A DNA stretch of 64,000 nt, from contig CACOPD010000003.1 of the NCBI GenBank assembly GCA_902628835.1, positions 22,053 through 86,052 on the forward strand, read 5' to 3'. The notes beneath the pieces are model-generated. The model did no database searches. It was given only the letters and a program-made list of their open reading frames with translations, and had not been told where the DNA came from. Within the stretch, counting starts at the first letter, position 1, and the number at the start of each line of letters is the position of its first letter. The DNA is from an uncultured Alphaproteobacteria bacterium (lineage in GTDB: Bacteria > Pseudomonadota > Alphaproteobacteria > HIMB59 > GCA-002718135). This document shows, piece by piece, positions 1 through 64,000 of this stretch. The position numbers and the translations under genes were made by a program.

Positions 1-3000
1 ATTGCTATTAATATTAACATCTCTACCTGCATGAAGATTCAAATTTCCTGTTCCTGTAACTGTTATGGCAGAGTCAATAGTAATATCAGTATTTGCCTGA
101 AGGGTTACATCCACCCCATTATTTAGAAATTCCTCTAATTCAGTTTTATTAATGACCACGTCATCACTTGAAAAATCCGTGTACGAGGTAGCCCCTCTCA
201 TGATAGTGTCAGACCATAAATATACTGCTCCTGTATTTGTAGCACCATTACTAAGACCATCATCAAGTGTAGATCCTGCAGCCATTAAAGTTCCAGTATC
301 GTCTAATGCAATGTAATTTGGAAAAGTATCACCATCTTCAAATCCATGGTCACTAATATCTACTGAATTAGTTCCTGACTGGTCAAAACCAATAGTAAAT
401 TGCAGACTTGCTTCATTTAAGGAAGTATCTTCAAATCCAAATATTCGAATATCACCGTCATTAAAATCACCCGTTGCTAATCTATTTCCATCACCATCAA
501 TAGCTACCTGGGCAACTCCCCAATCAGAAATTCCTGATGTGTCATAATTTTTACCACCTGTGTAATTATTCCCTATTGATGCTTCATATTTTGGGTTAGT
601 AAAATCTGAGTCATCAAAAGTAAATAAATGCACCGCTCCTTTATTAGAAGTAGTTCCGTTCGCTCCATCATCATTTGTTGAACTAACAGCTAAAATCTTT
701 CCATCTTTTGTTAATGCAAGTGAGTTTGCAAACTGATCATTATTATCCAAAAGGTCGTTAGTTGCACCTGATCCTATGTCTAAACTCTTAGTGCCTGAGT
801 AACCTACTCCAATTGTTCCTACATGTGTAGGGTTGGAAAAATTAGTATCATCAAATGTAATTAAATAAACAGCTCCTGCATTTGAGCTATTATTATCAGA
901 TCCATCATCCTTTATTGCTCCAACAACAAGACGTGATCCATCATCAGTTAGAGCTACAGCAGTAAAATCATCACCTGATCCTAAGTTTGCGATTGATAAA
1001 TCATGAGTCCCTGAATAGCCTTTTCCAATAGTTCCAATATGAGTTGGATTTGTAAAGTTTGTATCATCAAATTTTATTGTAAAAACTGATCCTGAGTCAA
1101 CGCTACCTGCACCTGAATCAGTATCTTTTTGAGATAAAACTAATCTATCTGCATCCCCATCAAGAGCTACTCGCCAGACTTTATCTCCATCAACTAAACT
1201 ACTTAGATCTAAACTGTAAGTCCCTGAATACCCTTTTCCAATAGTCCCTTTAAGTGTTGGGTTGGAGAAATTTGTATCATCAAATGTAAATAAATGAACT
1301 GCGCCAGCATCTGAATTACTTCCTCCATTTCCATCATCTTGACTTGTTGCAACAGCCAATCTATCACCATCACTGTCTAATGATACAGCGCGACCAAAAT
1401 TATCATTATCATCAAGATTAGCATCAATATCTAATGAATTACCTCCTGCACTACCATAACCAGCTCCAATATTTGCATAAAGAGATCCACCTGAAAAATT
1501 GTCATCAGTAAACTTAATTAGCATGACCTCTCCACTGTTAGATTTTGCATTACTATTACCATCGGCATACATTCCTGAAACAACAAGACGACTACCCGTC
1601 TCATTTAAATCGACACCTTCTCCATAAATATCCTTTGCTTCAATGGAAGAACTGAGATTTACATCTTTAGATTTAGTGCTATAGCCATTTCCAATTGTTC
1701 CAACCAATGTTGCTGATGCAAGGTTACTTGTTAAAGTATACAAGTTTACTGCTCCCGGCTTTCTTTTAGAGCCTGAGTCTTGTGTTTGATCATAAAATCC
1801 TACAACCAAACGATCTGCGTCTTTATCAAATGCTACTGAGTTACCAAACTTATCACTTCTAGCCAGTGGAACTGAGTGTTCACTTGCATCACTTGTATCT
1901 AAATAGTCATAACCTTCTCCAATTGTTCCAACGTATGTTGGTGTTCCTGTTGATCCTGAAATAAGATCTCCATTACCATCAACAAATTTAAATAAATGGA
2001 CTGCTCCAGAATCTCTATTTGTACTTGCTACAAGAGAACTATCATTACCATCGTTAAGTTCATTACCTATAGCTAATAAAGAACCATCATGGTTTAAAGA
2101 TACTGATTTACCAAGTTTATCATCTACCCTTGGTGTCCAGCCTCCCAATCGTGTATTGTAATCATTTTCGAATGTTGCACATTTACCATTATCAACACAT
2201 CCTCCAACTTTATATCTATAACCATAACCAATACGTGAAACTACTTTTCCTCCAGTAAAATCAGAGTCATCAAAACTAATCATGTAAACTGAACCTGTAT
2301 TATCTAGTGTGTTAACAGAACCTTTTCCTCTTCTCTCCCAACCATTATCACCATATAATCCAACAGCTAAAACATCGGCATCACCATCAAGAGCTACACC
2401 CATACCAAATAGATCATAATCACTAATTACCGGTCCACCTTTCCTGCCATTAATATTGCCCTGTTTGGCTAAGTTAACGTCTTTATCCATTGAAGTATAT
2501 CTGTGACCAATTCTTCCTACTACTTGCCCATTTGAGTAAGAAGTATCATCAAAGGTGATAAGGTAAACTGCACCTGCATTGGTCAAATTATTGCTAACTG
2601 CTCCACTGTCTCCTGATGCTCCAACAGCTAATCGAGTACCATCGCTATTAAAAGATAATGAACGGCCAAATTTATCAGCTTTACCAAGAGTATTTACATT
2701 AATATTTTTACCTCCAGTATAACCTTTTCCTATTCGACCCATTAGTGTGGCATTCGTAAAATCACCATCATCAAATTTATACAAATATACTTCTCCAGAA
2801 TCTTGACTTGAATTTGAAGATCCATCACCGTGTCTTGCACCAACTGCCATTAAAGTAGCATCATCACTAATCGTAACATCTGATCCAAAATGATCATTTT
2901 TTTCCAAGTTTCCTTCACCAACATTATTTGTTGATGCCACTATATAATCATGTCCAATCAGACCTCGATAGATCCAATTTTGAGATGTTACACCTGTTCC

Positions 3001-4608
3001 AACAGTAATATTTTTTGGATCAAGTAATAATTGGCCACCTTCTGATATATTGACATTAGATAATCCCACATGACGTAAGGTATCTTTGGAAGAAATTTCG
3101 ACTGCGCCACCTATTGTTCCTGTTGCATCAATATTACCAAGCATTGTTGTTTCCTGATCACTCCAAATAATTACTGTACCTGCTTTCCCATTTAAAGATG
3201 ATATATCGATACTAGAACCATCAGAGACTAAAACTGTTTTTGCATTTGTGAGTGATCGTCTTTCATTCCATCTATCAACAAAAACCTCTTGCTGCTCTGA
3301 AGTTCTTGTTAAGTTATTATTGCCTTGAAATTCTCCACCAATACGAACTAAACCTCCTTGGGTATTACCTGCAACATCAATCTTAGAAGATAATAAACGA
3401 ATGAAGCCTTCTGATTCTATGTCAATGTATCCACCTTGTTGATTTCCTTTTGCGGAAACTGAGCCAGAAGACATAATATTTGGTGCGGATAAAAGAATAT
3501 CACCACCATTGGTATTTCCTGATGAATTAATATCACTGCCATAACTTTGAACAATTTTATACTGAGATTTAATATTTATATCACCACCATTATTGCTGGT
3601 AGAAGAAGCATTTAAAATTCCTCCCAAAGAAATTTCTCCAGTGCTATTTAAATTTATTGCACCTGCATTTGTTCCAGATACATCAACTTCTCCTCCAAAA
3701 GATAAAAAGTCTCCTTCAACATTAATGTTGCCACCCTCTTTTGCCGTTAAGTTTCCTGCAACAACAATATCACTTCCACTTCCAAGAGTAATGACACCGT
3801 TTTGTTGCGAAGCCGTAGTTGCAACAAGATTACCTGGAATATTAACAGCACGCTGAACAACATTTTTGGCAGCACCAACATCAATATCTATTATATTTGC
3901 CGTTGATGTTCCTGTATTATTGATAATGGTATTTAATTCTTCTGCATTTTGATCGAGCAAGGTTATAGCTTCAGTAAAAGGGATGCTTACTTGTAAAAAT
4001 TTATCACCGCTTAAGTCTAACGTAATTTCTTTTCCAGCCCCCATTCCAATTTTACCAAGATTAGCGTTAAGTGTACCGTCATTATCAACGGCACCGCCTA
4101 ATAAGGCAGTAAAACCTCCATCTAATGTTGTAATAGAACCTTTATGAATAATAGAAGAAAAAATATTATCTACATCATCTAATTTAAATAATAATTTATT
4201 GTTAAGAAAATCATCATTGGATAAAGCAAGCGTTGATGCAGCAAAAGAATGAGCAGAAATAGTTGAGGTTGGTGTAAAATACACACCATTTTCATTGACA
4301 ACAAAAACTTTACCATTTGCATTTAATGAACCAGCAAGTGTAGTTGGATTACCTGAGATAACGCGGTTTAAAGCACTGGCATTAATAGAGGGTTGATTAA
4401 AAGTTACACTATTTTCCGCACCAATATCAAAACTATTCCATTCAATTATAGACTGTTGGGAAGACTGAGTAATGGTCATAGCATTATCAGATGAACTAAT
4501 GGAAATATTACCCGCAACTACATTTTCTCCACTTGGAAGATCTGCCGCATATAAAAATTGATGTTCTAAAAAAAGAAAAGAAATAAAAAAACTAATAATA
4601 TTTTTCAT
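1..4608 (-). CDS. Giant secreted exoprotein, 5' part only (at least 1536 codons; C-terminus lies beyond nt 1). It has a TPS (two-partner-secretion / haemagglutination-activity) N-terminal domain, then G/N/S-rich beta-helix-like repeats, then FG-GAP-like repeats.
   Basis: Absent from the supplied ORF track because it runs off the window edge. The minus-strand ATG is at 4608..4606 and the frame stays open to nt 1. I translated it by eye along its length and re-verified 17 separate 60-nt blocks without finding a stop. The N-terminus reads MKNIISFFISFLFLEHQFLYAADLPSGENVVAGNISISSSDNAMTITQSSQQSIIEWNSFDIGAENSVTFNQPSINASALNRVISGNPTTLAGSLNANGKVFVVNENGVYF. That is a signal-like segment followed by TPS hallmarks (WxSFxIG, FxQP, LNRV, ANGxVxxxNxNG). 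The last visible residues (…VTLQANTDITIDSAITVTGTGNLNLHAGRDVNINSN) look like FhaB/autotransporter-type passenger repeats. Confidence 0.8.
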   Translation of the reverse strand, partial: MKNIISFFISFLFLEHQFLYAADLPSGENVVAGNISISSSDNAMTITQSSQQSIIEWNSFDIGAENSVTFNQPSINASALNRVISGNPTTLAGSLNANGKVFVVNENGVYFTPTSTISAHSFAASTLALSNDDFLNNKLLFKLDDVDNIFSSIIHKGSITTLDGGFTALLGGAVDNDGTLNANLGKIGMGAGKEITLDLSGDKFLQVSIPFTEAITLLDQNAEELNTIINNTGTSTANIIDIDVGAAKNVVQRAVNIPGNLVATTASQQNGVITLGSGSDIVVAGNLTAKEGGNINVEGDFLSFGGEVDVSGTNAGAINLNSTGEISLGGILNASSTSNNGGDINIKSQYKIVQSYGSDINSSGNTNGGDILLSAPNIMSSGSVSAKGNQQGGYIDIESEGFIRLLSSKIDVAGNTQGGLVRIGGEFQGNNNLTRTSEQQEVFVDRWNERRSLTNAKTVLVSDGSSIDISSLNGKAGTVIIWSDQETTMLGNIDATGTIGGAVEISSKDTLRHVGLSNVNISEGGQLLLDPKNITVGTGVTSQNWIYRGLIGHDYIVASTNNVGEGNLEKNDHFGSDVTISDDATLMAVGARHGDGSSNSSQDSGEVYLYKFDDGDFTNATLMGRIGKGYTGGKNINVNTLGKADKFGRSLSFNSDGTRLAVGASGDSGAVSNNLTNAGAVYLITFDDTSYSNGQVVGRIGHRYTSMDKDVNLAKQGNINGRKGGPVISDYDLFGMGVALDGDADVLAVGLYGDNGWERRGKGSVNTLDNTGSVYMISFDDSDFTGGKVVSRIGYGYRYKVGGCVDNGKCATFENDYNTRLGGWTPRVDDKLGKSVSLNHDGSLLAIGNELNDGNDSSLVASTNRDSGAVHLFKFVDGNGDLISGSTGTPTYVGTIGEGYDYLDTSDASEHSVPLARSDKFGNSVAFDKDADRLVVGFYDQTQDSGSKRKPGAVNLYTLTSNLASATLVGTIGNGYSTKSKDVNLSSSIEAKDIYGEGVDLNETGSRLVVSGMYADGNSNAKSNSGEVMLIKFTDDNFSGGSLYANIGAGYGSAGGNSLDIDANLDDNDNFGRAVSLDSDGDRLAVATSQDDGNGGSNSDAGAVHLFTFDDTNFSNPTLKGTIGKGYSGTYSLDLSSLVDGDKVWRVALDGDADRLVLSQKDTDSGAGSVDSGSVFTIKFDDTNFTNPTHIGTIGKGYSGTHDLSIANLGSGDDFTAVALTDDGSRLVVGAIKDDGSDNNSSNAGAVYLITFDDTNFSNPTHVGTIGVGYSGTKSLDIGSGATNDLLDNNDQFANSLALTKDGKILAVSSTNDDGANGTTSNKGAVHLFTFDDSDFTNPKYEASIGNNYTGGKNYDTSGISDWGVAQVAIDGDGNRLATGDFNDGDIRIFGFEDTSLNEASLQFTIGFDQSGTNSVDISDHGFEDGDTFPNYIALDDTGTLMAAGSTLDDGLSNGATNTGAVYLWSDTIMRGATSYTDFSSDDVVINKTELEEFLNNGVDVTLQANTDITIDSAITVTGTGNLNLHAGRDVNINSN
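200..2900 (-). repeat. About 12 tandem protein-level FG-GAP-like repeats of roughly 65-95 aa inside the giant ORF (beta-propeller blades).
   Basis: The recurring pattern in the translation is (K/N/H)FG(R/N/S)S(V/L)S(L/F)xxDGxRLAVGAxxDDGxx(6-12)GAV(Y/H)L(F/I)TFDDTNF(S/T)NPTxxGTIGxGYSG. Examples are KFGRSLSFNSDGTRLAVGASGDSG…AGAVYLITFDD, NFGRAVSLDSDGDRLAVATSQDDG…AGAVHLFTFDDTNFSNPTLKGTIGKGYSG and LALTKDGKILAVSSTNDDGANGTTSNKGAVHLFTFDDSDF. Boundaries are approximate. Confidence 0.7.
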
Positions 4609-4684
4609 GATCTTAGTATCTGATTTTAAATTAAAAAAATTTAGTAACTATATCGAGCAAAATAAAGATTTCAACAAATCAGAA

Positions 4685-4711
4685 TAAAAAAACCCCCGTA
4701 GTTTGGGGGTT
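4685..4711 (-). terminator. Rho-independent terminator, read on the minus strand.
   Basis: The minus strand reads AACCCCC-AAACTAC-GGGGGTT followed by a T7 run. On the plus strand this is A7 at 4686-4692, CCCCC at 4693-4697 and GGGGG at 4705-4709. It sits 76 nt upstream of the giant ORF's ATG and downstream of a roughly 200-nt region with no ORF. Confidence 0.7.
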
Positions 4712-5006
4712 TTATAAATTCGGCTCATCACCTAATGCGAGGCCTTTTAAAAAAAGGTCTGCTTAATTTGCAAAGTTGGCTTTGGTTGTGGACACCACCC
4801 TTAAAGTGTTGGCGGATTCATTTTTGTAACTCCTTTTTGTTAAAGAGCACGATAACAATTTTAATGTATGAGATTCTGCGGTTCTAATCAAACAGAATAT
4901 TGGTAAAATCTAATACTAAAGTGTTTGTCAAATCAATTAAAAAAAGTAAAATTCACTATCTTTATTTCCCATTTCTTATAAATACCCCATCATAATATTT
5001 TCAACA

Positions 5007-5486
5007 ATGCAGATAGGCAAATACAAATACGAATTTGATTTCTTTAGTTGGATTAAAAAAACTGAACTAGTTGAACTAGACAGTGTTAATCCAGAAGACG
5101 ACCCCGTTCGTCCAGAATTGGATAATGATTTTAGGACGGCTAAGGGAAGAAAAATTTTTGGTCTTAAATATAAAGACGATATTGAAGGTGTAGCTTGCTT
5201 TGCATTTACAAAAGAAATACCAGCAACCATAAAAGAAATGGATCTGATGAGTGTAGAAGAAGATGAAGCGTCAATTCCAATCGCCTACACATTATGGTCT
5301 TTCAAAAAAGGTGCTGGTAAAAAAATTATGAAAGAGCTTCAAAAATATATTAAATCAAAAAAACAATTTGAAAGCATTATAACTATCTCACCTTTAACTC
5401 CAGTAGCTACTCATTATCATATTAGGAATGGTGCAAGATTAATAAAAATTAATCCAACAACTCAAAATTTCGAATATAAAATTTAA
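5007..5486 (+). CDS. Hypothetical protein, possibly with a GNAT-like acetyltransferase fold.
   Basis: 159-aa ORF. The segment IAYTLWSFKKGAGKKIMKELQKYI resembles GNAT motif A (Q/RxxGxG/A followed by a helix). I recognise no other family features. Confidence 0.45.
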   Translation: MQIGKYKYEFDFFSWIKKTELVELDSVNPEDDPVRPELDNDFRTAKGRKIFGLKYKDDIEGVACFAFTKEIPATIKEMDLMSVEEDEASIPIAYTLWSFKKGAGKKIMKELQKYIKSKKQFESIITISPLTPVATHYHIRNGARLIKINPTTQNFEYKI

Positions 5487-5495
5487 GTTCAAGGG

Positions 5496-5517
5496 GTTCA
5501 AAAATTATTATTTGAAC
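5496..5517 (+). terminator. Weak AT-rich hairpin downstream of the 159-aa ORF; possible terminator.
   Basis: GTTCAAA (5496-5502), 8 nt, then TTTGAAC (5511-5517), followed by TATTTATCTT. The stem is short and the tail imperfect. Confidence 0.3.
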
Positions 5518-5554
5518 TATTTATCTTACAAATCAAAAATAAATATTGTTAGAA

Positions 5555-6661
5555 ATGACCTACCAAATAAATACTAATTATTACGTTACTTTTGATGATA
5601 TTCTGCTTTCACCAGCGTATTCTGAGATTAAACCTAAAGACGTTGATACATCTATTACACTAGGAAAGTTAAAATTACATATTCCCATACTCTCCTCTGC
5701 TATGGACACAGTGACAGAGAATAAAATGGCTATCAATCTAGCACTTAATGGTGGTCTTGGTGTTATTCACCGCAATATGCCTATTGATAAACAAGCAAGT
5801 GAAGTTAAAAAAGTTCATGACTTTAAAGTTAACATCAAAAAATTTCAGAATGCTGTAATTAATTCTAATAAACAGATTGCAGTTGGAGCTGCAATCGGTG
5901 TTGAAAATAATGCCTATTTAAGATTACTAGAATTGTTAAAAGTCGGTGTTGATATAGTCTTTATTGATGTTGCTCATGCACATACAAAAACAACTTTACA
6001 GTTTATTGAAAAAGCAAAAAAAGTTTTAAAGAAAACTCCTCTTATTGTTGGCAACATTGCAACAAAAAAAGCTGCATCAGATTTAATTAGCGCAGGTGTT
6101 GATGCGATTAAAGTAGGTATTGGGCCTGGATCAATTTGCACAACAAGGGTTGTAACAGGTGTTGGTATTCCTCAGCTTTCAGCTGTGATGGATACATTTC
6201 AAATAGCAAAAAAATTTAAAATTCCTGTGATTGCCGATGGTGGAATTAAAACCTCAGGTGATATTGCAAAAGCTATAGCAGGTGGTGCAAGTGCTTGCAT
6301 GATAGGTTCTTTATTTGCTGGAACAGAAGAATCACCAGGAAAATTATTAACGATCAAAGGTAAAAAATATAAATCATATAGAGGTATGGGTTCTGTAGGG
6401 GCAATGCAAAAAGGGTCTTTTGATCGATACTCTCAGGAAGAAACAAAGAATGCAAAAAAATTAGTGGCAGAAGGTGTTGAGGGGATGGTTCCTTATAAAG
6501 GTAAAATAGAAGATGTGGCTTATCAACTTGTTGGTGGTTTAAAATCTTCTATGGGTTACACAGGACATAAAACAATTAAAAAAATGCAGGGCAATTGTGA
6601 ATTTGTATTTATATCTAAAGCAGGAGCCCGCGAAAGTAATGTCCATGATGTCATTATGTAA
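5555..6661 (+). CDS. guaB: IMP dehydrogenase catalytic core lacking the CBS/Bateman subdomain.
   Basis: Contains FDDILL…[17 protein letters not shown], the catalytic loop [42 protein letters not shown] and an IMPDH-type flap [10 protein letters not shown]…[14 protein letters not shown]. Only about 25 aa ([26 protein letters not shown]) separate HRNM…EVKKVHD from the VGAA strand, where the CBS pair normally sits. The track starts at TTG 5546. ATG 5555 (MTYQ…) is the more likely start. Confidence 0.85.
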
Positions 6662-6697
6662 TGATTCATTTAAACATCCTGTAATTATTAAATTAAA

Positions 6698-7748
6698 TTA
6701 TACTGCTAATTCTACTATTTTTTTCATAACAGTTGGTAAACCAGATTTAGAGTAAGTAGATTTTTTAATCCAATTAGCATTTGATAAACGAGCCTTTTTT
6801 ATATTGCCATAAAAAATTTCTGTTTCTAAATCAAAGTGACTAAAGGAATATTCAAGCGACCCTTTAGATTTTAATTTAGTCTTTATATTTTGGATATCCT
6901 GATCGGCAATTAATAAGTTTTTATTTTTAACCCAGTTATCATTTGGTACTTCAAGCATTGACGCTAACATACCTTTATTAGGTCTATTCCTTACAAGTAT
7001 TTCATTTTTTTTCATTAACTATTACATATGCACGGGTATATTTTATTTGCTTAATTGTTTTCTTTTTAAATTTTACAGGGATGTTGAGTTGTAAGTTCTT
7101 TTTATATGATTGGCAAAATTTATTCATACCACAAATAGCACATCTGGGGTTTCTAGGAAGGCATATTGCTGATCCATAATCCATAAAAGACTGGATTAGG
7201 TTAGAAGAATATTTATCTGATATGAATTTATTTGCTAAATCTTTCAATTCATTTTTTACTTTAATAATTGGTTGATCAATGGCGTGCAACCTAACTAAAA
7301 TTCTTTCTATATTTGCATCAAGAGGCATTACTGATTTATTGAATCCTATTCCTAGTATTGCTTTTGCAGTATAATCTCCAATACCAGGAAGTTGGATAAG
7401 CTCATCATAAGTTCGTGGTATTTTATTTTTAAAACTTTTATTAATTATTTTTGCCGTCTTTAATAAGTTTCTCGCTCTAGAATAATATCCAAGGCCTGAC
7501 CAAAATTTTAAAATTTCAGGCTCTGTAATTCGGGCAAGTTTATTTACCGAAGGCCACTTAAGAATGAAATCACTAAATTTATTTTTAACTGTATTTACTG
7601 TTGTTTGTTGTAGCATATATTCACTAACAAATACAAAATATGGATTGGCTAATGTTTTATTAGCTTTTTTCCTCCACGGCAGAATTCTAGCATTTACAGA
7701 ATACCATTTTAGTAAAAATTTTTTTACTTGTGTTTCGTGTTTAAACAT
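6698..7748 (-). pseudogene. mutY: A/G-specific adenine DNA glycosylase MutY, split into two ORFs by a +1 frameshift in an A8 homopolymer.
   Basis: ORF 7002..7748 carries the HhH-GPD and FCL cluster domains: WY…LPWR, SEYMLQQTTV, GLGYYSRARNL, LPGIGDYTAKAI and CLPRNPRCAICGMNKFC (C-x6-C-x2-C-x5-C). ORF 6698..7015 is the NUDIX-like C-terminal domain (EILVRNRPNKGMLASMLEVP…FSHFDLE). They meet at the minus-strand sequence ATG-AAAAAAAA-TGA (plus-strand T8 at 7005-7012). Removing one A gives a continuous …VIVNEKNEILVRNRP… reading frame. Confidence 0.75.
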
Positions 7749-7787
7749 ATTGCTTTCATAATTAGGTATTATAAATTATTTATGTAT

Positions 7788-8303
7788 ATGGACAAAAAAA
7801 ATATAAAACAAAAAAGAACATTTGTTCCACAATCTATCGGCGATACTCTTAGAAAGGTTAATAGAAAATTTTCCTCTAAATATAATCGAACTGAATTTAT
7901 TATTCATTCAAAATGGCCGGAAATTGTAGGTAAATATTTTTTAGCCTACTCAGAGCCGTTAAATGTTTCAAGAGTGCGGGATTTTGAAAATGACTTAGGT
8001 GAAACAGTATATAAAAATTACTTAAATGTCAGTGTCGCTCCAGCTGCGGCAATAGAATTTCAGCACTTCAAAGATACTATAATCGAAAAAATTAATACAT
8101 ATTTTGGTTATAAAGCTATAATTGACTTGAGAATTCAGCAAAATTACATACCTAAATATAATATTATGAAAAAGACTAAATCTCAGAAAATCAATAATGT
8201 TGAAAAAGAGTTTATTGAAAAAAATATTGAAGAGTTTCAAAATAATGAATTAAAAAAATCACTATTAAATTTAGGTAATAAAATTACAACTGAGGACAAA
8301 TAA
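7788..8303 (+). CDS. DUF721 / DciA-like protein.
   Basis: The segment WPEIVGKYFLAYSEPLNVS…YLNVSVAPAAAIEFQHFKDTIIEKINTYFGYKAIIDLRI matches the DUF721 pattern (W..ivG…P, L.v.v…a.elq, il..iN..~G). It sits beside mutY as in many alphaproteobacteria. The track start at 7728 overlaps the mutY 5' end. ATGs at 7782 and 7788 are more plausible. Confidence 0.65.
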   Translation: MDKKNIKQKRTFVPQSIGDTLRKVNRKFSSKYNRTEFIIHSKWPEIVGKYFLAYSEPLNVSRVRDFENDLGETVYKNYLNVSVAPAAAIEFQHFKDTIIEKINTYFGYKAIIDLRIQQNYIPKYNIMKKTKSQKINNVEKEFIEKNIEEFQNNELKKSLLNLGNKITTEDK

Positions 8304-8914
8304 TGAAAATTAAAATCACCCTTATTTCTATAATATTTTCACTGCTTTTAGTTAATGCCAGAGCAGATGATAACTCGATACTAGATATCAAAGATAATGA
8401 TTTTTATATTGGAGAAGAAAATGCTCCAATAACAATTATCGAGTATGCTTCTATGTCTTGTAGTCACTGTGCAGATTTTCACAATGATACTCTTGAAGAG
8501 TTAAAAAACGAGTACATTGATACAGGTAAAGTAAAGTTTGTTTTCCGTGATTTTCCTTTCAACTATCCTGCCCTTGCTGGAAGTATGATTTTGAGATGTG
8601 TGCCAGAAGATGTGAGATACGATTACATGAATGGTCTTTACAAATTACAAAAAAGTTGGGTTAATAGAGATCATACTAAAACAAAATCTGAGTTATATAA
8701 AATTATGCAAAGTGGCGGTATGCAACAAGACGATTTTGATGCATGTATAAGCAATGTTGATTTAGAGAATCAATTACTTGAAGGTGTAATGGAAGCTCAG
8801 AGAGAATATAAAATAGGTTCAACTCCATCATTCATTATTAATGGAGTGCTATATTCAGGTAATAAAAATATAAAAGAGTTTAGACAAATCATCGAGAAAA
8901 TATTATCACAATAG
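8303..8914 (+). CDS. Periplasmic DsbA-family thiol:disulfide oxidoreductase.
   Basis: Has a signal peptide (MKIKITLISIIFSLLLVNARA) and a CSHC thioredoxin-fold active site. Its length and C-terminal GSTPSFIING motif are typical of DsbA-like proteins. Confidence 0.8.
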   Translation: MKIKITLISIIFSLLLVNARADDNSILDIKDNDFYIGEENAPITIIEYASMSCSHCADFHNDTLEELKNEYIDTGKVKFVFRDFPFNYPALAGSMILRCVPEDVRYDYMNGLYKLQKSWVNRDHTKTKSELYKIMQSGGMQQDDFDACISNVDLENQLLEGVMEAQREYKIGSTPSFIINGVLYSGNKNIKEFRQIIEKILSQ

Positions 8915-11563
8915 GTGATGATAAATTTTAGGACTCTTAAGGTCAAAGGCTTTAAGTCTTTTGTGGAGCCAACGGAAATTTTGATTGAAAATGGCTTAAC
9001 AGGGATTGTTGGACCAAATGGATGTGGCAAATCCAATCTTGTAGAAGCTTTTAGATTCGTAATGGGAGAACTTTCTCCAAAACAGATGAGAGGAAGTGAA
9101 TTAGATGATGTTATATTTAATGGAACAGATGATAGGCCAGCATGGGATATTGCTGAAGTTACGATAGATTTAGATAATAAAGCAAGGAAAGCGCCTAGTA
9201 TTTTTAATGAAAGTGATACTATTGAGGTAACAAGAAGAATTTGGCGGGGTGAAGGCTCCGAATATAGAGTAAATGGTAAAGAGGTGCGATTAAAGGATGT
9301 CCAATTATTATTTGCAGATGCTGCAACTGGTGCCAGGTCTACCTCAATGGTCAGTCAAGGCAGAGTTGGTGCTATTATTGCAGCCAAGCCTGAACAAAGA
9401 AGAACATTGCTCGAAGAAGCAGCAGGAATTACGGGTCTACATTCTAGGCGACATGAAGCTGAATTACGATTAAATGCCACTGAAAATAATTTAGAGCGAG
9501 TAAAGGATGTATTAAAAGCACAAGATGAACAACTTACAATTCTTAAAAAGCAATCAAAACAAGCTGAAAGATATAAATACATTCAAAAAGATATTACTAA
9601 AGCAAGAGCAAGGTTATTTTATAAAAAATGGATAGATGAAAAAGATAAGTTAAAAAATGCAAATGAAAAAATTCAATCTGAGACTAATGTTGTAAATAAT
9701 CAAACACAAGTTGTAGCTCAATTAAATGTGGAATATGAAAAAGTCCAAGAAAGTCTTCCAAATCTTCGCACAGAAGAAGGAAGAGTAGCAGCTGAACTTC
9801 AAAAATATTCAATAAGTTTAGAAAATCAAGAAAAAGAAATTGAGAGAGCAAATATTGCACTTGACGAAACAAAAGTAAGAATAGAGCAAATTAAGAATGA
9901 TATTAAAAGAGAAAAGTTTTTGTTTGAAGATGCAAAACAAAATTTAGAAAGAGTTAGAGAAGAAAAATCAATACTTTTAAAACAACAAGGTGATTTATTT
10001 ATTCAAGCAGATGATCAAACAAATGATGATGTTGCGCAAAACAAAAAAAATAATAATCCAATAATTGATTATATAGATTTTGAAGATGGTCTTGAGCAAG
10101 CAATAGCTGCAGTGTTTTCTGATGAATTAATTGCGTCTATTGATGACGAACAAAGCAGTTTCTGGAGAAAGTTAGATCCTGTAGATTCGAATTTTAGTTC
10201 AGAAATTACAAAATTTTCTTCTTTGATAAAAGCACCAGATAATTTGCAAAAAAAACTAGGATTTGTTGGATTGATTGAAAACAAAGAAAACATTTCAGAA
10301 ATTCAAAAAAATTTAAAACCAGGACAAATTATTGTAAGCAAAATGGGAGAAATTTGGCGATGGGACGGATATGTTTCTAAAGGTAAACAAAATAACTCAA
10401 CAAGGGCCATATTAGACCAATTAAAAAATAGAAGAATTAAACAACTAAGCGCAGAAGAAAAACAGTGGAATGATATTTCAATAAAAGCAAAACAAAGAAT
10501 AGATGAACTTAATTCTAGAGAAGGTTCACTTGCAAATGAATTATCAAACTTACAATCAGTTCCTCAAGATGTATCAAGTGAAAAAATAAAAATTCAAAAA
10601 TTAATAGATGAAAATAAAAACTCTTATGAAAAAATAGCTGATCAACTTCGTCAAACTGAACAAACTGCTAACGAGATAAACAAGAAATTAAAACTAGAAG
10701 AAATTAAATTAAATGAGTTAAGAGAAGAAAGAATTAGAACTGAAGGTCACATTAATACAATTAATGAAGCAATTAAATTACTATCTACTCAAGTAAAAGA
10801 AAGATTAAGTATAGAGCTTGAAGAACTTTATAATATTGGAGAAATAGACCCAAATAAAGTTTTGGGTGAGATAGATAATTTAGAAAAAAAATTAGAAAGA
10901 CTAATTTCTGAGCAAGAACGCTTAGGTGGGGTTAATCTTCTAGCAGAACAAGAGGCGAAAGATTTAGAGGAAAAAGTAAATACAATAAAAAAAGATCAAA
11001 GCGACCTTTTGAGTGCTATTACAAAACTAAGAGAAGCGATTGACTCACTCAATACAGAAGGAAGACAACGCCTACTTGCAGCTTATGGTATCGTTAATGA
11101 AAATTTTCAAAAATTATTTACAAGATTATTTGGTGGTGGGAAAGCTTATCTAAAGTTTACTGATGAATCAGATCCGCTTCAAGCTGGATTAGAAATATTT
11201 GCAAGTCCACCAGGTAAGAAATTGCAAAATCTCAATTTGCTATCTGGTGGCGAGCAAGCTCTTACAGCGTTATCATTGTTATTTGCTGTATTTTTATCTA
11301 ACCCAGCACCAATTTGTGTTCTTGATGAAGTTGATGCCCCGTTAGATGACACTAATGTTGATAGGTTTTGTTCATTAGTTGAGGAAATAGCAAAAAGTTC
11401 TTCAACAAAATTTTTAGTAATAACTCACCATAGAATGACAATGGCTAGAGTAAATAGATTATTTGGTGTTACTATGCCTGAGAAAGGTGTATCACAATTA
11501 GTCTCTGTTGATCTTGAAAAAGCAATCGAGATAAAAGAGCAGGATGCAACAAATGAATTATAA
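8915..11563 (+). CDS. smc: SMC chromosome condensation/segregation ATPase, unusually short form.
   Basis: The N-terminus has FKSF…GIVGPNGCGKSN (Walker A). Long E/K/Q-rich coiled-coil stretches follow. The C-terminus has LSGGEQALTALSLLFAV (signature motif), VLDEVDAPLD (Walker B) and ITHH. The start is GTG 8915 or ATG 8918, directly after the dsbA stop. Confidence 0.85.
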   Translation: MMINFRTLKVKGFKSFVEPTEILIENGLTGIVGPNGCGKSNLVEAFRFVMGELSPKQMRGSELDDVIFNGTDDRPAWDIAEVTIDLDNKARKAPSIFNESDTIEVTRRIWRGEGSEYRVNGKEVRLKDVQLLFADAATGARSTSMVSQGRVGAIIAAKPEQRRTLLEEAAGITGLHSRRHEAELRLNATENNLERVKDVLKAQDEQLTILKKQSKQAERYKYIQKDITKARARLFYKKWIDEKDKLKNANEKIQSETNVVNNQTQVVAQLNVEYEKVQESLPNLRTEEGRVAAELQKYSISLENQEKEIERANIALDETKVRIEQIKNDIKREKFLFEDAKQNLERVREEKSILLKQQGDLFIQADDQTNDDVAQNKKNNNPIIDYIDFEDGLEQAIAAVFSDELIASIDDEQSSFWRKLDPVDSNFSSEITKFSSLIKAPDNLQKKLGFVGLIENKENISEIQKNLKPGQIIVSKMGEIWRWDGYVSKGKQNNSTRAILDQLKNRRIKQLSAEEKQWNDISIKAKQRIDELNSREGSLANELSNLQSVPQDVSSEKIKIQKLIDENKNSYEKIADQLRQTEQTANEINKKLKLEEIKLNELREERIRTEGHINTINEAIKLLSTQVKERLSIELEELYNIGEIDPNKVLGEIDNLEKKLERLISEQERLGGVNLLAEQEAKDLEEKVNTIKKDQSDLLSAITKLREAIDSLNTEGRQRLLAAYGIVNENFQKLFTRLFGGGKAYLKFTDESDPLQAGLEIFASPPGKKLQNLNLLSGGEQALTALSLLFAVFLSNPAPICVLDEVDAPLDDTNVDRFCSLVEEIAKSSSTKFLVITHHRMTMARVNRLFGVTMPEKGVSQLVSVDLEKAIEIKEQDATNEL

Positions 11564-11840
11564 AAATAAGAATTTAGAAGAATTAGGAAAAAAAATTGAT
11601 AATCTAGATAATCAAAATAAAGAACCAAATATAAAAAAAAAAGAGAGTGGTGCTGGATTTGGTTTTAAAATTAGTACTGAGATAATCGCTGCATTAGTTG
11701 TTGGAGTGGGAATTGGGCTTATTGTGGATAATTATTTTAATACTAAACCAATAGGATTAATTATTTTCTTCATATTTGGGGCATTAGCTGGATTTTTGAA
11801 CGTTTATCGTGTAATGCGTCGCATTGAAAAACAAAAGTAA
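11544..11840 (+). CDS. atpI: ATP synthase protein I (AtpI-like small membrane protein).
   Basis: Two hydrophobic helices (TEIIAALVVGVGIGLIVD and IGLIIFFIFGALAGFLNVY), positioned immediately upstream of atpB. Confidence 0.65.
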   Translation: MQQMNYKNKNLEELGKKIDNLDNQNKEPNIKKKESGAGFGFKISTEIIAALVVGVGIGLIVDNYFNTKPIGLIIFFIFGALAGFLNVYRVMRRIEKQK

Positions 11841-11861
11841 TTTTATTAATCGATAAATATT

Positions 11862-12596
11862 ATGGCCGCAAAAGATAGTCCACTTAAACAATTTGAAATA
11901 GATCCAATATCTAACATAGAACTTGGTGGATATAATATTTCATTTACAAATTCATCATTTGCAATGCTGATTACCGTTTTAGTGATTACTATATTTTTAA
12001 CTGTAACTGTAAATACAAGATCAATTATACCTTCAAGAATGCAACTTATTTCAGAATTGATGTATAATTTTATTGCCCAACTACTCTCAGATACAGTTGG
12101 AGATAACGGAAAAAGATATTTTCCATTCGTCTTCTCTCTATTTATGTTTGTTTTAATTGGCAATATGGTTGGTATGATACCATACCAATTTACTTTTACG
12201 AGTCACATTATAGTTACATTTGCTCTAGCAGCAGTTGTATTCATAGGTGTAACTATTCTTGGATTTATTAATCATGGTATTAAATTTTTTACTTTCTTCT
12301 ATATACCAGGTGTGCCATTTTACATGCATCCACTTCTAATTCCAATTGAAGTAATTTCTTATTTATCAAGACCTATCAGTTTATCAGTAAGACTATTTGC
12401 AAACATGCTGGCGGGACACACACTACTAAAAGTATTTGCGGGGTTTGTTGTTTCAATGCCATTTTTTACGGGAGTTTTTCCTTTAGCTTTCATTGTAGCT
12501 TTAACAGGATTAGAAATTTTAATTGCTTTTTTGCAAGCATATGTGTTTGCAATACTGACGTGTTTATATATTAACGATGCTTATCATTTACATTAA
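11862..12596 (+). CDS. atpB: F0F1 ATP synthase subunit a.
   Basis: Contains SLSVRLFANMLAGH with the essential Arg, is multi-pass hydrophobic, and sits in operon context. Confidence 0.95.
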   Translation: MAAKDSPLKQFEIDPISNIELGGYNISFTNSSFAMLITVLVITIFLTVTVNTRSIIPSRMQLISELMYNFIAQLLSDTVGDNGKRYFPFVFSLFMFVLIGNMVGMIPYQFTFTSHIIVTFALAAVVFIGVTILGFINHGIKFFTFFYIPGVPFYMHPLLIPIEVISYLSRPISLSVRLFANMLAGHTLLKVFAGFVVSMPFFTGVFPLAFIVALTGLEILIAFLQAYVFAILTCLYINDAYHLH

Positions 12597-12614
12597 TTTA
12601 AAATAGGAGGACTT

Positions 12615-12839
12615 ATGGAAATTGAAGCAGCAAAAGTAATCGGAGCGGGTTTAGCCGTGATCGGTGTTATTGGATCAGGTATTGGAATTGGGAATATTTT
12701 CTCTTCTTTTATTCAAGCAGTTGGAAGAAATCCAGCGGCAAGAGGTGAAGTTTTCACAATGACAATGTTAGGTTTCGCATTAGTTGAAGCGATTGCGCTA
12801 TTCGCACTAGTTATTGCGTTGGTTATTTTGTTTGGATAG
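12615..12839 (+). CDS. atpE: F0F1 ATP synthase subunit c.
   Basis: 74-aa hairpin proteolipid with GRNPAA in the loop and LVEAIALF carrying the carboxylate Glu. AGGAGG lies upstream. Confidence 0.95.
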   Translation: MEIEAAKVIGAGLAVIGVIGSGIGIGNIFSSFIQAVGRNPAARGEVFTMTMLGFALVEAIALFALVIALVILFG

Positions 12840-12856
12840 AACTTAATTATTATTTA

Positions 12857-13348
12857 ATGCCTCAATTAAATCCTGAGTTTTTTGTTTCGCAGCTCTTTTG
12901 GTTAGCTGTATTCTTTACTTTTTTATTTGTATTTTTATGGAGAGTATCTCTTCCAAGAATAACTACAGTTTTAGAGAAAAGACAAAATAAGATAGATGAA
13001 AACTTATCTTCAGCAAAAGAGCTTCAAGAACAAGCAATGGAAATTGAAAAAAAAATAAATGATCAAATCAATAAGGCTAAACTAGAAACAGATGGTAAAA
13101 TAAAAGATACTATCAATGCTTTACAAGAAGGTGTTTCTTCTCAGCTTTCTTCACTTGATAAAGATTTAGAAAAAAAAGTTTCTGATGCAGAAAGAGAAAT
13201 TATAAAAAATAAAAATGATCAAATGAAAAATATTAATAATGAAATAGCTAATATTACAAAACTGACTGTCGGAAAAATTGCTAAAATAGAGTTATCAGAT
13301 AATGAGATCAATAAAGTTATTGAAACTCATAAAGGTAGTTATAACTAA
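12857..13348 (+). CDS. atpF2: F0F1 ATP synthase subunit b'.
   Basis: N-terminal TM helix followed by a long charged helix. It is the first of two b-type genes, as in alphaproteobacteria. Confidence 0.8.
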   Translation: MPQLNPEFFVSQLFWLAVFFTFLFVFLWRVSLPRITTVLEKRQNKIDENLSSAKELQEQAMEIEKKINDQINKAKLETDGKIKDTINALQEGVSSQLSSLDKDLEKKVSDAEREIIKNKNDQMKNINNEIANITKLTVGKIAKIELSDNEINKVIETHKGSYN

Positions 13349-13833
13349 TGTTTTCTGATCCTCAATTTTGGGTAGCAGTATCTTTTATTTTATTTATTGC
13401 TGCTATTTTTAATCCTGTACGGAAAATTCTAACCTCTAGTCTAGACGCTCAAATAAATGATATAAAAAATAAAATAGATGAAGTAGAAAATATAAAAAAT
13501 GAAGCTCAAAAAGCTTTGGATGAACTAAAAGATAGAGAAACTAAAGTAGAAAAAGAAATAGAAAATCTAAAGTTAGAATCTGAAAAAAGAATTTCAGACT
13601 TAAAAGATATCTCTACCTCAAAATTAGCAGACCAAATTGAAAAAAGAAAGGTATTAGCTGAAAATAAGATTGAGCAACTAGTGAGAGATACTAATAACTC
13701 CATAAAAAATTATATATCAAGTGTTGCAATAGAGTCTACGAGAAATATCCTTCTTCAAAATCTAAGTAAAAATAAAAAGTCTGATTTAATTGAAGAATCA
13801 ATTTCTGAATTTAACTCTGTTTTAAAGAATTAG
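13348..13833 (+). CDS. atpF: F0F1 ATP synthase subunit b.
   Basis: N-terminal TM helix plus a charged coiled helix. Its start overlaps the b' stop (TAATG). Confidence 0.8.
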   Translation: MFSDPQFWVAVSFILFIAAIFNPVRKILTSSLDAQINDIKNKIDEVENIKNEAQKALDELKDRETKVEKEIENLKLESEKRISDLKDISTSKLADQIEKRKVLAENKIEQLVRDTNNSIKNYISSVAIESTRNILLQNLSKNKKSDLIEESISEFNSVLKN

Positions 13834-13940
13834 AAGTTGTTCTAGTCATTCCAAATATTTGTCCAAAAATATTAAGAAATTAACATTAAAAGATTTTCAA
13901 AATCTATAGTATTACTAATAAATAAATATTAACAAATTAA

Positions 13941-14882
13941 ATGACAAAAAAACTTAATATCTATCTAGCAGGTCCGAGAGGATTTTGTGCAGGAGTAGAT
14001 AGAGCTATTGAAATGGTTAAGGGAGCTCTTAAAAAATACGGTTCACCTGTATATGTTCGTCATGAAATAGTTCATAATAAATTTGTTGTTGAAAATCTTA
14101 AATCGCAGGGGGCTATTTTTGTAGAAGAGCTAGATGAGATTAAAGATAAAAGTAGACCTGTCATCTTCTCTGCACATGGTGTACCAAAGGCAGTGCCAGA
14201 AGAGGCTTTAAATTTAAATTTGATATATTATGATGCAACTTGTCCTCTTGTTAGCAAAATACATAAAGAGGTTGAGAATTTTGATAAAAAAAATTTTCCA
14301 GTAATTTTAATTGGTCATAGAAATCATCCTGAAGTTATTGGTACTATGGGTCAGACTAATAATGAAGTCCATCTAGTAGAAAACGTTGAAGATGTTAAGA
14401 ATTTACCTTTTGATAAAGATGATAAGATTGCATATGTAACTCAAACAACTCTATCAGTAGATGATACAAAGGATATTATAAACGAAATAAAACAACACTT
14501 TAGTAATATTATAGAGCCAAAAAAAAATGATATTTGTTATGCCACAACAAATAGACAAGAAGCAGTAAAAAAGATAGCTGATCAATGCGATTATTTTTTA
14601 GTAATTGGTGCAAGTAATTCATCAAATTCCTTGAGATTAGTTGAAGTAGCAAAAAATTATGGTTCAAAAAAAGCTATTCTAGTTGAAGATGTTGATTCCT
14701 TAAATTTAAATATATTTCAGGAATCTGAAAATATCGGAATAACAGCTAGCGCATCATCACCGGAGATTCTTGTTAAAAGACTTCTTGATAATTTGAAAAA
14801 GAATTTTGAATTAAAAGTAAATGAGGCTCACTATCAAAAAGAGGATGTATTTTTTAAAGTTCCACAAAAACTAAATGTGTAA
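13941..14882 (+). CDS. ispH: 4-hydroxy-3-methylbut-2-enyl diphosphate reductase.
   Basis: Contains GFCAGVDRAI, HEIVHN, SAHGV, DATCPLV, GHxxHPEV, TQTT and NSSNSxRL, the canonical IspH/LytB motifs. Confidence 0.95.
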   Translation: MTKKLNIYLAGPRGFCAGVDRAIEMVKGALKKYGSPVYVRHEIVHNKFVVENLKSQGAIFVEELDEIKDKSRPVIFSAHGVPKAVPEEALNLNLIYYDATCPLVSKIHKEVENFDKKNFPVILIGHRNHPEVIGTMGQTNNEVHLVENVEDVKNLPFDKDDKIAYVTQTTLSVDDTKDIINEIKQHFSNIIEPKKNDICYATTNRQEAVKKIADQCDYFLVIGASNSSNSLRLVEVAKNYGSKKAILVEDVDSLNLNIFQESENIGITASASSPEILVKRLLDNLKKNFELKVNEAHYQKEDVFFKVPQKLNV

Positions 14883-14884
14883 AA

Positions 14885-15835
14885 ATGGCTGTTTTTACTA
14901 AATTACTAAAAGAAGATATTGAAAAATTTATTTCTGATTACTCAATAGGTGATTTGGATAATTTTGAAGAAATTGTTGATGGGATAGAAAATTCTAATTT
15001 CAAAATAATTTGCAATAATCAAACATATATTTTAACAATTTTTGAAAAAAGAGTTACTGAAGAAGAATTACCTTTTTTTATAAATTTAAAAAATTTTTTA
15101 AATAAAAATGATTTTAATTGTCCAAAAGCGATCTCAGATAAAAATGGAAAAATATTAAAAAAAATAAAAAATAAAACAGCTGTTATTATATCCTTTCTAG
15201 AAGGTAAAAGTGTTGAAAAACCAAATGTTAAAATGTGTGGAGAAGTTGGGAAAATGATTGCTAATTTACACAATCTAACGTCTAAATTTGAGGAGAAAAG
15301 ACCTAACAGTTTAGATTTAAAGCATTGGAAAGAAATTTACAAAAAATGCCTTAATAATGAGTCTGAAACATTTAACGAGACGATGCATTTGTTAAAAAAT
15401 GAAATAGATTATTTAGAAAATAATTGGCCAAATAATATTCCTCGTGGTGTAATACATGCTGATCTGTTTAGAGATAATATTTTTTTTAAAAATGAAAAAA
15501 TTTCTGGAGTAATAGATTTTTATTTTTCATGTTATTATTTTTATGTTTACGACATTGCTATTGTAATTAATGATTGGTGCTTTAGTGAAAATGGTGAAAT
15601 TTTTCACAAAAAAAACTTCTTAATAATTCTTGAGGAATATCAAAAACTAAGAAAATTAAGTGTTGTAGAAAAGAAATCTTTTAATATTTTACTAAGAGCT
15701 GCAGCAGTTAGAATACTATCTACAAGAGTACACGATTATATTTTTCATCCACCAAATGCAATGGTTGTAAAAAAAGATCCGTTTGAATATTTGAATATTT
15801 TAAAATGGCATCAACAAAATGAAATTTTTGAATAA
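14885..15835 (+). CDS. thrB: Homoserine kinase, type II (aminoglycoside-phosphotransferase fold).
   Basis: The MAVFT…E…L..Y.IG N-terminus, GIENSNF, the catalytic VIHADLFRDNIFF motif and GVIDFYF are typical of alphaproteobacterial ThrB. Confidence 0.8.
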   Translation: MAVFTKLLKEDIEKFISDYSIGDLDNFEEIVDGIENSNFKIICNNQTYILTIFEKRVTEEELPFFINLKNFLNKNDFNCPKAISDKNGKILKKIKNKTAVIISFLEGKSVEKPNVKMCGEVGKMIANLHNLTSKFEEKRPNSLDLKHWKEIYKKCLNNESETFNETMHLLKNEIDYLENNWPNNIPRGVIHADLFRDNIFFKNEKISGVIDFYFSCYYFYVYDIAIVINDWCFSENGEIFHKKNFLIILEEYQKLRKLSVVEKKSFNILLRAAAVRILSTRVHDYIFHPPNAMVVKKDPFEYLNILKWHQQNEIFE

Positions 15836-16260
15836 TGATTAATATTTATACTGATGGTGCATGTTCTGGAAACCCAGGTATTGGTGGATGGGGTGTGGTA
15901 ATATTAGATAATGGTGAAGAAATTCAGTTAAACGGAGGCAATCATAATACGACAAATAACAAAATGGAGCTTACTGCAGCTATTAAAGCTTTAGAGTATT
16001 TTGAACAAAAAAAGGATTTAATTATCTATACGGATAGTAAATACGTAAAAGATGGAATTGAGTCATGGATAATAAATTGGAAACAAAATGGATGGAAAAC
16101 TTCAACAAAAAAACCTGTAAAAAATAAAGAAATGTGGATAGCACTAGATGATTTAATAAGAAAACATAATATAAACTGGAAATGGGTAAAGGGTCATGCT
16201 GGGCATAAATATAATGAAAAAGCTGATTATTTGGCAAGGCGCTTTATTGAAGAAAATTAA
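15835..16260 (+). CDS. rnhA: Ribonuclease HI.
   Basis: Contains IYTDGACSGNPGIGGWG, TNNKMELTAAI, IYTDSKY and WKWVKGHAGHxxNExAD. Confidence 0.95.
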   Translation: MINIYTDGACSGNPGIGGWGVVILDNGEEIQLNGGNHNTTNNKMELTAAIKALEYFEQKKDLIIYTDSKYVKDGIESWIINWKQNGWKTSTKKPVKNKEMWIALDDLIRKHNINWKWVKGHAGHKYNEKADYLARRFIEEN

Positions 16261-16816
16261 ATTATTTTTTATAATTACAAGTTTATTAATTTTTTCAAAT
16301 ATTTCTTTAGCTTCAGAAAAATGGATTTTAGATAGATCTATTTCATCAATTGAATTTGAATTACCTGTTCTTTTTGCAAAAAATGTTAAAGGTAAATTTA
16401 ATACAATAGAAGGATTTGTTGAAATTGATTTAGATAAGAAAGAAAATAATAAAGCAATATTTTCAGTTGCAATAGCTGATATTGAAATAAATTATAAAAA
16501 ATATAAAAATTTACTATTAGGTGAAATTTTTTTTGATGAAAAAAAATTTCCAATAGCTTTAGTTGATACAAGAAAATTTTCATACTCTGATGAAAAAGAA
16601 ATTGTAATTGATGTTGAATTCACAATAAAAGGAAAAAGTCAAATTATTCCACTAACAATTAAAATTACTCAATTAGCAGAAGAAGTAGTACAAATACAAA
16701 GTGATTTACAATTTTCAAGAACTGACTTCAAAATTGGAATAGGTAATTGGAAAAATACATCAATTTTAAAAGATAAAGTTAAAATTAAAACTAATTTATT
16801 TTTATTTAAAGAATAA
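16214..16816 (+). CDS. YceI-like periplasmic protein.
   Basis: A signal peptide (…KIKLFFIITSLLIFSNISLA/SEKW) followed by W.LD…S.I.F…GkF…G.v… typical of the YceI family. The start is ambiguous. Candidates are ATG 16214 or TTG 16247, which gives MKKIKLFF…; the track uses 16196. All candidates overlap the rnhA 3' end. Confidence 0.7.
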   Translation: MKKLIIWQGALLKKIKLFFIITSLLIFSNISLASEKWILDRSISSIEFELPVLFAKNVKGKFNTIEGFVEIDLDKKENNKAIFSVAIADIEINYKKYKNLLLGEIFFDEKKFPIALVDTRKFSYSDEKEIVIDVEFTIKGKSQIIPLTIKITQLAEEVVQIQSDLQFSRTDFKIGIGNWKNTSILKDKVKIKTNLFLFKE

Positions 16817-16818
16817 AA

Positions 16819-18108
16819 TTAAACGATGCCAGAAGAACTTCCTTTTGAAGATTTTCTGACTTTAGATTTATTTTGTTTATAGTTTAACGAACGATAGATA
16901 GAAATTGGATCTATAGCATTTGAGTTTTCATACCTAGCCATTGACACAATTGGGTTTACGTCAGTATTAAAAGCTGTTTTTAGTAATTGCATTGCTCCAG
17001 TTGTGTCATTTGCATCCTGTAATTCATTTAAATGGTCGTAGTCAACTAACAATGATTTTGTAAAGCATAATGCAATCTCATTAGAACTTAGAATTAAACT
17101 TTCTATCGGATCTGTAACGTTATGAGATTGATCAATCATATAAGATATCTCTTTCAATTTACCATTCTTATTAGCCAATGTTAATTCATTAAAAATTAAA
17201 AACAATTCAAATGGGTTTATTGATCCAGCATCAAGATCATCATCTCCAAATTTACTATCATTAAAATGAAAGCCGCCAAGTTTATTTAAATCAATTAATC
17301 TAGAAACAATCATCTCAATATTCGTATTTGGTAAATGATGACCTAAATCAACTAAACACATTGCTTTTTCTCCAAGTTCTTTTGCACAAATATAGCTTGT
17401 CCCCCAATCACTAATAACAGTTGAATAAAACGCTGGTTCATAAGGTTTGTGCTCAAGATATACTTTCCAATCTTCAGGTAAATTACTGTAAATTTTCTTC
17501 ATTGATTCAATATATCTCTCTAAAGATTTTGAAAAACTAATTTGTCCTGGAAAATTTCCTCCATCTCCAACCCATACCGTTAAACCTTTGGATCCAAGAG
17601 TCATGCCTGCTTCTATAGCTTCTTTATTTACTTGAATTGCTTTTTCTCTAACAGATTGATCAGCATTAGTTAAACTTCCATACTTAAAACTTAAGTTGTC
17701 TTCACCTTGATCTTGGAAAGTATTTGAATTAACGACATCATAACCTATTCCAAAACTATCTGAAAATTCTTTGAGTTCTTTAAAATCACTTACATTATCC
17801 CATGGAAAATGCGGGGATACTTTTTGTGTTATTCCCACTAAATCATTTATGACTGCACAATCTTCAATTTTTTCATAGATATTTTGTGGTTCACCAATTC
17901 CTGGAAATCTGGCAAAACGCGTACCTCCTGTACCTACCCCCCATGTGGGAACTGCCACTTGAAAATTTTTAATTTTATTTTTAATATCATTTATATTTAC
18001 TTTGTTTCTTTCTAATTTTTTTCTAAGATGATCAAAATCACTATTAAGATCAGATATTAATTTTAAATTATGATTATTTATTATTTCTTTATCAACAGCT
18101 TTAAACAT
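16819..18108 (-). CDS. rhaI: L-rhamnose isomerase, RhaI type (xylose-isomerase-like TIM barrel, Pseudomonas stutzeri / Rhizobium class).
   Basis: Near-continuous similarity to the P. stutzeri enzyme as I recall it: VAVPTWGVGTGGTRFARFPG.GEP, YGSL, LTVWVGDG.NFPGQ, EHK.YEPAFYSTV..DWGT, CLVDLGHH.PNTNIEMIV.RLI, LGGFHFNDSK.GDDDLDAGSI.P, MIDQSHNVTDPIESL. Confidence 0.9.
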   Translation of the reverse strand: MFKAVDKEIINNHNLKLISDLNSDFDHLRKKLERNKVNINDIKNKIKNFQVAVPTWGVGTGGTRFARFPGIGEPQNIYEKIEDCAVINDLVGITQKVSPHFPWDNVSDFKELKEFSDSFGIGYDVVNSNTFQDQGEDNLSFKYGSLTNADQSVREKAIQVNKEAIEAGMTLGSKGLTVWVGDGGNFPGQISFSKSLERYIESMKKIYSNLPEDWKVYLEHKPYEPAFYSTVISDWGTSYICAKELGEKAMCLVDLGHHLPNTNIEMIVSRLIDLNKLGGFHFNDSKFGDDDLDAGSINPFELFLIFNELTLANKNGKLKEISYMIDQSHNVTDPIESLILSSNEIALCFTKSLLVDYDHLNELQDANDTTGAMQLLKTAFNTDVNPIVSMARYENSNAIDPISIYRSLNYKQNKSKVRKSSKGSSSGIV

Positions 18109-18493
18109 TTATTCCCCATCCTAAAGAAGTCATAAAAGAGTTATACTCAGATGATGTATCAAGTCTAGATAATTGAGCAACAACATTAATATCACTTTTT
18201 AAAACGATCGAATATGGCTTTTCTCTTAATAATTTACTTCCTTGCACTTCAATTTTATCTAAACGAAGATGTAAACTTCTTCTTGCATCAACTTTAGTTT
18301 CATAATTTTCAATTGGTTCATCATTTTCATATAAAAAATCTATTTTAAGATTTGCAATTATTTGTGAGGTATTAACAATACACAAGGATTCATGTCCAAA
18401 TTGATCACCACTTTTAGAGGTTTTATATGGCTTGCCTTTAAGTGGAAGAAATGCGTCAGGAAATATCCATATTTTTTTTCCTAAGTCATTCAT
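18101..18493 (-). CDS. ASRT-family protein (homolog of the Anabaena sensory rhodopsin transducer and Thermotoga TM1070).
   Basis: GHESLCIVNTS, VDARRSLHLRLD and NVVAQLSRLDTS align with the ASRT motifs SHETVCILNAG, VPARRTKHVRFND and IVVQHTRLDSR (recalled from memory). At about 130 aa the length fits. The likely start is ATG 18493 (MNDLGKKIW…), giving an ATGAATGA overlap with the upstream permease stop. The track starts at 18517. Confidence 0.7.
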   Translation of the reverse strand: MNDLGKKIWIFPDAFLPLKGKPYKTSKSGDQFGHESLCIVNTSQIIANLKIDFLYENDEPIENYETKVDARRSLHLRLDKIEVQGSKLLREKPYSIVLKSDINVVAQLSRLDTSSEYNSFMTSLGWGINV

Positions 18494-19472
18494 TTTTGCT
18501 CCTAAAATATTTAACAAATGATGGAAAACCTATGCTCAATATTAATAAAAGTCCTGTAAAAATAATTATACCTACACCTGGTACATTGAGTAAACCAAGT
18601 CCAAAGGATAGCATGCCTAAAATAAAGATTGATATAACCACTCCTAGTATTGATCCAGATCCTCCATAAATATAAACACCACCTAAAACAACCATAGTGA
18701 TTATTTCAAGTTCCCATCCAAAAGCAATATTGGGTCTTACACTTGATAATCTACCTGAAAGAAATATAGCTGCAACTGCTGAAAAGAGTCCATTTAAAGT
18801 AAAAAGAATAAATGTATATCTATCAACATCTATTCCTGTGTATTGTGCAGAGTCTGGATTATTGCCAATAGAGTAAATTCTTTTTCCAATTATTGTTCTA
18901 TGTAAAATAAATGCAAATATTAATGACATTATTATAAAAGTTAAAAAGGCATAAGGGATGTAACCAAATAAATAATCACTACCCAGTGAAACTACGAATT
19001 TTGGAAATTTATTATAATATTGATCTTCAAGGAAAGAATAAGCTAAACCTCTAAACAGTGACATAGTTCCTATAGTGACAATTATTGATGGAATAGCAAA
19101 CCTGGTTATAATTAATCCATTAAATGCACCACATAATATTCCACTTAGTAATGTAAATGAAATTACTAGATAAGTATCAAAACCTACGCTTGTTGTATAT
19201 CCAAGTACACATGAGGACACGGCAATTATAGATGCAACAGATAAGTCAATTTGTCTTGCAATGATAACAAAGGTCATACTTAAAGCTATAATTGCTTTTT
19301 CGCTAAACAAAAAAGTACTATCAATCAAATTGTAAAGATCTAAAAAATAAGGTGAGATATTTGAATTAATTATAATTATAGAAAGAAAAACCATAAAAAG
19401 AATAAATTCTTTTTTGTAAAGAATATTAATTAATTTAAATGGTGGATTATCTGGAATTAAATTTTTCATCAT
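18486..19472 (-). CDS. rhaQ: Sugar ABC transporter permease (RhaQ-like, ribose/CUT2 type).
   Basis: Multi-pass membrane protein of the RbsC/branched type (IDLSVASI, GGxGSIxG). It sits after the first permease in a rha-type operon. Confidence 0.8.
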   Translation of the reverse strand: MMKNLIPDNPPFKLINILYKKEFILFMVFLSIIIINSNISPYFLDLYNLIDSTFLFSEKAIIALSMTFVIIARQIDLSVASIIAVSSCVLGYTTSVGFDTYLVISFTLLSGILCGAFNGLIITRFAIPSIIVTIGTMSLFRGLAYSFLEDQYYNKFPKFVVSLGSDYLFGYIPYAFLTFIIMSLIFAFILHRTIIGKRIYSIGNNPDSAQYTGIDVDRYTFILFTLNGLFSAVAAIFLSGRLSSVRPNIAFGWELEIITMVVLGGVYIYGGSGSILGVVISIFILGMLSFGLGLLNVPGVGIIIFTGLLLILSIGFPSFVKYFRSKNE

Positions 19473-20437
19473 TCTACCATAATTGTTTTTTCTTTTCTTT
19501 GTTCTGTCTTAGTATTGATGATTATAGCTATTAATATTATAGCTCCTGAAATAGCCAACTGCCAAAACTGAGATATATCTACAGCGGGTAATGCATTTCT
19601 AATAAATCCTATTAACAGAGCTCCAAGTGTACATCCAATTACTGTTCCCACACCACCCATGACACTTATCCCGCCAACAACACATGCAGAAATGACTGTT
19701 AATTCAAATCCTATTGCTATTTGAGTTGATGCAACTGAGTATCTTGCAACCCATAAATATCCACATAAGCCAGCAAAAAAACCTGATAAAGAATAAGCTA
19801 AAATAATATATTTGTTTTCGTTTATACCTATATATTTTGCTGCATCTGGGTTCCCACCAAGAGAATAAAGATTTCGTCCAAACCGGGTGTGATTTAATAA
19901 AATATACATCAATATAAATACTGCAACCGCTATCCAAAATAAAAAGGAAAGAGATAAAAATTTATAGTGAATTAAAGCAAGAAAATCTTCTGAGAATTCA
20001 GAGGAATATACTTGTTTACCATCACTTACAAAATAAATTAATCCCCTATAAATACTTAGTGTTCCAAGAGTTGTAACAATAAATGGAACCTTAAGAATAG
20101 CAATAGATACACCATTTAGAACTCCTAAAAAAGTTCCGATTGAACAAGAAAGTAAAATAAAAAAAATAACAGGTAATTCTGGATAAATTGTAGATAATAG
20201 AGATATTAGCATTCCTGATAAAGCTAAATTTGAAGCAACCGATAAATCGATTGCCCTTATTAAAATTACTAGCATTTGACTTAAAGCTAAAATAATTAAA
20301 ATTGAAGTATCAGTTAATACATCTGATAGACTAGATGGCTTTACAAAAAATGGGTTTGCTATGCCAACAACCACTACTCCAAAAACAATTATTGCAAATA
20401 AAATAAAATCTCTACTAGTTATAATTTTTTTGATCAT
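19469..20437 (-). CDS. rhaP: Sugar ABC transporter permease (RhaP-like, CUT2 type).
   Basis: Shows the same RbsC-like features (IDLSVASN, GGVGTVIG). It overlaps rhaQ by 4 nt and abuts the ATPase gene. Confidence 0.8.
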   Translation of the reverse strand: MIKKIITSRDFILFAIIVFGVVVVGIANPFFVKPSSLSDVLTDTSILIILALSQMLVILIRAIDLSVASNLALSGMLISLLSTIYPELPVIFFILLSCSIGTFLGVLNGVSIAILKVPFIVTTLGTLSIYRGLIYFVSDGKQVYSSEFSEDFLALIHYKFLSLSFLFWIAVAVFILMYILLNHTRFGRNLYSLGGNPDAAKYIGINENKYIILAYSLSGFFAGLCGYLWVARYSVASTQIAIGFELTVISACVVGGISVMGGVGTVIGCTLGALLIGFIRNALPAVDISQFWQLAISGAIILIAIIINTKTEQRKEKTIMVE

Positions 20438-21916
20438 TTATTCTCCACTTGCTAGCTTAACAATTTCTTCTGAAGTTGTATTTGATACATCTAATATATT
20501 TTTTACTAAACCTTTATACATAACAACTACACGATCACACATACCAAGAATTTCTGTTAATTCAGATGAAATCATTATGATAGACATTCCAGTGTCAACA
20601 AGTTCACCCATAAATTCATGAACTGCTGATTTAGATTTTACGTCTATACCTTTTGTAGGTTCATCTAAAATTAATATTTCAGGTTTAGTAGATAACCATT
20701 TTGCAATAACTGTCTTCTGCTGATTACCACCTGATAAACTTTGTGCTAATTGACTCCAATAAGAAACTTTTATATTTAATTTATCTTGCAGTTCCTCAGC
20801 GTTTCTTATTTCTTTTAATTGATTAATTATCAAATAATCAGAATTTTTATCCATAACTGCCATGTTAATATTATCTTTAACGGACATTAGACCTGTCATT
20901 CCTAAATTTTGTCTTTCTTCAGAAAGGTAAACTATTCCATTTTGAATAGCATCATTTGGCTTTCTTATTTTTAATTTTTTTCCTTTAAAAAAAACTTCTC
21001 CTTCATCATATTTATTTATTCCAAAAATAGTTTTCATTATTTCTGTTCTTCCAGATCCAACTAGTCCATAAAAACCAAGAATCTCTTTTTTTCTTAAATT
21101 AAAATTGATATTTTTAAATTGTGTTTTCTTATATAAATTTTTTACATTAAATATTTCTTGCTCAATTTTAACTTGTTTTTTTGGAAAGATTTGATCAATT
21201 TCTCTACCAACCATATATGTTACTAATTTATCTTTATTAGTATTTGTAATTAAATCAGTATTAATAAACTCTCCATCTCTTAACACTGTAAACTCATCAC
21301 AGACTTCCATAATTTCATCAAGTTTATGTGATATAAAAATAATTGACTTATTTTGTTTTTTTAAATTTCTTATTATTGAATACAATTCGTCAATTTCTTT
21401 TTGAGAAAGAGAAGCTGTTGGCTCATCCATAATCACAATATCAGCATCATGAATTAAAGATCTTGAAATTTGAACAATATGTCTTTGCGCAATACTAAGA
21501 TCTTTAATTTTCTCATTTGGCCTAATATCAGCTTCTAAATTTCCAAGAAGTTCTTTTGTTTTTCTTTCCATTTGTTGCCAATCAACTAGGTTATTTGGTT
21601 TTGTAATATGATTTCCAATAAAAATATTTTCCGTTACGCTCAATTCATCGAACATAACAGACTCTTGATGAATTGCAGATATGCCTAAGGATAATGATTC
21701 TAATGGATTAGTTATGTTATGCTCAATATTATTTAAAAAAATTTTACCTTCATCAGGTTGATAAACTCCACATAGTATTTTTACTAATGTTGACTTTCCA
21801 GCACCGTTTTCTCCAAGAAGAGCATGTATGCTATTGTCTTTAAGTTTAAAATCAACTTTTTGAAGAGCCTTTATTCCAGGAAAAAATTTAGATATTTTTT
21901 TTAACTCAAGTTTCAT
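20438..21916 (-). CDS. rhaT: Sugar ABC transporter ATP-binding protein with two fused nucleotide-binding domains.
   Basis: Walker A GENGAGKST with LSIAQRHIV…IMDEPTA, then a second half with GLVGSGRTE, LSGGNQQK and ILDEPTKGID. Confidence 0.9.
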   Translation of the reverse strand: MKLELKKISKFFPGIKALQKVDFKLKDNSIHALLGENGAGKSTLVKILCGVYQPDEGKIFLNNIEHNITNPLESLSLGISAIHQESVMFDELSVTENIFIGNHITKPNNLVDWQQMERKTKELLGNLEADIRPNEKIKDLSIAQRHIVQISRSLIHDADIVIMDEPTASLSQKEIDELYSIIRNLKKQNKSIIFISHKLDEIMEVCDEFTVLRDGEFINTDLITNTNKDKLVTYMVGREIDQIFPKKQVKIEQEIFNVKNLYKKTQFKNINFNLRKKEILGFYGLVGSGRTEIMKTIFGINKYDEGEVFFKGKKLKIRKPNDAIQNGIVYLSEERQNLGMTGLMSVKDNINMAVMDKNSDYLIINQLKEIRNAEELQDKLNIKVSYWSQLAQSLSGGNQQKTVIAKWLSTKPEILILDEPTKGIDVKSKSAVHEFMGELVDTGMSIIMISSELTEILGMCDRVVVMYKGLVKNILDVSNTTSEEIVKLASGE

Positions 21917-21921
21917 AATTT

Positions 21922-21953
21922 AACATATGACCATTTTAAAATGGTCATATGTT
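21922..21953 (-). promoter_or_regulatory. Perfect 32-nt palindrome (intercistronic RNA hairpin) between the binding-protein gene and the ATPase gene.
   Basis: AACATATGACCATTTT/AAAATGGTCATATGTT. It begins 11 nt after the rhaS stop and ends 5 nt before the rhaT ATG at 21916. Confidence 0.6.
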
Positions 21954-21964
21954 TTAAGATTTAT

Positions 21965-22951
21965 TTAGAATATTTCTGCAAATTTATCGATATTTGACGC
22001 ATCAAAAATAAATGGATCAGCCATAGCCGCAGAATTACCTGCCCCTATACAAATCTCACCCATTCTACCTGTAGGAATACATTCGCCTTCTTGACCTTTG
22101 AATGCACCGCTAGCTATTTGATGTGATAAGTAAACAGCTGAGTATCCTAAATCAATAGGATTCCAAATTCCAAATTGGATTGCAGCACCACTTTTTACAT
22201 GAGCTTTCATTTCACTAGGGAGTCCAAGACCTGTAACAAATACCTTGCCAACTAAGCCCTGATCTTCTACTGCCTTTGCAGCTGCAACAATACCTACTGA
22301 AGTTGGAGCTATAATACCTTTTAAGTTTGGATGTTTTTTAAATAGACCCAAAGCTTCTTGATAACTTTTATCAAATAAGTCATCACCATAAACAGTATCA
22401 ACCCATTTCATTTTTGAGTATTCAGGTTTAGCAAATTCTTTTTTCATTTCTTCAATCCAAGCATTTTGATTTGTTGCTTGACTTGTTGCACTTAGAATAG
22501 CAAATTCACCTTCATCACCCATAGAATTTTTCATCCACTTAATGTTAGATGATCCAATTAATGCAGTATTTGAAGGATCTAAATTCATCACTCTTCCATC
22601 TTCACCAATACCAGAATCCCAAGAAATTACTGTAATACCTCTTTGCATTGCTTTTTTCCCTATTGGAACAAGAGCATCTCTGTCATTTGCAGAAATTGCA
22701 ATTGCATCAACCTTTTGAGCAATTAAAGAATTTATTACTTCAATTTGAGCTTCAGCTGTAGTTGTAGCTGGGCCTGTGTAAATTACTTCTATACCTCCAA
22801 TTTCTTTTGCAGCTTCTTCGCCACCTTCAGCAGCAGCTTCAAAGAAACCAATACCAAGTCCTTTAACCACAAGTGCAATGCGCATATCATCTGCATATGT
22901 GTTAAAGGAAATTAAAAGAAATGAAGATAAAACTAATAGTATTTTTTTCAT
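21965..22951 (-). CDS. rhaS: Periplasmic rhamnose-type (RhaS/LsrB-like) sugar-binding protein.
   Basis: Signal peptide MKKILLVLSSFLLISFNTYA and a PBP type I fold (ALVVKGLGIGFF…A..GG.EAAKE.G…TGP). AGGAGGAATAAAATG precedes ATG 22951, so the track's longer start at 22996 is unlikely. Confidence 0.85.
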   Translation of the reverse strand: MKKILLVLSSFLLISFNTYADDMRIALVVKGLGIGFFEAAAEGGEEAAKEIGGIEVIYTGPATTTAEAQIEVINSLIAQKVDAIAISANDRDALVPIGKKAMQRGITVISWDSGIGEDGRVMNLDPSNTALIGSSNIKWMKNSMGDEGEFAILSATSQATNQNAWIEEMKKEFAKPEYSKMKWVDTVYGDDLFDKSYQEALGLFKKHPNLKGIIAPTSVGIVAAAKAVEDQGLVGKVFVTGLGLPSEMKAHVKSGAAIQFGIWNPIDLGYSAVYLSHQIASGAFKGQEGECIPTGRMGEICIGAGNSAAMADPFIFDASNIDKFAEIF

Positions 22952-23075
22952 TTTATTCCTCCTATAAATAATAATCATAATAGAAATGAATAACATTAAA
23001 TAATCAAGGAAAAAATATAATTAACTTTGATTTCTTAATCAATTAAATGTAAATCATTGCATAAGAGCATAATTT

Positions 23076-25163
23076 ATGAAAAATAGATATCAAATACCTG
23101 TTAAAAATAATTGGAATAAAAATTTTAATAAACTTAGTAAACTTCAACAATTAATTATCAGATCAAATTTATTAGGTAGAGATTTGAAAATAACTAATTT
23201 TGGAGGTGGAAATACCTCTTCTAAAATTAATCTTAAAGATCCCTTAGATAAAGTAAGTCAAAATATTCTCTATGTTAAGGGTTCGGGTGGAGATCTTGGG
23301 TCAATTAAAGAAGATGGATTTGCAAGTCTCTATATGGATAAGCTAAATAATTTAAAAAATATTTACAAAGGATTTAACTTTGAAGATGAAATGGTTGGTT
23401 ATTATCCTATGTGTACTTTTAACAATAATCCAAGAGCAGCCAGCATAGATACTCCTCTTCATGCTTATGTTCCATATCCAGAAGTTGATCACACGCATCC
23501 TGATTCAATAATAGCATTGGCAACAATGAAGAATGGAAGAGATATTGTAAATAAAGTTTATGAAAATAAATTAGGATGGTTAAATTGGCAACGTCCAGGT
23601 TTTGACCTTGGTCTTAAAATGGAAAAACTAATAAAAAGTAATAAAAATATTATAGGAATTGTTTTAGGGCACCATGGTTTATTTACTTGGGCTAATACAA
23701 GTGAGCAATGTTATAAAAATTCAATTGACATAATTAAAAAAGCTCAGATTTATCTCAATGACTCAATAAAAAAATATTCGTTTGGCAAATCTATTTATAA
23801 AATAAAATCTAATAGTGAATTCGAAAATAAATTAATTTCAACTTTGAGAGGACAATTATCTAAAGAAAATTTTAAAATATTACATATAGATAAATCTAAG
23901 GTAACATTAGAATTTGTAAATTCACAAAATATGAAAAAAGTATCGGCAATAGGTACATCATGTCCTGATCATTTTTTGAGGACAAAAAGATTGCCTTTAG
24001 TTCTTCCTTCATTAAGTGATTTAATGAAAAAAGAAAATGAATTGAAAAAAAATATAGAAAAATATCTTAAAAAATACAAAGATGAATATGGCAAATATTA
24101 TAAAAGAAATAAAAATAAAAATTCTCCAAATTTAAGAGACCCTTATCCTGTAATTGTTCTAATACCTGAATATGGAATGATGTCATTTGCTAAAAATAAA
24201 TCTACTGCTAGAATTTCTAGTGAATTTTTCTGTAATGCAATAAATGTTATGAAGGGTGCAGAAGGTGTAAGTAAATATACAGGTTTAACAGAAAAGGAAG
24301 CCTTTAGAATAGAATACTGGGAACTTGAAGAGGCAAAATTAAGAAGAATGCCTCCTGAAAAAGAATTAGCGGGAAAAGTTGCGTTAATTACAGGTGCCGC
24401 TGGTGGAATAGGTTCTGCAACTGCAAATAAGTTTTTAAAAGAGGGATGTTGTGTAATCTTAACTGATATTGACAGTAAAGCGCTTCAACAAACTAAAAAG
24501 AGTTTTCAAAATAAATTTGGTACTGATGTTGTTAAGTCTATTGTAATGGATGTAACTAAAGAAAATGATGTAAAAAAAGCAGTTGATGAGAGTGTTAATA
24601 AATTTGGTGGAATTGATATTTTAGTCGCGAATGCTGGTTTTGCTTCAGCCGCGCCATTTGACAAAACTTCATCTAAATTGTGGGATAAAAATATGGCTGT
24701 ACTTTCCAAAGGTTGTTTCCTTATTAGTCGGGAAGTATATTCACAAATGATGAGACAGAATATTGGTGGCTCTATAATATTTATTTCTAGCAAAAATAGC
24801 TTAAGTGCCTCCAAGGGAGCATCTGCGTATAGTGTCGCAAAAAGCTCTTTACTTCATCTATCTAGATCAATAGCCTTGGAAGGTGCAGAACATAAAATTA
24901 GATCAAATATTATAAATCCTGATGCCGTAATACAAAACTCAAGAATTTGGAGTGGGGATTGGAAAAAACAACGTGCAGCAGGTAATAATATTCCAATAAA
25001 TAAAGTTGAAGAATTTTATAAGAATAGAAGTCTGTTAAAAGTTAGTGTTTTGCCAGAGGACATAGCTGAAGGTATTTATTTTTTTGCAAGTTCCAAATCT
25101 AAAAAGTCTACTGGTAATATAATTAATATTGATGGAGGGAACATAACATCTTTCACTAGATGA
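23076..25163 (+). CDS. rhaD: Bifunctional rhamnulose-1-phosphate aldolase / short-chain dehydrogenase (rhizobial RhaD / Bacillus YuxG type).
   Basis: 695 aa. The N-terminal class II aldolase/adducin-like domain has NFGGGNTS…KGSGGDLG and HT.HPD. The C-terminal SDR domain has ALITGAAGGIGSA, NAG and YSVAKSS (YxxxK). Confidence 0.9.
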   Translation: MKNRYQIPVKNNWNKNFNKLSKLQQLIIRSNLLGRDLKITNFGGGNTSSKINLKDPLDKVSQNILYVKGSGGDLGSIKEDGFASLYMDKLNNLKNIYKGFNFEDEMVGYYPMCTFNNNPRAASIDTPLHAYVPYPEVDHTHPDSIIALATMKNGRDIVNKVYENKLGWLNWQRPGFDLGLKMEKLIKSNKNIIGIVLGHHGLFTWANTSEQCYKNSIDIIKKAQIYLNDSIKKYSFGKSIYKIKSNSEFENKLISTLRGQLSKENFKILHIDKSKVTLEFVNSQNMKKVSAIGTSCPDHFLRTKRLPLVLPSLSDLMKKENELKKNIEKYLKKYKDEYGKYYKRNKNKNSPNLRDPYPVIVLIPEYGMMSFAKNKSTARISSEFFCNAINVMKGAEGVSKYTGLTEKEAFRIEYWELEEAKLRRMPPEKELAGKVALITGAAGGIGSATANKFLKEGCCVILTDIDSKALQQTKKSFQNKFGTDVVKSIVMDVTKENDVKKAVDESVNKFGGIDILVANAGFASAAPFDKTSSKLWDKNMAVLSKGCFLISREVYSQMMRQNIGGSIIFISSKNSLSASKGASAYSVAKSSLLHLSRSIALEGAEHKIRSNIINPDAVIQNSRIWSGDWKKQRAAGNNIPINKVEEFYKNRSLLKVSVLPEDIAEGIYFFASSKSKKSTGNIINIDGGNITSFTR

Positions 25164-26518
25164 TTAAAAAACAAACAAATATAATCTTAGATATTGGTAA
25201 AACAAATGTCAAACTTGTCTTAATAAGCCTACAGGGAAAAATAATAAAAGAAATTAGGACAAGACAAACATTAAAAAAATATAAAAATAAAATTATATAT
25301 TTAAATTCACAAAAAATTTTTGATTGGCTTATAGTAAATTTAAAAAGATTAACTGCAAATTATAAAATTTATAAGTTTGTTTGTGCAACACACGGTGCAA
25401 CAATTGCATTCATAGATAAAGATAATAAAGAAATTATTGCGAGTACTGATTATGAGTATTCTTATGATAAATTTATTAAAGAATTTAAAAAAATAGCACC
25501 AAGTTTCCATACCTCATTAACACCTCACTTAGAAGTAGGATTAAATACTGGACAACAAATATATTACTTAAATAGAATGTTTCCTGAAGTAATTAAAAGA
25601 ACTAAATTTATTTTATCCTATCCACAATACATCTCTTGGAAACTTTCAGGTAATTTCTCAAGTGAGATTTCTTACATTGGATGTCATAGTTTTCTATGGA
25701 ACTTTAATAAGAACACATACTCTTCACTTGTAAAAAAATTAAAAATTTATGATAAATTTCCTAAAATTCAAAGAGCGTGGAAAAGTATTGGTTATTTCAA
25801 AATTAATGATAGCAAAATAAGCATCTTAAATGGAATACATGATAGCAATGCTTCGTATTTGTATTTTAAAAATTCAAAACTCAAAAATTTCACTCTAGTT
25901 TCAACTGGAACTTGGTACATAATTTTTAATCAACAAACCAAATTGAAAAAATTAAATCCAAAATTAGATATGCTGTCGAACATTGATGTTTTTGGTAATC
26001 ATGTGCCAACAATGCGGTTTATGGGTGGAAGAGAATATGATGTTCTTTGTAAATCATTAAAAATAAAAAATAAAACATCAGCTAAAATAAGTGAAGAAGA
26101 TTTAATTAATAATCTAATTTATCCTAGTTTTGCAAGTGCTGGGCCTTTTAAACTTAATAAAACAATTAAAAAAATAAAACTATCTAACAATCAAAAATAT
26201 TCTTTAATTTGTATATATATGGCTTTTACATTAAATTTTTGTCTTGATTATATGGAATCATCAGCTGATATAATTTTAGATGGTCCAGTTACAAAAAATA
26301 ATTACATAATGAAAATTGTAGCAAATTTAAGAAATACTCAAAAAATCTTTAAAAATAAAAAAGAAGTAGGGACAAGCCTAGGTGCAAGTTTATTATTTAA
26401 TATAAATAAGAAAAGTAATATTGATTTAAGAAAAATTAATTCAATTAATGATCTAGATTATAAATATATATATTCAATTTGGTTGAAAAATTTAAAAAAG
26501 AAAAAATTAATTAATTAA
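25160..26518 (+). CDS. rhaK: Carbohydrate kinase (FGGY-related, RhaK-like rhamnulose/rhamnose kinase).
   Basis: N-terminal ILDIGKTNVKLVL (ASKHA phosphate-1 motif) and STGTW. It overlaps rhaD by 4 nt. The assignment rests mainly on context and size. Confidence 0.6.
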   Translation: MIKKQTNIILDIGKTNVKLVLISLQGKIIKEIRTRQTLKKYKNKIIYLNSQKIFDWLIVNLKRLTANYKIYKFVCATHGATIAFIDKDNKEIIASTDYEYSYDKFIKEFKKIAPSFHTSLTPHLEVGLNTGQQIYYLNRMFPEVIKRTKFILSYPQYISWKLSGNFSSEISYIGCHSFLWNFNKNTYSSLVKKLKIYDKFPKIQRAWKSIGYFKINDSKISILNGIHDSNASYLYFKNSKLKNFTLVSTGTWYIIFNQQTKLKKLNPKLDMLSNIDVFGNHVPTMRFMGGREYDVLCKSLKIKNKTSAKISEEDLINNLIYPSFASAGPFKLNKTIKKIKLSNNQKYSLICIYMAFTLNFCLDYMESSADIILDGPVTKNNYIMKIVANLRNTQKIFKNKKEVGTSLGASLLFNINKKSNIDLRKINSINDLDYKYIYSIWLKNLKKKKLIN

Positions 26519-28136
26519 TATTAGTTTCACTTAAAAAATCACCACATCTTAAACCTAGCATCATTGCTGGTGCAGATGTATTGCCTGAATTAATATTTGG
26601 CATTGCTGATAAATCACAAACTCTTAAATTTTCAATACCTCTTACTCTTAATTTAGAATCTAATACTGACATTTTATCATTATCAGCTCCCATTTTAGCC
26701 GTACCAGATGGATGATAATTTGTTCTTACAAATCGTCTACAATGTTTTTCTAGATTTTCATCATTTAAATTTTCAGTATTTGGAACAATTATTTTTTTTA
26801 CTTTTTTTGATAATGGTCCATTTGTAAGAGCCTGTAAAAAAAATCGTTGTCCCGCCATCATCATTCTTAAATCATCTTCATGTTTTAATAAATTTAATTC
26901 AATTTCTGGATTATCTTTAAAATTAGATGATTTTAGTTTTACATAACCTCTTGATTTTGGTTTTGTCATTACAGTTGTAATTGACATTCCGTAATCATCA
27001 TCAATAACACCAATAGTATCTGAATTCATATAAATACTTGGAACAAAAAAAGCTTGTATATATGCTAAATCATCACTGTTTATAGGATTAACAAATGCTC
27101 CAGCTTCAACTCCAGTCGAATTTACTCTGCCTGTTCCAAATAAGAGAAACTCAATGCCATTTTTTAACATTCTCCAACCTTCACCTTGTTTGTAATAACC
27201 ATATTTGCCATTAGCGGATGCAATTAAAGGACATTCAGGATGATCCATTAAGTTTTTACCAACTCCTGGAAGATTATTTTTGCATTTTATAGACAGTATT
27301 TCTAATTCTTCTTCATTTCCGATTCCAGATAACATTAATATTTTTGGCGTAATAAATGAACCAGCGGCTAATATTACTTCTTTATTAGCAAATACTTTTT
27401 CTTCTTCACCACTAGAGTTTTCAATAATCACTCCAATAGCTTTATTGTTTTCAATTATAATTTTTTTCACTTTTGTTTTTAGTAATAAATTGAGTAAAGG
27501 ATTATTGTTCTGCTTCTCTATAAAAGCGTATGCAGCTGATGATCTTTTTCCTTTACGATTCATAAATTGATATAGACCAACACCTTTTTGTTGCTGACCG
27601 TTAAAATCATCAGTTTTACTTACGCCAAGAGAAGCAACGGATTCGATAAAATCATATGACAATTGATCAACATGCGATGAATCGGAAACGTTTAAATTGC
27701 CTTTTTTACTATGATATTCATTTTCAAGACGAGAATTATTTTCCATTTCTTTAAAATATGGAAGTACTGTTTCCCAATCCCACTTAACATTATCATTGTT
27801 GACTCTGAGTATTTCATTCCATTCATTATAATCCTCTGCCCTACCTCTCATATAAACTTGAGCATTAATTGAAGTTCCTCCTCCTAAAACATTACCCTGA
27901 GGTATAATATTAACTCTATTGTTTAAATGTTTTTGAGGATTAGTTTTGTGATAAGTTGCATACTTAGAATCATTAACTAATTTAAAAAAACCTGCGGGTA
28001 CATCAAGTAAAAAATTATGATGAGAGTAGCCTGCCTCAATAAGTACAACTGACTTATTGGAGTTTAAAAGTTTATGTGTCAGAGCGCAGCCTGAAGCTCC
28101 ACCGCCTATCACTATATAATCAGAATATTTCTCCAT
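26511..28136 (-). CDS. GMC-family FAD oxidoreductase (choline/alcohol/sugar dehydrogenase-like), copy 1.
   Basis: Contains DYIVIGGGASGC, GGTSINAQVYMRG, HPSGTAKMG and RVCDLSAMPNINSGNTSAPAMMLG. Confidence 0.9.
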   Translation of the reverse strand: MEKYSDYIVIGGGASGCALTHKLLNSNKSVVLIEAGYSHHNFLLDVPAGFFKLVNDSKYATYHKTNPQKHLNNRVNIIPQGNVLGGGTSINAQVYMRGRAEDYNEWNEILRVNNDNVKWDWETVLPYFKEMENNSRLENEYHSKKGNLNVSDSSHVDQLSYDFIESVASLGVSKTDDFNGQQQKGVGLYQFMNRKGKRSSAAYAFIEKQNNNPLLNLLLKTKVKKIIIENNKAIGVIIENSSGEEEKVFANKEVILAAGSFITPKILMLSGIGNEEELEILSIKCKNNLPGVGKNLMDHPECPLIASANGKYGYYKQGEGWRMLKNGIEFLLFGTGRVNSTGVEAGAFVNPINSDDLAYIQAFFVPSIYMNSDTIGVIDDDYGMSITTVMTKPKSRGYVKLKSSNFKDNPEIELNLLKHEDDLRMMMAGQRFFLQALTNGPLSKKVKKIIVPNTENLNDENLEKHCRRFVRTNYHPSGTAKMGADNDKMSVLDSKLRVRGIENLRVCDLSAMPNINSGNTSAPAMMLGLRCGDFLSETNIN

Positions 28137-28139
28137 TAA

Positions 28140-28904
28140 TTATCTTGTGGTATAACCTCCATCTACAACTAACACTTCACCAGTCACATAGCTTGAGGCT
28201 GGGCTACATAAAAAAAGTGCTGCAGCTCCAATTTCTTCTGTTTCGGCCATTCTACCTAAAGGTGTCATCTTATCCCAAGTAGGATACCAGTGTTCATTTT
28301 CTTTTGGAAGAGAAGTCATTTCAGTTCTAAAATAACCAGGAGCTATAGCATTAACACGAATATTTTGATCTGCAAAATCACTGGCTAAACTTTTAGTAAT
28401 CATGTGAACTGCTGCTTTAGAAGCATTATAAGCAACTTGTGGTTGAGGAATGTTAGAAACAAGTCCTGAAATTGAACCAATATTTAATATAACTCCTTCA
28501 CCTTGTTTTTTCATAGGTGTAATTGCTGATCTACACATTCTAAAAAGAGCATCAACATTAATGTTCATTATTTTATCTAAGAGATCATCATTAAATTCTT
28601 CCATTTCACCATGTTGTGCTACACCTGCATTATTTACTAAAATATCAATCGACCCATGTTTGTCTAAAGTATAATCTACTATTTTTTGTGGAACTTGCTT
28701 ATCAGTTATGTCTGCTTCAAAAAAAGAGACGTTATAATTTGCTTTTTGTAAACTTTCTAAACCTCCAAATTTATCTGTCCTACTGGTTACAACAAGTTTT
28801 GCTCCAGCTTCTCCTAAAGCATGTGCTATTGATAAACCAATACCTCTAGTACCACCTGTGACAACTGCTATTTTATCTGTTACTTTGAATCGTTCTAATA
28901 TCAT
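28140..28904 (-). CDS. Short-chain dehydrogenase/reductase.
   Basis: Contains VVTGGTRGIG, NNAG and YNASKAA (YxxxK). The likely start is ATG 28904 (MILERFKV…), preceded by GGGGGAG. The track's start at 28964 adds an implausible 20-aa extension. Confidence 0.9.
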   Translation of the reverse strand: MILERFKVTDKIAVVTGGTRGIGLSIAHALGEAGAKLVVTSRTDKFGGLESLQKANYNVSFFEADITDKQVPQKIVDYTLDKHGSIDILVNNAGVAQHGEMEEFNDDLLDKIMNINVDALFRMCRSAITPMKKQGEGVILNIGSISGLVSNIPQPQVAYNASKAAVHMITKSLASDFADQNIRVNAIAPGYFRTEMTSLPKENEHWYPTWDKMTPLGRMAETEEIGAAALFLCSPASSYVTGEVLVVDGGYTTR

Positions 28905-29073
28905 CACTCCCCCATTTTTGATATTATAGTTATAATATCTCCAAAATTTAAGAAAAAACAACAACTTAATAGTTCAAAAAGTTTTAAAAAAAATAGTTGA
29001 TAAAAATCTTTATCTGCATAATGTAAAATTGTTTAAAACATTTGTTTTATAACTATTCATAATAGGAGGAAAT

Positions 29074-30498
29074 ATGAAAAAATTACTAATTACCCTTCTA
29101 GTTTCAACTTTTTCATTCTCAGCTATGGCTGACGGTCATGCTGAATGGTGGAAAAAAGCTGGTGCCCCTTATGCGGGAACTGTTCTTCAAGGTGTTGCTG
29201 AGAACACACCTCCAGGTCAATTTGCTGGAGAAGTTTTAGCAAAAGAATTTGAAGCATTAACTGGCATTAAAGTACAACTAGAAAATACTTCTTGGGATTC
29301 TATGTATGATAAAGCAATCAAAGATATGGAAGCTAATTCTGGTATCTATGATTTTGTATATATTGAACAAGATATAGTTTATGACTACTTAAATAGAGAT
29401 TTCTTGGTTAATATAACAGAAGGTCTTGCTAATAACCCTGATCTTCAAGCTCCTGGTGTAAGCCTTGATGACTTCACAACTTTCATTGATTATTTTAAAG
29501 ATGGATCTGGTGATGTTTTTGGTGTTCCTATGGAAGCTTTCATAAAAGTTTATCTATATAGAAAAGATCTATTTGAAGCTGCTGATGCAAAAGCTGCATT
29601 TAGAGCACAATATGGATATGGTTTATCTCCTGCAACATCATTTGATCAGTACAGAGATAACGCAGAATTCTTTACACATTACTGTGCTGATAATGGTATG
29701 GAATGTTGGGGAACAACTGTTCAGGGACATACTGGACATCCAGCTTCTACTTATGAGTTCCTAGAGTCCATTGGACCATCTTTTGGTTTATATAACTGGG
29801 GTGTTAATATGGATAGCTATCAGTCATGTGTAGAAAATGGTGGTCAATTAAATGGTGGAAGAGCAAAAGCTGCTCTAAACTTCTGGACACAACTTCTACC
29901 TTTTGCTCCACCTGAAGCACTTCAAAGTACTTGGAGTGAAGTTGGTGCATCTTTTGCTGCAGGACGAGCTGCACAAGGTTGGGTATATGGTGAAAACGCT
30001 GCATGGATTGCAACTGACTCTGAAAAATCAGCAGTTGTAGGAAATGTTGGTGTTATGTTACCTCCAACAGCACCTGGTGTTATGACTCAAGCTGCATCAG
30101 GAAATGGTTACATTGGCTATTTTGATGGTGGTGCTTATGGTATTCCACACTCATCAAAAAATATTGAAGCTACAATGCTTTGGCTTCAATTCATTGCTCA
30201 AAATGAAGTTCAAGCTGATTGGGCAATTGCTGGTGGACGTATTACTCATAAAGCAACATATGCTGATCCAAAAGTAATGGCTGTTGACGAACAAGCTGAC
30301 GGATACTTTACTTTAATGAGAGATACTGGCTTCTTATATGCTGGTGCGCCTCCATTCCCATTCCACGGAGCGGGAAGAGCTGCAATAGACCCTTTCATTT
30401 ATAAAGCTCTTGCAGGAGAAATGACTCCGGAAGAAGCTTTAGATGGAGCATGTCAAGCTCTTGATAAAGTAATGAGTGATCTTGGTTATCAAGGTTAA
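29074..30498 (+). CDS. Extracellular solute-binding protein (family 1, sugar/polyol ABC transporter).
   Basis: Signal peptide [19 protein letters not shown] and strong AGGAGGA 7 nt upstream. It is followed by MalF/MalG-type permease genes. Its composition (rich in A/G/W/Y, poor in K/N/I) differs from its neighbours. Confidence 0.85.
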
Positions 30499-30511
30499 TT
30501 AATCTTTAAAT

Positions 30512-30537
30512 GGGAGGCTCTATAGCCTCCCTTTTTT
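30512..30537 (+). terminator. Intrinsic terminator/attenuator between the binding-protein gene and the first permease gene.
   Basis: GGGAGGCT-CTAT-AGCCTCCC followed by T6. The permease ATG (30538) immediately follows the T-tract. Confidence 0.75.
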
Positions 30538-31419
30538 ATGTTTTCTAATAATCGAACAGGTTGGTTACTTTTATCACCAACAATTCTTATACTTTTTTTA
30601 GTTGGACTAGTTCCTTTCTTTTATGTTTTATATGTTGGTTTTTTTAAATGGAATCCTCTTGCTGTTGATCCTTCAATGCAATTTGAGGGCTTTGGATACA
30701 ATTACAGACAGCTGATATTTGATGAAGTTTTTTTGAGTTCAATTTGGCGTTCAATTAGATTTGCTGTTGTCACATTATTTTTTGAATTAAGTTTAGGATT
30801 TTTGTTAGCTTTATCTTTGCTTAGTTCTTTTCCTTTAAAATCTTTTTTCAGAGGTGTGCATACTTTGCCTCTAGTAATTGCACCGATTGTTGTTGGTTCA
30901 ATATTTAAGTTGTTTAGTGTTCAAGGATTAGGACCTTTACCTCATTTTTTAAAAGATTTTTTTGGATATACGTTAAATTATGGATTAAATGCTGATCAAG
31001 CTTTTTGGATGATTGTTATAATGGATATTTGGCATTGGACTCCGTTTGTTACTTTAACCTTACTTGCTGGGCTAAGTGCTCTCCCTCAAGATCCTTATGA
31101 GTCAGCCAAAATTGATGGAGCAAATAATTTCCAAATATTTATCTATATAACTATCCCTATGATGGTGCCAGTTTTGATAGTTGTTATTTTTATTAGATTA
31201 ATGGACTCACTTAAGATTGTTGATGAAGTATGGATGCTCACTGGAGGTGGACCAGGTTATGCAACGAGATTTACAGGCATTCATATATGGAAAGAAGTTT
31301 TTGAAAAAAGATTTTATGGTTTTGGATCAGCTATGTCGATTTTATATTTATATATAACAATTGTCATTTGTTGGCTGCTTTATAGTGTAATGGTCTCGAG
31401 GGGGAAAAGTGAAGATTAG
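30538..31419 (+). CDS. ABC transporter permease (MalF/UgpA type).
   Basis: Six-TM protein with an EAA-like loop ([22 protein letters not shown]). Confidence 0.9.
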
Positions 31420-32263
31420 AAAAGTTATTGGAAAAATTAGCACAACAATTCTTTGGACTATATTAACATTAATTACCTTATTCCCAATTTATTGGATGGT
31501 TTTAGTCTCAACAAGAACACCGGTTGAATTATTTGGTAAGCCAGATTTAAGCCCTACATTTTTTCAAAAAATACATTGGAAAAACTTTACTAAACCTTTT
31601 ATTGATGGCATTTATTCTGATTATCTTTTTAATTCAATTATAGTAGCTACTTCAAATGCTGCCTTAGTAACTGTATTAGCATTAATGGCTACTTATGCTC
31701 TATCTAGATTTAAGTTACCTGGATCAGAAAGTATATTTTTTTGGACTATGACAAATAGAATGGCTCCACCTGCTGCATTTATGTTGCCTTTGTTTTTATT
31801 GTTCTCTACTGTTTTTAAATTTGGCGATTCTACTCTATTTGATACAAAAATTGGATTAATATTATTATACTGTGTCTTTAATTTACCTTTTGCTATTTGG
31901 CTTTTAAAAGGAATTATTGATGGCATTCCAAAAGAATTGGATGAAGCCATGATAGTTGATGGTGCCAATTTATTTACAGTACTTTGGAAGTTAATAATAC
32001 CTCTTGCAGCTCCTGGAATTGCTGTAACATCACTACTCAGTTTTTTATTCGCATGGAATGAATATTTATTAGCTTCAACCTTAACAAGTGTTTATGCGAG
32101 AACGATCCCGACTGGTTTATCTGAGTTTGTAACCACAACAGGAACAAACTGGGGAACTATGGCAGCTGTAGCTTTAGTGTCAATGATACCAGCTTTAATC
32201 TTTTTATTTTTAGTACAGAGGTATATTGTTGCCGGATTAACTTTTGGAGCTGTTAAAGGATAA
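31409..32263 (+). CDS. ABC transporter permease (MalG/UgpE type).
   Basis: EAA loop [22 protein letters not shown]. It overlaps the upstream permease gene by 11 nt. Confidence 0.9.
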
Positions 32264-32264
32264 T

Positions 32265-32444
32265 ATGAAAAAGAAAGGTTTCATTCCTATTGATACAAAC
32301 TGGTTTGATAGACTATTTATTGGTGTAATTAGTTTCGTTGCTTTACAATTATTTTGGATGAGATTTTTAGAAAATATTTTATCAATTAATTTTGCTATTG
32401 GAATTGGTATAGCTTGGATAATATTTGTTATTTGGAAAGGATAG
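32265..32444 (+). CDS. Small two-TM integral membrane protein (DUF2160-like accessory of sugar ABC operons).
   Basis: MKKKGFIPIDTNWFDRLFIGVISFVALQLFWMRF…IGIGIAWIIFVIWKG. ATG 32265 lies 1 nt after the permease stop. The family assignment is recalled from memory and is tentative. Confidence 0.5.
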   Translation: MKKKGFIPIDTNWFDRLFIGVISFVALQLFWMRFLENILSINFAIGIGIAWIIFVIWKG

Positions 32445-32447
32445 AAA

Positions 32448-33491
32448 ATGAAAGCTTTAGTACTAGAAAAACAATTAGAATTAAACTTACGTGATATTGA
32501 TCTTCCTACAGAGGTAGGTCCAGATGATGTTAAAATCAAAATGCATACTGTTGGTATCTGTGGATCAGATATACATTATTATGAACATGGAAAAATTGGT
32601 CAATGGCACGTTAATGCTCCAATGGTTTTAGGTCATGAAGGATCTGGTACTGTAATAGCTGTTGGAAAAAATGAAAAAATTTTAAAAGAAGGAGATAGAG
32701 TTTGTATAGAGCCACAAGTAGTAAGTAAAAAATCTAAAGAATATAAACTTGGTATGTATAATTATGATCAACAAGTAAAATTTTGGGCAACACCTCCTGT
32801 GCATGGCTGTCTAGCACCTGAAGTAATTTTTCCTGGAGACATGGTATTTAGGATTCCTGATAATATGTCCTACGCAGAAGGTGCAATGGTTGAGCCGTTA
32901 GCTGTTGGAATGCAAGGAGTTACAAAAGCTAAAATAAAACCAGGGCAAATTGGACTTGTTATGGGATGTGGGCCTATTGGCTTAGTTACTGGATTAGCTG
33001 CATTAGCTGGTGGTTGTTCAAAAGTTTACATCGCAGATATTTTAGCAGAAAAACTAAAAATGTGTGATCATTATCCAGATTTAATACCTGTTGATTTATC
33101 TAAAGAAAATTTATCAGAAAGAATTATGGATAATACTGGAGGTTGGGGGGTTGATCGTTTTTTTGAGTGTAGCGGAGCAGTTAAAGCTTATGAAGCTATA
33201 TTTAGTTGTTGTTCTCCAGGTGCACATGTAGTCCTCATTGGTAATAATGCAGAACCAGTTCCAATGAATTGGGCAATTCTATTTGCTAAAGGTCTAGAAT
33301 ATCAAACTGTTCATAGATATTCACATCAATATGAACCATCAATAAGATTATTAGGAAGTGGAAAAATTAATGTAAAACCAATGATTACTCATACTTTTAA
33401 ATTTGAAGAAAGTGTTGCCGCTTTTGAAAGAGCTGCAGAACACAGACCTACAGATGTAAAACTTCAAATTAAAATAGATGAAGAAAAATGA
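32448..33491 (+). CDS. Zn-dependent medium-chain polyol dehydrogenase (sorbitol/xylitol/L-iditol 2-dehydrogenase-like).
   Basis: Contains [18 protein letters not shown] and GCGPIGL, the MDR sorbitol dehydrogenase signatures. Confidence 0.85.
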
Positions 33492-34899
33492 TCTAAAAAT
33501 ACCTTCTTTTAATAGAGAAGACTGTAAAATTGGATTTGTTCATTTAGGTACCGGTAATTTTCACAGAGCTCATCAAGCTTTCTATATAAACAATTATCTT
33601 AACCAAACAGATGATCTTAACTGGGGAATTTGTGCTATAAATTTAAGAAAGGAAGAGCGAGAAAATTTTGATTTTTTACAGGATAGAAACGGCAAATATG
33701 TATTAAAAACTATCTCTACATCGGGTGATAAAGAATATCATGAAATACACTCAATACTAAACTTAATTGATTGGAGTAAAGATAAAGAAGATGCTGAAAA
33801 TATCTTAAGTAATCCTGATATTGAATTAGTAACTATAACAGTTACAGAAAGTGGTTATTATATTAGTGAAAATAATAAACTAAACCTTAATTTAGAAATT
33901 GTAAAAAATAATATTGAAAAAAAAGAAAGCACAATCATCTTTTCATATCTTTTAAATGCATTAAAAAAAAGAATGAAGTCGATTGATAAAGAAATAACTC
34001 TTCTGTGTTGTGATAACATTAGAGAAAATGGAGTTATGCTTAAGAATGCTCTAAAAGATTATTTAAAAAATTCAAAGGAATTAGAACTTTTAGAATGGGT
34101 AAATAAAAAAGTAAGTTTTCCTTCATGTGTTGTTGATAGAATTACACCTAGACCTCCAAGTGATCTTAAAAAAGAAATAGCAGATAATTTCAATATAAAT
34201 GAAAATTGTAGTGTGATGGCGGAGACTTTTATTCAATGGGTAATTGAAGATAATTTTATTGGAAAAAGGCCAGAACTTGAAAAGGTTGGTGTGCAATTTG
34301 TACAGAATGTTTTTCCTTATGAAGAAGCTAAAATAAGAATTTTAAATGGTGCCCATGTGGCTCTAAGCTATTTCGGAGCCTTAAAAAAATATGTTACATA
34401 TGATGCTGCTATTTTAGATAAAGAATTGCAACAATATTTTTTTGAACTAGAAAGGAAGGAAATCATACCAGCATTAGGAAATGAAGCTCCCTTTGATCTT
34501 GAAGAATATATGATGATTATTTTTGATAGATTTAAAAATAAAAATATAGGTGATAAACTTGAAAGAATTGCTATGGATGGAGTAGGAAAATTTCCTATAT
34601 TTATTTTGCCAACAATAAACAAGTGTTTTCAAAAAAATATAATTCCAGAAAATTCAATAGACGCAATAGCAGGTTGGTACGTTTTTATGTGTAAAATATT
34701 ATCAAAAGATCTTATATTTAATTATTATGAACCAAGTTGGGATTGGATTAAAAATTATTTATCTGATGACAAAGTAGAGGATTTTGCATGTTGTAAAGAA
34801 TTATGGGGTGATACACCTAAAAAATATATTAAATTTTCTAACTTGTTGATTAAGAAAATTAAATTTCTACAAACTATTTACTCTAATGAAAATATTTGA
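33478..34899 (+). CDS. Long-chain mannitol dehydrogenase family oxidoreductase (mannitol/D-arabinitol/fructuronate reductase type).
   Basis: Contains VHLGTGNFHRAHQAFY, DRITP and LNGAH. At 473 aa the length fits. Confidence 0.85.
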   Translation: MKKNDLKIPSFNREDCKIGFVHLGTGNFHRAHQAFYINNYLNQTDDLNWGICAINLRKEERENFDFLQDRNGKYVLKTISTSGDKEYHEIHSILNLIDWSKDKEDAENILSNPDIELVTITVTESGYYISENNKLNLNLEIVKNNIEKKESTIIFSYLLNALKKRMKSIDKEITLLCCDNIRENGVMLKNALKDYLKNSKELELLEWVNKKVSFPSCVVDRITPRPPSDLKKEIADNFNINENCSVMAETFIQWVIEDNFIGKRPELEKVGVQFVQNVFPYEEAKIRILNGAHVALSYFGALKKYVTYDAAILDKELQQYFFELERKEIIPALGNEAPFDLEEYMMIIFDRFKNKNIGDKLERIAMDGVGKFPIFILPTINKCFQKNIIPENSIDAIAGWYVFMCKILSKDLIFNYYEPSWDWIKNYLSDDKVEDFACCKELWGDTPKKYIKFSNLLIKKIKFLQTIYSNENI

Positions 34900-36484
34900 T
34901 TTTATTATTGTTGGTGGGGGAACTTCAGGAACAGTAACTGCTGAAAAATTAATTAAAAACGGTCACACAGTTTTAATTCTTGAAGAAGGTAAAAAAAATA
35001 GCAATCCTTTTTTAAGTATGCCTGCTGGATGGATACCAATGCTTGAAGGTAGTCCTTATTTAAAATTTTATAAATCTTCTCCACAACCGCAGCTAGGTAA
35101 TAGACAACATGATATAGCTCAAGCTAAAGTATTTGGAGGAGGATCAAGTGTAAATGGAATGGTTTATATGAGAGGCAAACCGTCTGATTATGAAAATTGG
35201 GTTAGAGAAACAGGAGATGAAAGATGGGGATGGGATTCTTTAATTCAAAATTTTAAACAACTAGAAAATAATCAAAGACTAGGTGGAGAGTTTCATGGGA
35301 ATGAGGGGCCGATAAAAGTATCAGATCCGGGATACGTAGCTGAAGGATCAAATTTATATATTAAGTCAATGCAAAATTTAGGTTTACCATACAATAGAGA
35401 TTTTAATAATGGTAAACAATATGGTGTAGGTCTAATGCAGTACACTATAGGTGATGGAAAAAGATGTGACACTATTTCATCAATTATAAAACCAATTATA
35501 AAAAATAAGAAACTTAAAATAAAACTTAATACAACAGTAACAAAAGTAATTATAGAAAATAAAAAGGCAACTGGTGTAGAAACAATATCTAATGGTATCA
35601 ATGAAAAATTTTTTGGAAAAGAAATAATACTTACTGCTGGAGCTTTAATTACACCAAAAATATTGATGCATTCTGGTATTGGTGAGGAGACTCAATTAAG
35701 AAAATTTAACATTAATGTAAAAGAAGATTTACCCGGAGTTGGTAAAAACTTACAAGATCATCACGAGATTCCTTTTGTGACAAGGGCAAAACCAGGATAC
35801 GGTTATTTTAAGCAAAATAAAGGTTGGAGGATGATTAGAAATGGTATCCAATATTTATTATTTAAATCAGGACCAGTAACATCAAATGGCGTAGATTGTT
35901 GTTCATTTCTTAATCCAGAGGATCTGCAAGACAGCACTGATCCAAAGATTAAATTGTATTGTGTTCAAATAATGTACACCGATAGAGACACTAAAGGTAT
36001 TAAACCGGATCATGGCGTGACATTAACATCTTGCATTATGAATCCAAAATCAAGAGGTGATGTTACTTTAAATTCTTCGAACCCATTAGATCTTCCAAAT
36101 ATCAACCCTAATTTTTTGAGTAATCAAGATGATATTAAAACTTTGTTAGAAAGTGTAAAATTGGCTAGAAAAGTTATTAAAACTAAACCCTTATCAGATA
36201 TTATTTTAGATGAAATACTGCCAGGTGAAAAAATTATTGATGATGATTCTTTAATTAATTACTGTAAAAAAATGATTAAAACAAATTGGCATCCCGTTGG
36301 AACTTGTAAAATGGGTAATGATAATGATCGTTTAGCAGTTTTAAATTCAAAACTTCAAGTCAAAGGAATTGAAAATTTAAGAGTTTTTGATGTTTCAATG
36401 ATGCCAAATATTGTATCAGCAAACACAAACGCACCTGCAATGGCAATAGCAGATAACGCGACTAATATTATGTTAAAAGGCTAG
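34886..36484 (+). CDS. GMC-family FAD oxidoreductase, copy 2 (paralog of 26511..28136).
   Basis: Contains DFIIVGGGTSGT, GGGSSVNGMVYMRG, HPVGTCKMG and RVFDVSMMPNIVSANTNAPAMAIA. Confidence 0.9.
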   Translation: MKIFDFIIVGGGTSGTVTAEKLIKNGHTVLILEEGKKNSNPFLSMPAGWIPMLEGSPYLKFYKSSPQPQLGNRQHDIAQAKVFGGGSSVNGMVYMRGKPSDYENWVRETGDERWGWDSLIQNFKQLENNQRLGGEFHGNEGPIKVSDPGYVAEGSNLYIKSMQNLGLPYNRDFNNGKQYGVGLMQYTIGDGKRCDTISSIIKPIIKNKKLKIKLNTTVTKVIIENKKATGVETISNGINEKFFGKEIILTAGALITPKILMHSGIGEETQLRKFNINVKEDLPGVGKNLQDHHEIPFVTRAKPGYGYFKQNKGWRMIRNGIQYLLFKSGPVTSNGVDCCSFLNPEDLQDSTDPKIKLYCVQIMYTDRDTKGIKPDHGVTLTSCIMNPKSRGDVTLNSSNPLDLPNINPNFLSNQDDIKTLLESVKLARKVIKTKPLSDIILDEILPGEKIIDDDSLINYCKKMIKTNWHPVGTCKMGNDNDRLAVLNSKLQVKGIENLRVFDVSMMPNIVSANTNAPAMAIADNATNIMLKG

Positions 36485-37952
36485 GTGCTATATCCTTATT
36501 TGAAGAGTATAAATCTTTCCAGATAGAATATCGTTTTAAAAGTAGATCAATTTTATTGTCTATAGGATTAAAAGTTTCACTAATTTTTATTTCTTTTATT
36601 ATACTAACATCACTATTAATATTTTTATCGACATGCATTGCTAATCTAGCAACTCCAAGAGCAGCTCCAAATTCACTTTGATTACAAACACTGAGATTTC
36701 TATTTAGAAGTGAGGCTATTAATTCAATCCAAAATTTACTTTTTGAACCTCCTCCAACCATAAAGATTTTTTCAAAGTTTTTATTTACTTTAAGTATAGA
36801 GTTTACACCGTCAAGAATTCCAAAACTTACACCTTCTACAACAGCATATTGTAAATTAGTTGAACTTGTAGTTGTTTTCATTGAGTGAAAAGAACCGCGA
36901 ATATATGGATCATTGTGAGGTGTTCTTTCTCCAGATAAATATGGTAAAAAAAATGGAGAATTTATAAGATTGTTTGTATTAGAAAAATATTTTTCTATAT
37001 TAGTTAAAGTTTCTGTAATAGATGAATTAGTTATTGAACATATCCAATCTAGACAATTACTAGCACTCAACATTACGGACATTAAGTGCCATTTATTTGG
37101 TAAACAATGACAAAATGAATGTACAGCATCTCCAGTATTACTCAAAAAATTGTCTGTTGGAGTGAAAAAGACTCCAGATGTTCCAAGAGATATAAATGAT
37201 TGATTTTCATTTGTTATGCCCATCCCAGTAGCAGCAGCCGCATTATCTCCAGCACCACCAACAACTTTTACATTATTATTAAAATTAAATTTATCTTTTA
37301 ATTCATTTTTTAGAATTCCTGTTTCCTCATTTCCTTCTACAAGATTTGGCATTTGCTTCTCTTGTAGAAACGAACATGATAACAATTCGTCAGACCATTT
37401 TCTTTGTTTTATGTCTAACCATAATGTTCCTGAAGCATCTGACATTTCAGAAAAAAATTCACCAGTAAGAACAAATCGTAAGAAATCTTTAGGAAGTAAA
37501 ACTTTGAAAATTTTTTTAAAATTATCTATTTCGTTATTTTTTATCCAATTTATTTTTGGTGCTGTAAAACCAGGCATGGTAATATTTCCTGAAATTGATC
37601 GTACATCAAAATTTTGTTTTTCAAATTCTTCACATTCTTGATGAGATCTTGTATCATTCCAAAGAATACATGGTCTAATGACCTTTCCATCCTTATCTAT
37701 TAAAGTAGCTCCGTGCATATGACCGGATATGCCAATAGAAATAGTTTGTGAAAATTCTTTTGGTTTTTTTAGCTTTAAAATTTCAAAGCATTCCATTGTT
37801 GAGTCAATCCATTCTTGTGGATTTTGCTCACTAAAGCCATCTTTTGGAGTTTGTACTGTGAGACTTGAATTAGCCGTAGCAAGAATGTTTTGACTTTGAT
37901 CAATTAAAATCATTTTGATTGATGAAGTTCCAAGATCAATACCAATAAACAT
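36468..37952 (-). CDS. xylB: Xylulokinase (FGGY family).
   Basis: Contains MFIGIDLGTSSIKMILID, GISGHMHG, GGAGDNAAAATG, PYLSGERTPH and GGGSKS. Confidence 0.85.
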   Translation of the reverse strand: MFIGIDLGTSSIKMILIDQSQNILATANSSLTVQTPKDGFSEQNPQEWIDSTMECFEILKLKKPKEFSQTISIGISGHMHGATLIDKDGKVIRPCILWNDTRSHQECEEFEKQNFDVRSISGNITMPGFTAPKINWIKNNEIDNFKKIFKVLLPKDFLRFVLTGEFFSEMSDASGTLWLDIKQRKWSDELLSCSFLQEKQMPNLVEGNEETGILKNELKDKFNFNNNVKVVGGAGDNAAAATGMGITNENQSFISLGTSGVFFTPTDNFLSNTGDAVHSFCHCLPNKWHLMSVMLSASNCLDWICSITNSSITETLTNIEKYFSNTNNLINSPFFLPYLSGERTPHNDPYIRGSFHSMKTTTSSTNLQYAVVEGVSFGILDGVNSILKVNKNFEKIFMVGGGSKSKFWIELIASLLNRNLSVCNQSEFGAALGVARLAMHVDKNINSDVSIIKEIKISETFNPIDNKIDLLLKRYSIWKDLYSSNKDIAPSLLT

Positions 37953-38001
37953 AGCATAAATTTATAACATTAATATTTTAATTGATACAAAGAAATTAAA
38001 G

Positions 38002-38856
38002 TTACTTATAAGAATACCGAAATATAAATATTCCTGATGAAACAATAATAATTGCTCCAATAATTGTAAATATATCTGGAATCTCTTTATAAACGACTAA
38101 TCCAAAAAATATTCCCCAAAGTATAATAGTATATTGGTATGGAGCTAAAATACTTGCTGGAGTAATACTTAAGGCCTTTATCTGTAAATATAAGCCTGTA
38201 CAAAAAAATATACCCAAAAAAATAAAAAAAATAAAAGAAAATGAATGCAAAGGTTGCCAGAAAAAAAGTGATAGTACAAATGTAATAATAGCGCCTATAA
38301 GACCATTGTAGAACAACATAGTTTCATTATCATCATACTTAGCATTCAATCTTGTTGCAATTTGAAATAGTGAATAGAAAAATGCAGCACATAATGGAAT
38401 AATTAAATAAGGATTAAATATAGTCATTCCAGGTCGCATAATTAGAATAACTCCAAAAAAACTTAAACTGATAGCTAACCAAGTAGCAAAGTTAACTTTT
38501 TCTTTTAATATGAAATAAGAAAAAACTAAGACAAGAACGGGTGCTAAAGATCCTATCGTATGAGCATCCGCTAGAGCTAAATGTCTAAAAGATAGTACAA
38601 AAAAACACGACTCACAAACAGATAGAACACATCTAGTTATTTGTATCCTATAATTATTTGAAAAGTAAAATTTCTTAACTTTATTTTTTTTCGCAATAAA
38701 AAAAGAAAAAATAAAACAAAAACTAAACTTAACAAATAATAATACAAAAACTGAATGATATTGAACTGCTGTTTTTTGAATAGTATCTAAGATACCAAAA
38801 GATAAATAAGTTAAAAGGGTTAAAATTATTCCATAGGTATATGGATTTGATTTCAT
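38002..38856 (-). CDS. EamA/DMT-family transporter.
   Basis: Ten predicted hydrophobic segments in the duplicated EamA pattern; 284 aa. Confidence 0.75.
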   Translation of the reverse strand: MKSNPYTYGIILTLLTYLSFGILDTIQKTAVQYHSVFVLLFVKFSFCFIFSFFIAKKNKVKKFYFSNNYRIQITRCVLSVCESCFFVLSFRHLALADAHTIGSLAPVLVLVFSYFILKEKVNFATWLAISLSFFGVILIMRPGMTIFNPYLIIPLCAAFFYSLFQIATRLNAKYDDNETMLFYNGLIGAIITFVLSLFFWQPLHSFSFIFFIFLGIFFCTGLYLQIKALSITPASILAPYQYTIILWGIFFGLVVYKEIPDIFTIIGAIIIVSSGIFIFRYSYK

Positions 38857-38861
38857 ATTTG

Positions 38862-40052
38862 TTAGATATTTTTAAAAATATTATTATAAAAATCTTTTTT
38901 GATATTTTTATCTGCATCTAAAATTTGCATCATTAAAACTGCAGATAAATCATTAATTGGATCAACCAAAAAATATGTGGCTGCGTAACCTGACCAACCA
39001 AATTCACCAATAACACCATATTTGTTTTGTTGTGTATTATTCATCAATACTCTAAATCCTAAGCCCCATCCATAACCATCTAAATCATTTTCATAATTTT
39101 CATCTTTAATTGTATTTGTTGATGTTATTTCGATAGGCAATAAGCTTGTGTCTAATGAATTACAGCGTATAGATTGAAGGGTTTCCTTATTTACTAAAGG
39201 TTTAGAATTTTTATCTTCACCATTAATAAGCATTGTAGCAAATTTTATATAATCTGCAGCAGTTGAAAATAAACCGTGTCCACCCCTAGAGTAATTTTCA
39301 TTATTTAAGGGATATCCATACAAAATTAGTTTTCTTGTACCTAAAGTTAAGTCGGTTAACTTTGATTTAACAATATTATATTCAAAAGTTTCAACTAAAT
39401 TTTTATCTTTATCTTTACTAATAAAAAAATTTGTTTCATTCATTTCTAATGGATAAAAAATATTTTCTTTTAAAATATTTAATAGCTTATCTTTTGTTAC
39501 AACTTCTAAAATTCTAGCTAAAATATCTATAGAAATAGAATAATGCCATTCTGATCCTGGCTCGTAAAGTAGTGGCAAACTCGAAATACTTTCAATTTCC
39601 TCTTCTAAACTTCTAGAAGATGAATGAAACAACTTCTTTTCTTCATAAGCTTCAGCCAAAAAATTATTGCTACTATTGTAAGTAAAGCCTGCTGTATGTT
39701 GCAAAAGTTGTCTTACTGTAGGAGTATTATCTACTTTAATAGTATCGTCTAGTTTACTTGTTAAAGATTTTAGTTTTTTTAGATTTCTAAAATTTGGTAA
39801 ATATTTATCTATAGTATCATCAAGAGATAAAAAGTTTTTTTCTATTAGTTGCATCGCCGCAAAACCAACAATTGGTTTAGTCATGGACCAAATTCTATAA
39901 TAGGAATTTTTATTAAGTTTATTATTTTTTACTAGATCATTATATCCAATTACCTCATGATAAATATTATTTTTATGATTTATTATCCATTCAGCGCCAT
40001 TACATCTTCCTGCATCAATATGTTTTTGAAAATCTAATCTAATATTATCCAT
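38862..40052 (-). CDS. Serine hydrolase of the beta-lactamase (class C / esterase EstB / D-aminopeptidase) family.
   Basis: SxxK motif in RIWSMTKPIVG, with a later YSN-like motif and GHGLFSTAADY typical of the family. Confidence 0.8.
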   Translation of the reverse strand: MDNIRLDFQKHIDAGRCNGAEWIINHKNNIYHEVIGYNDLVKNNKLNKNSYYRIWSMTKPIVGFAAMQLIEKNFLSLDDTIDKYLPNFRNLKKLKSLTSKLDDTIKVDNTPTVRQLLQHTAGFTYNSSNNFLAEAYEEKKLFHSSSRSLEEEIESISSLPLLYEPGSEWHYSISIDILARILEVVTKDKLLNILKENIFYPLEMNETNFFISKDKDKNLVETFEYNIVKSKLTDLTLGTRKLILYGYPLNNENYSRGGHGLFSTAADYIKFATMLINGEDKNSKPLVNKETLQSIRCNSLDTSLLPIEITSTNTIKDENYENDLDGYGWGLGFRVLMNNTQQNKYGVIGEFGWSGYAATYFLVDPINDLSAVLMMQILDADKNIKKDFYNNIFKNI

Positions 40053-40059
40053 AAATGGA

Positions 40060-41058
40060 TTAGATTAAACTCTTTATTTTTTCTATTAGCTCTGTATTGA
40101 TATGTCTCGGACCTTTATCTTCTCTATTAGTATGTCTTCTTTGACCAGGTAACCGCACTCCGTCTAAGGATGTCATTTGTTCAAAAAATTTTTCAGCATG
40201 TTCATTCCAATTTTTTCCTGCAATAAGCTCAGGGGATAAAGCCATAATAAACTCACCTCCCCGTGCTGGACCTCCATCGTTATTATCCTCTACTTTTGCT
40301 TCAAAACTAAAAAGATCTCCAACTAGACCAGCAGCTAGTAATTCAATCATCATAGCTATAGCAGAACCTTTATAATCACCAAATGTCAAAAGCACTCCAC
40401 CATTTGCTATTTGATTTGGATCATCAGTTTTTTCACCATCTTTATTTAGTCCTGTTCCAAATGGTACTTTGTGACCATCTCTAGCTGCAACCTGAACTTC
40501 ACCCATTGCCATCGTAGAAGTTGCCATGTCATAAACAACAGGAGTATTATTTTTTCTAGGCCATGCAAATGAAATTGGATTGGTTCCAAATAATGGTTTT
40601 TTTGCACCAGCCGGAGCTACACTTGGCTTATATGCTGTACAAGCGATACCGATTAAATTATTTTCAGCAAGAGCTTCAGTCTCATGCCACAAAGCAGCAA
40701 AGTGGTGAGTATTAGCAATTGTTAATACGCCAACTCCATGTTTATTTGAAGTTTTAATTAATTCAGGTAAACCAACTTTTATTCCTACTGGAGCAAAGCC
40801 ATAATCTCCATCAACACGAATAGTATTTTGTGTGAGATAATTACTAGTAGGCCGAGAAACAGCATTTACTTTTTTACTCTTTAAAGAAGCTACATATCCT
40901 GGAATTCTAAATAAACCATGAGAAACACTTCCATCTCTCTCAGCGTGAGTTACAGTTGTTGCAACACAATCAGCATTTAGATGATCACAACCATTTTTTG
41001 TAAGTGCTTCAAAAGCTAATTCATATATTTTTTCTAATTCTAAAGGAGTTGTATTCAT
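40060..41058 (-). CDS. Ldh2-family (type 2 malate/L-lactate dehydrogenase) NAD(P)H oxidoreductase.
   Basis: Contains HAERDGSVSHGLFR, NTHHF, PLFGTNPISFAWP, DMATS and GDYKGSAIAMMIELLAG. The family includes ureidoglycolate dehydrogenase and Pyr2C/Pip2C reductase. Confidence 0.85.
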   Translation of the reverse strand: MNTTPLELEKIYELAFEALTKNGCDHLNADCVATTVTHAERDGSVSHGLFRIPGYVASLKSKKVNAVSRPTSNYLTQNTIRVDGDYGFAPVGIKVGLPELIKTSNKHGVGVLTIANTHHFAALWHETEALAENNLIGIACTAYKPSVAPAGAKKPLFGTNPISFAWPRKNNTPVVYDMATSTMAMGEVQVAARDGHKVPFGTGLNKDGEKTDDPNQIANGGVLLTFGDYKGSAIAMMIELLAAGLVGDLFSFEAKVEDNNDGGPARGGEFIMALSPELIAGKNWNEHAEKFFEQMTSLDGVRLPGQRRHTNREDKGPRHINTELIEKIKSLI

Positions 41059-41091
41059 TTACTTTTCTTAAATATTTAATATTATTAGTGA

Positions 41092-42462
41092 ATGGATAGA
41101 GGATTATTAGACAATTTGAAAGACCTTTTACAAGAAAGAATTTCATTTTCAGAAAGTGTTCGAAATAATCACGCCAAAGGTGAAGATGCCTATGATCCTA
41201 TATTACCGAGAGCTGTTTTATTTCCAAAAAATAATGAGGAGCTCTCAAAAATACTAAAAATTTGTAACGAATTCAAGGTACCTGTAACTGCTTATGGAAC
41301 TGGGACATCACTGGAAGGTCATGTAGTTGGCAACGAAGAAGGTTTTACAATTTCAATGGAAAATTTTAATAAAATAATTTCAATCAATGAACAAGATTTT
41401 GACTGTCGGGTTCAAGCTAATGTATCACGTGAACAACTTAATGAAGTACTTAAAGATAAAGGGGTATTCTTTCCTATTGATCCTGGTGCAAATGCATCTT
41501 TAGGTGGTATGACTGCTTGTTCTGCATCAGGAACAATGGCTGTAAGATACGGAACAATGAGAACAACTGTTTTAGGTCTAACTGTAGTTTTAGCGAATGG
41601 TAATATAATAAAAACTGGCACAAGAGCAAAAAAAACTTCTGCAGGATATAATTTGACCAATCTTTTTGTTGGTTCTGAAGGTACACTTGGAATAATCACT
41701 GAGATTCATCTTAGATTATCACCAATACCAGAAAGTATAATGAGCGCTGTATGTCAATTTCCAGATCTTGACTCAGCTGTATTAACTGCACAAGAAATTA
41801 TCCAATATGGCGTACCAATTGCAAGAGTGGAATTGTTAAATAAAGATCAGATGGATATCAGTATAAAGTATTCAAAACTAGAGAATTTAGACAGTTTACC
41901 GACACTTTTTTATGAATTTCATGGAAGTGAAATTGCAAATAAAGAATCAATTGAAATAGTTGAGGAGATCTCTAAAAACAACCATGGCAGTGAATTTAAA
42001 TGGGCAGTAAACACAGAGGAAAGAAATAAAATTTGGAAAGCAAGACACAATGTTTATTATTCAGTTAAAGCAGAAGGAGATAATGTAAGGGTTTACGCTA
42101 CTGATGTTTGTGTACCTATTTCAAATATTGTTGAGTGTATTAAATTTGCGGAAAATGAACTTCAGGGCACTGGGCTAAAAGCACCTATGGTTGGCCACGT
42201 AGGTGATGGAAATTTTCATGTAACTATTGTCTATGATCCTAACAAAGATAATGAATATCAATATATAAGAGAGTTTAGCGATAAATTAATTGATAAAGCA
42301 CTTAAAATGGACGGGACAATAACAGGAGAACATGGAATTGGTCTTCAGAAAAAGGAGTATTTATTAAGACAACACCCAGATAATATTCCTTTAATGAAAT
42401 TAATTAAGAAAAGTTTTGATCCAAATAATATTTTAAACCCAGGTAAAATATTTGATATTTGA
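41092..42462 (+). CDS. FAD-linked oxidase (D-lactate dehydrogenase / glycolate oxidase GlcD-like).
   Basis: FAD_binding_4-type N-terminal half (PVTAYGTGTSLEGH, GVFFPIDPG, GGM…SG, FVGSEGTLGIITE). The C-terminal half has GDGNFH and GTITGEHGIG. Confidence 0.85.
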   Translation: MDRGLLDNLKDLLQERISFSESVRNNHAKGEDAYDPILPRAVLFPKNNEELSKILKICNEFKVPVTAYGTGTSLEGHVVGNEEGFTISMENFNKIISINEQDFDCRVQANVSREQLNEVLKDKGVFFPIDPGANASLGGMTACSASGTMAVRYGTMRTTVLGLTVVLANGNIIKTGTRAKKTSAGYNLTNLFVGSEGTLGIITEIHLRLSPIPESIMSAVCQFPDLDSAVLTAQEIIQYGVPIARVELLNKDQMDISIKYSKLENLDSLPTLFYEFHGSEIANKESIEIVEEISKNNHGSEFKWAVNTEERNKIWKARHNVYYSVKAEGDNVRVYATDVCVPISNIVECIKFAENELQGTGLKAPMVGHVGDGNFHVTIVYDPNKDNEYQYIREFSDKLIDKALKMDGTITGEHGIGLQKKEYLLRQHPDNIPLMKLIKKSFDPNNILNPGKIFDI

Positions 42463-42503
42463 AGTTTAAAAATCAGTCTATATTTATGTAAATCATAATA
42501 TAA

Positions 42504-43547
42504 TTATTTTAAGTTTTTTATATCTTCATTATATGCAAATACAGCTGGACTTCCTCCAGTATAAACAAAAATTACGTTATCTCCTTTTTTAATAATACCC
42601 TTTTGAACATAATCTATTAGAGCTGCAAAACCCTTAGAAGTGTATACAGGATCAAGAATTATAGATTCCTTTTTTGCTAAAAGCTTCATAGCATCAATTC
42701 CTTCTTTTGTAGTAGCTCCATATTTTTCACCTACATAAGTATTGTCATGATTAATCATTTCATGACTAAATTTCATATTTATATCAAGTAGCTTAGCTCC
42801 TTCATTACAAATGCGAGCAATATCCTTTTTGATATCCATTTCCCAATAAACAGGAGAGATACCTTGGATCCGAGTTGGCCAATTTAATATTTTTGCCCCT
42901 AACTCACAGCCAGCTTGTGTCATATTAGCAGCCGTAACAAATAAGTGATCTGCCATAAAATTTTGTTCTCTCATTTGTAAATCAATTTCAGCCATAGCAT
43001 TTGTATAACTAATTCCAGCAAGAGTTGTATCCTCTTTTCCAAATCCACCGTATATAAGTAGAGGTTTTCGACCCTGTTTTATTAGTTCTTTATATTTTCT
43101 ATCTAGATGCTTTGGTATTTCTTCTAAATTCTCTCCATCAACTACATCAACGTTAGCTCCTAAAATATTATATAATAAAAAATTGCCTTGCATTAACTTA
43201 CCTTTTATTCCGTGCATTAATACTAAGTAACTATCTAAATTTAATTTATTTGCTGCTGCTACAGCTTGACGACAAAAATTTGATTGAGAAGAAGCTCCAG
43301 TTAAAATACAATCATACTCTCCAGATAGAGTTTTAGCCATTATAAATTCTAGATGTCTTGTTTTGTTCCCTCCAAAAGCAAGGGCTGTGCAATCATCTCT
43401 TTTTATATATAGATTTATATTTAGCTCTTTAGAAATATTAGGGGCATATTCAAGAACAGTTGGTAGTTGAGCTAATTGAATTCTTGGAATTTTATTTATT
43501 CTTGAAACTAATTCTTTAGCTGATAACGGATTAAAATTAATATTCAT
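42504..43547 (-). CDS. PLP-dependent enzyme of the ACC deaminase / D-cysteine desulfhydrase family.
   Basis: Contains KRDDCTALAFGGNKTRHLEF (the GGNKxRKLE-type Lys motif) and a YTGG C-terminal motif. The tryptophan-synthase-beta-like fold is inferred. Confidence 0.8.
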   Translation of the reverse strand: MNINFNPLSAKELVSRINKIPRIQLAQLPTVLEYAPNISKELNINLYIKRDDCTALAFGGNKTRHLEFIMAKTLSGEYDCILTGASSQSNFCRQAVAAANKLNLDSYLVLMHGIKGKLMQGNFLLYNILGANVDVVDGENLEEIPKHLDRKYKELIKQGRKPLLIYGGFGKEDTTLAGISYTNAMAEIDLQMREQNFMADHLFVTAANMTQAGCELGAKILNWPTRIQGISPVYWEMDIKKDIARICNEGAKLLDINMKFSHEMINHDNTYVGEKYGATTKEGIDAMKLLAKKESIILDPVYTSKGFAALIDYVQKGIIKKGDNVIFVYTGGSPAVFAYNEDIKNLK

Positions 43548-43577
43548 TTTTACAACTACACTCTCTAATTTTTAAAA

Positions 43578-45311
43578 TTAATGACTATGTCTTTTAACTT
43601 CTGATCCTCTTTTACCAATTAGAAAGTCTAAATCTGCACCTTTATCAGCTTGCATTACGTGATCAACATACATTTTTTGATAACCCCCAGTAATTTCAGG
43701 TAAGACTGGAGAATAATTTTCTAAACGATTTTTAATAGTGTAATCGTCAACTTTAAGGTTCATCATACCTTGATTAACATCAATTTCAATTTGATCTCCA
43801 TTTTGAACAGCAGCTAAAGGCCCCTTTACCGCTGCTTCAGGTGCAGTATGTAGAATTACAGTACCATAAGCTGTACCACTCATCCTCGCATCTGAAATCC
43901 TAATCATATCTCTAACTCCTTTTTTTAGAATCTTTTGAGGCAGCCTCATGTTACCAACTTCTGCCATACCTGGATAACCTCTAGGACCACAATTTTTTAA
44001 AACTAAAATACAAGTCTCATCCACATCAAGTTTTGGATCATCTATTTTATCGTGAAATTCTTCAACACTTTCAAAAACCACTGCTCTTCCCGTATGCTTC
44101 ATTAATTCTGGTGATGCAGCAGAAGGTTTAATTATTGCACCATTAGGTGCAATATTTCCCCAAAGAATTTTTATTCCTCCATTTTCAGTTAAAGGTTTTT
44201 CAAATTCTTTAATAACTTCGTTATTCCAACATTTAGCATCTTTATTATTCTCTCCAATAGTTTTCCCATTTACTGTCATTTCATTTTCATCTAGTAATTT
44301 TTTTTCAAGCAATCTTTTGATAACTACTGGTACCCCTCCAGCGTAGTAAAAATCTTCCATTAAATATTTTCCAGATGGTTGTAAATTAACTAATGTAGGA
44401 ATACCTTCTCCACACTTATTCCAATCATCTAATTCTAGGTCAATTTCTAATCGTCCTGCAATAGCAGCTAAATGAATTACTGCATTGGTTGATCCTCCTA
44501 TAGCTCCATTGACTTTTATTGCATTTTCAAAAGATTTTTTTGTTACAATTTTTGACATTGTCATATTTTCTTTGACCATTTCAACAATTCTTTTTCCAGA
44601 CATATGAGATAAAGCATATCGTCTAGAGTCAACAGCAGGTATTGCTGCATTGCCTGGTAATGACATTCCAAGTGCTTCAACCATTGATCCCATTGTAGAT
44701 GCAGTGCCCATTGTCATACAATTACCTTTTGATCTGCTCATTGATATTTCAGCATTTATAAAATCTTCCTCTGTTATTATTCCTGCATTTAAATCAGCAT
44801 CAAGTTTCCAAACACCTGTGCCCGAACCAATAATTTCACCTTGATGATGACCATTTAACATTGGTCCTCCAGAAATACCTATAGTCGGCAAGTCTACACT
44901 AGCAGCGCCCATCATCAGTGAAGGAGTTGTTTTATCACATCCCATTAAAAGTACGACTCCATCTATTGGGTTTCCTCTTATAGCTTCTTCAACGTCCATA
45001 CTTGCTAAGTTTCTAAATAACATTGCGGTTGGTCTAAGATTTGATTCACTTGCAGAAAAAACAGGGAACTCTAAAGGAAAACCACCAGCTTCATACACGC
45101 CTTTTTTTACTGACTCTGCTATCTCTCTAAAATGTCCATTACAAGGAGTTAATTCAGACCAAGTATTACAAATTCCAATAACTGGACGACCATCAAATAA
45201 ATGGTTTGGGTGTCCTTGATTTCTCATCCACCCTCTATGTATGAAAGTATCTCTTCTATGTAATTTAGAGTTGTACCAATCCGATGATCTAAATTTGTTT
45301 TTTTTATTCAC
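43578..45311 (-). CDS. IlvD/Edd-family dehydratase of the pentonate (xylonate/arabinonate) dehydratase type.
   Basis: Contains RS.DWY…HRGWMRNQG, GRPVIGICNTWSELTPCNGH, MGCDKTTP, CMTMGTASTM and GGSTNAVIHL. The N-terminal pattern matches XylD/AraC-type enzymes rather than ILV IlvD. Confidence 0.85.
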   Translation of the reverse strand: MNKKNKFRSSDWYNSKLHRRDTFIHRGWMRNQGHPNHLFDGRPVIGICNTWSELTPCNGHFREIAESVKKGVYEAGGFPLEFPVFSASESNLRPTAMLFRNLASMDVEEAIRGNPIDGVVLLMGCDKTTPSLMMGAASVDLPTIGISGGPMLNGHHQGEIIGSGTGVWKLDADLNAGIITEEDFINAEISMSRSKGNCMTMGTASTMGSMVEALGMSLPGNAAIPAVDSRRYALSHMSGKRIVEMVKENMTMSKIVTKKSFENAIKVNGAIGGSTNAVIHLAAIAGRLEIDLELDDWNKCGEGIPTLVNLQPSGKYLMEDFYYAGGVPVVIKRLLEKKLLDENEMTVNGKTIGENNKDAKCWNNEVIKEFEKPLTENGGIKILWGNIAPNGAIIKPSAASPELMKHTGRAVVFESVEEFHDKIDDPKLDVDETCILVLKNCGPRGYPGMAEVGNMRLPQKILKKGVRDMIRISDARMSGTAYGTVILHTAPEAAVKGPLAAVQNGDQIEIDVNQGMMNLKVDDYTIKNRLENYSPVLPEITGGYQKMYVDHVMQADKGADLDFLIGKRGSEVKRHSH

Positions 45312-45343
45312 TAATAAAAGTTTTATCTAATTAAAGTAAAAAA

Positions 45344-46219
45344 TCAAATTTTAAATTTATTATCTTCTAAACCAGGAGTATTTAGATTTAATGCAAATAA
45401 ACCACCGTCATAGTTATGTTTACCTTCATTGAACGCAGTAGTTATATAGAGAGTTTTTAGATCACTTCCTCCAAATACGCAATTTGTAACATTTTCTACA
45501 GGCAATTCATAAATCTGATCAATATTCCCATTGGGATCAATTCTTACCACACATGACCCACCCCAACGACAGTTCCATATATATCCCTCACTATCAATCG
45601 TAGAGCCATCTGGTAATCCACGTTCAAAATCAAAAAAAACTTTTTTATCTGATAAAGAGCCATCATCTAAATTAAAATTATATTCAAGCAATGAACCGTC
45701 TGTTGTATCAGCGAAATAAAATTTTAAATTGTCAGGACTCCAAATAAATGTGTTAGGAATACCAAGGTTTTTTTCTACAATATTTAATTGATTATCTGAT
45801 AAGCAATATAAACTTCCAGATTTAGTATTTAAAGGTTTAGGACTGCCATCTGAATTGAAATTGTTTTGCATTGTACCAAACCACAATCTACCTTTAGCAT
45901 CAGAACCTCCATCGTTAGATCTATTTGTAGAAATATCATTTTCTACATTTATTAATCTTTCATATTTTTTTGTTTGAAGATTAAATTTGTTAACACCATT
46001 GTTTGACACTAAAGCAATTTCATTGTTTGAAATTATAGATGATGCTGTAACAAATTCTGGTAGATCATAAGTTTCTAATTTTTCAGTTTGTAGGTTTAAT
46101 CTGAATAATACCGATTTTGGTTTAATATCAACCCAAAATAGGCTTCCATCAAATGAAGACCAAGTTATTCCTTCTCCTAAACTATTTTTAACATCCAGGA
46201 ATAATTCAACATTACTCAT
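45344..46219 (-). CDS. SMP-30/gluconolactonase/LRE-family lactonase.
   Basis: Contains LGEGITW, LFWVDI, NDGGSDAKGRLWFGTM, PNTFIWSPD, PDGSTIDSEGYIWN and LYITTA, the six-blade propeller lactonase signatures. Confidence 0.85.
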   Translation of the reverse strand: MSNVELFLDVKNSLGEGITWSSFDGSLFWVDIKPKSVLFRLNLQTEKLETYDLPEFVTASSIISNNEIALVSNNGVNKFNLQTKKYERLINVENDISTNRSNDGGSDAKGRLWFGTMQNNFNSDGSPKPLNTKSGSLYCLSDNQLNIVEKNLGIPNTFIWSPDNLKFYFADTTDGSLLEYNFNLDDGSLSDKKVFFDFERGLPDGSTIDSEGYIWNCRWGGSCVVRIDPNGNIDQIYELPVENVTNCVFGGSDLKTLYITTAFNEGKHNYDGGLFALNLNTPGLEDNKFKI

Positions 46220-46263
46220 AGTTAACAGTAATATTATAAAATTAGAAATATATGAAGTTAAGA

Positions 46264-47268
46264 TTAAAGATAATGAGCTTTATCTTTAATACGAGCCATT
46301 ACTTCTTTTGTAGCTTCTTCTGAGCCATCATGAAAAGTTCCCATAAGTTTATCTAAAAAACTTGTGTTGCCGCCAGAGTAATTACATTCAAAATATTTGT
46401 GATGGATATAATGCATATAGTCTCCTGTTGGTATTGCTACACCATTTTTAAAAGTCATTTTTTCATATCCTGTATGTCCTGGTGTTGGAGCTAAACCTGC
46501 ATGAAAAACATGATACATTGCAACTAAAGGATGAGAGGGAATAATCCAATGAATAAGAATACCTGAGAAATAAAGTATATGTTCTATTGGATGCATAGAC
46601 ATACCCGACCAGGCTCCTGTGTTGGTATTACGATGATGAACTTTATGAGCTATTTTATAAAGAGGTCCCCAATGTAATAATCTATGTGTTAAATAAAAAT
46701 GTGCATCTCTGATAAAAGGAACAAGAAAAAACATGAAACAACAATATATTGGATAAATTTCCCAACTAACGTAGGGAATTAATTGATTTGCAAATGCCCA
46801 AAATGTAACTACTTCATAAGCGGTCCAAAATGGGATAGCGCTACAAAAAGTATAGAATAAATTATCTTTTGTTTGATCGTTAAATAAAAACTTTTTATGC
46901 TTTTCTAAGGGTCTGGGATTATATTTAAAAGAAGTTCCTTGGGTTTTTAATTTTAGGTGAAAAAAACCTGTCCATACAAGTATAATTGCTGCATTTCTGA
47001 AAAAAATATAAGATATCCAGCCAACTTCAAAAGTCTTCATAGTTTCCAATGAAGGTGTTAAAAATAAATAGGTTGCTACTGTTATTGCACCAAAAACAAA
47101 TGTCCATGGAAAGAAAATTCCTGGAAATTTAAAAAAATATTTAAACAATTTTATTGGATTATAAAAAATTTCTCTAGGTGGGTTTATGCTTATAGTACCG
47201 AAAGGTTTCCAATGCCCTCTCTTGTCTCTAGTACCATAATTTTCATCATTTAATTTATCTTTGCTCAC
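46264..47268 (-). CDS. Membrane fatty-acid-hydroxylase / sterol-desaturase superfamily di-iron oxygenase.
   Basis: Several TM helices plus His boxes HFYLTHRLLHW, HKVHHRN, HPIEH and HYIHHKY. Confidence 0.8.
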   Translation of the reverse strand: MSKDKLNDENYGTRDKRGHWKPFGTISINPPREIFYNPIKLFKYFFKFPGIFFPWTFVFGAITVATYLFLTPSLETMKTFEVGWISYIFFRNAAIILVWTGFFHLKLKTQGTSFKYNPRPLEKHKKFLFNDQTKDNLFYTFCSAIPFWTAYEVVTFWAFANQLIPYVSWEIYPIYCCFMFFLVPFIRDAHFYLTHRLLHWGPLYKIAHKVHHRNTNTGAWSGMSMHPIEHILYFSGILIHWIIPSHPLVAMYHVFHAGLAPTPGHTGYEKMTFKNGVAIPTGDYMHYIHHKYFECNYSGGNTSFLDKLMGTFHDGSEEATKEVMARIKDKAHYL

Positions 47269-47271
47269 AAC

Positions 47272-48105
47272 CTAGCCTCTTTTTTCTAAATTATTTAAAA
47301 ATATATCTAATTCATTTTCTTTAATCTCTACAATATTTTTTTTCTCAGGAAAAGTGCCAGAATGTACATCGTCATAAAACTCTTGGAAAGCTGTCTCTCT
47401 TTCTTTTTGAAGTCTAGCGAATTCTTGTTGAAAATCCCTATATTTTTTTGCATGACGCGGTATTTTACCTTTTGTGGTTCCTAATATGTCGCATCCGAAA
47501 ACATACTCTACATCACAACCAGGTCCACTTCCCATTGACATAACTGTTGGTTGTACTTTTTTTGAAATAACCTCTGCGATTTTGTAGGGCACACACTCCA
47601 TCTCTATAGCAACTCCTCCGGCATCTTGAATTTTTAAACACTGGTCATACACCCACATAGCTTCATCGGCAGTTTTACCAACTGCTACAAATCCACCAGT
47701 CCATGTTCTTTTTGGAGGAACTAAACCAACATGTCCCAGACAAGGGATACCCTCTCTATATAATTCTTTTATGAGATCAAAACGCGTATTACAATAAAGC
47801 ATATCAAAACCGTGTTCTAATATCTTAAAAGAAAATTTTTTTGCCTCATCAATTGTAGGGATAAAACTATCAGGGGCACCACAGTGCATAAATGCAGTTG
47901 GGGCGGCTTCTCTCATTTTTACTAATTGATCAAAATTTGGATGACCATCTTCATTTTTATACTTGCCTGCTAAACCAGTAGCAAGCATTTCAAAACCAAC
48001 TTTATCAGCTGCTAATGCCTCCTCTTCATTTTTAATTAATATACAAACTAATTTTTTTTTACTTTTAAAGTTTTGCAAATCTTTAACCGTTATTTTTTTT
48101 ATCAT
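47272..48105 (-). CDS. PanB-like (ketopantoate hydroxymethyltransferase family) protein, divergent, copy 1.
   Basis: Clear similarity to the PanB C-terminal half: GIPCLGHVGLVPPKRTWTGGFVAVGKT, AGGVAIEMECVP and SMGSGPGCDVEYVF…GKIPRHAKKY. The canonical N-terminal GDSLGM / ADLPF / KIEGG segments are replaced by ATGLAGK / MHCGAP / MLYCNT. Confidence 0.7.
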   Translation of the reverse strand: MIKKITVKDLQNFKSKKKLVCILIKNEEEALAADKVGFEMLATGLAGKYKNEDGHPNFDQLVKMREAAPTAFMHCGAPDSFIPTIDEAKKFSFKILEHGFDMLYCNTRFDLIKELYREGIPCLGHVGLVPPKRTWTGGFVAVGKTADEAMWVYDQCLKIQDAGGVAIEMECVPYKIAEVISKKVQPTVMSMGSGPGCDVEYVFGCDILGTTKGKIPRHAKKYRDFQQEFARLQKERETAFQEFYDDVHSGTFPEKKNIVEIKENELDIFLNNLEKRG

Positions 48106-48107
48106 AA

Positions 48108-49121
48108 TTAATTTGTACCTGGTACCTCAACATCCAAATAATAGTTTTTATCTTTTGCTTGTCTGAAAATAGCAGGAATAATTTCTTTATAAGCGTTTAT
48201 TACTCCTTTTTTTGGAAGTGGCATTTGTTCTTTTACTACTTGATGAAAAGCTTTGAGATTATGACAAGGGATTTTAGGAAAAATATGATGCTCAATATGA
48301 TATTCCATACTTGAATATAAAAAACTAAAAAAAGGATTCATAATTACTGTTCTTGTACTTTTCCTATGATCTTTAATATTATCTGCTAATCCAGCATGTT
48401 GGGTCATTCCACATATCATAAGAATTGTATTTCCATAAAATGGAGGAAGAATTAACATAATTATTGGCAGCCAAGTTTTAAAAAGGATTGAAGCAGCAAT
48501 TATAATTAACCAAAAACCAACATACAGCCTTGAACTATTTATGATTTTTATAATTTCTTTTTCAGGTACTGTGATTTTTACAACAGGTGTGATTATTCCT
48601 AATGAATGTTTTATTATTTCAAAATGTGTAAAATGTCTTATTTTTTGAATATTAATTAAAGGACCTAGTGGTAAAAAATTTAAAAGAAATCTTATAGGTT
48701 CAGTGGGTTTAGGACTATTGTTTTCATAATCATATACTTCCTCATGAGTAAAAATTGTGTAGGTGTGGTGATGAAAATGACTCCATTTCCATCTGACTGC
48801 TTCAAAACCTCCTAATAATGAAGTGATGTGGTAGAAAAATTTATTTAAACCTCTTGTCTTAAAATATGTTTCATGGTTAGTTTCATGCTGAATACTGATA
48901 ATTTTACAATAAAAAATGTTTCCATAAAGAAGAAGCGCAGGTATTGACCACAATGTTCCCCAAGTAAATATGCATAAATATCCACTTATTAATAACATAA
49001 TGATGAAAATGGATATATCTACGATACCTTTAAAGTCTGATCGTTTAGATAATTTTTTTAGAATTTTTTTATCTATATTTGGCTTATACCAAGTTTTTAA
49101 ATCAACCTCGCCTGCGTACAT
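48108..49121 (-). CDS. Membrane fatty-acid-desaturase-family di-iron oxygenase, copy 1.
   Basis: Has TM helices and the three His boxes HETNHE, HFHHHTYT and HIEHHIFP. It is a paralog of 51559..52545. Confidence 0.8.
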   Translation of the reverse strand: MYAGEVDLKTWYKPNIDKKILKKLSKRSDFKGIVDISIFIIMLLISGYLCIFTWGTLWSIPALLLYGNIFYCKIISIQHETNHETYFKTRGLNKFFYHITSLLGGFEAVRWKWSHFHHHTYTIFTHEEVYDYENNSPKPTEPIRFLLNFLPLGPLINIQKIRHFTHFEIIKHSLGIITPVVKITVPEKEIIKIINSSRLYVGFWLIIIAASILFKTWLPIIMLILPPFYGNTILMICGMTQHAGLADNIKDHRKSTRTVIMNPFFSFLYSSMEYHIEHHIFPKIPCHNLKAFHQVVKEQMPLPKKGVINAYKEIIPAIFRQAKDKNYYLDVEVPGTN

Positions 49122-49124
49122 TAA

Positions 49125-49952
49125 TTAAAAATTTTCTGAAAGCTTTAAAAATTTATCAAATTCACTTTGATCAATATTAACAGTAATTTTTGGATCATCA
49201 AATTTTTTATTTACTGTGTCGTCATGAAACTCTTTAAATGCATTTATTCTTTCAGATTGAAGTTTTTCAAATTCTTTTTTAAAATCTCTGTAAATACGAG
49301 CATGTCTTGGTATTTTCCCTTGTGTATATCCAAGCACATCATTTGCAAATAAATATTGTCCATCACATCCTGAACCACTACCCATTGAAAGGGTCATGAT
49401 ATCAACTTTTTTTGTTATTACTTCAGCAACTTTTGGAGGAACTACTTCAAGCTCAACACCGACTGCACCGGCTTCTTGTAATTTCAAAGTATGTTCTAAG
49501 ATTCTAATAGCTTTATCTGCTGTTTTACCTTGAGCGACAAAACCACCGATCCATGTTGCATTTCCAGGAACTAATCCGACATGACTATTAATTGGGACAT
49601 ATTCATCTCTTAATGCACGTATCCATTTATAACTCCAATTGCCTCCGTAAATAACATCTGCGCCAATATCTAAATATTTATGAGATAACTTCATTGCCTC
49701 GTATTCAGAAGCAACTCTTACAGCACCTCCTGACTGCATAAAGCAAGTTGGTGCAGCTTCACGAATTCTTTTTAATTCATCAAAAGAATTATAAATTCCA
49801 AATTGTGGAGCATCATGAGAAGTGCATATCATATCTATACCTGCTTCTTCTGCTGCAGCAGCTTCGTCTGCATTATGGACAAACATGACGCTTAGTTGTC
49901 TTTTACCTTTACATTGTAAATAGTCATAGACCGTTAGTTTTTTTCTACTCAT
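49125..49952 (-). CDS. PanB-like protein, divergent, copy 2.
   Basis: Contains NSHVGLVPGNATWIGGFVAQGKT, AGAVGVELEVVP and SMGSGSGCDGQYLF…GKIPRHARIY. CTSHDAP replaces GDSLGM. It is a paralog of 47272..48105. Confidence 0.7.
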   Translation of the reverse strand: MSRKKLTVYDYLQCKGKRQLSVMFVHNADEAAAAEEAGIDMICTSHDAPQFGIYNSFDELKRIREAAPTCFMQSGGAVRVASEYEAMKLSHKYLDIGADVIYGGNWSYKWIRALRDEYVPINSHVGLVPGNATWIGGFVAQGKTADKAIRILEHTLKLQEAGAVGVELEVVPPKVAEVITKKVDIMTLSMGSGSGCDGQYLFANDVLGYTQGKIPRHARIYRDFKKEFEKLQSERINAFKEFHDDTVNKKFDDPKITVNIDQSEFDKFLKLSENF

Positions 49953-49968
49953 AAAATCTCCAGTTTAC

Positions 49969-50286
49969 TTAATCTATCTTAATGAAAATTTTATCATTAT
50001 CAACTTTTACTGGATATGTCTTTAAATCCTCACAAGCAGGAGGGCTAAGAGCTTCTCCAGATTTAATGTTAAATACACCTTGATGCATTGGACATTCTAT
50101 TTCGTCATCCATCACTAAACCATCTTCAAGATGAACTACTTCATGAGTGCAGTAGCCATCAGTTGCATAAAATCCATCGGTTAATCTGTACACACAAAAT
50201 GTTTTATCACCATGATCAAATCTTATAAGGTCTTCTTCTTCTATACTGTCTATAGAGCCGACTTCTATCCAATTTTCTTCCGCCAT
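49969..50286 (-). CDS. Rieske-type [2Fe-2S] ferredoxin.
   Basis: 105 aa with CTHEVVH…(x15)…CPMHQGVF (CxH…CxxH). Its size is that of BphF/TodB-like soluble electron carriers. Confidence 0.85.
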   Translation of the reverse strand: MAEENWIEVGSIDSIEEEDLIRFDHGDKTFCVYRLTDGFYATDGYCTHEVVHLEDGLVMDDEIECPMHQGVFNIKSGEALSPPACEDLKTYPVKVDNDKIFIKID

Positions 50287-50324
50287 AATGATATATATAT
50301 TAGTAAAATTAGTAAAATAAATAG

Positions 50325-51554
50325 TTATTTAGATATAAGTTTATTAAGTTTTTGGCTTTCATCGCCTAAAATTCTTTTATCAACCATTACATTTTTTTCT
50401 GCTAATTTTGTAGTAATACGAATATCTCGTCCAACTTTTCCAGCGACACCTAAACCACATGCACCTTTGATCGATTTATTTTTGAGAAAAAAATAAATAA
50501 TTCCATTTTCAATATTTTTTCCTCTTTCAATAATTTCATCAAAGTTTTCACAAATACCAGTCAACTGAAGATTTAAATTAAATTGATCAGACCACATCCA
50601 TGGAATTGAGGTGTATTCTGTTTTAAGTCCAGATATATTTTTACCTGCACAAATACCATGGTTCTGAGCATGCTGATAAGACTCTAAGCGTATATACTGC
50701 TTATATAAAGGGTGATAAAAATTAGATACATCACCAGCAGCGTAAACATCTTTAATTGATGTTTCACAAAATTCATTTGTTACAATTCCGTTATCTAATT
50801 TCAAGTCTGTATTTTCAAATAATGAAACACTTGGCTTTGATCCTATGCCTGCGATAATAAAGTCTGCTTCTAGTTCGGAATTATCACTTAATAAAATCTT
50901 ATAGTTTTCATTAAATTTGGATATTTGTAAAATTTGTTTGTTTAAAATTATTTTGTTACCTGCAGCTTCATGCGTATGTTTAACCAAATCAGCAATTGGT
51001 TTAGGTATAATTCTGCCCATAAGCTGATTTCCTATCTCAATTAGAGTTACTTTTTTATTAAGCTGAGAAAGAGATGATGCTATTTCAAGTCCAATAAAAC
51101 CACCGCCAATAATTACAATATTATTTTTGTTTTCAATTTTCTTTTTAATTATCTTTGCTTCTTCTAAATTTCTAAGATAATGAATCTCATTTTCTAAATT
51201 ATTATCTAATTTAAGTTTATTATTTTCAGAACCTGTAGCAATCAACAAAATGTCATACCTATATTCTTTCTCATTATTAGAAACTAAAGTTTTTGTGTTA
51301 AAATCTACTTTTTCTATATTTGTATTTATATAAAAAATTTTTTTATCATCTAATATCTTTGAATTATTGAAGACTAAATCCTCTTCATTTTTTTTATTTA
51401 ACAAATAGTCTTTAGATAAAGGTGGTCTCTCATAAGGAAGTTGCTTTTCTTCACCTAAAATAGTAATTGATACTTTTTCATCATTTCTTCGTGTTTCTCT
51501 TGCTGCATATAAAGCGGATTGGCCTCCGCCTAAAATAAGTATTTTCTTTTTCAC
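50325..51554 (-). CDS. FAD-dependent NAD(P)H:ferredoxin reductase (pyridine nucleotide-disulfide oxidoreductase family).
   Basis: Contains ILILGGGQSALYAA (FAD), YERPPLSK, IVIIGGGFIGLEIAS (NAD) and YAAGDV. Its 409-aa length resembles BphG/TodA/putidaredoxin-reductase-type enzymes. Confidence 0.85.
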   Translation of the reverse strand: MKKKILILGGGQSALYAARETRRNDEKVSITILGEEKQLPYERPPLSKDYLLNKKNEEDLVFNNSKILDDKKIFYINTNIEKVDFNTKTLVSNNEKEYRYDILLIATGSENNKLKLDNNLENEIHYLRNLEEAKIIKKKIENKNNIVIIGGGFIGLEIASSLSQLNKKVTLIEIGNQLMGRIIPKPIADLVKHTHEAAGNKIILNKQILQISKFNENYKILLSDNSELEADFIIAGIGSKPSVSLFENTDLKLDNGIVTNEFCETSIKDVYAAGDVSNFYHPLYKQYIRLESYQHAQNHGICAGKNISGLKTEYTSIPWMWSDQFNLNLQLTGICENFDEIIERGKNIENGIIYFFLKNKSIKGACGLGVAGKVGRDIRITTKLAEKNVMVDKRILGDESQKLNKLISK

Positions 51555-51558
51555 AAGT

Positions 51559-52545
51559 TTAAATTTTACTTGGAATTAAAAGTTCAATTTTATAATCAGG
51601 ATTTTTTGATTGTTTATATAATGCCGGAATAATTTCTTTGTAAGCACCCCACAAACCCTTTCTTATTGGTGGCATTTGATCCTTAATCATATCATGTAAT
51701 TTTGGTAAGTTGTAGGAAGGAACCTGTGGAAACATATGGTGCTCAATATGATATTCCATTTGCCAATATAGAAAACTAAATATTGGATTTAAAAGAACGG
51801 TTCTAGTGCTATGTCTGTGATCTTTAACATCTTCCTTAAGACCAGCATGCTGAGTTGCTCCAAAAAGAGTTATCAATGTTTTTCCATAAAAATTTGGTAA
51901 AACGATAAATAATAAAGGAAGCCATGATTGGAAGTATATAGATGCTGCAAGTGTAGCTACCCATATAAAAACATGACTTCTTGCTGACCATCTGCATTTA
52001 TTTCTTTCCTTTTCAGGAATACAAACTTTCATAACATCTGTTGTTACACCACAAGCATGCTTAATTGTTTCCCAGTGAAGTGAATTATGTATGTAAAGGA
52101 AACTTGAGAAAGGTATAAATAGAGAAAAAAACCATATTAGGTCTGTTGGTTTTTTCACAAGTATTTCAAAATCATAAGGATCGTTGAATATTGTATAAGA
52201 GTGATGATGAAAATGGGAGTAGCGCCATCTTACTGGCTCAAAGTTATCCATGAAGCCAGCAATATAATAAAAAAAATCATTCCAAAACTTACTTTTAAAT
52301 GCAGTTCTGTGTCCAGTTTCATGCCACAGCGCGTCTGAACAACCCCAGATATTACCATATATAAAAAAGAAAAGTACACACCACCATGTGCCCCATGTTA
52401 AATAAGCGAGGTATCCAGAAATAAATAATGCTGAGAAATATATAATCATGTGTTTAAAACCTTGCCAGTCAGATTTTTTACACAGTTTTTTAAATTCTTT
52501 TTTATCTATATCAGCTCGATACCATTTACCTAAATCAACTTCCAT
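51559..52545 (-). CDS. Membrane fatty-acid-desaturase-family di-iron oxygenase, copy 2.
   Basis: His boxes HETGHR, HFHHHSYT and HIEHHMFP. It is collinear with copy 1, for example HRHSTRTVLLNPIFSFLYWQMEYHIEHHMFP versus HRKSTRTVIMNPFFSFLYSSMEYHIEHHIFP. Confidence 0.8.
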   Translation of the reverse strand: MEVDLGKWYRADIDKKEFKKLCKKSDWQGFKHMIIYFSALFISGYLAYLTWGTWWCVLFFFIYGNIWGCSDALWHETGHRTAFKSKFWNDFFYYIAGFMDNFEPVRWRYSHFHHHSYTIFNDPYDFEILVKKPTDLIWFFSLFIPFSSFLYIHNSLHWETIKHACGVTTDVMKVCIPEKERNKCRWSARSHVFIWVATLAASIYFQSWLPLLFIVLPNFYGKTLITLFGATQHAGLKEDVKDHRHSTRTVLLNPIFSFLYWQMEYHIEHHMFPQVPSYNLPKLHDMIKDQMPPIRKGLWGAYKEIIPALYKQSKNPDYKIELLIPSKI

Positions 52546-52723
52546 GACTTAAAATATCACTTTTTGGAAAAGGATTAAATATAAAATTAAAAATTTAATA
52601 TCAAATATGTCGCATTTTCTCTTATTTTGGCTCATGTTTAAATTTAAAATTTTAGTAAATAAATGTATTTGTATTATTCTTTTTTATACTTATAAATTAA
52701 AGCATAAATTATTTGGAGGAATT

Positions 52724-53704
52724 ATGAAAAAAATCTTTGCCGTCATTGCTCTATTTTTTGCTTTTGTATCTACTTCAGCAGTAGCAAAAAATGATTACAG
52801 CTGTGATAAGAAATTTATATTTTTCCCAGGTGGTCCTGAAGGTGGTCCATTTGGAACTATCGTTTACAATGGTGCAGTAGCTGCTGCTGAACACACTGGT
52901 TGCGATGTAGATTACTACTGGTCACAATGGAACTCAGAAATAATGATTAAGCAGTTTAAAGAAGCTGTTGCCTTACAACCTGATGGAATTGCAATCTATG
53001 GTTTTCCAGGTGATGCTGCTATGAGACCAATTATTCAAGAAGCTAGAGAAATGGGAATAGTAATTACTACTATGAACACACCTCTTCCTGATCTTGAAGC
53101 AGAATATAAAACTGAAGGTTTTGGTTATGCTGGAGCAGATCTATTTGATGCTGGATTTAATCTAGGTAAAAAAGCTGTTGAGGTTTGTGGTTTACAAGCT
53201 GGAGACAAAGCTTTTATCTGGGGTCTAGCAAGTATGCCAAATAGAGGAGAAAGAACAAAAGGTGCAATAGCTGGTGTTGAAGCAGCTGGTGTCGAAGTTG
53301 TTTATCAAGAAATTCCTGATAACGTAAACTCAGATGCATCTCAGGGAACTCCTATGTACGTTGCTACTTACAGTGCAAATCCTGATATAAAAATGGCTAT
53401 TACAGATCATGGAGGATTAACTGCAAGTTTACCAACATACATGAAAGCTGCAGGTCATGGTACTGAAGAAGTATGTGGTGCTGGATTTGATTTATCAGCT
53501 CCAATTGTTGACGGAATTAATTCTGGATACATTGATGTAGTAATTGATCAGCAACCATTTATCCAAGGATATATGCCAATTGTTCAGTTATTCCTGAGCA
53601 CTAAATACGGAATGGCTGGATTAGCAATGGATACTGGTGCTGCATTTGTTACAGCTGATAACGTAGGTGCTGTTGCTCCATTAGCTGCAGTACAAATCAG
53701 ATAA
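52724..53704 (+). CDS. Periplasmic sugar-binding protein (PBP type I, CUT2-type ABC transporter).
   Basis: GGAGGA 4 nt upstream of ATG 52724 and signal peptide MKKIFAVIALFFAFVSTSAVA. The track's start at 52607 adds a non-credible 39-aa extension. Composition is rich in A/G, like the other abundant binding proteins. Confidence 0.85.
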   Translation: MKKIFAVIALFFAFVSTSAVAKNDYSCDKKFIFFPGGPEGGPFGTIVYNGAVAAAEHTGCDVDYYWSQWNSEIMIKQFKEAVALQPDGIAIYGFPGDAAMRPIIQEAREMGIVITTMNTPLPDLEAEYKTEGFGYAGADLFDAGFNLGKKAVEVCGLQAGDKAFIWGLASMPNRGERTKGAIAGVEAAGVEVVYQEIPDNVNSDASQGTPMYVATYSANPDIKMAITDHGGLTASLPTYMKAAGHGTEEVCGAGFDLSAPIVDGINSGYIDVVIDQQPFIQGYMPIVQLFLSTKYGMAGLAMDTGAAFVTADNVGAVAPLAAVQIR

Positions 53705-53718
53705 ATAAAATTATATAA

Positions 53719-53748
53719 CCTGCCTTATTTTAAGGCAGGTTTTTTTTT
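53719..53748 (+). terminator. Intrinsic terminator/attenuator between the binding-protein gene and the ATPase gene.
   Basis: CCTGCCTTA-TTT-TAAGGCAGG followed by T9. The ATPase ATG (53749) directly follows the T-run. Confidence 0.75.
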
Positions 53749-54516
53749 ATGGCAGAAGAACTCTTAAAATTAGAAAATATTTATAAAAACTTTGGAAACG
53801 TAAAAGTTTTAAAAGATGTAAACATCAAAATAAATAAAGGTGAAGTGGTAGCTTTAATTGGTGATAACGGAGCTGGAAAATCAACACTTATAAAAGTCAT
53901 AACGGGAGTCCATACGCCAAACTCAGGAAAAGTTTTTTTCAAACAAGAAGAAGTTCAAATAAAATCAGTTGCTCAATCAAGAAAAATGGGGATTGAAGCC
54001 GTATATCAAGAAAGAGCATTATGTGATCAACAAGAATTATACAGAAATATTTTTGCTGGAAGAGAAATTACAAATTCATTTGGTTTTTTAGATATAAAAA
54101 AACAAAGAAAAGAAGCTGAAAAGATTTTACGTGACTATATAGGGTTTACTTCAAAAGCCATAACAGTTGACTCTCAAGTAATGGGACTTTCTGGTGGAGA
54201 AAAACAGGGTGTAGCTTTTGGTAGATCATTATATTTTAATTCTGATTTAATCGTATTAGATGAACCAACTATGGGTTTATCGATTCAAGAAACTGAAAAA
54301 GTTCTTAATTTTGTAAAAGGTTTAAAAAATGAAAATAAATCTGCAATTTTTATCGATCATAATATAATACACGTTTACGGAGCTGCAGATAGATTTATTA
54401 TCTTAGATAGAGGTGAAGTAGTTGGTGAATTTAATAAAGAAGATATTTCTAGAGAAGAACTTGTTCAAAAAATGATTCAACTCCATGAATCAGGAAAAAT
54501 AAAAGTGGAAGATTAA
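53749..54516 (+). CDS. ABC transporter ATP-binding protein with a single nucleotide-binding domain (FrcA-like).
   Basis: Contains GDNGAGKST, LSGGEKQGVA and VLDEPTMGL. At 255 aa it is half the size of typical CUT2 ATPases. Confidence 0.9.
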   Translation: MAEELLKLENIYKNFGNVKVLKDVNIKINKGEVVALIGDNGAGKSTLIKVITGVHTPNSGKVFFKQEEVQIKSVAQSRKMGIEAVYQERALCDQQELYRNIFAGREITNSFGFLDIKKQRKEAEKILRDYIGFTSKAITVDSQVMGLSGGEKQGVAFGRSLYFNSDLIVLDEPTMGLSIQETEKVLNFVKGLKNENKSAIFIDHNIIHVYGAADRFIILDRGEVVGEFNKEDISREELVQKMIQLHESGKIKVED

Positions 54517-55494
54517 ATGAATAATTTAATAAATAGTTATTTTGTAAAAACTCACAAACTTGAAATTAGTATTACAATAATTGCTTTAGTACTTTTCTTA
54601 ATTTACTTTTTGGGTGCACCACATGTATTTACAAGATTTCCTATTTATAGAGCTTTTATGCAATCAATGCCTTTTTTTGGAATTATTGCTATATCAGCAA
54701 CATTTGTTGTTACACTTGGTGAAATTGATTTATCATTTCCATCTATAGTTGGAATTACTTCTCTCATATTTGGAATCATAATGACATCAACTGATGGTAA
54801 TTTTTTTATAGCATTTATCTTAGCAACTTCACTTGGAATGTTTGCTGGATTAGTAAATGGATTACTTGTTACTAAAATTGGGATACCTTCAATAGTTGCC
54901 ACTATAGGTACATTGTTTTTTTGGCGTGGATTGGTTAATGTAATTTCTCAAGGTAGTGGTATTGCGATAGTTGATGTAGCAGATGGAACCTGGCATCATA
55001 TGATTTTTGTTGAAAAACTATTTGGAAAAATTCCAATGCAATTTATTTGGTTTATTGTATTAACTGGATTGATGCAATGGGTTTATCGATACCATAAATT
55101 TGGAAATCACATTCACTTTGTAGGTGATAACAAAGCAAGTGCTCAAATGATGGGAATTAATGTTGATAATGTAAAAATAATCGCTTTTGTTCAATTAGGC
55201 TTTTTCTCTGCTTTAGCAGGAATTTTTACAATGTATGAAATGTTATATTTCTGGCCTACACAAGGTGAAGGTTTAATGTTAACCACACTAGCAGCTGTCT
55301 TTGTTGGCGGTACTTCAGTCTTTGGTGGCAAGGGTACTATTTTTGGGACATTTATTGGAGTGTTAATAATTGGCTCTTTAGAATCAGGAATAGTTGCTCT
55401 AGGCTTATCGGGTTTTTATGTAAAATTTATTAATGGACTCATGATTACAGTTGCTGTTACAGTTTACGCTCTAATACAAAGAAGAAAAAATTAA
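54517..55494 (+). CDS. ABC transporter permease (RbsC/FrcC type).
   Basis: Multi-pass membrane protein with GEIDLSFPSIVG and GGKGTIFGT. Confidence 0.9.
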   Translation: MNNLINSYFVKTHKLEISITIIALVLFLIYFLGAPHVFTRFPIYRAFMQSMPFFGIIAISATFVVTLGEIDLSFPSIVGITSLIFGIIMTSTDGNFFIAFILATSLGMFAGLVNGLLVTKIGIPSIVATIGTLFFWRGLVNVISQGSGIAIVDVADGTWHHMIFVEKLFGKIPMQFIWFIVLTGLMQWVYRYHKFGNHIHFVGDNKASAQMMGINVDNVKIIAFVQLGFFSALAGIFTMYEMLYFWPTQGEGLMLTTLAAVFVGGTSVFGGKGTIFGTFIGVLIIGSLESGIVALGLSGFYVKFINGLMITVAVTVYALIQRRKN

Positions 55495-56228
55495 TAAGTA
55501 GCTCGACCTCCACTCAAATCAAAAGTTGATCCTGTCGTATAAGAATTTTCTTCAGAAGACATCCATGCAACTAAGGAAGCTAATTCTTCAACCAACACAA
55601 ATCTATTTCTAGGAATTTTTGATAACATATAATCAATATGTTCTTGAGTAATTTGATCGAAAATACGCGTCTTAGCAGGTGCAGGGGTAACACAATTCAC
55701 TGCAATGTTATTTTCAGCTAATTCTTTTCCTAATGATTTAGTAAGCGCAATAACTCCTGCTTTTGCTGCACTATAAGGCATTGCATTAGGATTGCCTTCC
55801 TTTCCTGCTATTGAGGAAATATTAACAATGCGTCCATAATTATGCTTCATAAAATGAGGGACAACAGTTTTACAACAAAAAAATACTCCACTAAGATCTA
55901 TGTCTATAACTTTTTGCCACTCCTCAAGAGGATAATCCCATGTCTTAAAGTTTGGTCCAGCTATTCCTGCATTATTTACTAGAATATCAATTTTATTTTC
56001 GTATGTAAGACTTTTGGCGAATGCATTCTTCACACTTTTATAGTTTGAAACATCAACTTCAATTTTTTGAGTATTTTTTAAATCAACCTTGTTCAGATAC
56101 TCTACATCTTTATCCCATATTAAAACTTTAGCACCTGAGTCTATAAATCTTTTCGTGATTGCTAAACCAAAACCTTGTGCTCCTCCAGTAACGATAGCTA
56201 CTCTATTTTCTAAATTAATTTTGTTCAT
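55491..56228 (-). CDS. Short-chain dehydrogenase/reductase (FabG-like).
   Basis: Contains IVTGGAQGFG, NNAG and YSAAKAG. Confidence 0.9.
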   Translation of the reverse strand: MNKINLENRVAIVTGGAQGFGLAITKRFIDSGAKVLIWDKDVEYLNKVDLKNTQKIEVDVSNYKSVKNAFAKSLTYENKIDILVNNAGIAGPNFKTWDYPLEEWQKVIDIDLSGVFFCCKTVVPHFMKHNYGRIVNISSIAGKEGNPNAMPYSAAKAGVIALTKSLGKELAENNIAVNCVTPAPAKTRIFDQITQEHIDYMLSKIPRNRFVLVEELASLVAWMSSEENSYTTGSTFDLSGGRATY

Positions 56229-56692
56229 TAAATTTGTTCTAAAATATATTCAGCTGAACTTACACGGTATTCACCATTATTTTCAACAAACTTATTAATA
56301 ATTGTATTATCATCAATTATCATAGCAAACCTTAGACACCTAAAACCCATATAGTTTTTAGTTTTATCAGATACTAAGTCAAAATACTTTGTGATCTCAG
56401 CATTTCCATCTGCAATTCCGTTAATCATTTCACCATCTGTATAGCTCACTAACCAAGATTTCATAACATGTTCATCGTTTACAGAAAGACAATAAATGTC
56501 ATCAATTTTTTTATTTATAAATGAATTGTATAATTTTATATAACCCGGAAGATGTTTCTCAGAACAAGTTGGTGTAAATGCTCCAGGAACACCAAAAAGG
56601 ATAATTTTTTTATTTTTAAATTCGTATTTTAAAGAAGATACTGATGATACACCTTTTTTAATAATAGGTACTTTAAAGTCATTAATAATCAT
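56228..56692 (-). CDS. Peroxiredoxin, Prx5-like (AhpC/TSA family).
   Basis: Contains GVPGAFTPTCS, the peroxidatic Cys motif. The likely start is ATG 56692 (MIINDFKVP…), 4 nt after the dsbD stop. Its TAA stop shares one base with the downstream SDR ATG. Confidence 0.85.
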   Translation of the reverse strand: MIINDFKVPIIKKGVSSVSSLKYEFKNKKIILFGVPGAFTPTCSEKHLPGYIKLYNSFINKKIDDIYCLSVNDEHVMKSWLVSYTDGEMINGIADGNAEITKYFDLVSDKTKNYMGFRCLRFAMIIDDNTIINKFVENNGEYRVSSAEYILEQI

Positions 56693-56696
56693 GTTT

Positions 56697-58754
56697 TTAT
56701 TTAACTTTATTATATGTTTCAAATATTTGTTTTTCAGTCAATATTTCATTCATTATTATACCTTCTGGAAACTTTGATGAGTAAAAAGCATTAAATGGTA
56801 TGCCAAATTTATTATATTTTTTTAAAAATTTAGTTATCTTTTCATTTGGTTTTGTCCAATCAGCTTTTATTAATGTCACTTCTTCTGTATTAAAAAATTT
56901 TGAAACAGTTTCTGAATTTAAAACATTAATTTTATTAAACTTACAGGTAATGCACCAATCGGCAGTTATGTCTAGGAAAACAACTTCATTATTTGCTATT
57001 ATTTCAGGAATACTTTTTGAATTAAAATCTAACCAGTTAATACTTTTATAATTTTCTTCATTGTTTTTTTGAAAAGAATTAAACATTGGTAATAAAAAGA
57101 AAACAATTATTAAAGGAGCAATTAAAGATATTTGATAAAATCTAAATTTTAAAATTGCTGATATTAAAACTAATAGAATAGTAAAAATAATTAAAAAATA
57201 ATAATTAAAATAGTTATTTAGGATACTCAAAAGCCATACTATTGTTATTAAAAGTAAAAGAGATAAAAAATATTTAATATAAATCATCCATTTTCCAGAT
57301 CGAGGTAAAAAGGAAATTAAACTAGGAAAAGAAGCTATAGCTAAATAAGGCAGACTCATTCCTATACCCATAAATAAGAATATTAAAAATAGATAAGTGG
57401 TTGATTGAGTAAATGCAGCTGTTACAGCTGTTCCCAAATAAGGTGCAGAGCAAGGTGTAGCAAGTAACGTAGCAAAAAAACCATTAAAGAAGTTTTTTGT
57501 ATAAAAATTATTTCCTGAATTTAAAATTTTTGATGAATATAAAAAATCTGGTAAATTTATTTGGAAGAGACCAAGTGTATTCAAAAAAAACATAGATATA
57601 ATTATTAAAATGAACATTAAAAAATAAGGTTCTTGAAATTGCATGCCCCAGGCTATTGAAATATTGATTTGTTTCAGGATAGCAAAAAATGCACCAAGTA
57701 TTAGAAAAGAAGTGATAATTCCGAATACAGTTATAAAAAAACTACTTTTTATCTTTTTATCTTCAGTATTAATTACAGATAATAATTTTAAGGATAATAC
57801 CGGAAAAACACATGGCATAAGATTTAAAATAAAACCACCTAATAGTGAAATTAAGAGTAAGTATATAAGACTAGTGTTTATAGAAATATTTTTATTTACA
57901 TTTTCAATTTCTACATTTTTTTCAACTTTGAAACTGTAGTTGTTATCATAAAAAAATATTTCTATTGGAAATTTTTTTTCATTAAATTGATCGGCACTAT
58001 AATATAAAGATGTGTTCAATTTTTGGAAATCAAGGGAATAATTATTTATTGGTTCTACAACTGGCAATCCAAATGGTGTGTGAATAAAAATTTTTGGATC
58101 ATCAAAAAAAGAGTTAGTTGATATTTCTATATCAAATATAACGTTATTACTATTTTCAATAGCCTCAATTGAGAAATTAGAAATGGGTGTGAAATCAATA
58201 TTATTGTTTAAAGTAGTAGATAAAACTTTTTCAATTTCAAAAAAATAATCTGTGTAAGCACCATCTCCAGATGGTAAGTTTAAAAATATATTCGCATTAC
58301 CTGGTATACAAACATCTCTACAAACCAAATAATTAATATTTAAATTTAAATTTGTTTGTTTTTGATTGTCTTCAATATCTACAATCAAAGGAAATATAAC
58401 TTTATCTTTATATCCAATTGATTTTAAGCCTAGTATTTCAAATTCTATTGGCTCTGGCCATAATATTTTAATATCTTTCACATTTGATGAATTATTCCAT
58501 ATAATTTTTTGAGGGAAACCACCTCCGCCTGGAGATTTCCAATATGTTTTCCATTCCTCTTCTAGTTCATATTCTAATGCTAAAATTAATTGATTATTAT
58601 TATTTGTTGTGGTCATTGGTGAAATTAATCTAACTTTTGATTTTTCACTAATTGCCCAATCTGAAGATAAGGAATAGCCAGCTGTGCTAAATAGTCCAAG
58701 AGCAAGTATTATTGCAATTTTTAACAAATTTACGATTTTTATTACCTTGTTCAT
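56697..58754 (-). CDS. dsbD: Thiol:disulfide interchange protein DsbD-like (periplasmic alpha domain, CcdA-like TM core, C-terminal thioredoxin domain).
   Basis: Has a signal peptide, a central TM core with LNLMPCVFPVLSLK and ATPCSAPYLG, and a C-terminal DITADWCITCKFN (CxxC). Confidence 0.85.
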   Translation of the reverse strand: MNKVIKIVNLLKIAIILALGLFSTAGYSLSSDWAISEKSKVRLISPMTTTNNNNQLILALEYELEEEWKTYWKSPGGGGFPQKIIWNNSSNVKDIKILWPEPIEFEILGLKSIGYKDKVIFPLIVDIEDNQKQTNLNLNINYLVCRDVCIPGNANIFLNLPSGDGAYTDYFFEIEKVLSTTLNNNIDFTPISNFSIEAIENSNNVIFDIEISTNSFFDDPKIFIHTPFGLPVVEPINNYSLDFQKLNTSLYYSADQFNEKKFPIEIFFYDNNYSFKVEKNVEIENVNKNISINTSLIYLLLISLLGGFILNLMPCVFPVLSLKLLSVINTEDKKIKSSFFITVFGIITSFLILGAFFAILKQINISIAWGMQFQEPYFLMFILIIISMFFLNTLGLFQINLPDFLYSSKILNSGNNFYTKNFFNGFFATLLATPCSAPYLGTAVTAAFTQSTTYLFLIFLFMGIGMSLPYLAIASFPSLISFLPRSGKWMIYIKYFLSLLLLITIVWLLSILNNYFNYYFLIIFTILLVLISAILKFRFYQISLIAPLIIVFFLLPMFNSFQKNNEENYKSINWLDFNSKSIPEIIANNEVVFLDITADWCITCKFNKINVLNSETVSKFFNTEEVTLIKADWTKPNEKITKFLKKYNKFGIPFNAFYSSKFPEGIIMNEILTEKQIFETYNKVK

Positions 58755-58809
58755 ATAAAATAAATCAATACAATATTGAAAAATATAAATTAACGCGAAT
58801 ATATACTAT

Positions 58810-59361
58810 ATGAATTTAACTGGTCAGTTTTTAATTTCAATGCCTTCATTAGAAGATGATAGATTTGAAAAAACGGTAATTTATATGTGTGCACACTCAA
58901 AAGATGGGGCAATGGGTATAATAATCAACAAAAAAATTGATTATGATCTCTACCCTGATTTGCTTGAACAACTGGGTATAGACAAGCCATTAGAAGGTAA
59001 AAAACTTTATATTCGCTATGGTGGACCTGTTGAAAGTGGAAGAGGATTTGTTTTACATTCTGATGAAGTTATTCAAAAAGAAACGCTAACAATAGATAAC
59101 GGCGTTGCATTAACTAGTACTTCAGAGTTTTTTGAAGACCTTTCTAAAGGAAATGGACCTAAAAATAGCATCCTAGCTCTTGGATACGCAGGATGGGGTC
59201 CAGGACAAATTGAAAAAGAATTAGCGTCAAATAGTTGGATGACACTTAAAGCAAACAGTGATTTTATTTTTGATGAAAAAGTTAACAATAAATGGAAAGA
59301 TGCATTTAACTTATTAGGAATTGATGCGAGCAAACTTTCATTGTTTTCTGGAAATTGTTAA
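58810..59361 (+). CDS. YqgE/AlgH-family protein (UPF0301).
   Basis: Contains LTGQFLISMPSLEDDRFEKTVIYMC.H…GAMGIIINK, GGPVE..RGFVLH and GYAGWGPGQIE.E. Confidence 0.85.
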   Translation: MNLTGQFLISMPSLEDDRFEKTVIYMCAHSKDGAMGIIINKKIDYDLYPDLLEQLGIDKPLEGKKLYIRYGGPVESGRGFVLHSDEVIQKETLTIDNGVALTSTSEFFEDLSKGNGPKNSILALGYAGWGPGQIEKELASNSWMTLKANSDFIFDEKVNNKWKDAFNLLGIDASKLSLFSGNC

Positions 59362-59565
59362 CTAAAGATTTATCTCAAAAATTCTTTCTTTGTCCTTCTC
59401 AATAATTTTTTTTATTTTGAACTTTGATGTCTTGCTAAGTTTTTCTCCTTTATTAGTCATGAATGATTTCATTTTAATCACCTCTTTTTCAGGCATTTTT
59501 CTTTCGTATTTTAAAATATTTTTTTTTCCAGAAATTACAAAAACAGTTTTCATTTTTTTCTCCAT
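59362..59565 (-). CDS. Small lysine-rich hypothetical protein; may not be a real gene.
   Basis: 67-aa ORF with no recognisable motifs. An equally long antisense ORF exists (59390..59575 +), which is expected for K-rich/F-rich mirror frames in AT-rich DNA. Confidence 0.25.
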   Translation of the reverse strand: MEKKMKTVFVISGKKNILKYERKMPEKEVIKMKSFMTNKGEKLSKTSKFKIKKIIEKDKERIFEINL

Positions 59566-59675
59566 TAAATTTTAGAATTACACTATTTTTATTACTTGTA
59601 GAAATTATTAAATCAATCAAAAAGGGAAATCCAATTTATTGTTTTTTTTTGAAATTTGTTTTTGATAATATTTAA

Positions 59676-59694
59676 GGGGGAGATAATCTCCCCC
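59676..59694 (-). terminator. GC-rich hairpin downstream of amt; probable terminator, possibly bidirectional.
   Basis: GGGGGAGAT-A-ATCTCCCCC lies 54 nt past the amt stop. On the minus strand it is followed by TTAAATATTAT, an imperfect U-tail. On the plus strand it is followed by A7. Confidence 0.5.
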
Positions 59695-59747
59695 AAAAAA
59701 ATAGCAGCTAACTATTGGAAGGTATTGTGTTAACTACTAAACCTAAT

Positions 59748-61034
59748 TTAATCACGAATAGAATAAGCGATTACACCGACTTCAGCTTTGTCAGTTCCTA
59801 GTTTTTCTGCCTCTTCACTAATGCGAAGACCCATTGTATTTTTAATTATATAAATAACTATGTATGATGTAATAAATACAAATAAACATATAGATACTAC
59901 GCCAAGTAATTGAGTAGCGTAAGAAGCATCAGGATTTGTAAATGGAACAACTAAAGTGCCCCATATACCTGCAAACATGTGAACAGGAATTGCTCCAACT
60001 ACATCATCAAGTTTTAGTGAATTTAAAAGCTGAGTTCCATAATACATAATTACTCCACCGATAGCTCCAATAAAAATTGCTAGAAGTGGTGACGGCATTA
60101 AAGGTTCTGCTGTAATAGAAACTAATCCTGCAAGAGCTCCATTGAGCATCATAACAATATCTGTTTTTCCACCAATTAATCTAGTTATTGCTGCACCTGC
60201 CATACATCCTCCACATGCGGCTAGCTGTGTGTTCATAAATATTTGTGACATGGCTGTTGCATCCTCATATGACCCTAATGCTAATTGTGATCCTCCATTA
60301 AAACCATACCAACCCATCCATAAAATGAATGTTCCAAGTGTTACGAGAGGTATCGAAGAAGGAGCAAATGGTGCCATGTTAGCAGGTTCACCTGACTCAG
60401 TAAATCTTCCAAGTCTAGGGCCTAATAATATAACACCGGCTAAAGCAGCAGATCCTCCACATGCGTGAACTAATGTAGATCCAGCAAAATCAGAAAAGCC
60501 AATAGCATCAAGCCAACCGCCTCCCCATTCCCATCCCATTTGTATAGGATAAATAAAACCTCCAAGTATTGCAGCAAAAACAAAAAATGGCCAAATTTTT
60601 ATCCTTTCAGCAACAGCACCGGAAACAATTGAAACAGTAGCACAAACGAATAATGCTTGAAAAAACCAATCAGAAGCATCTGAATATCCAGTTTCTATTG
60701 AAGTATTATCAGTCCATAAAGAAGGGAAGCCTAAATAACCTCCCTCTGGAACTCCGTATCCTAAATTGTAACCAAACAAATAAAACACTATGGAAACAAT
60801 TGCAAATTTGCCAATATTTTTTGCAGCAATTGTTGAAACACTTCTAGTTGTAACAAGACCAGATTCTAAAAATAAAAAACCAGCAGCCATCCACATTACT
60901 AAAAAACCGCAGACTAAAAATGAAAATGTATTTAAAATATATGCAACCTCTGCATCTACTTCTGCATTTGCATATGAACTAAAAAATAAAGTTGGAATTA
61001 TTATTCCTAATAAATAAAGAGATTTTCTAAACAT
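59748..61034 (-). CDS. amtB: Ammonium transporter (Amt family).
   Basis: Signal peptide MFRKSLYLLGIIIPTLFFSSYANA. Contains AAGFLFLESG, DFAGSTLVHACGG, HMFAGIWGT and 11 TM helices. GGAGG lies 4 nt upstream of ATG 61034. The track's GTG 61070 extension (MGWCCENYNGGL) is unlikely. Confidence 0.9.
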   Translation of the reverse strand: MFRKSLYLLGIIIPTLFFSSYANAEVDAEVAYILNTFSFLVCGFLVMWMAAGFLFLESGLVTTRSVSTIAAKNIGKFAIVSIVFYLFGYNLGYGVPEGGYLGFPSLWTDNTSIETGYSDASDWFFQALFVCATVSIVSGAVAERIKIWPFFVFAAILGGFIYPIQMGWEWGGGWLDAIGFSDFAGSTLVHACGGSAALAGVILLGPRLGRFTESGEPANMAPFAPSSIPLVTLGTFILWMGWYGFNGGSQLALGSYEDATAMSQIFMNTQLAACGGCMAGAAITRLIGGKTDIVMMLNGALAGLVSITAEPLMPSPLLAIFIGAIGGVIMYYGTQLLNSLKLDDVVGAIPVHMFAGIWGTLVVPFTNPDASYATQLLGVVSICLFVFITSYIVIYIIKNTMGLRISEEAEKLGTDKAEVGVIAYSIRD

Positions 61035-61121
61035 CAATCCTCCATTATAATTTTCACAACACCAGCCCACCTCGAGCGATGTTTAATTCATGCGTAGCTA
61101 TGGAAATTATAATATAAGATC

Positions 61122-61172
61122 CGCGTTCCTTCGGTTTAACCTACTTCCGATCTGCTTTCACAGATTGAACGA
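61122..61172 (-). promoter_or_regulatory. glnA-RNA-type glutamine riboswitch aptamer, 3' copy of a tandem pair.
   Basis: The minus strand reads UCGUUCA-AUCUG-UGAAAG-CAGAU-CGGAAGUAG-GGU-UAA-ACC-GAAGGAACGCG. The conserved cores CGUUC…GGAAGUAG…AAGGAACG are present and the stems are closed by base pairs different from the other copy. Confidence 0.8.
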
Positions 61173-61188
61173 TTTGATAACTTAGCAT

Positions 61189-61238
61189 GCGTTCCTTCGA
61201 CTTTCGTCTACTTCCGTCACTCAAAAGAGTGATGAACG
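61189..61238 (-). promoter_or_regulatory. glnA-RNA-type glutamine riboswitch aptamer, 5' copy of a tandem pair.
   Basis: The minus strand reads CGUUCA-UCACUC-UUUU-GAGUGA-CGGAAGUA-GAC-GAAA-GUC-GAAGGAACGC. It has the same conserved cores, with P1 formed by CGUUC/GAACG and a GAAA-capped short stem. Confidence 0.8.
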
Positions 61239-61325
61239 TAAAAAATCATATAGATTTTTATAATTTAATTTTTAAGCTTAAATTTGTAAATGTAAATATG
61301 CAAAAAATGCATATCAAAAAATATA

Positions 61326-62477
61326 TTACTTTATTGTTGATAAATCAGTCCACACAGAATTATTATTACTAGAATTTACACTGGCATTAATAAACTTCAT
61401 AATATGTAATCCATCATTTATGTTTGGAAGAATCTTTAACAATTCTTCTTTATTTTCTTTATTTTGAATAACATCTGCAGCATCTGAATAAATTTGTGCA
61501 AATGCTTCAAGATAACCTTCTGGATGACCAGCAGGGATTCGCACGTTAACTTCGGTTCCCTCAACTTTAATTAAACCACCTCTAGTTATTGTTTGACTGG
61601 GTTTTCCTACTTGACTAAAAGTTGCATAATTTGGATTTTCTTGACTCCATTTTAATGCTCCCTTGTCTCCATATATAGCTATAGTAAAATTATTTTCTTC
61701 ACCTGTTGCAACTTGAGAAATAGATAATGAACCCTTAGCTCCGTTATTTAATCTTATCATTATTGAAGCATCGTCATCTAATTTTCTTCCCTTAACAAAA
61801 GTTGTAAGATCTGCACTAACTGATTGTAATTTTAATTGAGTTATAAATTCTAACAAATGCATAGTATGACTGCCAATATCACCTACACTTCCTGCAGCTC
61901 CACTTCTTGAGGGATCAGTTCTCCATTCTGCTTGTTTATTTGATCCTGAGTCTTCTTCTTTTGAGCCAAGCCAACCTTGAAGATAAGATCCTTTAATAAT
62001 TCTTATTTCGCCTAATGCTCCATTTTCAATAAGTGATCTCATAACTCTAACAACTGGATAACCAGAATAATTATGAGTTAAGAAAAAATGAGCATTTGAT
62101 TTTGAAACCGCTTCAACTAAATTATGAGCATCTTTCATTGTAGAGGTCATAGGTTTGTCACAAATGACATGAATATTTTTATTAAGAAATTCTATTGCTG
62201 GTTCAGCATGCATATGATTTGGCGTAACAATGGATACTACGTCAATGCCATCATCTCTTTTTGATTCTTTCTCGGCCATAGTTTTAAAATCTGGGTAACT
62301 TCTTGAAGGATCAAGACCAATTTCTTCAGCAGATTTAGCTGCTTTTTCTGGGGTTGAAGATAAGCAACCAGCAACAAATTCATACTTATCATCCATCCTG
62401 GCACATAGACGATGTACAGCTCCTATAAATGCTCCTTGGCCACCACCTACCATTCCAAGTTTTAATCTTCTTCCCAT
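61326..62477 (-). CDS. Gfo/Idh/MocA-family NAD(P)-dependent oxidoreductase.
   Basis: N-terminal Rossmann fold LKLGMVGGGQGAFIG, then TPNHMH and CDKP (EKP-like motif). 383 aa. Confidence 0.9.
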   Translation of the reverse strand: MGRRLKLGMVGGGQGAFIGAVHRLCARMDDKYEFVAGCLSSTPEKAAKSAEEIGLDPSRSYPDFKTMAEKESKRDDGIDVVSIVTPNHMHAEPAIEFLNKNIHVICDKPMTSTMKDAHNLVEAVSKSNAHFFLTHNYSGYPVVRVMRSLIENGALGEIRIIKGSYLQGWLGSKEEDSGSNKQAEWRTDPSRSGAAGSVGDIGSHTMHLLEFITQLKLQSVSADLTTFVKGRKLDDDASIMIRLNNGAKGSLSISQVATGEENNFTIAIYGDKGALKWSQENPNYATFSQVGKPSQTITRGGLIKVEGTEVNVRIPAGHPEGYLEAFAQIYSDAADVIQNKENKEELLKILPNINDGLHIMKFINASVNSSNNNSVWTDLSTIK

Positions 62478-62486
62478 AATAACTCC

Positions 62487-63539
62487 TTATATACCTAAAA
62501 TCTTTTTATTAGCTTGCTCATCAGTTCCAGAGCTTGCAAAATCATCAAATGCTTTTTCTGTGACTTCAATAATGTGATTTTGAATAAATGGAGCTCCTTC
62601 AGCTGCACCTTGTTCAGGGCTTTTAATACAGCATTCCCATTCTAAAACTGCCCATCCATCAAAATTATAACCAGAGAGTTTTGAAAAAATTGATTTAAAA
62701 TCAACCTGACCATCACCAAGTGATCTGAATCTTCCTGCTCTGTTTATCCATGATTGATAACCTCCGTAAACTCCTTGTCTGCCAGACGGATTAAATTCTG
62801 CATCTTTAACATGAAACATTTTTATTCTTTCATGGTAAATATCAATGTGATCAAGATAGTTTAAACACTGGAGAACATAATGACTTGGATCATACAACAT
62901 ATTACAACGTTTATGATTATTTACCTTGTCTAAAAACATTTCGAAAGTTGAACCATCGTGTAAATCCTCACTAGGATGAATTTCGTAACATAGATCCACC
63001 CCACAATCATCAAATTTATCTAAAATTGGATGCCACCTTTTTGCTAATTCACCAAAAGCTTCATCTTCTAAACCTGCAGGTCTTTGAGGAAATGGATAAA
63101 GAAAGGGCCAACATAAAGCACCAGAAAATGTAGCTGCAGTTTTTAAATTTAAGTTTTTTGATGCTTGAGCGACATTCATCATCCTTTTTACAGCCCATTC
63201 TTGTCTAGCTTTTGGATTACCCTTTACCTCATCAGCAGCAAAACCATCAAAGAGTGTGTCATAGGCAGGATGGACTGCAACCAATTGACCGGTTAGATGA
63301 GATGCAATATCAGTTATTTCAAGATTAAAATTTTTTGCTATTCCCTTTATTTCATCACAGTAATCTTTACTCGAAGCTGCTTTGTCTAAATCAAAAACTG
63401 CTAAATTTTCTGCTGGTAATTGAATTCCTTTATATCCAAGATCAGATACCCATTTACAGATACTGGGTAGTGAATTAAATGGCTCTTTATCTCCTATAAA
63501 CTGTGCTAAAAATATAGCAGGTCCTTTAATTTTTTTCAT
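62487..63539 (-). CDS. Xylose-isomerase-like TIM-barrel protein (sugar phosphate isomerase/epimerase family).
   Basis: Alternating beta/alpha pattern with the conserved metal-ligand contexts EIHP, DPSH, HVKD and EWE. It is commonly paired with Gfo/Idh/MocA enzymes. Confidence 0.8.
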   Translation of the reverse strand: MKKIKGPAIFLAQFIGDKEPFNSLPSICKWVSDLGYKGIQLPAENLAVFDLDKAASSKDYCDEIKGIAKNFNLEITDIASHLTGQLVAVHPAYDTLFDGFAADEVKGNPKARQEWAVKRMMNVAQASKNLNLKTAATFSGALCWPFLYPFPQRPAGLEDEAFGELAKRWHPILDKFDDCGVDLCYEIHPSEDLHDGSTFEMFLDKVNNHKRCNMLYDPSHYVLQCLNYLDHIDIYHERIKMFHVKDAEFNPSGRQGVYGGYQSWINRAGRFRSLGDGQVDFKSIFSKLSGYNFDGWAVLEWECCIKSPEQGAAEGAPFIQNHIIEVTEKAFDDFASSGTDEQANKKILGI

Positions 63540-63572
63540 ACATTTTCTCCAAACTATTTAAACATGAAACTT

Positions 63573-64000
63573 TTAGGTAGTCATTAAATTTTTAAAATTT
63601 TCGTACAATATTTTAGTATTATTGTTCATTTCTTGAATATTAATTCTAAGCAATTTATCAAGTTCATCAATAGAGTTTTTTCCTAGATATTTTTCTAAAG
63701 CATTTTTTAATTCAGGGACTTTGGACCATTTATTAATTGTGTTTTCATCTACTTCCATATGAAATTGAATGCCATAAGCGTGATTTTTGTACTTAAAAAT
63801 TTGAAATTTTGTAATATCTGATGAACCTAAAATAGTAACATCAGAATTATTTAGTTCACTTACTTCATAACTATGCCATTGCAATGCTTTAATCTCATTA
63901 TCAAAATTATGAAAAAGTAGATCTTTTTTTTTATTATCTAAAATATCTATATTTAGAACTCCGATTTCTGGGGGATTAGATTTAATTACTTTACCGCCAA
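63573..64000 (-). CDS. Class I glutamine amidotransferase-like protein, 3' part only (N-terminus beyond the window).
   Basis: The frame stays open upstream of the track's TTG 63884 to the window edge (…GGKVIKSNPPEIGVLNIDILDNKKKDLLFHNFDNEIKALQWHSYEV…YGIQFHMEV). The H.d.V and QFHPE-like motifs are typical of GATase1. Confidence 0.65.
   Translation of the reverse strand, partial: GGKVIKSNPPEIGVLNIDILDNKKKDLLFHNFDNEIKALQWHSYEVSELNNSDVTILGSSDITKFQIFKYKNHAYGIQFHMEVDENTINKWSKVPELKNALEKYLGKNSIDELDKLLRINIQEMNNNTKILYENFKNLMTT

Follow-up and report, generated by a model that had tools for sequence, protein, structure and literature searches.

The HMW1/HMW1B pair of Haemophilus influenzae and the FhaB/FhaC pair of Bordetella are the prototype TpsA/TpsB adhesin systems. 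The TPS domain is the part of these secreted proteins that is recognised by the POTRA domains of TpsB, and the C-terminal ends of HMW1 and FhaB serve surface retention or regulation. The best solved relative of the protein described here belongs to the EtpA/EtpB system of enterotoxigenic Escherichia coli (PDB 8cpk, 8vba), where EtpA, an adhesin that is secreted or surface-located, leaves the cell through a ShlB-type TpsB. HxuA/HxuB (PDB 4i84, 4rm6), involved in heme-hemopexin utilisation, provides a precedent for a TpsA in nutrient acquisition.

SAR11 is the most abundant heterotroph of the ocean and the textbook example of a free-living, non-adhesive oligotroph. Neither cultured nor environmental Pelagibacteraceae have been seen to adhere (PMC12636525), and early surveys of three cultured SAR11 strains had turned up neither TPS nor other virulence-type homologs (PMC2702493). 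Recently, a type Va adhesin has been reported in SAR11, in coastal lineages only (Tucker et al. 2025, PMC12636525). In the literature on TPS, hemagglutinin or FG-GAP in SAR11, no description of a tpsA/tpsB system was found. Here, a gene at one end of a 64-kb stretch of DNA (the window) is compared with these systems. It very probably encodes the secreted protein of a type Vb (two-partner) secretion operon from SAR11/Pelagibacteraceae, with a likely adhesin or binding head.

The tpsA gene and its probable secretion partner

On the minus strand, a frame opens with an ATG at position 4608 and runs stop-free to position 1, over 1536 codons, before it exits through the left edge of the window. At 30-36% GC, an open frame of this length is not explicable by chance. 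A preliminary description of this DNA had reported this frame running past the edge, called it the largest of the window and observed that it was missing from the list of open reading frames, and all three hold; no internal stop, one kind of counter-evidence that had been envisaged, is present in 1..4608. The sole reason for its absence from the list is that the list omits frames that cross the ends of the source. The gene, tpsA, is a genuine, selected gene that encodes a secreted surface protein, TpsA, of about 1,770 residues, as supported by the open frame, TPS and FG-GAP_2 matches above curated cut-offs, its continuation in a related locus and its dN/dS.

The full length of the protein can be read from its relatives. 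The homolog P0001 of locus L007 is 98% identical and 1771 aa long, and its gene (5316 nt) runs 235 codons and a stop past the point where tpsA is cut in the window. Since orthologs that are 95-98% identical to the window protein measure 1771-1772 aa, only about 235 codons (~708 nt) lie past the left edge, and 1..4608 (minus strand) covers 87% of tpsA from its start, with codons 1-1536 of about 1771. Among about 30 orthologs, lengths are 1743-1791 aa and all frames are intact, and with relatives this close the gene is expected to be intact beyond position 1 in the window genome as well. The earlier label of a giant exoprotein is overstated at this length. A giant gene is reportedly one of more than 5 kb (Reva & Tümmler 2008), for which tpsA of L007 is a borderline case, and truly giant adhesin genes of 10-30 kb or more are far above it.

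Comparison with orthologs gave dN/dS values of 0.14-0.33 (about 0.2), with 0.17-0.29 for 1..4608, and tpsA is thus under purifying selection. Intact orthologs in conserved synteny are known from about 30 single-cell genomes and metagenome contigs, all independent, and at least about 29 species-level single-cell genomes of SAR11 have the tps system. The streamlined host genome that had been proposed agrees with a GC content of ~30%, tightly packed genes and tandem glutamine riboswitches in the window, and with TpsA homologs that carry the name Pelagibacteraceae. The GC content of tpsA is higher (36% vs 30%), and recent horizontal acquisition was considered as the cause and rejected. Its GC3 (0.163) equals that of 45 other window genes (0.169 ± 0.025), so its codon usage is native, and the excess is confined to GC1 and GC2, reflecting a composition rich in Gly, Asp and Ala.

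A putative Sec-type signal peptide, MKNIISFFISFLFLEHQFLYA followed by AD, occupies aa 1-21 (4546..4608, minus strand). Read by eye and unscored, it shows a basic residue at the N-terminal end, a hydrophobic core and a cleavage-like site, LYA-A, and the EtpA alignment opens directly after it. The TPS secretion domain follows at aa 24-281 (3766..4539, minus strand) and scores 83.6 bits with the Pfam model PF05860 (cut-off 33.5) and 63.4 bits with TIGR01901 (cut-off 29.1). The best solved relatives of this region are EtpA (1.4e-38), HxuA (5.8e-27) and the HMW1 adhesin (5.7e-21). EtpA matches aa 8-314 (E 1e-38 to 2e-35), a stretch that takes in the TPS domain and the opening turns of the β-helix. 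The assignment to TPS exoproteins of the FhaB/ShlA type, which had been proposed from motifs, is upheld by PF05860 (Haemagg_act), TIGR01901 and the EtpA matches, and the class can be given as FhaB/ShlA/EtpA. All quoted motifs were found: WNSFDIG at aa 57-63, FNQP at 70-73, LNRV at 80-83 and ANGKVFVVNENG at 97-108. The NPNG motif of TPS domains reads NENG in the window protein, and NENG is kept throughout the SAR11 family. Outside the TPS domain, no sequence similarity exists to HMW1 or FhaB, and SAR11 TpsA is much shorter than FhaB and lacks FHA-type repeats (Pfam). Similarity to HxuA does not extend past aa 281, and no TonB-dependent receptor partner was found in the SAR11 island.

A tblastn search of the whole 64-kb window, with three TpsB proteins from SAR11 as queries, detected no TpsB-like gene (best E = 1.5). 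The preliminary description had observed that no TpsB transporter gene lies on the upstream side; this holds for that side and for the whole window, but the absence results from where the window was cut, and upstream was the wrong side to look. In the related SAR11 loci examined, a 560-aa gene with ShlB and POTRA_2 domains lies directly 3' of the tpsA stop. In L007, whose DNA is 97.3% identical to positions 1-5486 of the window, this gene scores 54.9 bits for ShlB and 24.5 bits for POTRA_2; the ranges among orthologous loci are 54.9-68 and 24.1-24.9 bits, all above the cut-offs. Every related locus with downstream DNA present has tpsB directly after the FG-GAP tpsA, and the junction reads TAAATG in 31 of the 32 loci listed. 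Given this operon order, tpsB is expected a short way left of position 1, so that the window ends before reaching it, as the orthologous loci that are 95-98% identical suggest. The seemingly orphan giant exoprotein would then belong to a complete TpsA/TpsB operon of conventional type that the window edge happens to cut. Likewise, hmw1A precedes hmw1B, whereas the EtpA operon has the order etpBAC. EtpA also differs in needing the glycosyltransferase EtpC, and no glycosyltransferase gene adjoins the SAR11 tps genes. As regards its secretion system tpsA is unremarkable and belongs to a known class; its host is unusual.

Passenger architecture

Behind the signal peptide and TPS domain, the predicted order of TpsA is a β-helix stalk, about 12 FG-GAP blades, a short β-helix, an Ig-like YDG domain and a conserved tail. 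The predicted stalk covers aa 282-546 (2971..3765, minus strand) and contains the second stretch that aligns with EtpA (aa 379-540), so that the β-helix alignments reach approximately aa 540, as expected of a β-helical TpsA passenger. The two AF2 models, of the propeller region and of the C-terminus, both have β-helix strands flanking the propellers. The EtpA passenger is all β-helix, in contrast to the ~930 aa of FG-GAP propellers plus YDG domain in SAR11; the propeller makes up more than half of the passenger, unlike in classical TpsAs.

The blades, predicted to form tandem β-propellers, span aa 547-1470 (199..2970, minus strand). A Pfam search for FG-GAP had been suggested, and FG-GAP_2 (PF14312) matches at 107.8 bits, above its curated cut-off, in seven stretches. 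Twelve repeat anchors of the GAVYLF type are spaced 71-96 aa apart. The AF2 model of this region is all-β with about 48 strands (mean pLDDT 85.5), consistent with four-stranded FG-GAP blades, and its top Foldseek matches are double β-propellers and integrin-α heads, with E-values down to 4e-20. In addition to tandem propellers, the predicted fold matches the α5 and α4 heads of integrins (9dia, 4irz), and Asp-rich D-x-D-G/A-D loops in the blades resemble the Ca2+ sites typical of FG-GAP repeats at the level of sequence motifs. Integrin α differs in having one seven-bladed propeller instead of ~12 blades, and sequence identity to solved propellers is negligible: a PDB sequence search with the propeller region returned noise only (E at least 0.05).

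The window ends within the predicted C-terminal β-helix segment, of which aa 1471-1536 (1..198, minus strand) are included; the YDG domain and the tail lie outside. In its AF2 model, the C-terminus of P0001 consists of a confident β-helix, the Ig-like YDG domain and ~60 residues at a pLDDT of ~30. YDG (PF18657) scores 36.7 bits in the full-length ortholog. Nine tail residues (D274, I278, F281, S283, V284, D285, L292, Q310 and L312) are invariant in orthologs and short paralogs. A fold search with the C-terminal module gave nothing significant and no structural match to toxins, and toxin, RTX and autotransporter-barrel domains were not found in the full-length ortholog. A secretion signal independent of TpsB, such as a T1SS C-terminal signal, had been raised as an alternative, and the ortholog C-terminus contains none. 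A T1SS/RTX giant adhesin was rejected, as the full-length ortholog has no HemolysinCabind/RTX match and the neighbours are tpsB, a solute-binding-protein gene and a methyltransferase gene. A type Va autotransporter was also rejected: P0001 has no autotransporter β-domain, and its C-terminal model shows a β-helix, an Ig-like domain and a tail without a predicted fold.

The coastal SAR11 adhesin (PMC12636525) is nevertheless comparable as a large type V surface protein gene of Pelagibacteraceae (5-9.5 kb), sometimes located in hypervariable regions. It has its own C-terminal β-barrel, whereas the window TpsA has no barrel and would rely on a separate TpsB. Its neighbours are genes of type IV pili or the T2SS, and offshore genomes reportedly lack it, whereas tpsA occurs in uncultured single-cell genomes, between orf159/MatE on one side and the solute-binding-protein/methyltransferase genes on the other. 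The architecture itself is not unique to SAR11, since alphaproteobacterial proteins with TPS, FG-GAP_2 and YDG domains exist, such as the 'YDG domain-containing protein' of Hyphomonas beringensis (P0048; 34% identity over 66% of the query). This protein is shorter (1515 aa) and known from automatic annotation alone.

Among orthologs, the propeller module is the most variable part (53-66% identity), compared with 83-94% in the N-terminus, where the stalk is the best-conserved module, and 82-86% in the C-terminus. Relative to L007, dS is 0.006 in the propeller module and 0.13 in the TPS module. The gene is a mosaic formed by recombination, in which the propeller module has been exchanged.

Proposed function and alternatives

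In the mechanism proposed here, the 21-aa signal peptide would send the ~1771-aa protein to the periplasm, where the TPS domain (aa 24-281) would dock on the POTRA domains of the 560-aa ShlB-type TpsB barrel, the presumed partner. The chain would then thread through TpsB and fold outside the cell into the predicted β-helix stalk, ~12 blades, short β-helix and YDG domain, with the integrin-like tandem β-propellers as a putative ligand-binding head. The invariant tail, which has no predicted fold, probably tethers the protein to TpsB or the envelope, a role proposed by analogy with the C-terminal ends of HMW1 and FhaB. There is little doubt that the window protein is a TpsA secreted by TpsB. Most likely, judging from sequence features, it works at the cell surface as an adhesin or binding protein with a head that lineages exchange through homologous recombination; for an adhesin or ligand-binding role specifically, which is suggested by the type of domain, the case is evenly balanced.

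Multiple other readings of the locus can be considered. A TpsA similar to HxuA could serve nutrient capture, with exposed propellers that take hold of a dissolved or polymeric substrate, or strip it, at the cell surface, after which a co-inherited periplasmic solute-binding protein and an ABC importer encoded elsewhere take over. The tps island is flexible and comprises 0-3 tandem tpsA genes, one tpsB and one gene of the Peripla_BP_6/ANF_receptor type (PBP6, LivJ/UrtA-like). The latter follows tpsB on the same strand after 6-72 nt in every tps-positive locus and is absent from two empty sites (L001 and L041); this could also merely reflect carriage on one island, and permease and ATPase genes are not adjacent. 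High-affinity uptake dominates SAR11 biology, and the TPS domain has HxuA as one of its best solved relatives, but the similarity is limited to this generic domain. A substrate cannot be inferred, as PBP6 matches the models of branched-chain amino-acid and urea binders far below their cut-offs. Nutrient uptake has been speculated on for another SAR11 type V protein (PMC12636525). This explanation is considered unlikely. That TpsA chiefly serves as a changeable coat or decoy, protecting cells from phages and grazers along the lines of the constant-diversity model of flexible islands and not binding one particular target, is quite unlikely. The presence and copy number of tpsA vary, the exposed propellers are the most divergent and recombined module, and other variable surface-protein cassettes, such as an inverse-autotransporter β-domain gene, occur beside the same orf159 in some loci, but the dN/dS of the propeller region (0.22-0.33) is well below 1. 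A PADLOC search gave no defence matches, by which an anti-phage defence system was rejected. A coat would also be compatible with a binding function and does not exclude one.

Export through TpsB is shared with CdiA/CdiB and ShlA/ShlB, as is the TPS domain, and tandem tpsA paralogs superficially resemble polymorphic toxin loci, which could point to a CdiA-like contact-dependent inhibition toxin or a ShlA-like cytolysin. This is very unlikely and largely refuted. PT-VENN, toxin, FHA-repeat and DUF637 domains are all missing from the full-length ortholog, as is a VENN motif, its C-terminus is conserved instead of polymorphic and resembles no toxin structure, and because tpsB abuts the tpsA stop, there is no space for an immunity gene. 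Moreover, contact between cells is rare in dilute planktonic SAR11. That the frame is a decaying, non-functional remnant or an assembly artefact is extremely unlikely. The window edge cuts tpsA, and the neighbouring gene mutY is frameshifted in the window, indicating that the assembly or genome is not flawless, but the long stop-free frame, purifying selection, native codon usage and intact syntenic orthologs essentially refute this reading.

As a TpsB-secreted surface protein, tpsA/tpsB is a testable candidate for surface interactions of SAR11, whether attachment, nutrient capture or interplay with phages, and some SAR11 lineages devote 0.5-1% of their ~1.3-Mb genome to secreted surface proteins. 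A bolder and rather improbable idea is that these lineages keep recombining integrin-like propeller TpsAs together with an orphan solute-binding protein as a device for capturing nutrients, particles or partner cells, with the tail as a second signal for interaction with TpsB or tethering. If so, two-partner secretion would have a nutrient-harvesting or attachment role in the open ocean, 1-3 TpsAs per TpsB would occupy as much as ~15 kb, or 1% of the genome, and the paralog-wide tail would be a previously unrecognised TpsB-interaction or tethering signal.

Upstream region and neighbouring elements

The next gene upstream of tpsA is orf159 (5007-5486, plus strand). In agreement with the preliminary description, it is an unrelated divergent frame of 159 aa, and it has no match in Pfam, NCBIfam or PADLOC. 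A candidate tpsA promoter, TTGAAA-16 nt-TATAGT, lies at 4647..4674 (minus strand), between an upstream terminator and the ATG. It comes from a consensus scan, in which its 10/12 matches are not enriched over shuffles. The 72-nt 5' region of tpsA that holds it is conserved in L007, L009 and L025, all with the MatE-less arrangement, and it may function as the promoter.

A conserved intergenic element of ~170 nt is located at 4686-4853. It matches no Rfam family at threshold and shows no covariation, its sequences being nearly invariant. It always lies beside orf159, while its downstream neighbour varies and can be MatE, tpsA or a convergent methyltransferase gene. A tpsA leader or riboswitch was rejected on these grounds. 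Since the element stays with orf159 whatever lies downstream, it is probably an independent small gene outside the tps operon.

Reading frame and predicted fold of the exoprotein

The exoprotein gene tpsA lies on the minus strand at window 1-4608, and translation of this region gives 1536 sense codons, from the ATG at 4608 off the left edge. The preliminary description had reported a long ORF of the two-partner secretion (TPS, type Vb) kind, missing from the ORF list. The open frame and the domain scores, which are statistically robust, confirm the observation, every quoted signature motif is found in the translation, and the ORF is indeed unlisted, only because the list excludes ORFs running off the source end. 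The closest homolog, P0001 (1771 aa, 98% identity), is encoded on the related contig L007, which has 97.3% DNA identity to window 1-5486 and whose tpsA runs on for 235 codons and a stop. About 20 more orthologs have 1745-1794 aa. Because of these homolog lengths and the L007 continuation, the window is taken to hold 87% of a gene of ~5.3 kb, which is large by SAR11 standards, but not the giant adhesin that had been proposed. In an independent ORF scan, intact FG-GAP-type tpsA genes encoding 1743-1791 aa were found in ~30 loci.

By inspection, the minus-strand product starts with a signal peptide (aa 1-21). This is followed by a TPS domain (aa 24-281), which is identified by PF05860 (83.6 bits, cut-off 33.5), TIGR01901 (63.4 bits) and alignments to EtpA, HxuA and HMW1, and by a β-helix stalk (aa 282-546), with the EtpA alignment reaching ~aa 540. 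The next region (aa 547-1470) consists of twelve FG-GAP-type repeats of 71-96 aa each, with FG...DGD...LAVGA...GAVYLF...IG signatures and Asp-rich loops; Pfam recognizes FG-GAP_2 (PF14312, 107.8 bits) in seven stretches. Beyond the window the protein would end, as in P0001, with a β-helix segment, an Ig-like YDG domain (PF18657, 36.7 bits), a linker rich in Pro and a ~60-aa tail. The best solved relatives, EtpA (1.4e-38), HxuA (5.8e-27) and the HMW1 adhesin (5.7e-21), are all TpsA proteins. An AlphaFold2 model of aa 530-1480, based on a 25-sequence alignment, is all-β with ~48 strands and a mean pLDDT of 85.5. In the PDB, Foldseek matched this region best to tandem double β-propellers (E down to 4e-20) and to integrin α5/α4 heads. 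A search with the C-terminal model gave no significant structural neighbors, and the tail has a pLDDT of ~30; despite this, it includes residues that are invariant across orthologs and shorter paralogs.

The transporter gene and the tps island in SAR11

No gene for the ShlB-type transporter (tpsB) was found inside the 64-kb window. The absence noted in the preliminary description results from where the window ends, as the wrong side had been inspected and related loci place tpsB right after tpsA. In the gene-order map, this holds for FG-GAP tpsA in every fetched locus with downstream DNA present. The following gene in L007 encodes ShlB (54.9 bits) and POTRA_2 (24.5 bits), and both domains are likewise found in L002 and L008. 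Of the 32 loci listed, 31 have the tpsA TAA abutting the tpsB ATG; judged by sequence, the two genes form an operon with translational coupling. L009, the closest complete locus (95% amino acid identity), encodes an intact TpsB of 560 aa ending in ...TTFSF. This is a bona fide TpsA/TpsB system with some variant features: the passenger is rich in propellers, several tpsA genes can share one tpsB, and the C-terminal tail is conserved.

The island that carries these genes occurs in several configurations. It is empty in L001, where the neighboring genes MatE and methyltransferase adjoin, and in L041, where both MatE and tps are missing. In 12 contigs the order is MatE, one tpsA, tpsB and PBP6, a Peripla_BP_6 solute-binding-protein gene; the window, L007, L009 and L025 have the same order without MatE. 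Two tandem tpsA genes are present in 10 contigs and three in 4-5 contigs, the three-gene cluster taking up ~15 kb or ~1% of a SAR11-sized genome. The extra genes (in L003/L038, L004, L010, L016, L017, L019, L026-L034 and L037) encode paralogs of 1240-1253 and 1331-1391 aa and lie in tandem, with 6-nt spacing, upstream of the FG-GAP tpsA, all of them preceding one single tpsB. In these paralogs the TPS domain (92-97 bits) is retained, as is the C-terminal module (43-47% identity); their repeat region is shorter and divergent, and is not recognized by Pfam as FG-GAP. Also, the 5' end of FG-GAP tpsA has two allele classes (window 4609-4685 versus L002 8108-8297 and L008 9910-10000). The window, L007, L009 and L025 have a common 72-nt upstream region, an MKNIISFF... 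signal peptide and no MatE. In most of the remaining loci MatE is present, the upstream region differs and the signal peptide reads MRVFV....

The claim of a minimalist genome is borne out. The window has ~30% GC, tightly packed genes and tandem glutamine riboswitches; the homologs of TpsA and of the orf159 protein are labelled Pelagibacteraceae by NCBI, and the species-representative genome collection contains 31 related loci, every one from an uncultured marine alphaproteobacterial single-cell genome with an AG- or AH- identifier. The host is therefore a streamlined, SAR11-type organism. The two riboswitch aptamers (window 61120-61240, minus; RF01739, 63.9 and 59.6 bits) lie upstream of an ammonium-transporter gene (59748-61070; PF00909, 331 bits). 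Separately, mutY (6698-7748, minus) has a frameshift near codon 246 within an A-rich run, and adjacent frames align with L002 MutY at its residues 1-247 and 246-349. The gene is intact (349 aa) in L001 and L002; the frameshift in the window points either to a pseudogene or to an error in homopolymer sequencing or in assembly.

A 2009 survey of three cultured P. ubique strains reported no TPS or other virulence-type homologs (PMC2702493). No description of TPS in SAR11 was found in the open-access literature, and two papers on the SAR11 pangenome make no mention of such a system. A type Va autotransporter gene has been described in coastal SAR11, beside pilus/T2SS genes (2025; PMC12636525); its product has its own barrel, and the gene differs from the window tpsA. 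The combination of TPS, FG-GAP_2 and YDG is not unique to SAR11, since it is also present in other marine Alphaproteobacteria, such as in a Hyphomonas beringensis protein with 34% identity. Both surprises, the giant size and the missing TpsB, dissolve; the exoprotein itself is real and was correctly typed, and what stays is a surface system of moderate interest, carried on a flexible island in SAR11.

Origin and probable role of TpsA

The GC content of tpsA is 36% versus ~30%, with the surplus in the first and second codon positions, and its GC3 (0.163) equals that of 45 other genes (0.169 ± 0.025), which argues against a recent foreign origin. As established for the TPS family, TpsA would be exported by Sec, recognized at its TPS domain by the TpsB POTRA domains, and threaded through the TpsB barrel to fold outside the cell. 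From the models, the tandem propellers may serve as a binding head held out by the stalk, and the conserved tail without a predicted fold may act as a tether, by analogy with HMW1 and FhaB.

The likeliest role, with about an even chance of being correct, is to bind a ligand or to act as an adhesin at the cell surface; the 2025 paper states that no adhesion has ever been observed in Pelagibacteraceae (PMC12636525). HxuA-like nutrient capture linked to PBP6 is an unlikely alternative: in every tps-positive locus this LivJ/UrtA-like periplasmic binding-protein gene comes after tpsB, and the empty sites lack it. Somewhat less probable still is a variable surface coat engaging phages or grazers. 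The gene itself is a mosaic, in which the N-terminal (83-94%) and C-terminal (76-95%) modules are similar across loci and the propeller module has 53-66% identity, the two closest relatives excepted. The window and L025 have 87% identity at the N-terminus and only 56% in the propellers, and the propeller protein is identical between the window and L007 (dS 0.006), with a dS of 0.13 in the TPS module. A CDI toxin or cytolysin is very improbable; no toxin, PT-VENN, RTX or autotransporter-barrel family matched a full-length TpsA ortholog, and no VENN string was found. A dead gene or artefact is least probable of all, as tpsA is under purifying selection, with pairwise dN/dS values against five orthologs of 0.17-0.29 overall, 0.14-0.20 in the TPS domain and stalk, and 0.22-0.33 in the propellers.

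The orf159 gene and its flanks

The divergent orf159 (window 5007-5486, plus), the next gene upstream of tpsA, marks the variable-region boundary on both sides. Conservation of its 159-aa product is extreme: at least 91 contigs encode the identical protein, and 1155 members belong to its 90% cluster. The product had no match in Pfam, NCBIfam or PADLOC; in our reading, its K-K-G-A-G-K-K stretch may be similar to the GNAT acetyl-CoA loop. On the other side of orf159, guaB adjoins directly in the window. At this position some relatives carry a second variable surface cassette (L007 3-1483, L018 5682-7159, L025 6751-8042, L010 2855-4146 and L043), of which the window has no copy; in it, an inverse-autotransporter β-domain gene (PF11924, 79.7 bits) precedes one for a Cys-rich protein of 296 aa that has a signal peptide.

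The spacer between tpsA and orf159 contains a block of ~170 nt (window 4686-4853, minus) with 88-98% identity across loci, an invariant core of ~120 nt and variable flanks. It is also present in L001, L002, L003/L038, L004, L007, L009, L025, L026, L028, L029, L037 and L040-L043, constantly beside orf159, whether MatE, tpsA or a convergent methyltransferase gene lies downstream. The block has a strong Shine-Dalgarno sequence (AAGGAG), a 6-codon mini-ORF (4821-4801; MNPPTL and a stop, elsewhere MSPPTQ or MNPPTF), two hairpins and, after the mini-ORF, a strong intrinsic terminator (4713-4689). No Rfam family matched it at threshold, its MFE z-score is -2.4, and the sequences vary too little among loci to show covariation. 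The block is a candidate for an unannotated SAR11 sRNA or micro-peptide gene.

Follow-up and report, generated by a model that had tools for sequence, protein, structure and literature searches.

The canonical L-rhamnose mutarotase, known as RhaM, YiiL or RhaU (PF05336), is a small cytoplasmic protein that needs no cofactor, is 104-111 aa long and is generally described as a ferredoxin-like alpha+beta dimeric barrel, and its gene occupies the slot after the permease gene rhaQ in alphaproteobacterial rhamnose (rha) loci, i.e. in Rhizobium and Rhodobacterales. The ASRT family (PF07100), in turn, is named after an Anabaena protein (PDB entry 2II7) that is reported to interact physically with its rhodopsin and for which binding and looping of DNA have been described (PMC8660804). 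De Souza, Iyer and Aravind treated it as family 1 of the ASRAH superfamily, that is as stand-alone intracellular proteins encoded near isomerase-aldolase-kinase genes and monosaccharide ABC transporters, and proposed that its members bind sugars (De Souza et al. 2009, PMC2739507). The same authors defined a family motif, SHEshChhN, with a pocket His and Cys, a strand-1 Trp and a turn Asn; in the structure of Thermotoga maritima TM1070 (1NC7) the His and Cys touch a diol (1,2-ethanediol), and tetramers were reported for both 1NC7 and 2II7 (PMC2739507). TM1070 is listed as a 'predicted L-rhamnose mutarotase', or RhaM2 (Rodionov et al. 2013, PMC3750489; Rodionova et al. 2013, PMC3870299), and is induced 35-fold on rhamnose (PMC3750489). 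The mutarotase/sugar-binding idea was already published in 2009 and 2013, and the SEED/RegPrecise role 'RhaM2' makes an identical prediction; the present instance is therefore mainly confirmatory, and what is newly assembled here is the comparative pattern, namely the RhaM slot, the lack of any shared locus, the co-occurrence with RhaR and a linkage that is independent of the partner enzyme type. A literature search pairing ASRT with rhamnose returned unrelated matches only, and one pairing sensory rhodopsin transducer with mutarotase returned none.

The gene studied here lies in a 64-kb window (i.e. the whole stretch of DNA that was analysed) from a streamlined marine alphaproteobacterium that is probably AEGEAN-169/HIMB59-like; the rhamnose transporter of AEGEAN-169/HIMB59-type bacteria has been noted earlier (PMC10308909). 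The genes are ordered rhaS-T-P-Q-ASRT-rhaI, with rhaD(EW)-rhaK transcribed divergently (Table 1). RhaS, RhaT, RhaP, RhaQ, RhaI, RhaD(EW) and RhaK, as well as the divergent operons, are all shared with the rhizobial-type rhamnose locus (rhaRSTPQUK / rhaDI), although the order differs from that of the two reference loci (L075, L077) in that rhaI follows ASRT and rhaK follows rhaD. The encoded RhaI is 53% identical to the annotated rhaI product of Qingshengfaniella. The rhaS gene probably has its true start further in, at MKKILLV near 22951, and the short divergent intergenic region is presumed to be a shared control region. The 63 promoter-like sites that a scan of 16-27 kb yielded are uninformative, 70 being expected in such AT-rich DNA, and the scan found no terminator inside the operon. 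A DeoR HMM had no match anywhere in the 64-kb window, in which the DeoR-family repressor RhaR is thus missing; relatives of the window (L002, L017, L078 and L081) do have RhaR, encoded just 3' of rhaI in the closest three (L002, L078 and L081).

Table 1. Features of the rhamnose locus (window coordinates)
Feature	Position	Strand	Basis
rhaI, rhizobial-type L-rhamnose isomerase	16819..18108	-	TIGR02629 570 bits, best match, below the 647 cut-off
ASRT-family (PF07100) gene, 130 aa, TM1070 orthologue ('RhaM2')	18101..18493	-	Pfam, PDB, AF2, Foldseek
Shine-Dalgarno AGGAG	18499..18503	-	5 nt 5' of the ASRT ATG, within the rhaQ 3' end; sequence reading
rhaQ-type ABC permease	18486..19472	-	PF02653 E 1e-37
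rhaP-type ABC permease	19469..20437	-	PF02653 E 2e-39
rhaT-type sugar ABC ATPase, two ABC domains	20438..21916	-	PF00005 E 1.6e-53, two stretches
rhaS, rhamnose ABC substrate-binding protein	21965..22996	-	TIGR02637 442.9 bits, above the 342 cut-off
Divergent intergenic region rhaS / rhaD(EW), 79 bp	22997..23075	.	gene coordinates
rhaD/rhaEW, bifunctional rhamnulose-1-phosphate aldolase + short-chain dehydrogenase	23076..25163	+	NF006189 962 bits, above the 634 cut-off
rhaK-type FGGY sugar kinase	25160..26518	+	PF21546 + PF00370; syntenic with the FGGY kinase of rhizobial rha loci

The ASRT gene runs from an ATG at 18493-18491 to a TAA at 18103-18101 on the minus strand, a strand that the preliminary description had left unmentioned. 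That description had read the gene as an integral member of the operon, its start overlapping the permease stop and its 3' end overlapping the rhaI start by 8 nt, and this reading holds on both sides: ATGAATGA (18486-18493) is common to the rhaQ stop and the ASRT start, ATGTTTAA (18101-18108) is common to the ASRT stop and the rhaI start, and either overlap amounts to 8 nt. Both junctions are kept in about 24 of the 26 related marine loci. A start at the TTG at 18517, which would give 138 aa, was dropped, because the homologues begin at the ATG and the AGGAG lies 5 nt before it.

The protein is a genuine member of the ASRT family and an orthologue of TM1070, in agreement with its original identification from signature blocks. 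The PF07100 (DUF1362) match is full-length, covering positions 2-118 of the 119 in the profile, and scores 110.5 bits (E 6.4e-32) where the cut-off is 25, a PDB sequence search recovered TM1070 (1NC7; E 4e-21) and Anabaena ASRT (2II7; E 1e-11), and the blocks read GHESLCIVN (33-41), ARRSLHLRLD (70-79) and VVAQLSRLD (104-112). The SHEshChhN motif is present, its initial S replaced by G as it is in 15 of the 23 marine relatives, and so are W9 and N41. H34, E35, R72, R77, D79, Y94, Q107, R110 and D112 are polar residues kept across the family, to which the rhamnose-linked subfamily adds C38 and H75; His34 and Cys38 line the pocket. The cofactor-free protein, of about 14 kDa, is an eight-stranded beta-sandwich in an AF2 model (all-beta; pLDDT 92.8) and by analogy with TM1070 would form a tetramer, the arrangement expected of the family being a homotetramer whose pockets sit at the dimer interface. 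Foldseek superposes the model on 1NC7 (TM 0.81-0.92; rmsd 1.5 A), followed by 2II7; beyond these two it gave no match below E 0.02, and the fold has nothing in common with that of any known mutarotase. A paper on the fucose lectin CML1 that mentions TM1070 concerns merely a weak, generic beta-sandwich similarity.

TM1070 is the closest described counterpart, with about 38-44% identity and a common HESLCI.N pocket motif, and each of the two genes lies immediately upstream of an RhaI-type isomerase gene in a rhamnose cluster; being a TM1070 homologue in a rhamnose catabolic cluster, the window protein fits the 'RhaM2' role in its gene neighbourhood. The two differ in that the window gene ends a rhizobial-type RhaSTPQ transporter operon, in that RhaEW and RhaK replace RhaD and RhaB, and in two insertions of the window protein, i.e. 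seven residues (KGKPYKT) after the first strand and five at 83-87. Anabaena ASRT has the same fold and family (TM about 0.65-0.9) and conserves H34, C38, N41, H75, R77, Q107, R110 and D112, whereas it is just 26% identical and the window gene has rhaQ and rhaI, and no adjacent rhodopsin gene, as its neighbours; the rhodopsin and DNA interactions reported for the Anabaena protein are unsupported for the window protein. Among PDB entries the family is represented by 1NC7 and 2II7-2IIA only, and none of these has a sugar bound. Apart from tandem repeats of ASRT, N-terminal extensions without annotation and a single partial histidine-phosphatase fragment, the longer ASRT homologues contain nothing further, and they show no fusion to RhaM, an HTH or an enzyme.

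The genomic slot of the gene is the one usually held by the mutarotase, as had been suggested beforehand. In Rhizobium leguminosarum and Qingshengfaniella the order is R-S-T-P-Q-RhaM-K, with RhaM overlapping its neighbours there too according to the annotations (L075, L077), and RhaM directly follows rhaQ in 8 metagenomic loci as well. In contrast to this equivalence of position, the two proteins have no sequence similarity, and neither Pfam nor NCBIfam gave a RhaM match to the window ASRT; if their functions are equal, then they are so by analogy and not by homology. A four-seed RhaM HMM found no canonical RhaM in the 73 ASRT loci (up to 20 kb each) or in the 64-kb window, even at E<=10. The expected anti-correlation with rhaM/rhaU is thus borne out to the extent that not one of the loci examined is shared: of the 62 rha loci that are fairly complete, ASRT alone occurs in 24 and RhaM alone in 15, none has both and 23 have neither. 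The corresponding Fisher p of 2e-4 is descriptive, because the loci are not phylogenetically independent and significance is lost (p = 0.55) once the isomerases are collapsed at 70% identity, which leaves 12 clusters. Deinococcus AJ005 has RhaM in its locus, and its RhaI shares 69-71% identity with those of the Meiothermus and Deinococcales ASRT loci; from these comparisons RhaM and ASRT would appear to have been swapped within one phylum. Two loci (L082, L083) contain neither ASRT nor RhaM, and the mutarotase step is therefore dispensable.

A link between ASRT and rhaI that extends across phyla had been anticipated from the neighbourhood of TM1070, which does adjoin the isomerase TM1071 (PMC3750489 Table S1), and it recurs at a larger scale. 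Rhamnose genes are present in 36 of the 73 ASRT loci from genomes, in at least five phylum- or class-level lineages, including marine Alphaproteobacteria, Deinococcota, Thermotogota, Clostridia and Bacillales. The partners vary: ASRT is paired with RhaI in Alphaproteobacteria, Deinococcota and Thermotogota and with E. coli-type RhaA in Clostridia and Salipaludibacillus, and it occurs with RhaB or RhaK, with RhaD or RhaEW, and with an ABC transporter present or absent. In several ASRT loci (L021, L022, L026-28, L048, L052-54, L057) the catabolic genes stay while no RhaSTPQ-type transporter is nearby. Judged from gene neighbourhoods, the linkage seems to be to the rhamnose substrate and not to any single partner, and a rhodopsin partner is absent from the recurrent neighbours in the rha-linked loci. 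Roughly half of the ASRT loci lack rhamnose genes and contain, e.g., M24 peptidase neighbours, a capsule/PduL region or housekeeping neighbours; the His/Cys/His set is nevertheless retained in the non-rha Firmicutes loci and in Anabaena ASRT beside its rhodopsin. The clade linked to M24 peptidases has M38 and T/S75. In a crude NJ tree the rhamnose-linked proteins largely track organismal groups and do not form one clade, so that no clean 'RhaM2 orthogroup' is demonstrated; a separate PVC/Chloroflexi clade is also seen.

The reading that we favour, while holding it tentatively, is that the window ASRT is a non-homologous replacement of the mutarotase RhaM/RhaU. The open reading frame is genuine and expressed, and is translated as a unit coupled with the rhamnose ABC permease and RhaI; the protein would bind L-rhamnose brought in by RhaSTPQ and speed the interconversion of its alpha and beta anomers via acid-base catalysis, by which RhaI would get its preferred anomer. 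The analysis establishes the family, the fold, the place in the operon, the slot held in common with RhaM and the link to rhamnose genes across phyla; what we infer is that rhamnose is bound and, with less assurance, that the chemistry is that of a mutarotase. By extension, and with somewhat greater reserve, PF07100 could represent a hitherto uncharacterised structural class of sugar anomerases that work without a cofactor, tetrameric beta-sandwiches whose pocket is of the His/Cys(/His) type and which have repeatedly and independently displaced RhaM in rhamnose operons. The main rival, possible though on balance unlikely, is the proposal of De Souza et al. (2009) of a sugar-sensing accessory protein that binds rhamnose or an intermediate and allosterically modulates a neighbouring enzyme or transporter by protein contact, without catalysis. 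It draws on the description in PMC2739507 of the pocket and of the varied sugar operons in which the family occurs, on the occurrence of the same core residues in several unrelated contexts and on the reported physical contact of Anabaena ASRT with its rhodopsin. A single conserved protein-protein interface is, however, hard to reconcile with partners that vary among rha loci, and a sensor leaves both the exclusivity of ASRT and RhaM within loci and their common slot unexplained; these two observations, together with the co-occurrence with RhaR, lean towards an enzyme where the ASRAH authors had proposed a sensor or regulator.

Whether the protein acts on rhamnose itself is a matter on which its relatives outside rhamnose loci bear. 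Some of these adjoin a class II aldolase gene (L037, L045) or the phosphate propanoyltransferase gene pduL (L031-36), i.e. steps after deoxy-sugar cleavage, and the ligand of the 1NC7 pocket is a small diol (PMC2739507), both of which would suit another small enzyme or carrier for an intermediate further down the pathway, e.g. L-rhamnulose or L-lactaldehyde; ASRT is nevertheless next to the isomerase in most rha loci and its complementary pattern is specifically with RhaM, which makes such a role improbable. More improbable still is a DNA-binding regulator of the rha operon that replaces the missing RhaR, by analogy with the DNA looping reported for Anabaena ASRT (PMC8660804). Such a regulator would fit the lack of a DeoR-type gene in the 64-kb window when the closest relatives have one, whereas DeoR RhaR and ASRT occur together in at least ten loci (L002, L017, L023-25, L027-28, L048, L078, L081) and in T. 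maritima, where RhaR is TM1069, beside TM1070 (PMC3750489). ASRT is therefore not a substitute for the repressor; Pfam and the longer homologues, moreover, revealed no HTH, other DNA-binding domain or fusion, and the resemblance to the Anabaena protein is distant. Rhamnose transport in Rhizobium depends on the kinase RhaK, and a subunit that couples the RhaSTPQ importer, e.g. by substrate hand-over or gating of uptake, would agree with the translational coupling to rhaQ in the window and about 24 relatives and with the position of ASRT after rhaS in the Meiothermus loci. We regard it as the least probable of these readings: T. maritima relies on an ABC system of another kind, for oligosaccharides (PMC3750489). 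The carbohydrate-related role put forward in the preliminary description thus gains comparative support, while its variant of transporter coupling is disfavoured, because the linkage to rhamnose persists without an ABC transporter.

If the ASRT family is indeed a non-homologous mutarotase, a new fold would join the known mutarotase types, pathway reconstructions would be corrected for the abundant marine AEGEAN-169/HIMB59-type bacteria, and the literature on Anabaena ASRT would be reframed, with the Anabaena protein as one that handles sugar and became attached to a rhodopsin secondarily. Public pipelines label the window gene 'sensory rhodopsin transducer', a name that is misleading for a gene in a rhamnose operon without an adjacent rhodopsin and that, if the anomerase class is real, would be a misnomer spread by annotation pipelines.

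The ASRT-family gene of the rhamnose operon is translated on the minus strand, from 18493 to 18101, into a protein of 130 amino acids (MNDLGKKIWIFPDAF...GWGINV) that matches about the whole Pfam ASRT model (PF07100, 110.5 bits with a gathering score of 25, E = 6.4e-32); no NCBIfam model matched the protein. The best sequence matches in the PDB are TM1070 of T. maritima (1NC7, E = 4e-21) and the Anabaena ASRT (2II7, E = 1e-11). The AlphaFold2 model, for which 37 homologs served as input, is confident (pLDDT 92.8) and all-beta, and with it Foldseek retrieved 1NC7 first (TM 0.81-0.92, rmsd 1.5 A) and then 2II7-2IIA; beyond these entries nothing scored below E = 0.02, and known mutarotase folds were absent from the matches. 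The stop of the permease gene rhaQ overlaps the ASRT start in ATGAATGA (18486-18493) and the ASRT stop overlaps the rhaI start in ATGTTTAA (18101-18108); AGGAG lies 5 nt upstream of the ATG, and both 8-nt overlaps recur in the marine loci (about 24 of 26). The preliminary description, which had recognised an ASRT homolog overlapping its neighbors in this way and had named the PF07100 search as a check, is confirmed on these points, and it is well supported that the gene is a genuine, integral and translationally coupled part of an operon for the uptake and catabolism of rhamnose.

Features of the rhamnose locus and the adjoining sugar/polyol island
Feature	Position	Strand	Location	Model match
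rhaS		minus	operon, gene 1	TIGR02637, 443 bits, above cut-off
ABC ATPase		minus	operon, gene 2, after rhaS	
Two permeases		minus	operon, between ABC ATPase and ASRT	
ASRT	18101-18493	minus	operon, between second permease and rhaI	
rhaI		minus	operon, after ASRT	TIGR02629, 570 bits, best match but below equivalog cut-off
Bifunctional rhamnulose-1-phosphate aldolase/SDR		divergent	79 bp from minus-strand operon	NF006189, 962 bits
FGGY kinase			divergent side, with aldolase/SDR	
Two GMC oxidoreductases	26511-28136, 34886-36484		island	
SDR	28140-28964		island	
CUT1-type ABC binding protein and two permeases	29074-32263		island	
Zn-dependent alcohol dehydrogenase	32448-33491		island	
Mannitol-dehydrogenase-family enzyme	33478-34899		island	
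RhaB/FGGY-kinase-like ORF, weak	36468-37952		island	23 bits

Housekeeping genes (YceI, RNase H, IspH) flank the locus at one end, and the sugar/polyol island (26511-37952) at the other. A DeoR HMM found no match in the entire 64-kb window, and the rha locus (16819-26518) is without the DeoR-family repressor RhaR. In the closest relatives a RhaR-type gene lies convergently and directly downstream of rhaI (L002:5321-6067, L078:6312-7058 and L081:10274-11023, loci compared from other genomes); in the window a YceI-like gene (16196-16816) occupies that position. A typical signal peptide (MKKILLVLSSFLL...) starts 15 codons into the mechanical ORF of rhaS (21965-22996), and the gene itself probably begins near 22951. 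By genome, the nearest relatives are uncultured marine Alphaproteobacteria represented by single-cell and metagenome assemblies, one of them a HIMB59 MAG, and a rhamnose ABC transporter is one trait that sets AEGEAN-169/HIMB59 apart from SAR11 (Getz et al. 2023, PMC10308909).

ASRT homologs exist without rhodopsins, in neighborhoods of the isomerase-aldolase-kinase type (including Thermotoga) and also with a monosaccharide ABC transporter; the His and Cys of their SHEshChhN pocket touch ethanediol in 1NC7, and the family has been proposed to be an intracellular sugar sensor (De Souza, Iyer and Aravind 2009, PMC2739507). TM1070 has been annotated as 'rhaM, predicted L-rhamnose mutarotase', belonging to the RhaR regulon and the operon rhaMADBC and showing 35-fold induction on rhamnose (Rodionov et al. 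2013, PMC3750489, Tables S1-S3), and Rodionova et al. 2013 (PMC3870299, Table S1) include 'RhaM2, predicted L-rhamnose mutarotase' among their subsystem roles and score four Thermotoga species as having RhaM. The window gene is the TM1070/'RhaM2' ortholog of AEGEAN-169/HIMB59-like marine Alphaproteobacteria.

With 229 clusters at 50% identity among 1.84 billion representative proteins, this is a small family. When one genome per GTDB species was scanned with a degenerate pattern, 73 ASRT-centred loci were obtained; a local search of these with rhamnose-gene seeds from the window and E. coli located rhamnose genes within 10 kb of ASRT in 36. The window's order, S-T-P-Q-ASRT(-I), recurs in 20 of the 22 marine alphaproteobacterial loci among these, and L021 and L022 have ASRT-rhaI with rhaK retained and no ABC transporter. 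Six loci from Deinococcota are ordered T-P-Q-S-ASRT-RhaI-EW-RhaB or RhaI...EW-RhaB-ASRT (EW being a bifunctional aldolase/SDR), three from Thermotogota have RhaI and RhaB (plus RhaD in L048), and those from Clostridia (four) and Salipaludibacillus (one) use the unrelated E. coli-type isomerase RhaA. Since isomerase, transporter and other components differ among these loci, the linkage tracks the substrate and no single partner protein. RhaR accompanies ASRT in at least 10 loci.

R. leguminosarum and Qingshengfaniella have the same transporter operon (annotated as rhaR-S-T-P-Q-rhaM-K, with rhaD-I divergent), but there the canonical mutarotase RhaM takes the slot that ASRT has in the window. In the 73 ASRT loci and the window, an HMM of four RhaM sequences detected no RhaM even at E<=10. 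A RhaI-centred metagenome scan gave 80 loci, 4 with ASRT, 14 with RhaM and none with both. Two complete marine metagenomic loci (L082:4205-9970 and L083:5516-11287; rhaI 62-63% identical to that of the window) pass from rhaS-T-P-Q directly to rhaI and have neither gene; the slot can therefore be empty. Among 62 fairly complete rha loci, ASRT alone occurs in 24, RhaM alone in 15, neither in 23 and both in none (Fisher p = 2e-4 by locus; p = 0.55, with power lost, when isomerases are collapsed at 70% identity into 12 clusters). One of these clusters, from Deinococcota, holds both types: RhaI of the RhaM locus on a Deinococcus sp. AJ005 plasmid (L076) is 69-71% identical to RhaI of Meiothermus/Deinococcales ASRT loci (L024, L025, L027, L028), RhaM heading the transporter operon and ASRT following rhaS or rhaB. 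Both associations that the preliminary description had named as checks, co-occurrence with rhamnose genes (in several phyla) and anti-correlation with rhaM/rhaU, were recovered at the level of loci, and the comparison supports its reading that the role of the gene concerns the sugar and is not photosensory.

As to what that role may be, we give a little under an even chance to mutarotase-like catalysis, the protein being a putative non-homologous stand-in for RhaM. Such a replacement is favored over a partner-specific regulator or repressor substitute because the two share a slot and never a locus, because they swap within Deinococcota, and because the linkage is indifferent to the type of isomerase, kinase, aldolase or transporter and RhaR co-occurs freely. 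The conserved His and Cys of the pocket, together with further charged residues, could carry out acid-base ring opening of the sugar; these residues are equally compatible with simple sugar binding, and a non-catalytic sugar sensor, as proposed for the family, is the main rival reading, to which we give a somewhat lower probability. The remaining probability is shared by a DNA regulator (work on the Anabaena protein has been directed at DNA binding and looping, PMC8660804), transporter coupling and another small-molecule step. The mutarotase case is weakened by the few independent lineages, by the frequency of the family outside rhamnose loci and by a fold without precedent among mutarotases; it repeats a published prediction for which our literature search found no paper assaying the activity, and none of the family's PDB entries holds a bound sugar. 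The window instance strengthens the case for a simple, decisive assay.

About half of the 73 loci are without detectable rha genes. In 14 of them, from PVC, Chloroflexota, Planctomycetota and some Firmicutes (L042, L056, L059, L061-L068, L070-L072; e.g. L064:6485-7654, L059:8705-9979), an M24 peptidase/creatinase-like gene lies beside ASRT, immediately upstream in 10; those from PVC also carry a fucose/arabinose-isomerase-like protein, deacetylases and GH123. The neighborhoods that De Souza et al. 2009 describe in their text do not include this context. The order in Oscillospiraceae is cpsB-ASRT-pduL. Oscillospiraceae-type Clostridia (L031-L036, L046, L050; e.g. L035:9067-10981) have capsule genes (Wzz, tyrosine-kinase ATPase, CpsB), ASRT, PduL and then a GGGtGRT protein, PduL being the phosphate propanoyltransferase of 1,2-propanediol utilisation, downstream of rhamnose/fucose cleavage. 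Other neighbors are a class II aldolase (L037, L045) and a GH106 rhamnosidase (L041), and in L044 and L049 they are plainly housekeeping genes.

Invariant across the family (window numbering) are G5, W9, D13, H34, E35, N41, R72, R77, D79, Y94, Q107, R110 and D112. C38 and H75 are present in all rhamnose-linked members, the Firmicutes members and the Anabaena ASRT; the PVC/Chloroflexi clade, with most M24-linked loci, has Met for the pocket C38 and Thr/Ser for H75. No residue set distinguishes rhamnose-linked from other His/Cys/His members, and in a crude NJ tree the former are not monophyletic. An Abditibacteriota MAG has ASRT genes in tandem (L064:9998-10351 and about 10787), and some homologs (P0198, P0094, P0110) have two ASRT domains in a single chain, in keeping with the family's dimer/tetramer architecture. 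Distant homologs (28-30% identical) are found on plasmids (H31-H70), e.g. in Sinorhizobium, Nitrobacter and Deinococcus (S. meliloti pSymB CP050512.1:566091-566444 is an example), Sinorhizobium megaplasmids accounting for 59 of the 79 plasmid matches; their NCBI name, 'sensory rhodopsin transducer', seems to have been carried over solely from the name of the family, a misleading label that the window instance serves to flag.

Follow-up and report, generated by a model that had tools for sequence, protein, structure and literature searches.

A conserved ten-gene operon was identified in a 64,000-nt stretch of DNA from an uncultured marine alphaproteobacterium of the SAR11 type (the window). With a probability of about 0.5, the operon and the transporter beside it serve to import an O-methylated aldose, remove its methyl group with membrane oxygenases, transfer the C1 unit by PanB-like proteins and break down the sugar as a sugar acid. 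If this is true, methyl groups would be stripped from imported sugars ahead of ordinary sugar-acid breakdown. The new element of the cluster is an uncharacterised family derived from PanB (ketopantoate hydroxymethyltransferase), which is proposed to act as a dedicated partner of the oxygenases. The interpretation given in a preliminary description of this DNA was supported in part.

Organization of the operon

Ten open reading frames, all on the minus strand, occupy positions 42504-52545, exactly as given in the preliminary description. In order of transcription they are:

51559-52545, minus strand, MocD-like membrane di-iron oxygenase 2, transcribed first (FA_desaturase PF00487, 127.3 bits)
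50325-51554, minus strand, MocF-like NAD(P)H:ferredoxin reductase (Pyr_redox_2, 212.8 bits, plus Reductase_C; HcaD-like, 301 bits)
49969-50286, minus strand, MocE-like Rieske [2Fe-2S] ferredoxin (Rieske Pfam, 60.5 bits)
49125-49952, minus strand, PanB-like protein 2, the copy found in all SAR11 variants of the cluster (Pantoate_transf PF02548, 129.8 bits)
48108-49121, minus strand, MocD-like membrane di-iron oxygenase 1 (FA_desaturase PF00487, 107.1 bits)
47272-48105, minus strand, PanB-like protein 1, accessory copy (PF02548, 115.3 bits)
46264-47268, minus strand, FA_hydroxylase-family membrane di-iron oxygenase (PF04116, 72 bits)
45344-46219, minus strand, SMP-30/gluconolactonase-family sugar lactonase (SGL PF08450, 243.2 bits)
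43578-45311, minus strand, IlvD/EDD-family sugar-acid dehydratase, L-arabinonate type (ILVD_EDD_N, 368.8 bits; ILVD_EDD_C, 203.2 bits)
42504-43547, minus strand, fold-type II PLP enzyme (ACC-deaminase/D-cysteine-desulfhydrase family), which ends the operon (PALP, 115.8 bits)

The spacers, in coordinate order from 42504, are 30, 32, 44, 3, 2, 3, 16, 38 and 4 nt. No terminator-like hairpin was found between the ten genes in a minus-strand scan of 42504-52545, and the sole match in this span (42559-42545) lies within the last gene. The open reading frames and the terminator scan thus bear out the earlier account of a ten-gene cluster with spacers of 2-44 nt and no terminators, and a Pfam profile search confirmed all eight of the families predicted there. 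The gene order recurs in about 20 SAR11-like genomes, with protein identities of 45-94%. The cluster is a real conserved operon, and its arrangement is far from chance. The earlier reading as a single conserved unit that breaks down a sugar-like compound taken up by the cell is supported.

Oxygenases and electron transfer proteins

All three His boxes are intact in each of the three membrane oxygenases (HETGH, HFHHH and HIEHH in oxygenase 2; HFYLTH, HKVHH and HYIHH in the FA_hydroxylase-family enzyme). The two MocD-like oxygenases are 48% identical to each other, and oxygenases 2 and 1 are 41% and 35% identical, respectively, to the protein annotated MocD in R. etli CIAT652. Oxygenase 1 also scored weakly against the L-arginine hydroxylase model GntB. 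The ferredoxin is 62% identical to R. etli MocE (mocEa) and scored 136.0 bits against the MocE family TIGR02377, with a cut-off of 136.15; the reductase is 33% identical to R. etli MocF (mocFa).

Within mocCABRDEF, the locus by which Sinorhizobium meliloti and Rhizobium leguminosarum catabolise rhizopine (3-O-methyl-scyllo-inosamine), MocDEF forms the ferredoxin-oxygenase part. Both systems have a membrane oxygenase of the FA_desaturase type, a Rieske ferredoxin of the MocE family and an FAD reductase with Reductase_C, and both adjoin a CUT2 sugar-type binding protein. In contrast to the rhizopine locus, the order here is D-F-E, two MocD paralogues and an FA_hydroxylase are present, and MocR, MocA and MocC are missing from the operon. 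The downstream route is of the aldose-lactone-aldonate type and not an inositol pathway, and the host is marine. The equivalent trio in the rhizobial mocDEF operon supports the earlier proposal that the Rieske ferredoxin and its reductase feed the di-iron enzymes. The statement that no characterised pathway has this combination is not supported: known systems match both the core, through MocDEF, and the 3' half, through a lactonase/L-arabinonate-type dehydratase module.

Bahar et al. (1998) reportedly tied MocDEF to a methyl-ether substrate, and to our knowledge the evidence for O-demethylation by MocDEF is genetic only. These genetically studied relatives have been linked to a methyl-ether substrate, and a regulator beside mocDEF has been associated with an inositol derivative (PMC3538637). 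Induction of mocDEF by pinitol-rich exudate was found in R. mesoamericanum (PMC5789663). The one-carbon removal suggested in the preliminary description appears reasonable as a net outcome, but O-demethylation of a methyl ether would fit better than the C-demethylation envisaged there.

Homologues of the FA_hydroxylase-family oxygenase (47-58% identity) are located in sugar loci of Sinorhizobium and Chloroflexi, and the Sinorhizobium homologue adjoins a Rieske ferredoxin, a reductase, LacI and a binding protein. Lipid modification by the di-iron enzymes, or biosynthesis of a branched metabolite, with an incidental location among sugar genes, would agree with the Pfam names FA_desaturase and FA_hydroxylase and with weak matches to the lipid desaturase models DesA and DesB. 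It is nevertheless very improbable: the DesA/DesB scores were 21-39 bits against cut-offs of 500, acyl-lipid and ACP genes are absent, and across phyla the oxygenase genes keep company with sugar-binding-protein transporters, LacI regulators, sugar dehydrogenases, lactonases and sugar-acid dehydratases.

The PanB-like proteins

PanB-like proteins 1 and 2 are 46% identical to each other. Both fall far below the panB equivalog cut-off (104.3 bits for PanB-like 2, cut-off 207.55). An AlphaFold2 model of PanB-like 1 (pLDDT 82) had PanB structures as its best fold matches, with a TM of about 0.7 and identities of 21-22%. The family shares with PanB the TIM-barrel fold, the PF02548 match and the motifs of the C-terminal half, and two independent alignments show that H136 and E181 are retained. 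In the same two alignments D84 is replaced by G, K112 by Y, and E114 is variable; the GDS motif at D45 is also missing. Identity to PanB is 21-23%, and the genes lie among those for sugar catabolism and oxygenases, not in a pantothenate synthesis setting. By alignment, the half of the active site that serves Mg and the 2-oxo acid in PanB is lost from the family, and the other half is kept. Its invariant polar residues are D101, Y104, K144, E168, E170, D198, H218 and R223. In public annotation the family is named PanB and carries a pantothenate GO term.

PanB transfers a hydroxymethyl group between a 2-oxo acid and tetrahydrofolate (PMC7770189), and a divalent metal is required for enolising the 2-oxo acid (PMC7770189; PMC13488298). 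In the preliminary description, the oxygenases would hydroxylate C-methyl groups on an acid or lactone taken up by the cell, after which the PanB-like proteins would run the canonical chemistry in reverse on hydroxymethyl-2-oxo-acids and load tetrahydrofolate. Such a route would make use of the known PanB reaction and the retained H136 and E181, and of a 2-oxo-acid-making dehydratase and a lactonase encoded in one operon with PanB-fold proteins. The loss of the metal and oxo-acid residues and the low equivalog scores argue against the canonical step, and the operon dehydratase is predicted to be of the sugar-acid, not the branched-chain, type (see below). Furthermore, the mocDEF-PanB-like operons of R. 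etli CIAT652, Sinorhizobium sp. B11 and S. meliloti contain no dehydratase or other source of a 2-oxo acid. The canonical step is not supported, and the C-demethylation route as a whole is improbable.

In R. etli and S. meliloti the PanB-like gene is the fourth gene of the mocDEF operon. It immediately follows mocF, or mocE if there is no mocF, in the three rhizobial operons just named (in S. meliloti on pSymB) and in the R. etli NXC12 and R. leguminosarum loci described below. PanB-like 2 is 43% identical to the product of the mocF-adjacent gene of R. etli. R. etli NXC12 carries mocDEF and the PanB-like gene with their own sugar ABC transporter, and a moc-like locus of R. leguminosarum RCAM2802 has iolE, GFO and a binding protein next to a frameshifted PanB-like gene. 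No PanB-like gene was found in a MocD-like Caballeronia locus or beside the Sinorhizobium FA_hydroxylase, so the gene is not obligatory for MocD-like systems. The fourth gene of the R. etli and S. meliloti operons is annotated PanB and has previously gone unremarked.

Distribution of the PanB-like family

At least 584 loci of the family were found in species-representative genomes. An oxygenase gene is located within 3.5 kb of the PanB-like gene in 20 of 20 SAR11 loci and 37 of 49 other loci, leaving about a quarter of the latter without a recognised oxygenase nearby. The partner oxygenases belong to three unrelated families: FA_desaturase (MocD-like), FA_hydroxylase (loci L008 and L063) and PhyH (L002, L010, L044, L061 and L074). 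PhyH-linked copies from SAR324, Chloroflexi and Deinococcota group together in a rough tree. One, two or three PanB-like copies per locus stand against one to three oxygenases and the numbers do not match; L008 has three PanB-like genes and one oxygenase, and PanB-like 1 is missing from the commonest SAR11 variant of the cluster. Substrate-specific enzymes fit this mismatch better than a generic C1 trap. Genes that make or handle keto-sugars, GFO_IDH_MocA (GFO in 24 of the 49 non-SAR11 loci) and AP_endonuc_2, are frequent neighbours. A FolD gene was found in none of 85 loci, and a search for informative domain fusions of the family gave none.

These observations could also be explained without demethylation. 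The oxygenases would then attack a C-H bond, by hydroxylation, in a cyclitol or in a sugar of the deoxy, anhydro or C-branched kind, and the PanB-like proteins would be folate-independent retro-aldolases, lyases or isomerases. The multiple paralogues, a phylogeny that tracks oxygenase type as expected of substrate-specific enzymes, the keto-sugar neighbours and the lack of a genomic link to folate enzymes (FolD) are in line with this explanation, and the many invariant polar residues suggest a real active site. We know of no pathway of this type. Moreover, what was kept of PanB is the half with no part in handling the oxo-acid, a hint that the common cosubstrate has been retained, and MocDEF, the only genetically studied relatives, are tied to a methyl ether (PMC3538637). 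An explanation without demethylation is considered unlikely, though more probable than the C-demethylation route.

Transporter and sugar-acid enzymes

The following features are located upstream of the operon:

52546-52723, strand not assigned, predicted divergent promoter region between operon and transporter (178-nt AT-rich spacer)
52724-53704, plus strand, CUT2 (Peripla_BP_4) periplasmic sugar-binding protein (PF13407, 105.8 bits; signal peptide)
53717-53741, plus strand, attenuator-like hairpin with T-run after the binding-protein gene (11-bp stem, 5 G-C pairs)
53749-55494, plus strand, sugar transporter ABC ATPase (53749-54516) and permease (54517-55494) (ABC_tran, BPD_transp_2)
55491-56228, minus strand, SDR dehydrogenase, candidate aldose 1-dehydrogenase (adh_short, 177.7 bits)

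The divergent sugar-type ABC transporter described earlier at the 5' end is real and, by its domain matches, of the CUT2 type; the start of the binding protein at 52724 was also placed correctly (GGAGG ribosome binding site at 52716; homologues of 326 aa). Its only NCBIfam match was the rhizopine binding protein (81.9 bits), and in SAR324, Trueperaceae and Boseongicola the PanB-like genes have similar binding proteins beside them (173-224 bits). The best NCBIfam matches of the ATPase and permease were monosaccharide transporters, all below their cut-offs. The SDR stays next to the permease in most SAR11 loci; it scored 196.6 bits against the glucose 1-dehydrogenase subfamily (cut-off 215) and 295 bits against SDR structures of unnamed function. 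It is a candidate for the aldose 1-dehydrogenase that would feed the lactonase.

The best solved relative of the lactonase is 7PLB (deposited as Smp-30/Cgr1 family protein; 149.7 bits), which we take to be the Caulobacter xylonolactonase. The dehydratase matched 5J83/5J84 over its full length with 826 bits (deposited as dihydroxy-acid/phosphogluconate dehydratase; presumably the L-arabinonate dehydratase of R. leguminosarum) and, with 823.8 bits, 9EVV, whose deposited name is L-arabinonate dehydratase, whereas true dihydroxy-acid dehydratases gave at most 335 bits. Its score against the NCBIfam L-arabinonate dehydratase was 831 bits, with a cut-off of 882. Judged from these scores, it is a sugar-acid and not a branched-chain dehydratase.

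The non-phosphorylative L-arabinose pathway of Azospirillum and Rhizobium uses a lactonase (AraB), an L-arabinonate dehydratase (AraC) and an L-KDA dehydratase (AraD). The operon shares with it the succession of SMP-30 lactonase and IlvD/EDD dehydratase, but has a PLP lyase where the DHDPS-family AraD stands, and the SDR proposed as its dehydrogenase has its gene outside the operon. The PLP enzyme was below every equivalog cut-off (top match CuyA, 268 against 450), and its best solved relative is the D-cysteine desulfhydrase 7YSK. Its gene is a variable operon end: just 5 of the 20 SAR11 loci have it, and in other loci a DHDPS-family gene occupies its position. A DHDPS-family gene follows immediately after the PLP gene in L023 and L037, and after the dehydratase, in the AraD position, in L004 and L005. 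The present operon has no DHDPS-family gene and no steps beyond the 2-keto-3-deoxy acid, and no aldehyde dehydrogenase was found in the 64-kb window.

Proposed pathway

In the O-demethylation pathway preferred here, the CUT2 transporter would import a monosaccharide that carries a modification; an O-methylated aldose with arabino/galacto configuration is the most likely candidate. The two MocD-like and the FA_hydroxylase-like monooxygenases would act on it, with NAD(P)H as the electron source and the MocF-like reductase and MocE-like ferredoxin as carriers. Hydroxylation of the ether methyl group would yield a hemiacetal that collapses to the free sugar and a formaldehyde-level C1 unit. This unit is probably handled by the PanB-like proteins, perhaps by transfer onto tetrahydrofolate, the C1 oxidation route of SAR11. 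The freed aldose would be oxidized to a lactone, possibly by the SDR, opened by the lactonase and converted to a 2-keto-3-deoxy acid by the dehydratase. Relatives would then proceed via the DHDPS-family enzyme; the present operon has the gene of the D-cysteine-desulfhydrase-family PLP lyase at that position instead.

A conceptual precedent for the C1 transfer is the TMAO demethylase Tdm, in which formaldehyde is channelled to a folate-binding module (PMC13619132). Tdm is a bifunctional single polypeptide of unrelated fold, and the folate role demonstrated there is hypothesised for the PanB-like proteins. A functional analogue is the P450/ferredoxin/reductase system for 6-O-methyl-D-galactose of marine Bacteroidota, a three-component sugar O-demethylation that releases formaldehyde ahead of ordinary sugar catabolism, as proposed here (PMC6292453, PMC9400963). 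The P450 is soluble and from an unrelated oxygenase family, formaldehyde is detoxified by a separate system, and the titles and abstracts describe no PanB-like partner.

Divergent promoter region

The spacer at 52546-52723 gave no match to Rfam families. It is partly conserved among SAR11 loci, and its block TGCGACATATTTGA is shared with L007 and L074.

Organisation of the operon and its transporter

The preliminary description had proposed ten co-directional minus-strand genes with short spacers and no terminators, and this layout was upheld throughout. ORF calls filled exactly positions 42504-52545 of the window, which has a G+C content of about 30%. Spacers of 2-44 nt were measured, and a consensus scan showed no terminator-like hairpin between any of the ten genes. 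The sole minus-strand match of that scan in the operon span (42559-42545) lies inside the PLP gene. Each of the family names proposed from the sequence was borne out by Pfam, and the three His boxes are intact in each of the three oxygenases. The genes are as follows.

51559-52545, minus strand, MocD-like oxygenase (FA_desaturase family)
50325-51554, minus strand, ferredoxin reductase
49969-50286, minus strand, Rieske ferredoxin
49125-49952, minus strand, PanB-like 2
48108-49121, minus strand, MocD-like oxygenase (FA_desaturase family)
47272-48105, minus strand, PanB-like 1
46264-47268, minus strand, FA_hydroxylase
45344-46219, minus strand, lactonase
43578-45311, minus strand, dehydratase
42504-43547, minus strand, PLP enzyme

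The divergent sugar-type ABC transporter was confirmed as a CUT2 system by profile matches. The start of its binding-protein gene at 52724 agrees with a GGAGG ribosome-binding site just 5' of it and with homologues of 326 aa, and the only NCBIfam match of this protein was the rhizopine binding protein. A search of the divergent spacer for a conserved operator revealed nothing beyond short conserved blocks and gave no clear palindrome, and an Rfam scan found no family within or near the operon. One strong hairpin was observed within the transporter, a layout that is usual where the binding protein is over-expressed.

53717-53741, plus strand, strong hairpin with T-run, between the binding-protein and ATPase genes

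A MocDEF-like oxygenase module

The Rieske ferredoxin scored 136.0 bits against the MocE-family model TIGR02377 (cut-off 136.15). A homologous operon on plasmid pA of R. etli CIAT652 was named mocD-mocEa-mocFa by its annotators. Identities to the R. etli proteins were 41% and 35% for the two MocD-like proteins towards MocD, 62% for the ferredoxin towards MocE and 33% for the reductase towards MocF. The reductase is of the FAD-dependent Pyr_redox_2 plus Reductase_C type and is encoded in the same operon as the oxygenases. The R. etli identities therefore identify the electron-transfer trio as a homologue of MocDEF, the rhizobial rhizopine oxygenase, ferredoxin and reductase. The gene order here is D-F-E. 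MocDEF reportedly acts as a demethylase (Bahar et al. 1998). MosDEF was dropped as a relative of MocDEF, being an unrelated FAD dehydrogenase complex. The MocDEF oxygenase is required for catabolism of the methyl ether rhizopine (PMC3538637, PMC5789663).

The operon differs from the rhizopine locus mocCABR in its companions, as no MocR regulator, MocA dehydrogenase or MocC IolE-like enzyme was found among its Pfam-scanned genes. A MocA/MocC-like pair of the kind that accompanies the mocDE-panB-like modules of Mesorhizobium is located 9 kb from the cluster.

61326-63539, minus strand, GFO_IDH_MocA dehydrogenase and AP_endonuc_2 TIM-barrel protein

Homologues of the FA_hydroxylase with 47-58% identity are also found in sugar loci. 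In Sinorhizobium the homologue adjoins a Rieske ferredoxin, a reductase, a LacI regulator and a sugar-binding protein, and in Chloroflexi a CUT1 sugar transporter and a GFO_IDH_MocA dehydrogenase. In one further locus (L095, 8001-10135) a homologue of 49% identity is convergent with folD, the gene for methylene-tetrahydrofolate dehydrogenase/cyclohydrolase; this is a single case and may be due to chance. A sequence search of solved structures gave no relative for either kind of oxygenase.

The sugar-acid module

The lactonase matched SGL with 243.2 bits, and its best solved relative (149.7 bits) was 7PLB, deposited as a Smp-30/Cgr1 family protein and presumably the Caulobacter xylonolactonase. 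The dehydratase aligned over its full length with 5J83/5J84 (826 bits), which we take to be the R. leguminosarum L-arabinonate dehydratase, and scored 823.8 bits against 9EVV, deposited as L-arabinonate dehydratase; no true dihydroxy-acid dehydratase scored above 335 bits. Its score against the NCBIfam L-arabinonate dehydratase equivalog, 831 bits, is close to the cut-off of 882 and gives a predicted specificity only.

In the oxidative L-arabinose pathway the order is lactonase, dehydratase and KDA-dehydratase. This order is reproduced in two relatives of 65% identity (L004 and L005), where a DHDPS-family gene follows the dehydratase gene; DHDPS-family genes were found also in L008, L023, L037 and L062. 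No DHDPS-family 2-keto-3-deoxy-acid dehydratase/aldolase and no semialdehyde dehydrogenase was found among the scanned ORFs of the window, where the DHDPS-family position is occupied by the fold-type II PLP enzyme. This enzyme stayed below every curated equivalog cut-off (CuyA 268/450, DcyD 198.8/429, ACC deaminase 165.9/392 bits), so that only its superfamily membership is assigned. The PLP gene occurs in only 5/20 SAR11 loci and is therefore an accessory gene. The glucosaminate deaminase OngC was rejected as a model for it, since OngC is of fold-type III and belongs to a different family. An SDR gene beside the transporter permease (55491-56228, minus strand) is retained in most SAR11 loci, and the aldose dehydrogenase that the route lacks would most obviously be its product, a putative assignment.

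Spread of the PanB-like family and its linkage to oxygenases

A family-specific motif search of a species-representative genome collection gave at least 584 confirmed PanB-like loci. The nearest relatives among the matches listed were from SAR11-type single-cell genomes (L006, L007, L020 and L074), with 90-94% identity to PanB-like 1. A profile search gave 318 clusters (50% identity) at E ≤1e-30, a set in which true PanBs start appearing near 1e-39. ORFs were called in 85 fetched loci and searched with the window proteins and Pfam-labelled seeds. Conservation of the PanB-like/desaturase pair, which the preliminary description had proposed to check, was observed in most loci (see the table).

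Oxygenase genes near PanB-like genes. Counts are from simple ORF calling and phmmer with seeds from this analysis, in loci with enough flank.
SAR11-like loci (n=20): MocD-like gene within 3.5 kb, 19; any of three oxygenase families, 20
Other loci (n=49): MocD-like gene within 3.5 kb, 33; any of three oxygenase families, 37

Other genes found nearby in the 49 loci were a sugar-type ABC ATPase (35), GFO_IDH_MocA (24) and a LacI regulator (22). The typical arrangement in Rhizobium, Sinorhizobium and Ensifer is LacI and a divergent Des-Rieske-FdR-PanB-like, and in Mesorhizobium GFO, AP_endonuc_2, binding protein, permease, ATPase, DUF4432, Des, Rieske and PanB-like. In R. etli NXC12 a further module, the second, is accompanied by a separate transporter. 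An FA_hydroxylase is the only oxygenase partner in L008 and L063, and a PhyH dioxygenase is the partner in L002, L010, L044, L061 and the second module of L074, whose genes overlap by 4 nt. A rough neighbour-joining tree grouped the PhyH-linked copies from three phyla together and placed a long branch between the family and E. coli PanB. Oxygenases from three unrelated families are genetically linked to the PanB-like family. In the loci scored as oxygenase-less the immediate neighbours were heterogeneous, some being spurious ORFs in high-GC DNA, and one further PhyH was found there beside a PanB-like gene.

The linkage has exceptions. The PanB-like gene is missing from a Caballeronia MocD/MocE locus, and also beside a more remote desaturase whose context is that of guanidino acids. 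In a locus otherwise resembling a complete moc cluster (iolE, GFO and binding protein) it is disrupted, and may there be dispensable or decaying.

L088, 11750-12536, R. leguminosarum RCAM2802 plasmid p_4, frameshift-split PanB-like gene directly after mocF

The PanB-like proteins are almost certainly not PanB

PanB-like 1 and 2 share 46% identity, and either shares 21-23% with PanB. Both matched Pfam Pantoate_transf (115.3 and 129.8 bits, cut-off 28.7), and neither reached the panB equivalog TIGR00222 (89.6 and 104.3 bits, cut-off 207.55). An AlphaFold2 model (pLDDT 82) showed a PanB-like TIM barrel with PanB structures as best fold matches. The residues for Mg2+ and the 2-oxo acid were taken as D45, D84, K112 and E114 (E. 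coli numbering). HMMER and MAFFT alignments agree that D84 and K112 have given way to an invariant Gly and an invariant Tyr, respectively, and that the residue in place of E114 varies, and the GDS motif at D45 is missing in the MAFFT alignment, the only one covering that region. H136, E181 and the motifs of the C-terminal half are kept, and the family has invariant motifs of its own (TWxGGFxAVGKT, SMGSGxGCDxQYLF and PRHAKxYRxF). Since enolisation of PanB's 2-oxo acid depends on the metal (PMC7770189, PMC13488298) and the Mg/oxo-acid residues are lost, canonical PanB chemistry is unlikely here. The family is almost certainly not PanB. Public annotation, including that of model rhizobia (S. meliloti pSymB and R. 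etli), names it 3-methyl-2-oxobutanoate hydroxymethyltransferase with a pantothenate-biosynthesis GO term, which is probably a systematic misannotation. Other RefSeq records are named like the following example.

L092, 9457-10284, PanB-like gene annotated as PanB in NCBI RefSeq

A search for domain fusions of the family gave no informative case; its matches were a tandem duplicate, true PanBs and some probable chimeras.

Proposed function

The best-supported reading of the operon is catabolism of a modified monosaccharide, which would have to be oxygenated before following an oxidative route of the arabinose/galactose type. The modification would most likely be an O-methyl group, as the analogy to MocDEF suggests, and the three oxygenases could cover different positions or different sugars. 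C-demethylation through 2-oxo acids, as suggested in the preliminary description, is the reading that agrees worst with the loss of the metal site and with the rhizobial contexts.

A role in C1 transfer is proposed for the PanB-like protein because it is linked to whichever oxygenase is present and keeps only the half of the site not devoted to the oxo acid; it would handle the C1 product of the oxygenase on tetrahydrofolate. The TMAO demethylase (PMC13619132) offers a conceptual precedent for such handling. The PanB-like proteins would then be a new enzyme family, derived from PanB through loss of the oxo-acid site, serving as C1-handling partner of O2-dependent sugar demethylases (membrane di-iron and Fe/2-oxoglutarate) and capturing nascent hydroxymethyl or formaldehyde on tetrahydrofolate. 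We put the probability of this tentative reading at about one in four. Against a tetrahydrofolate role, no folate gene (FolD) was found next to the PanB-like genes in the 85 loci, the numbers of PanB-like paralogues do not match those of the oxygenases, and some lineages do without the gene. Taken together, these findings leave room for the rival reading, in which the protein works on the oxidised sugar as a folate-independent enzyme.

If the C1-capture reading is true, methylated sugars and cyclitols would have a route of their own into folate-linked C1 metabolism in SAR11, rhizobia and many other bacteria. Both legume exudates and marine high-molecular-weight dissolved organic matter consist to a notable extent of compounds of this kind. 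The family is widespread and open to study in genetically tractable hosts.

Variation among SAR11 loci

The commonest SAR11 form has one PanB-like gene (copy 2) and three oxygenases, and the window form is this form plus PanB-like copy 1. In L006 and L007 the oxygenase half and the lactonase/dehydratase half are split by a 5.8-kb insert, which encodes a GMC oxidoreductase and a CUT1 transporter, and L009 is without the second half. The operon therefore consists of two separable modules; both are present together in 17-18 of the 20 SAR11 loci. Third PanB-like genes are present in the SAR11 relatives L006 and L074.

L006, 11852-17629, insert with CUT1 transporter, GMC oxidoreductase and third PanB-like gene, between the FA_hydroxylase and lactonase genes
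L074, 10263-15885, opposite strand, CUT1 ABC transporter, third PanB-like gene and two PhyH dioxygenases, just after the dehydratase gene

The earlier statement that no characterised pathway has this combination of genes was correct in part: the combination is undescribed in the literature searched, but both modules are of known kinds. Also undescribed there are the multiplicity of oxygenases and, most of all, the PanB-like partner; the search gave no paper dealing with this SAR11 cluster, with desaturase-type sugar demethylases or with a PanB-like gene next to mocDEF. SAR11, which is known for folate-linked C1 oxidation, is commonly portrayed as having little sugar catabolism. The cluster suggests that this SAR11-type genome can deal with sugars that are chemically protected by methylation. 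The methyl carbon might in that case enter folate-linked C1 oxidation, and what becomes of methyl sugars in marine dissolved organic matter could be tested with a defined gene set.

Other features of the window

Together with a sugar/polyol block, the operon lies in a carbohydrate island of about 40 kb. For a SAR11-type genome, an alphaproteobacterial L-rhamnose-type cluster is an unusual sugar capacity; it could serve for the uptake of a demethylated deoxy-sugar.

16819-26518, L-rhamnose-type cluster: 429-aa AP_endonuc_2 isomerase-like protein, CUT2 ABC transporter, 695-aa bifunctional Aldolase_II+SDR protein, FGGY kinase
26511-37952, sugar/polyol block: two GMC oxidoreductases, SDR, CUT1 binding protein and two permeases, Zn-dependent alcohol dehydrogenase, mannitol dehydrogenase, xylulokinase
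61120-61240, minus strand, two tandem glutamine riboswitch aptamers (RF01739, 59.6 and 63.9 bits)
1-4650, minus strand, giant ORF of at least 1549 aa, running off the window start

The aptamers are located upstream of an ammonium transporter gene (59748-61070). The N-terminus of the giant ORF resembles a signal peptide, and its sequence is repetitive and haemagglutinin-like by eye.
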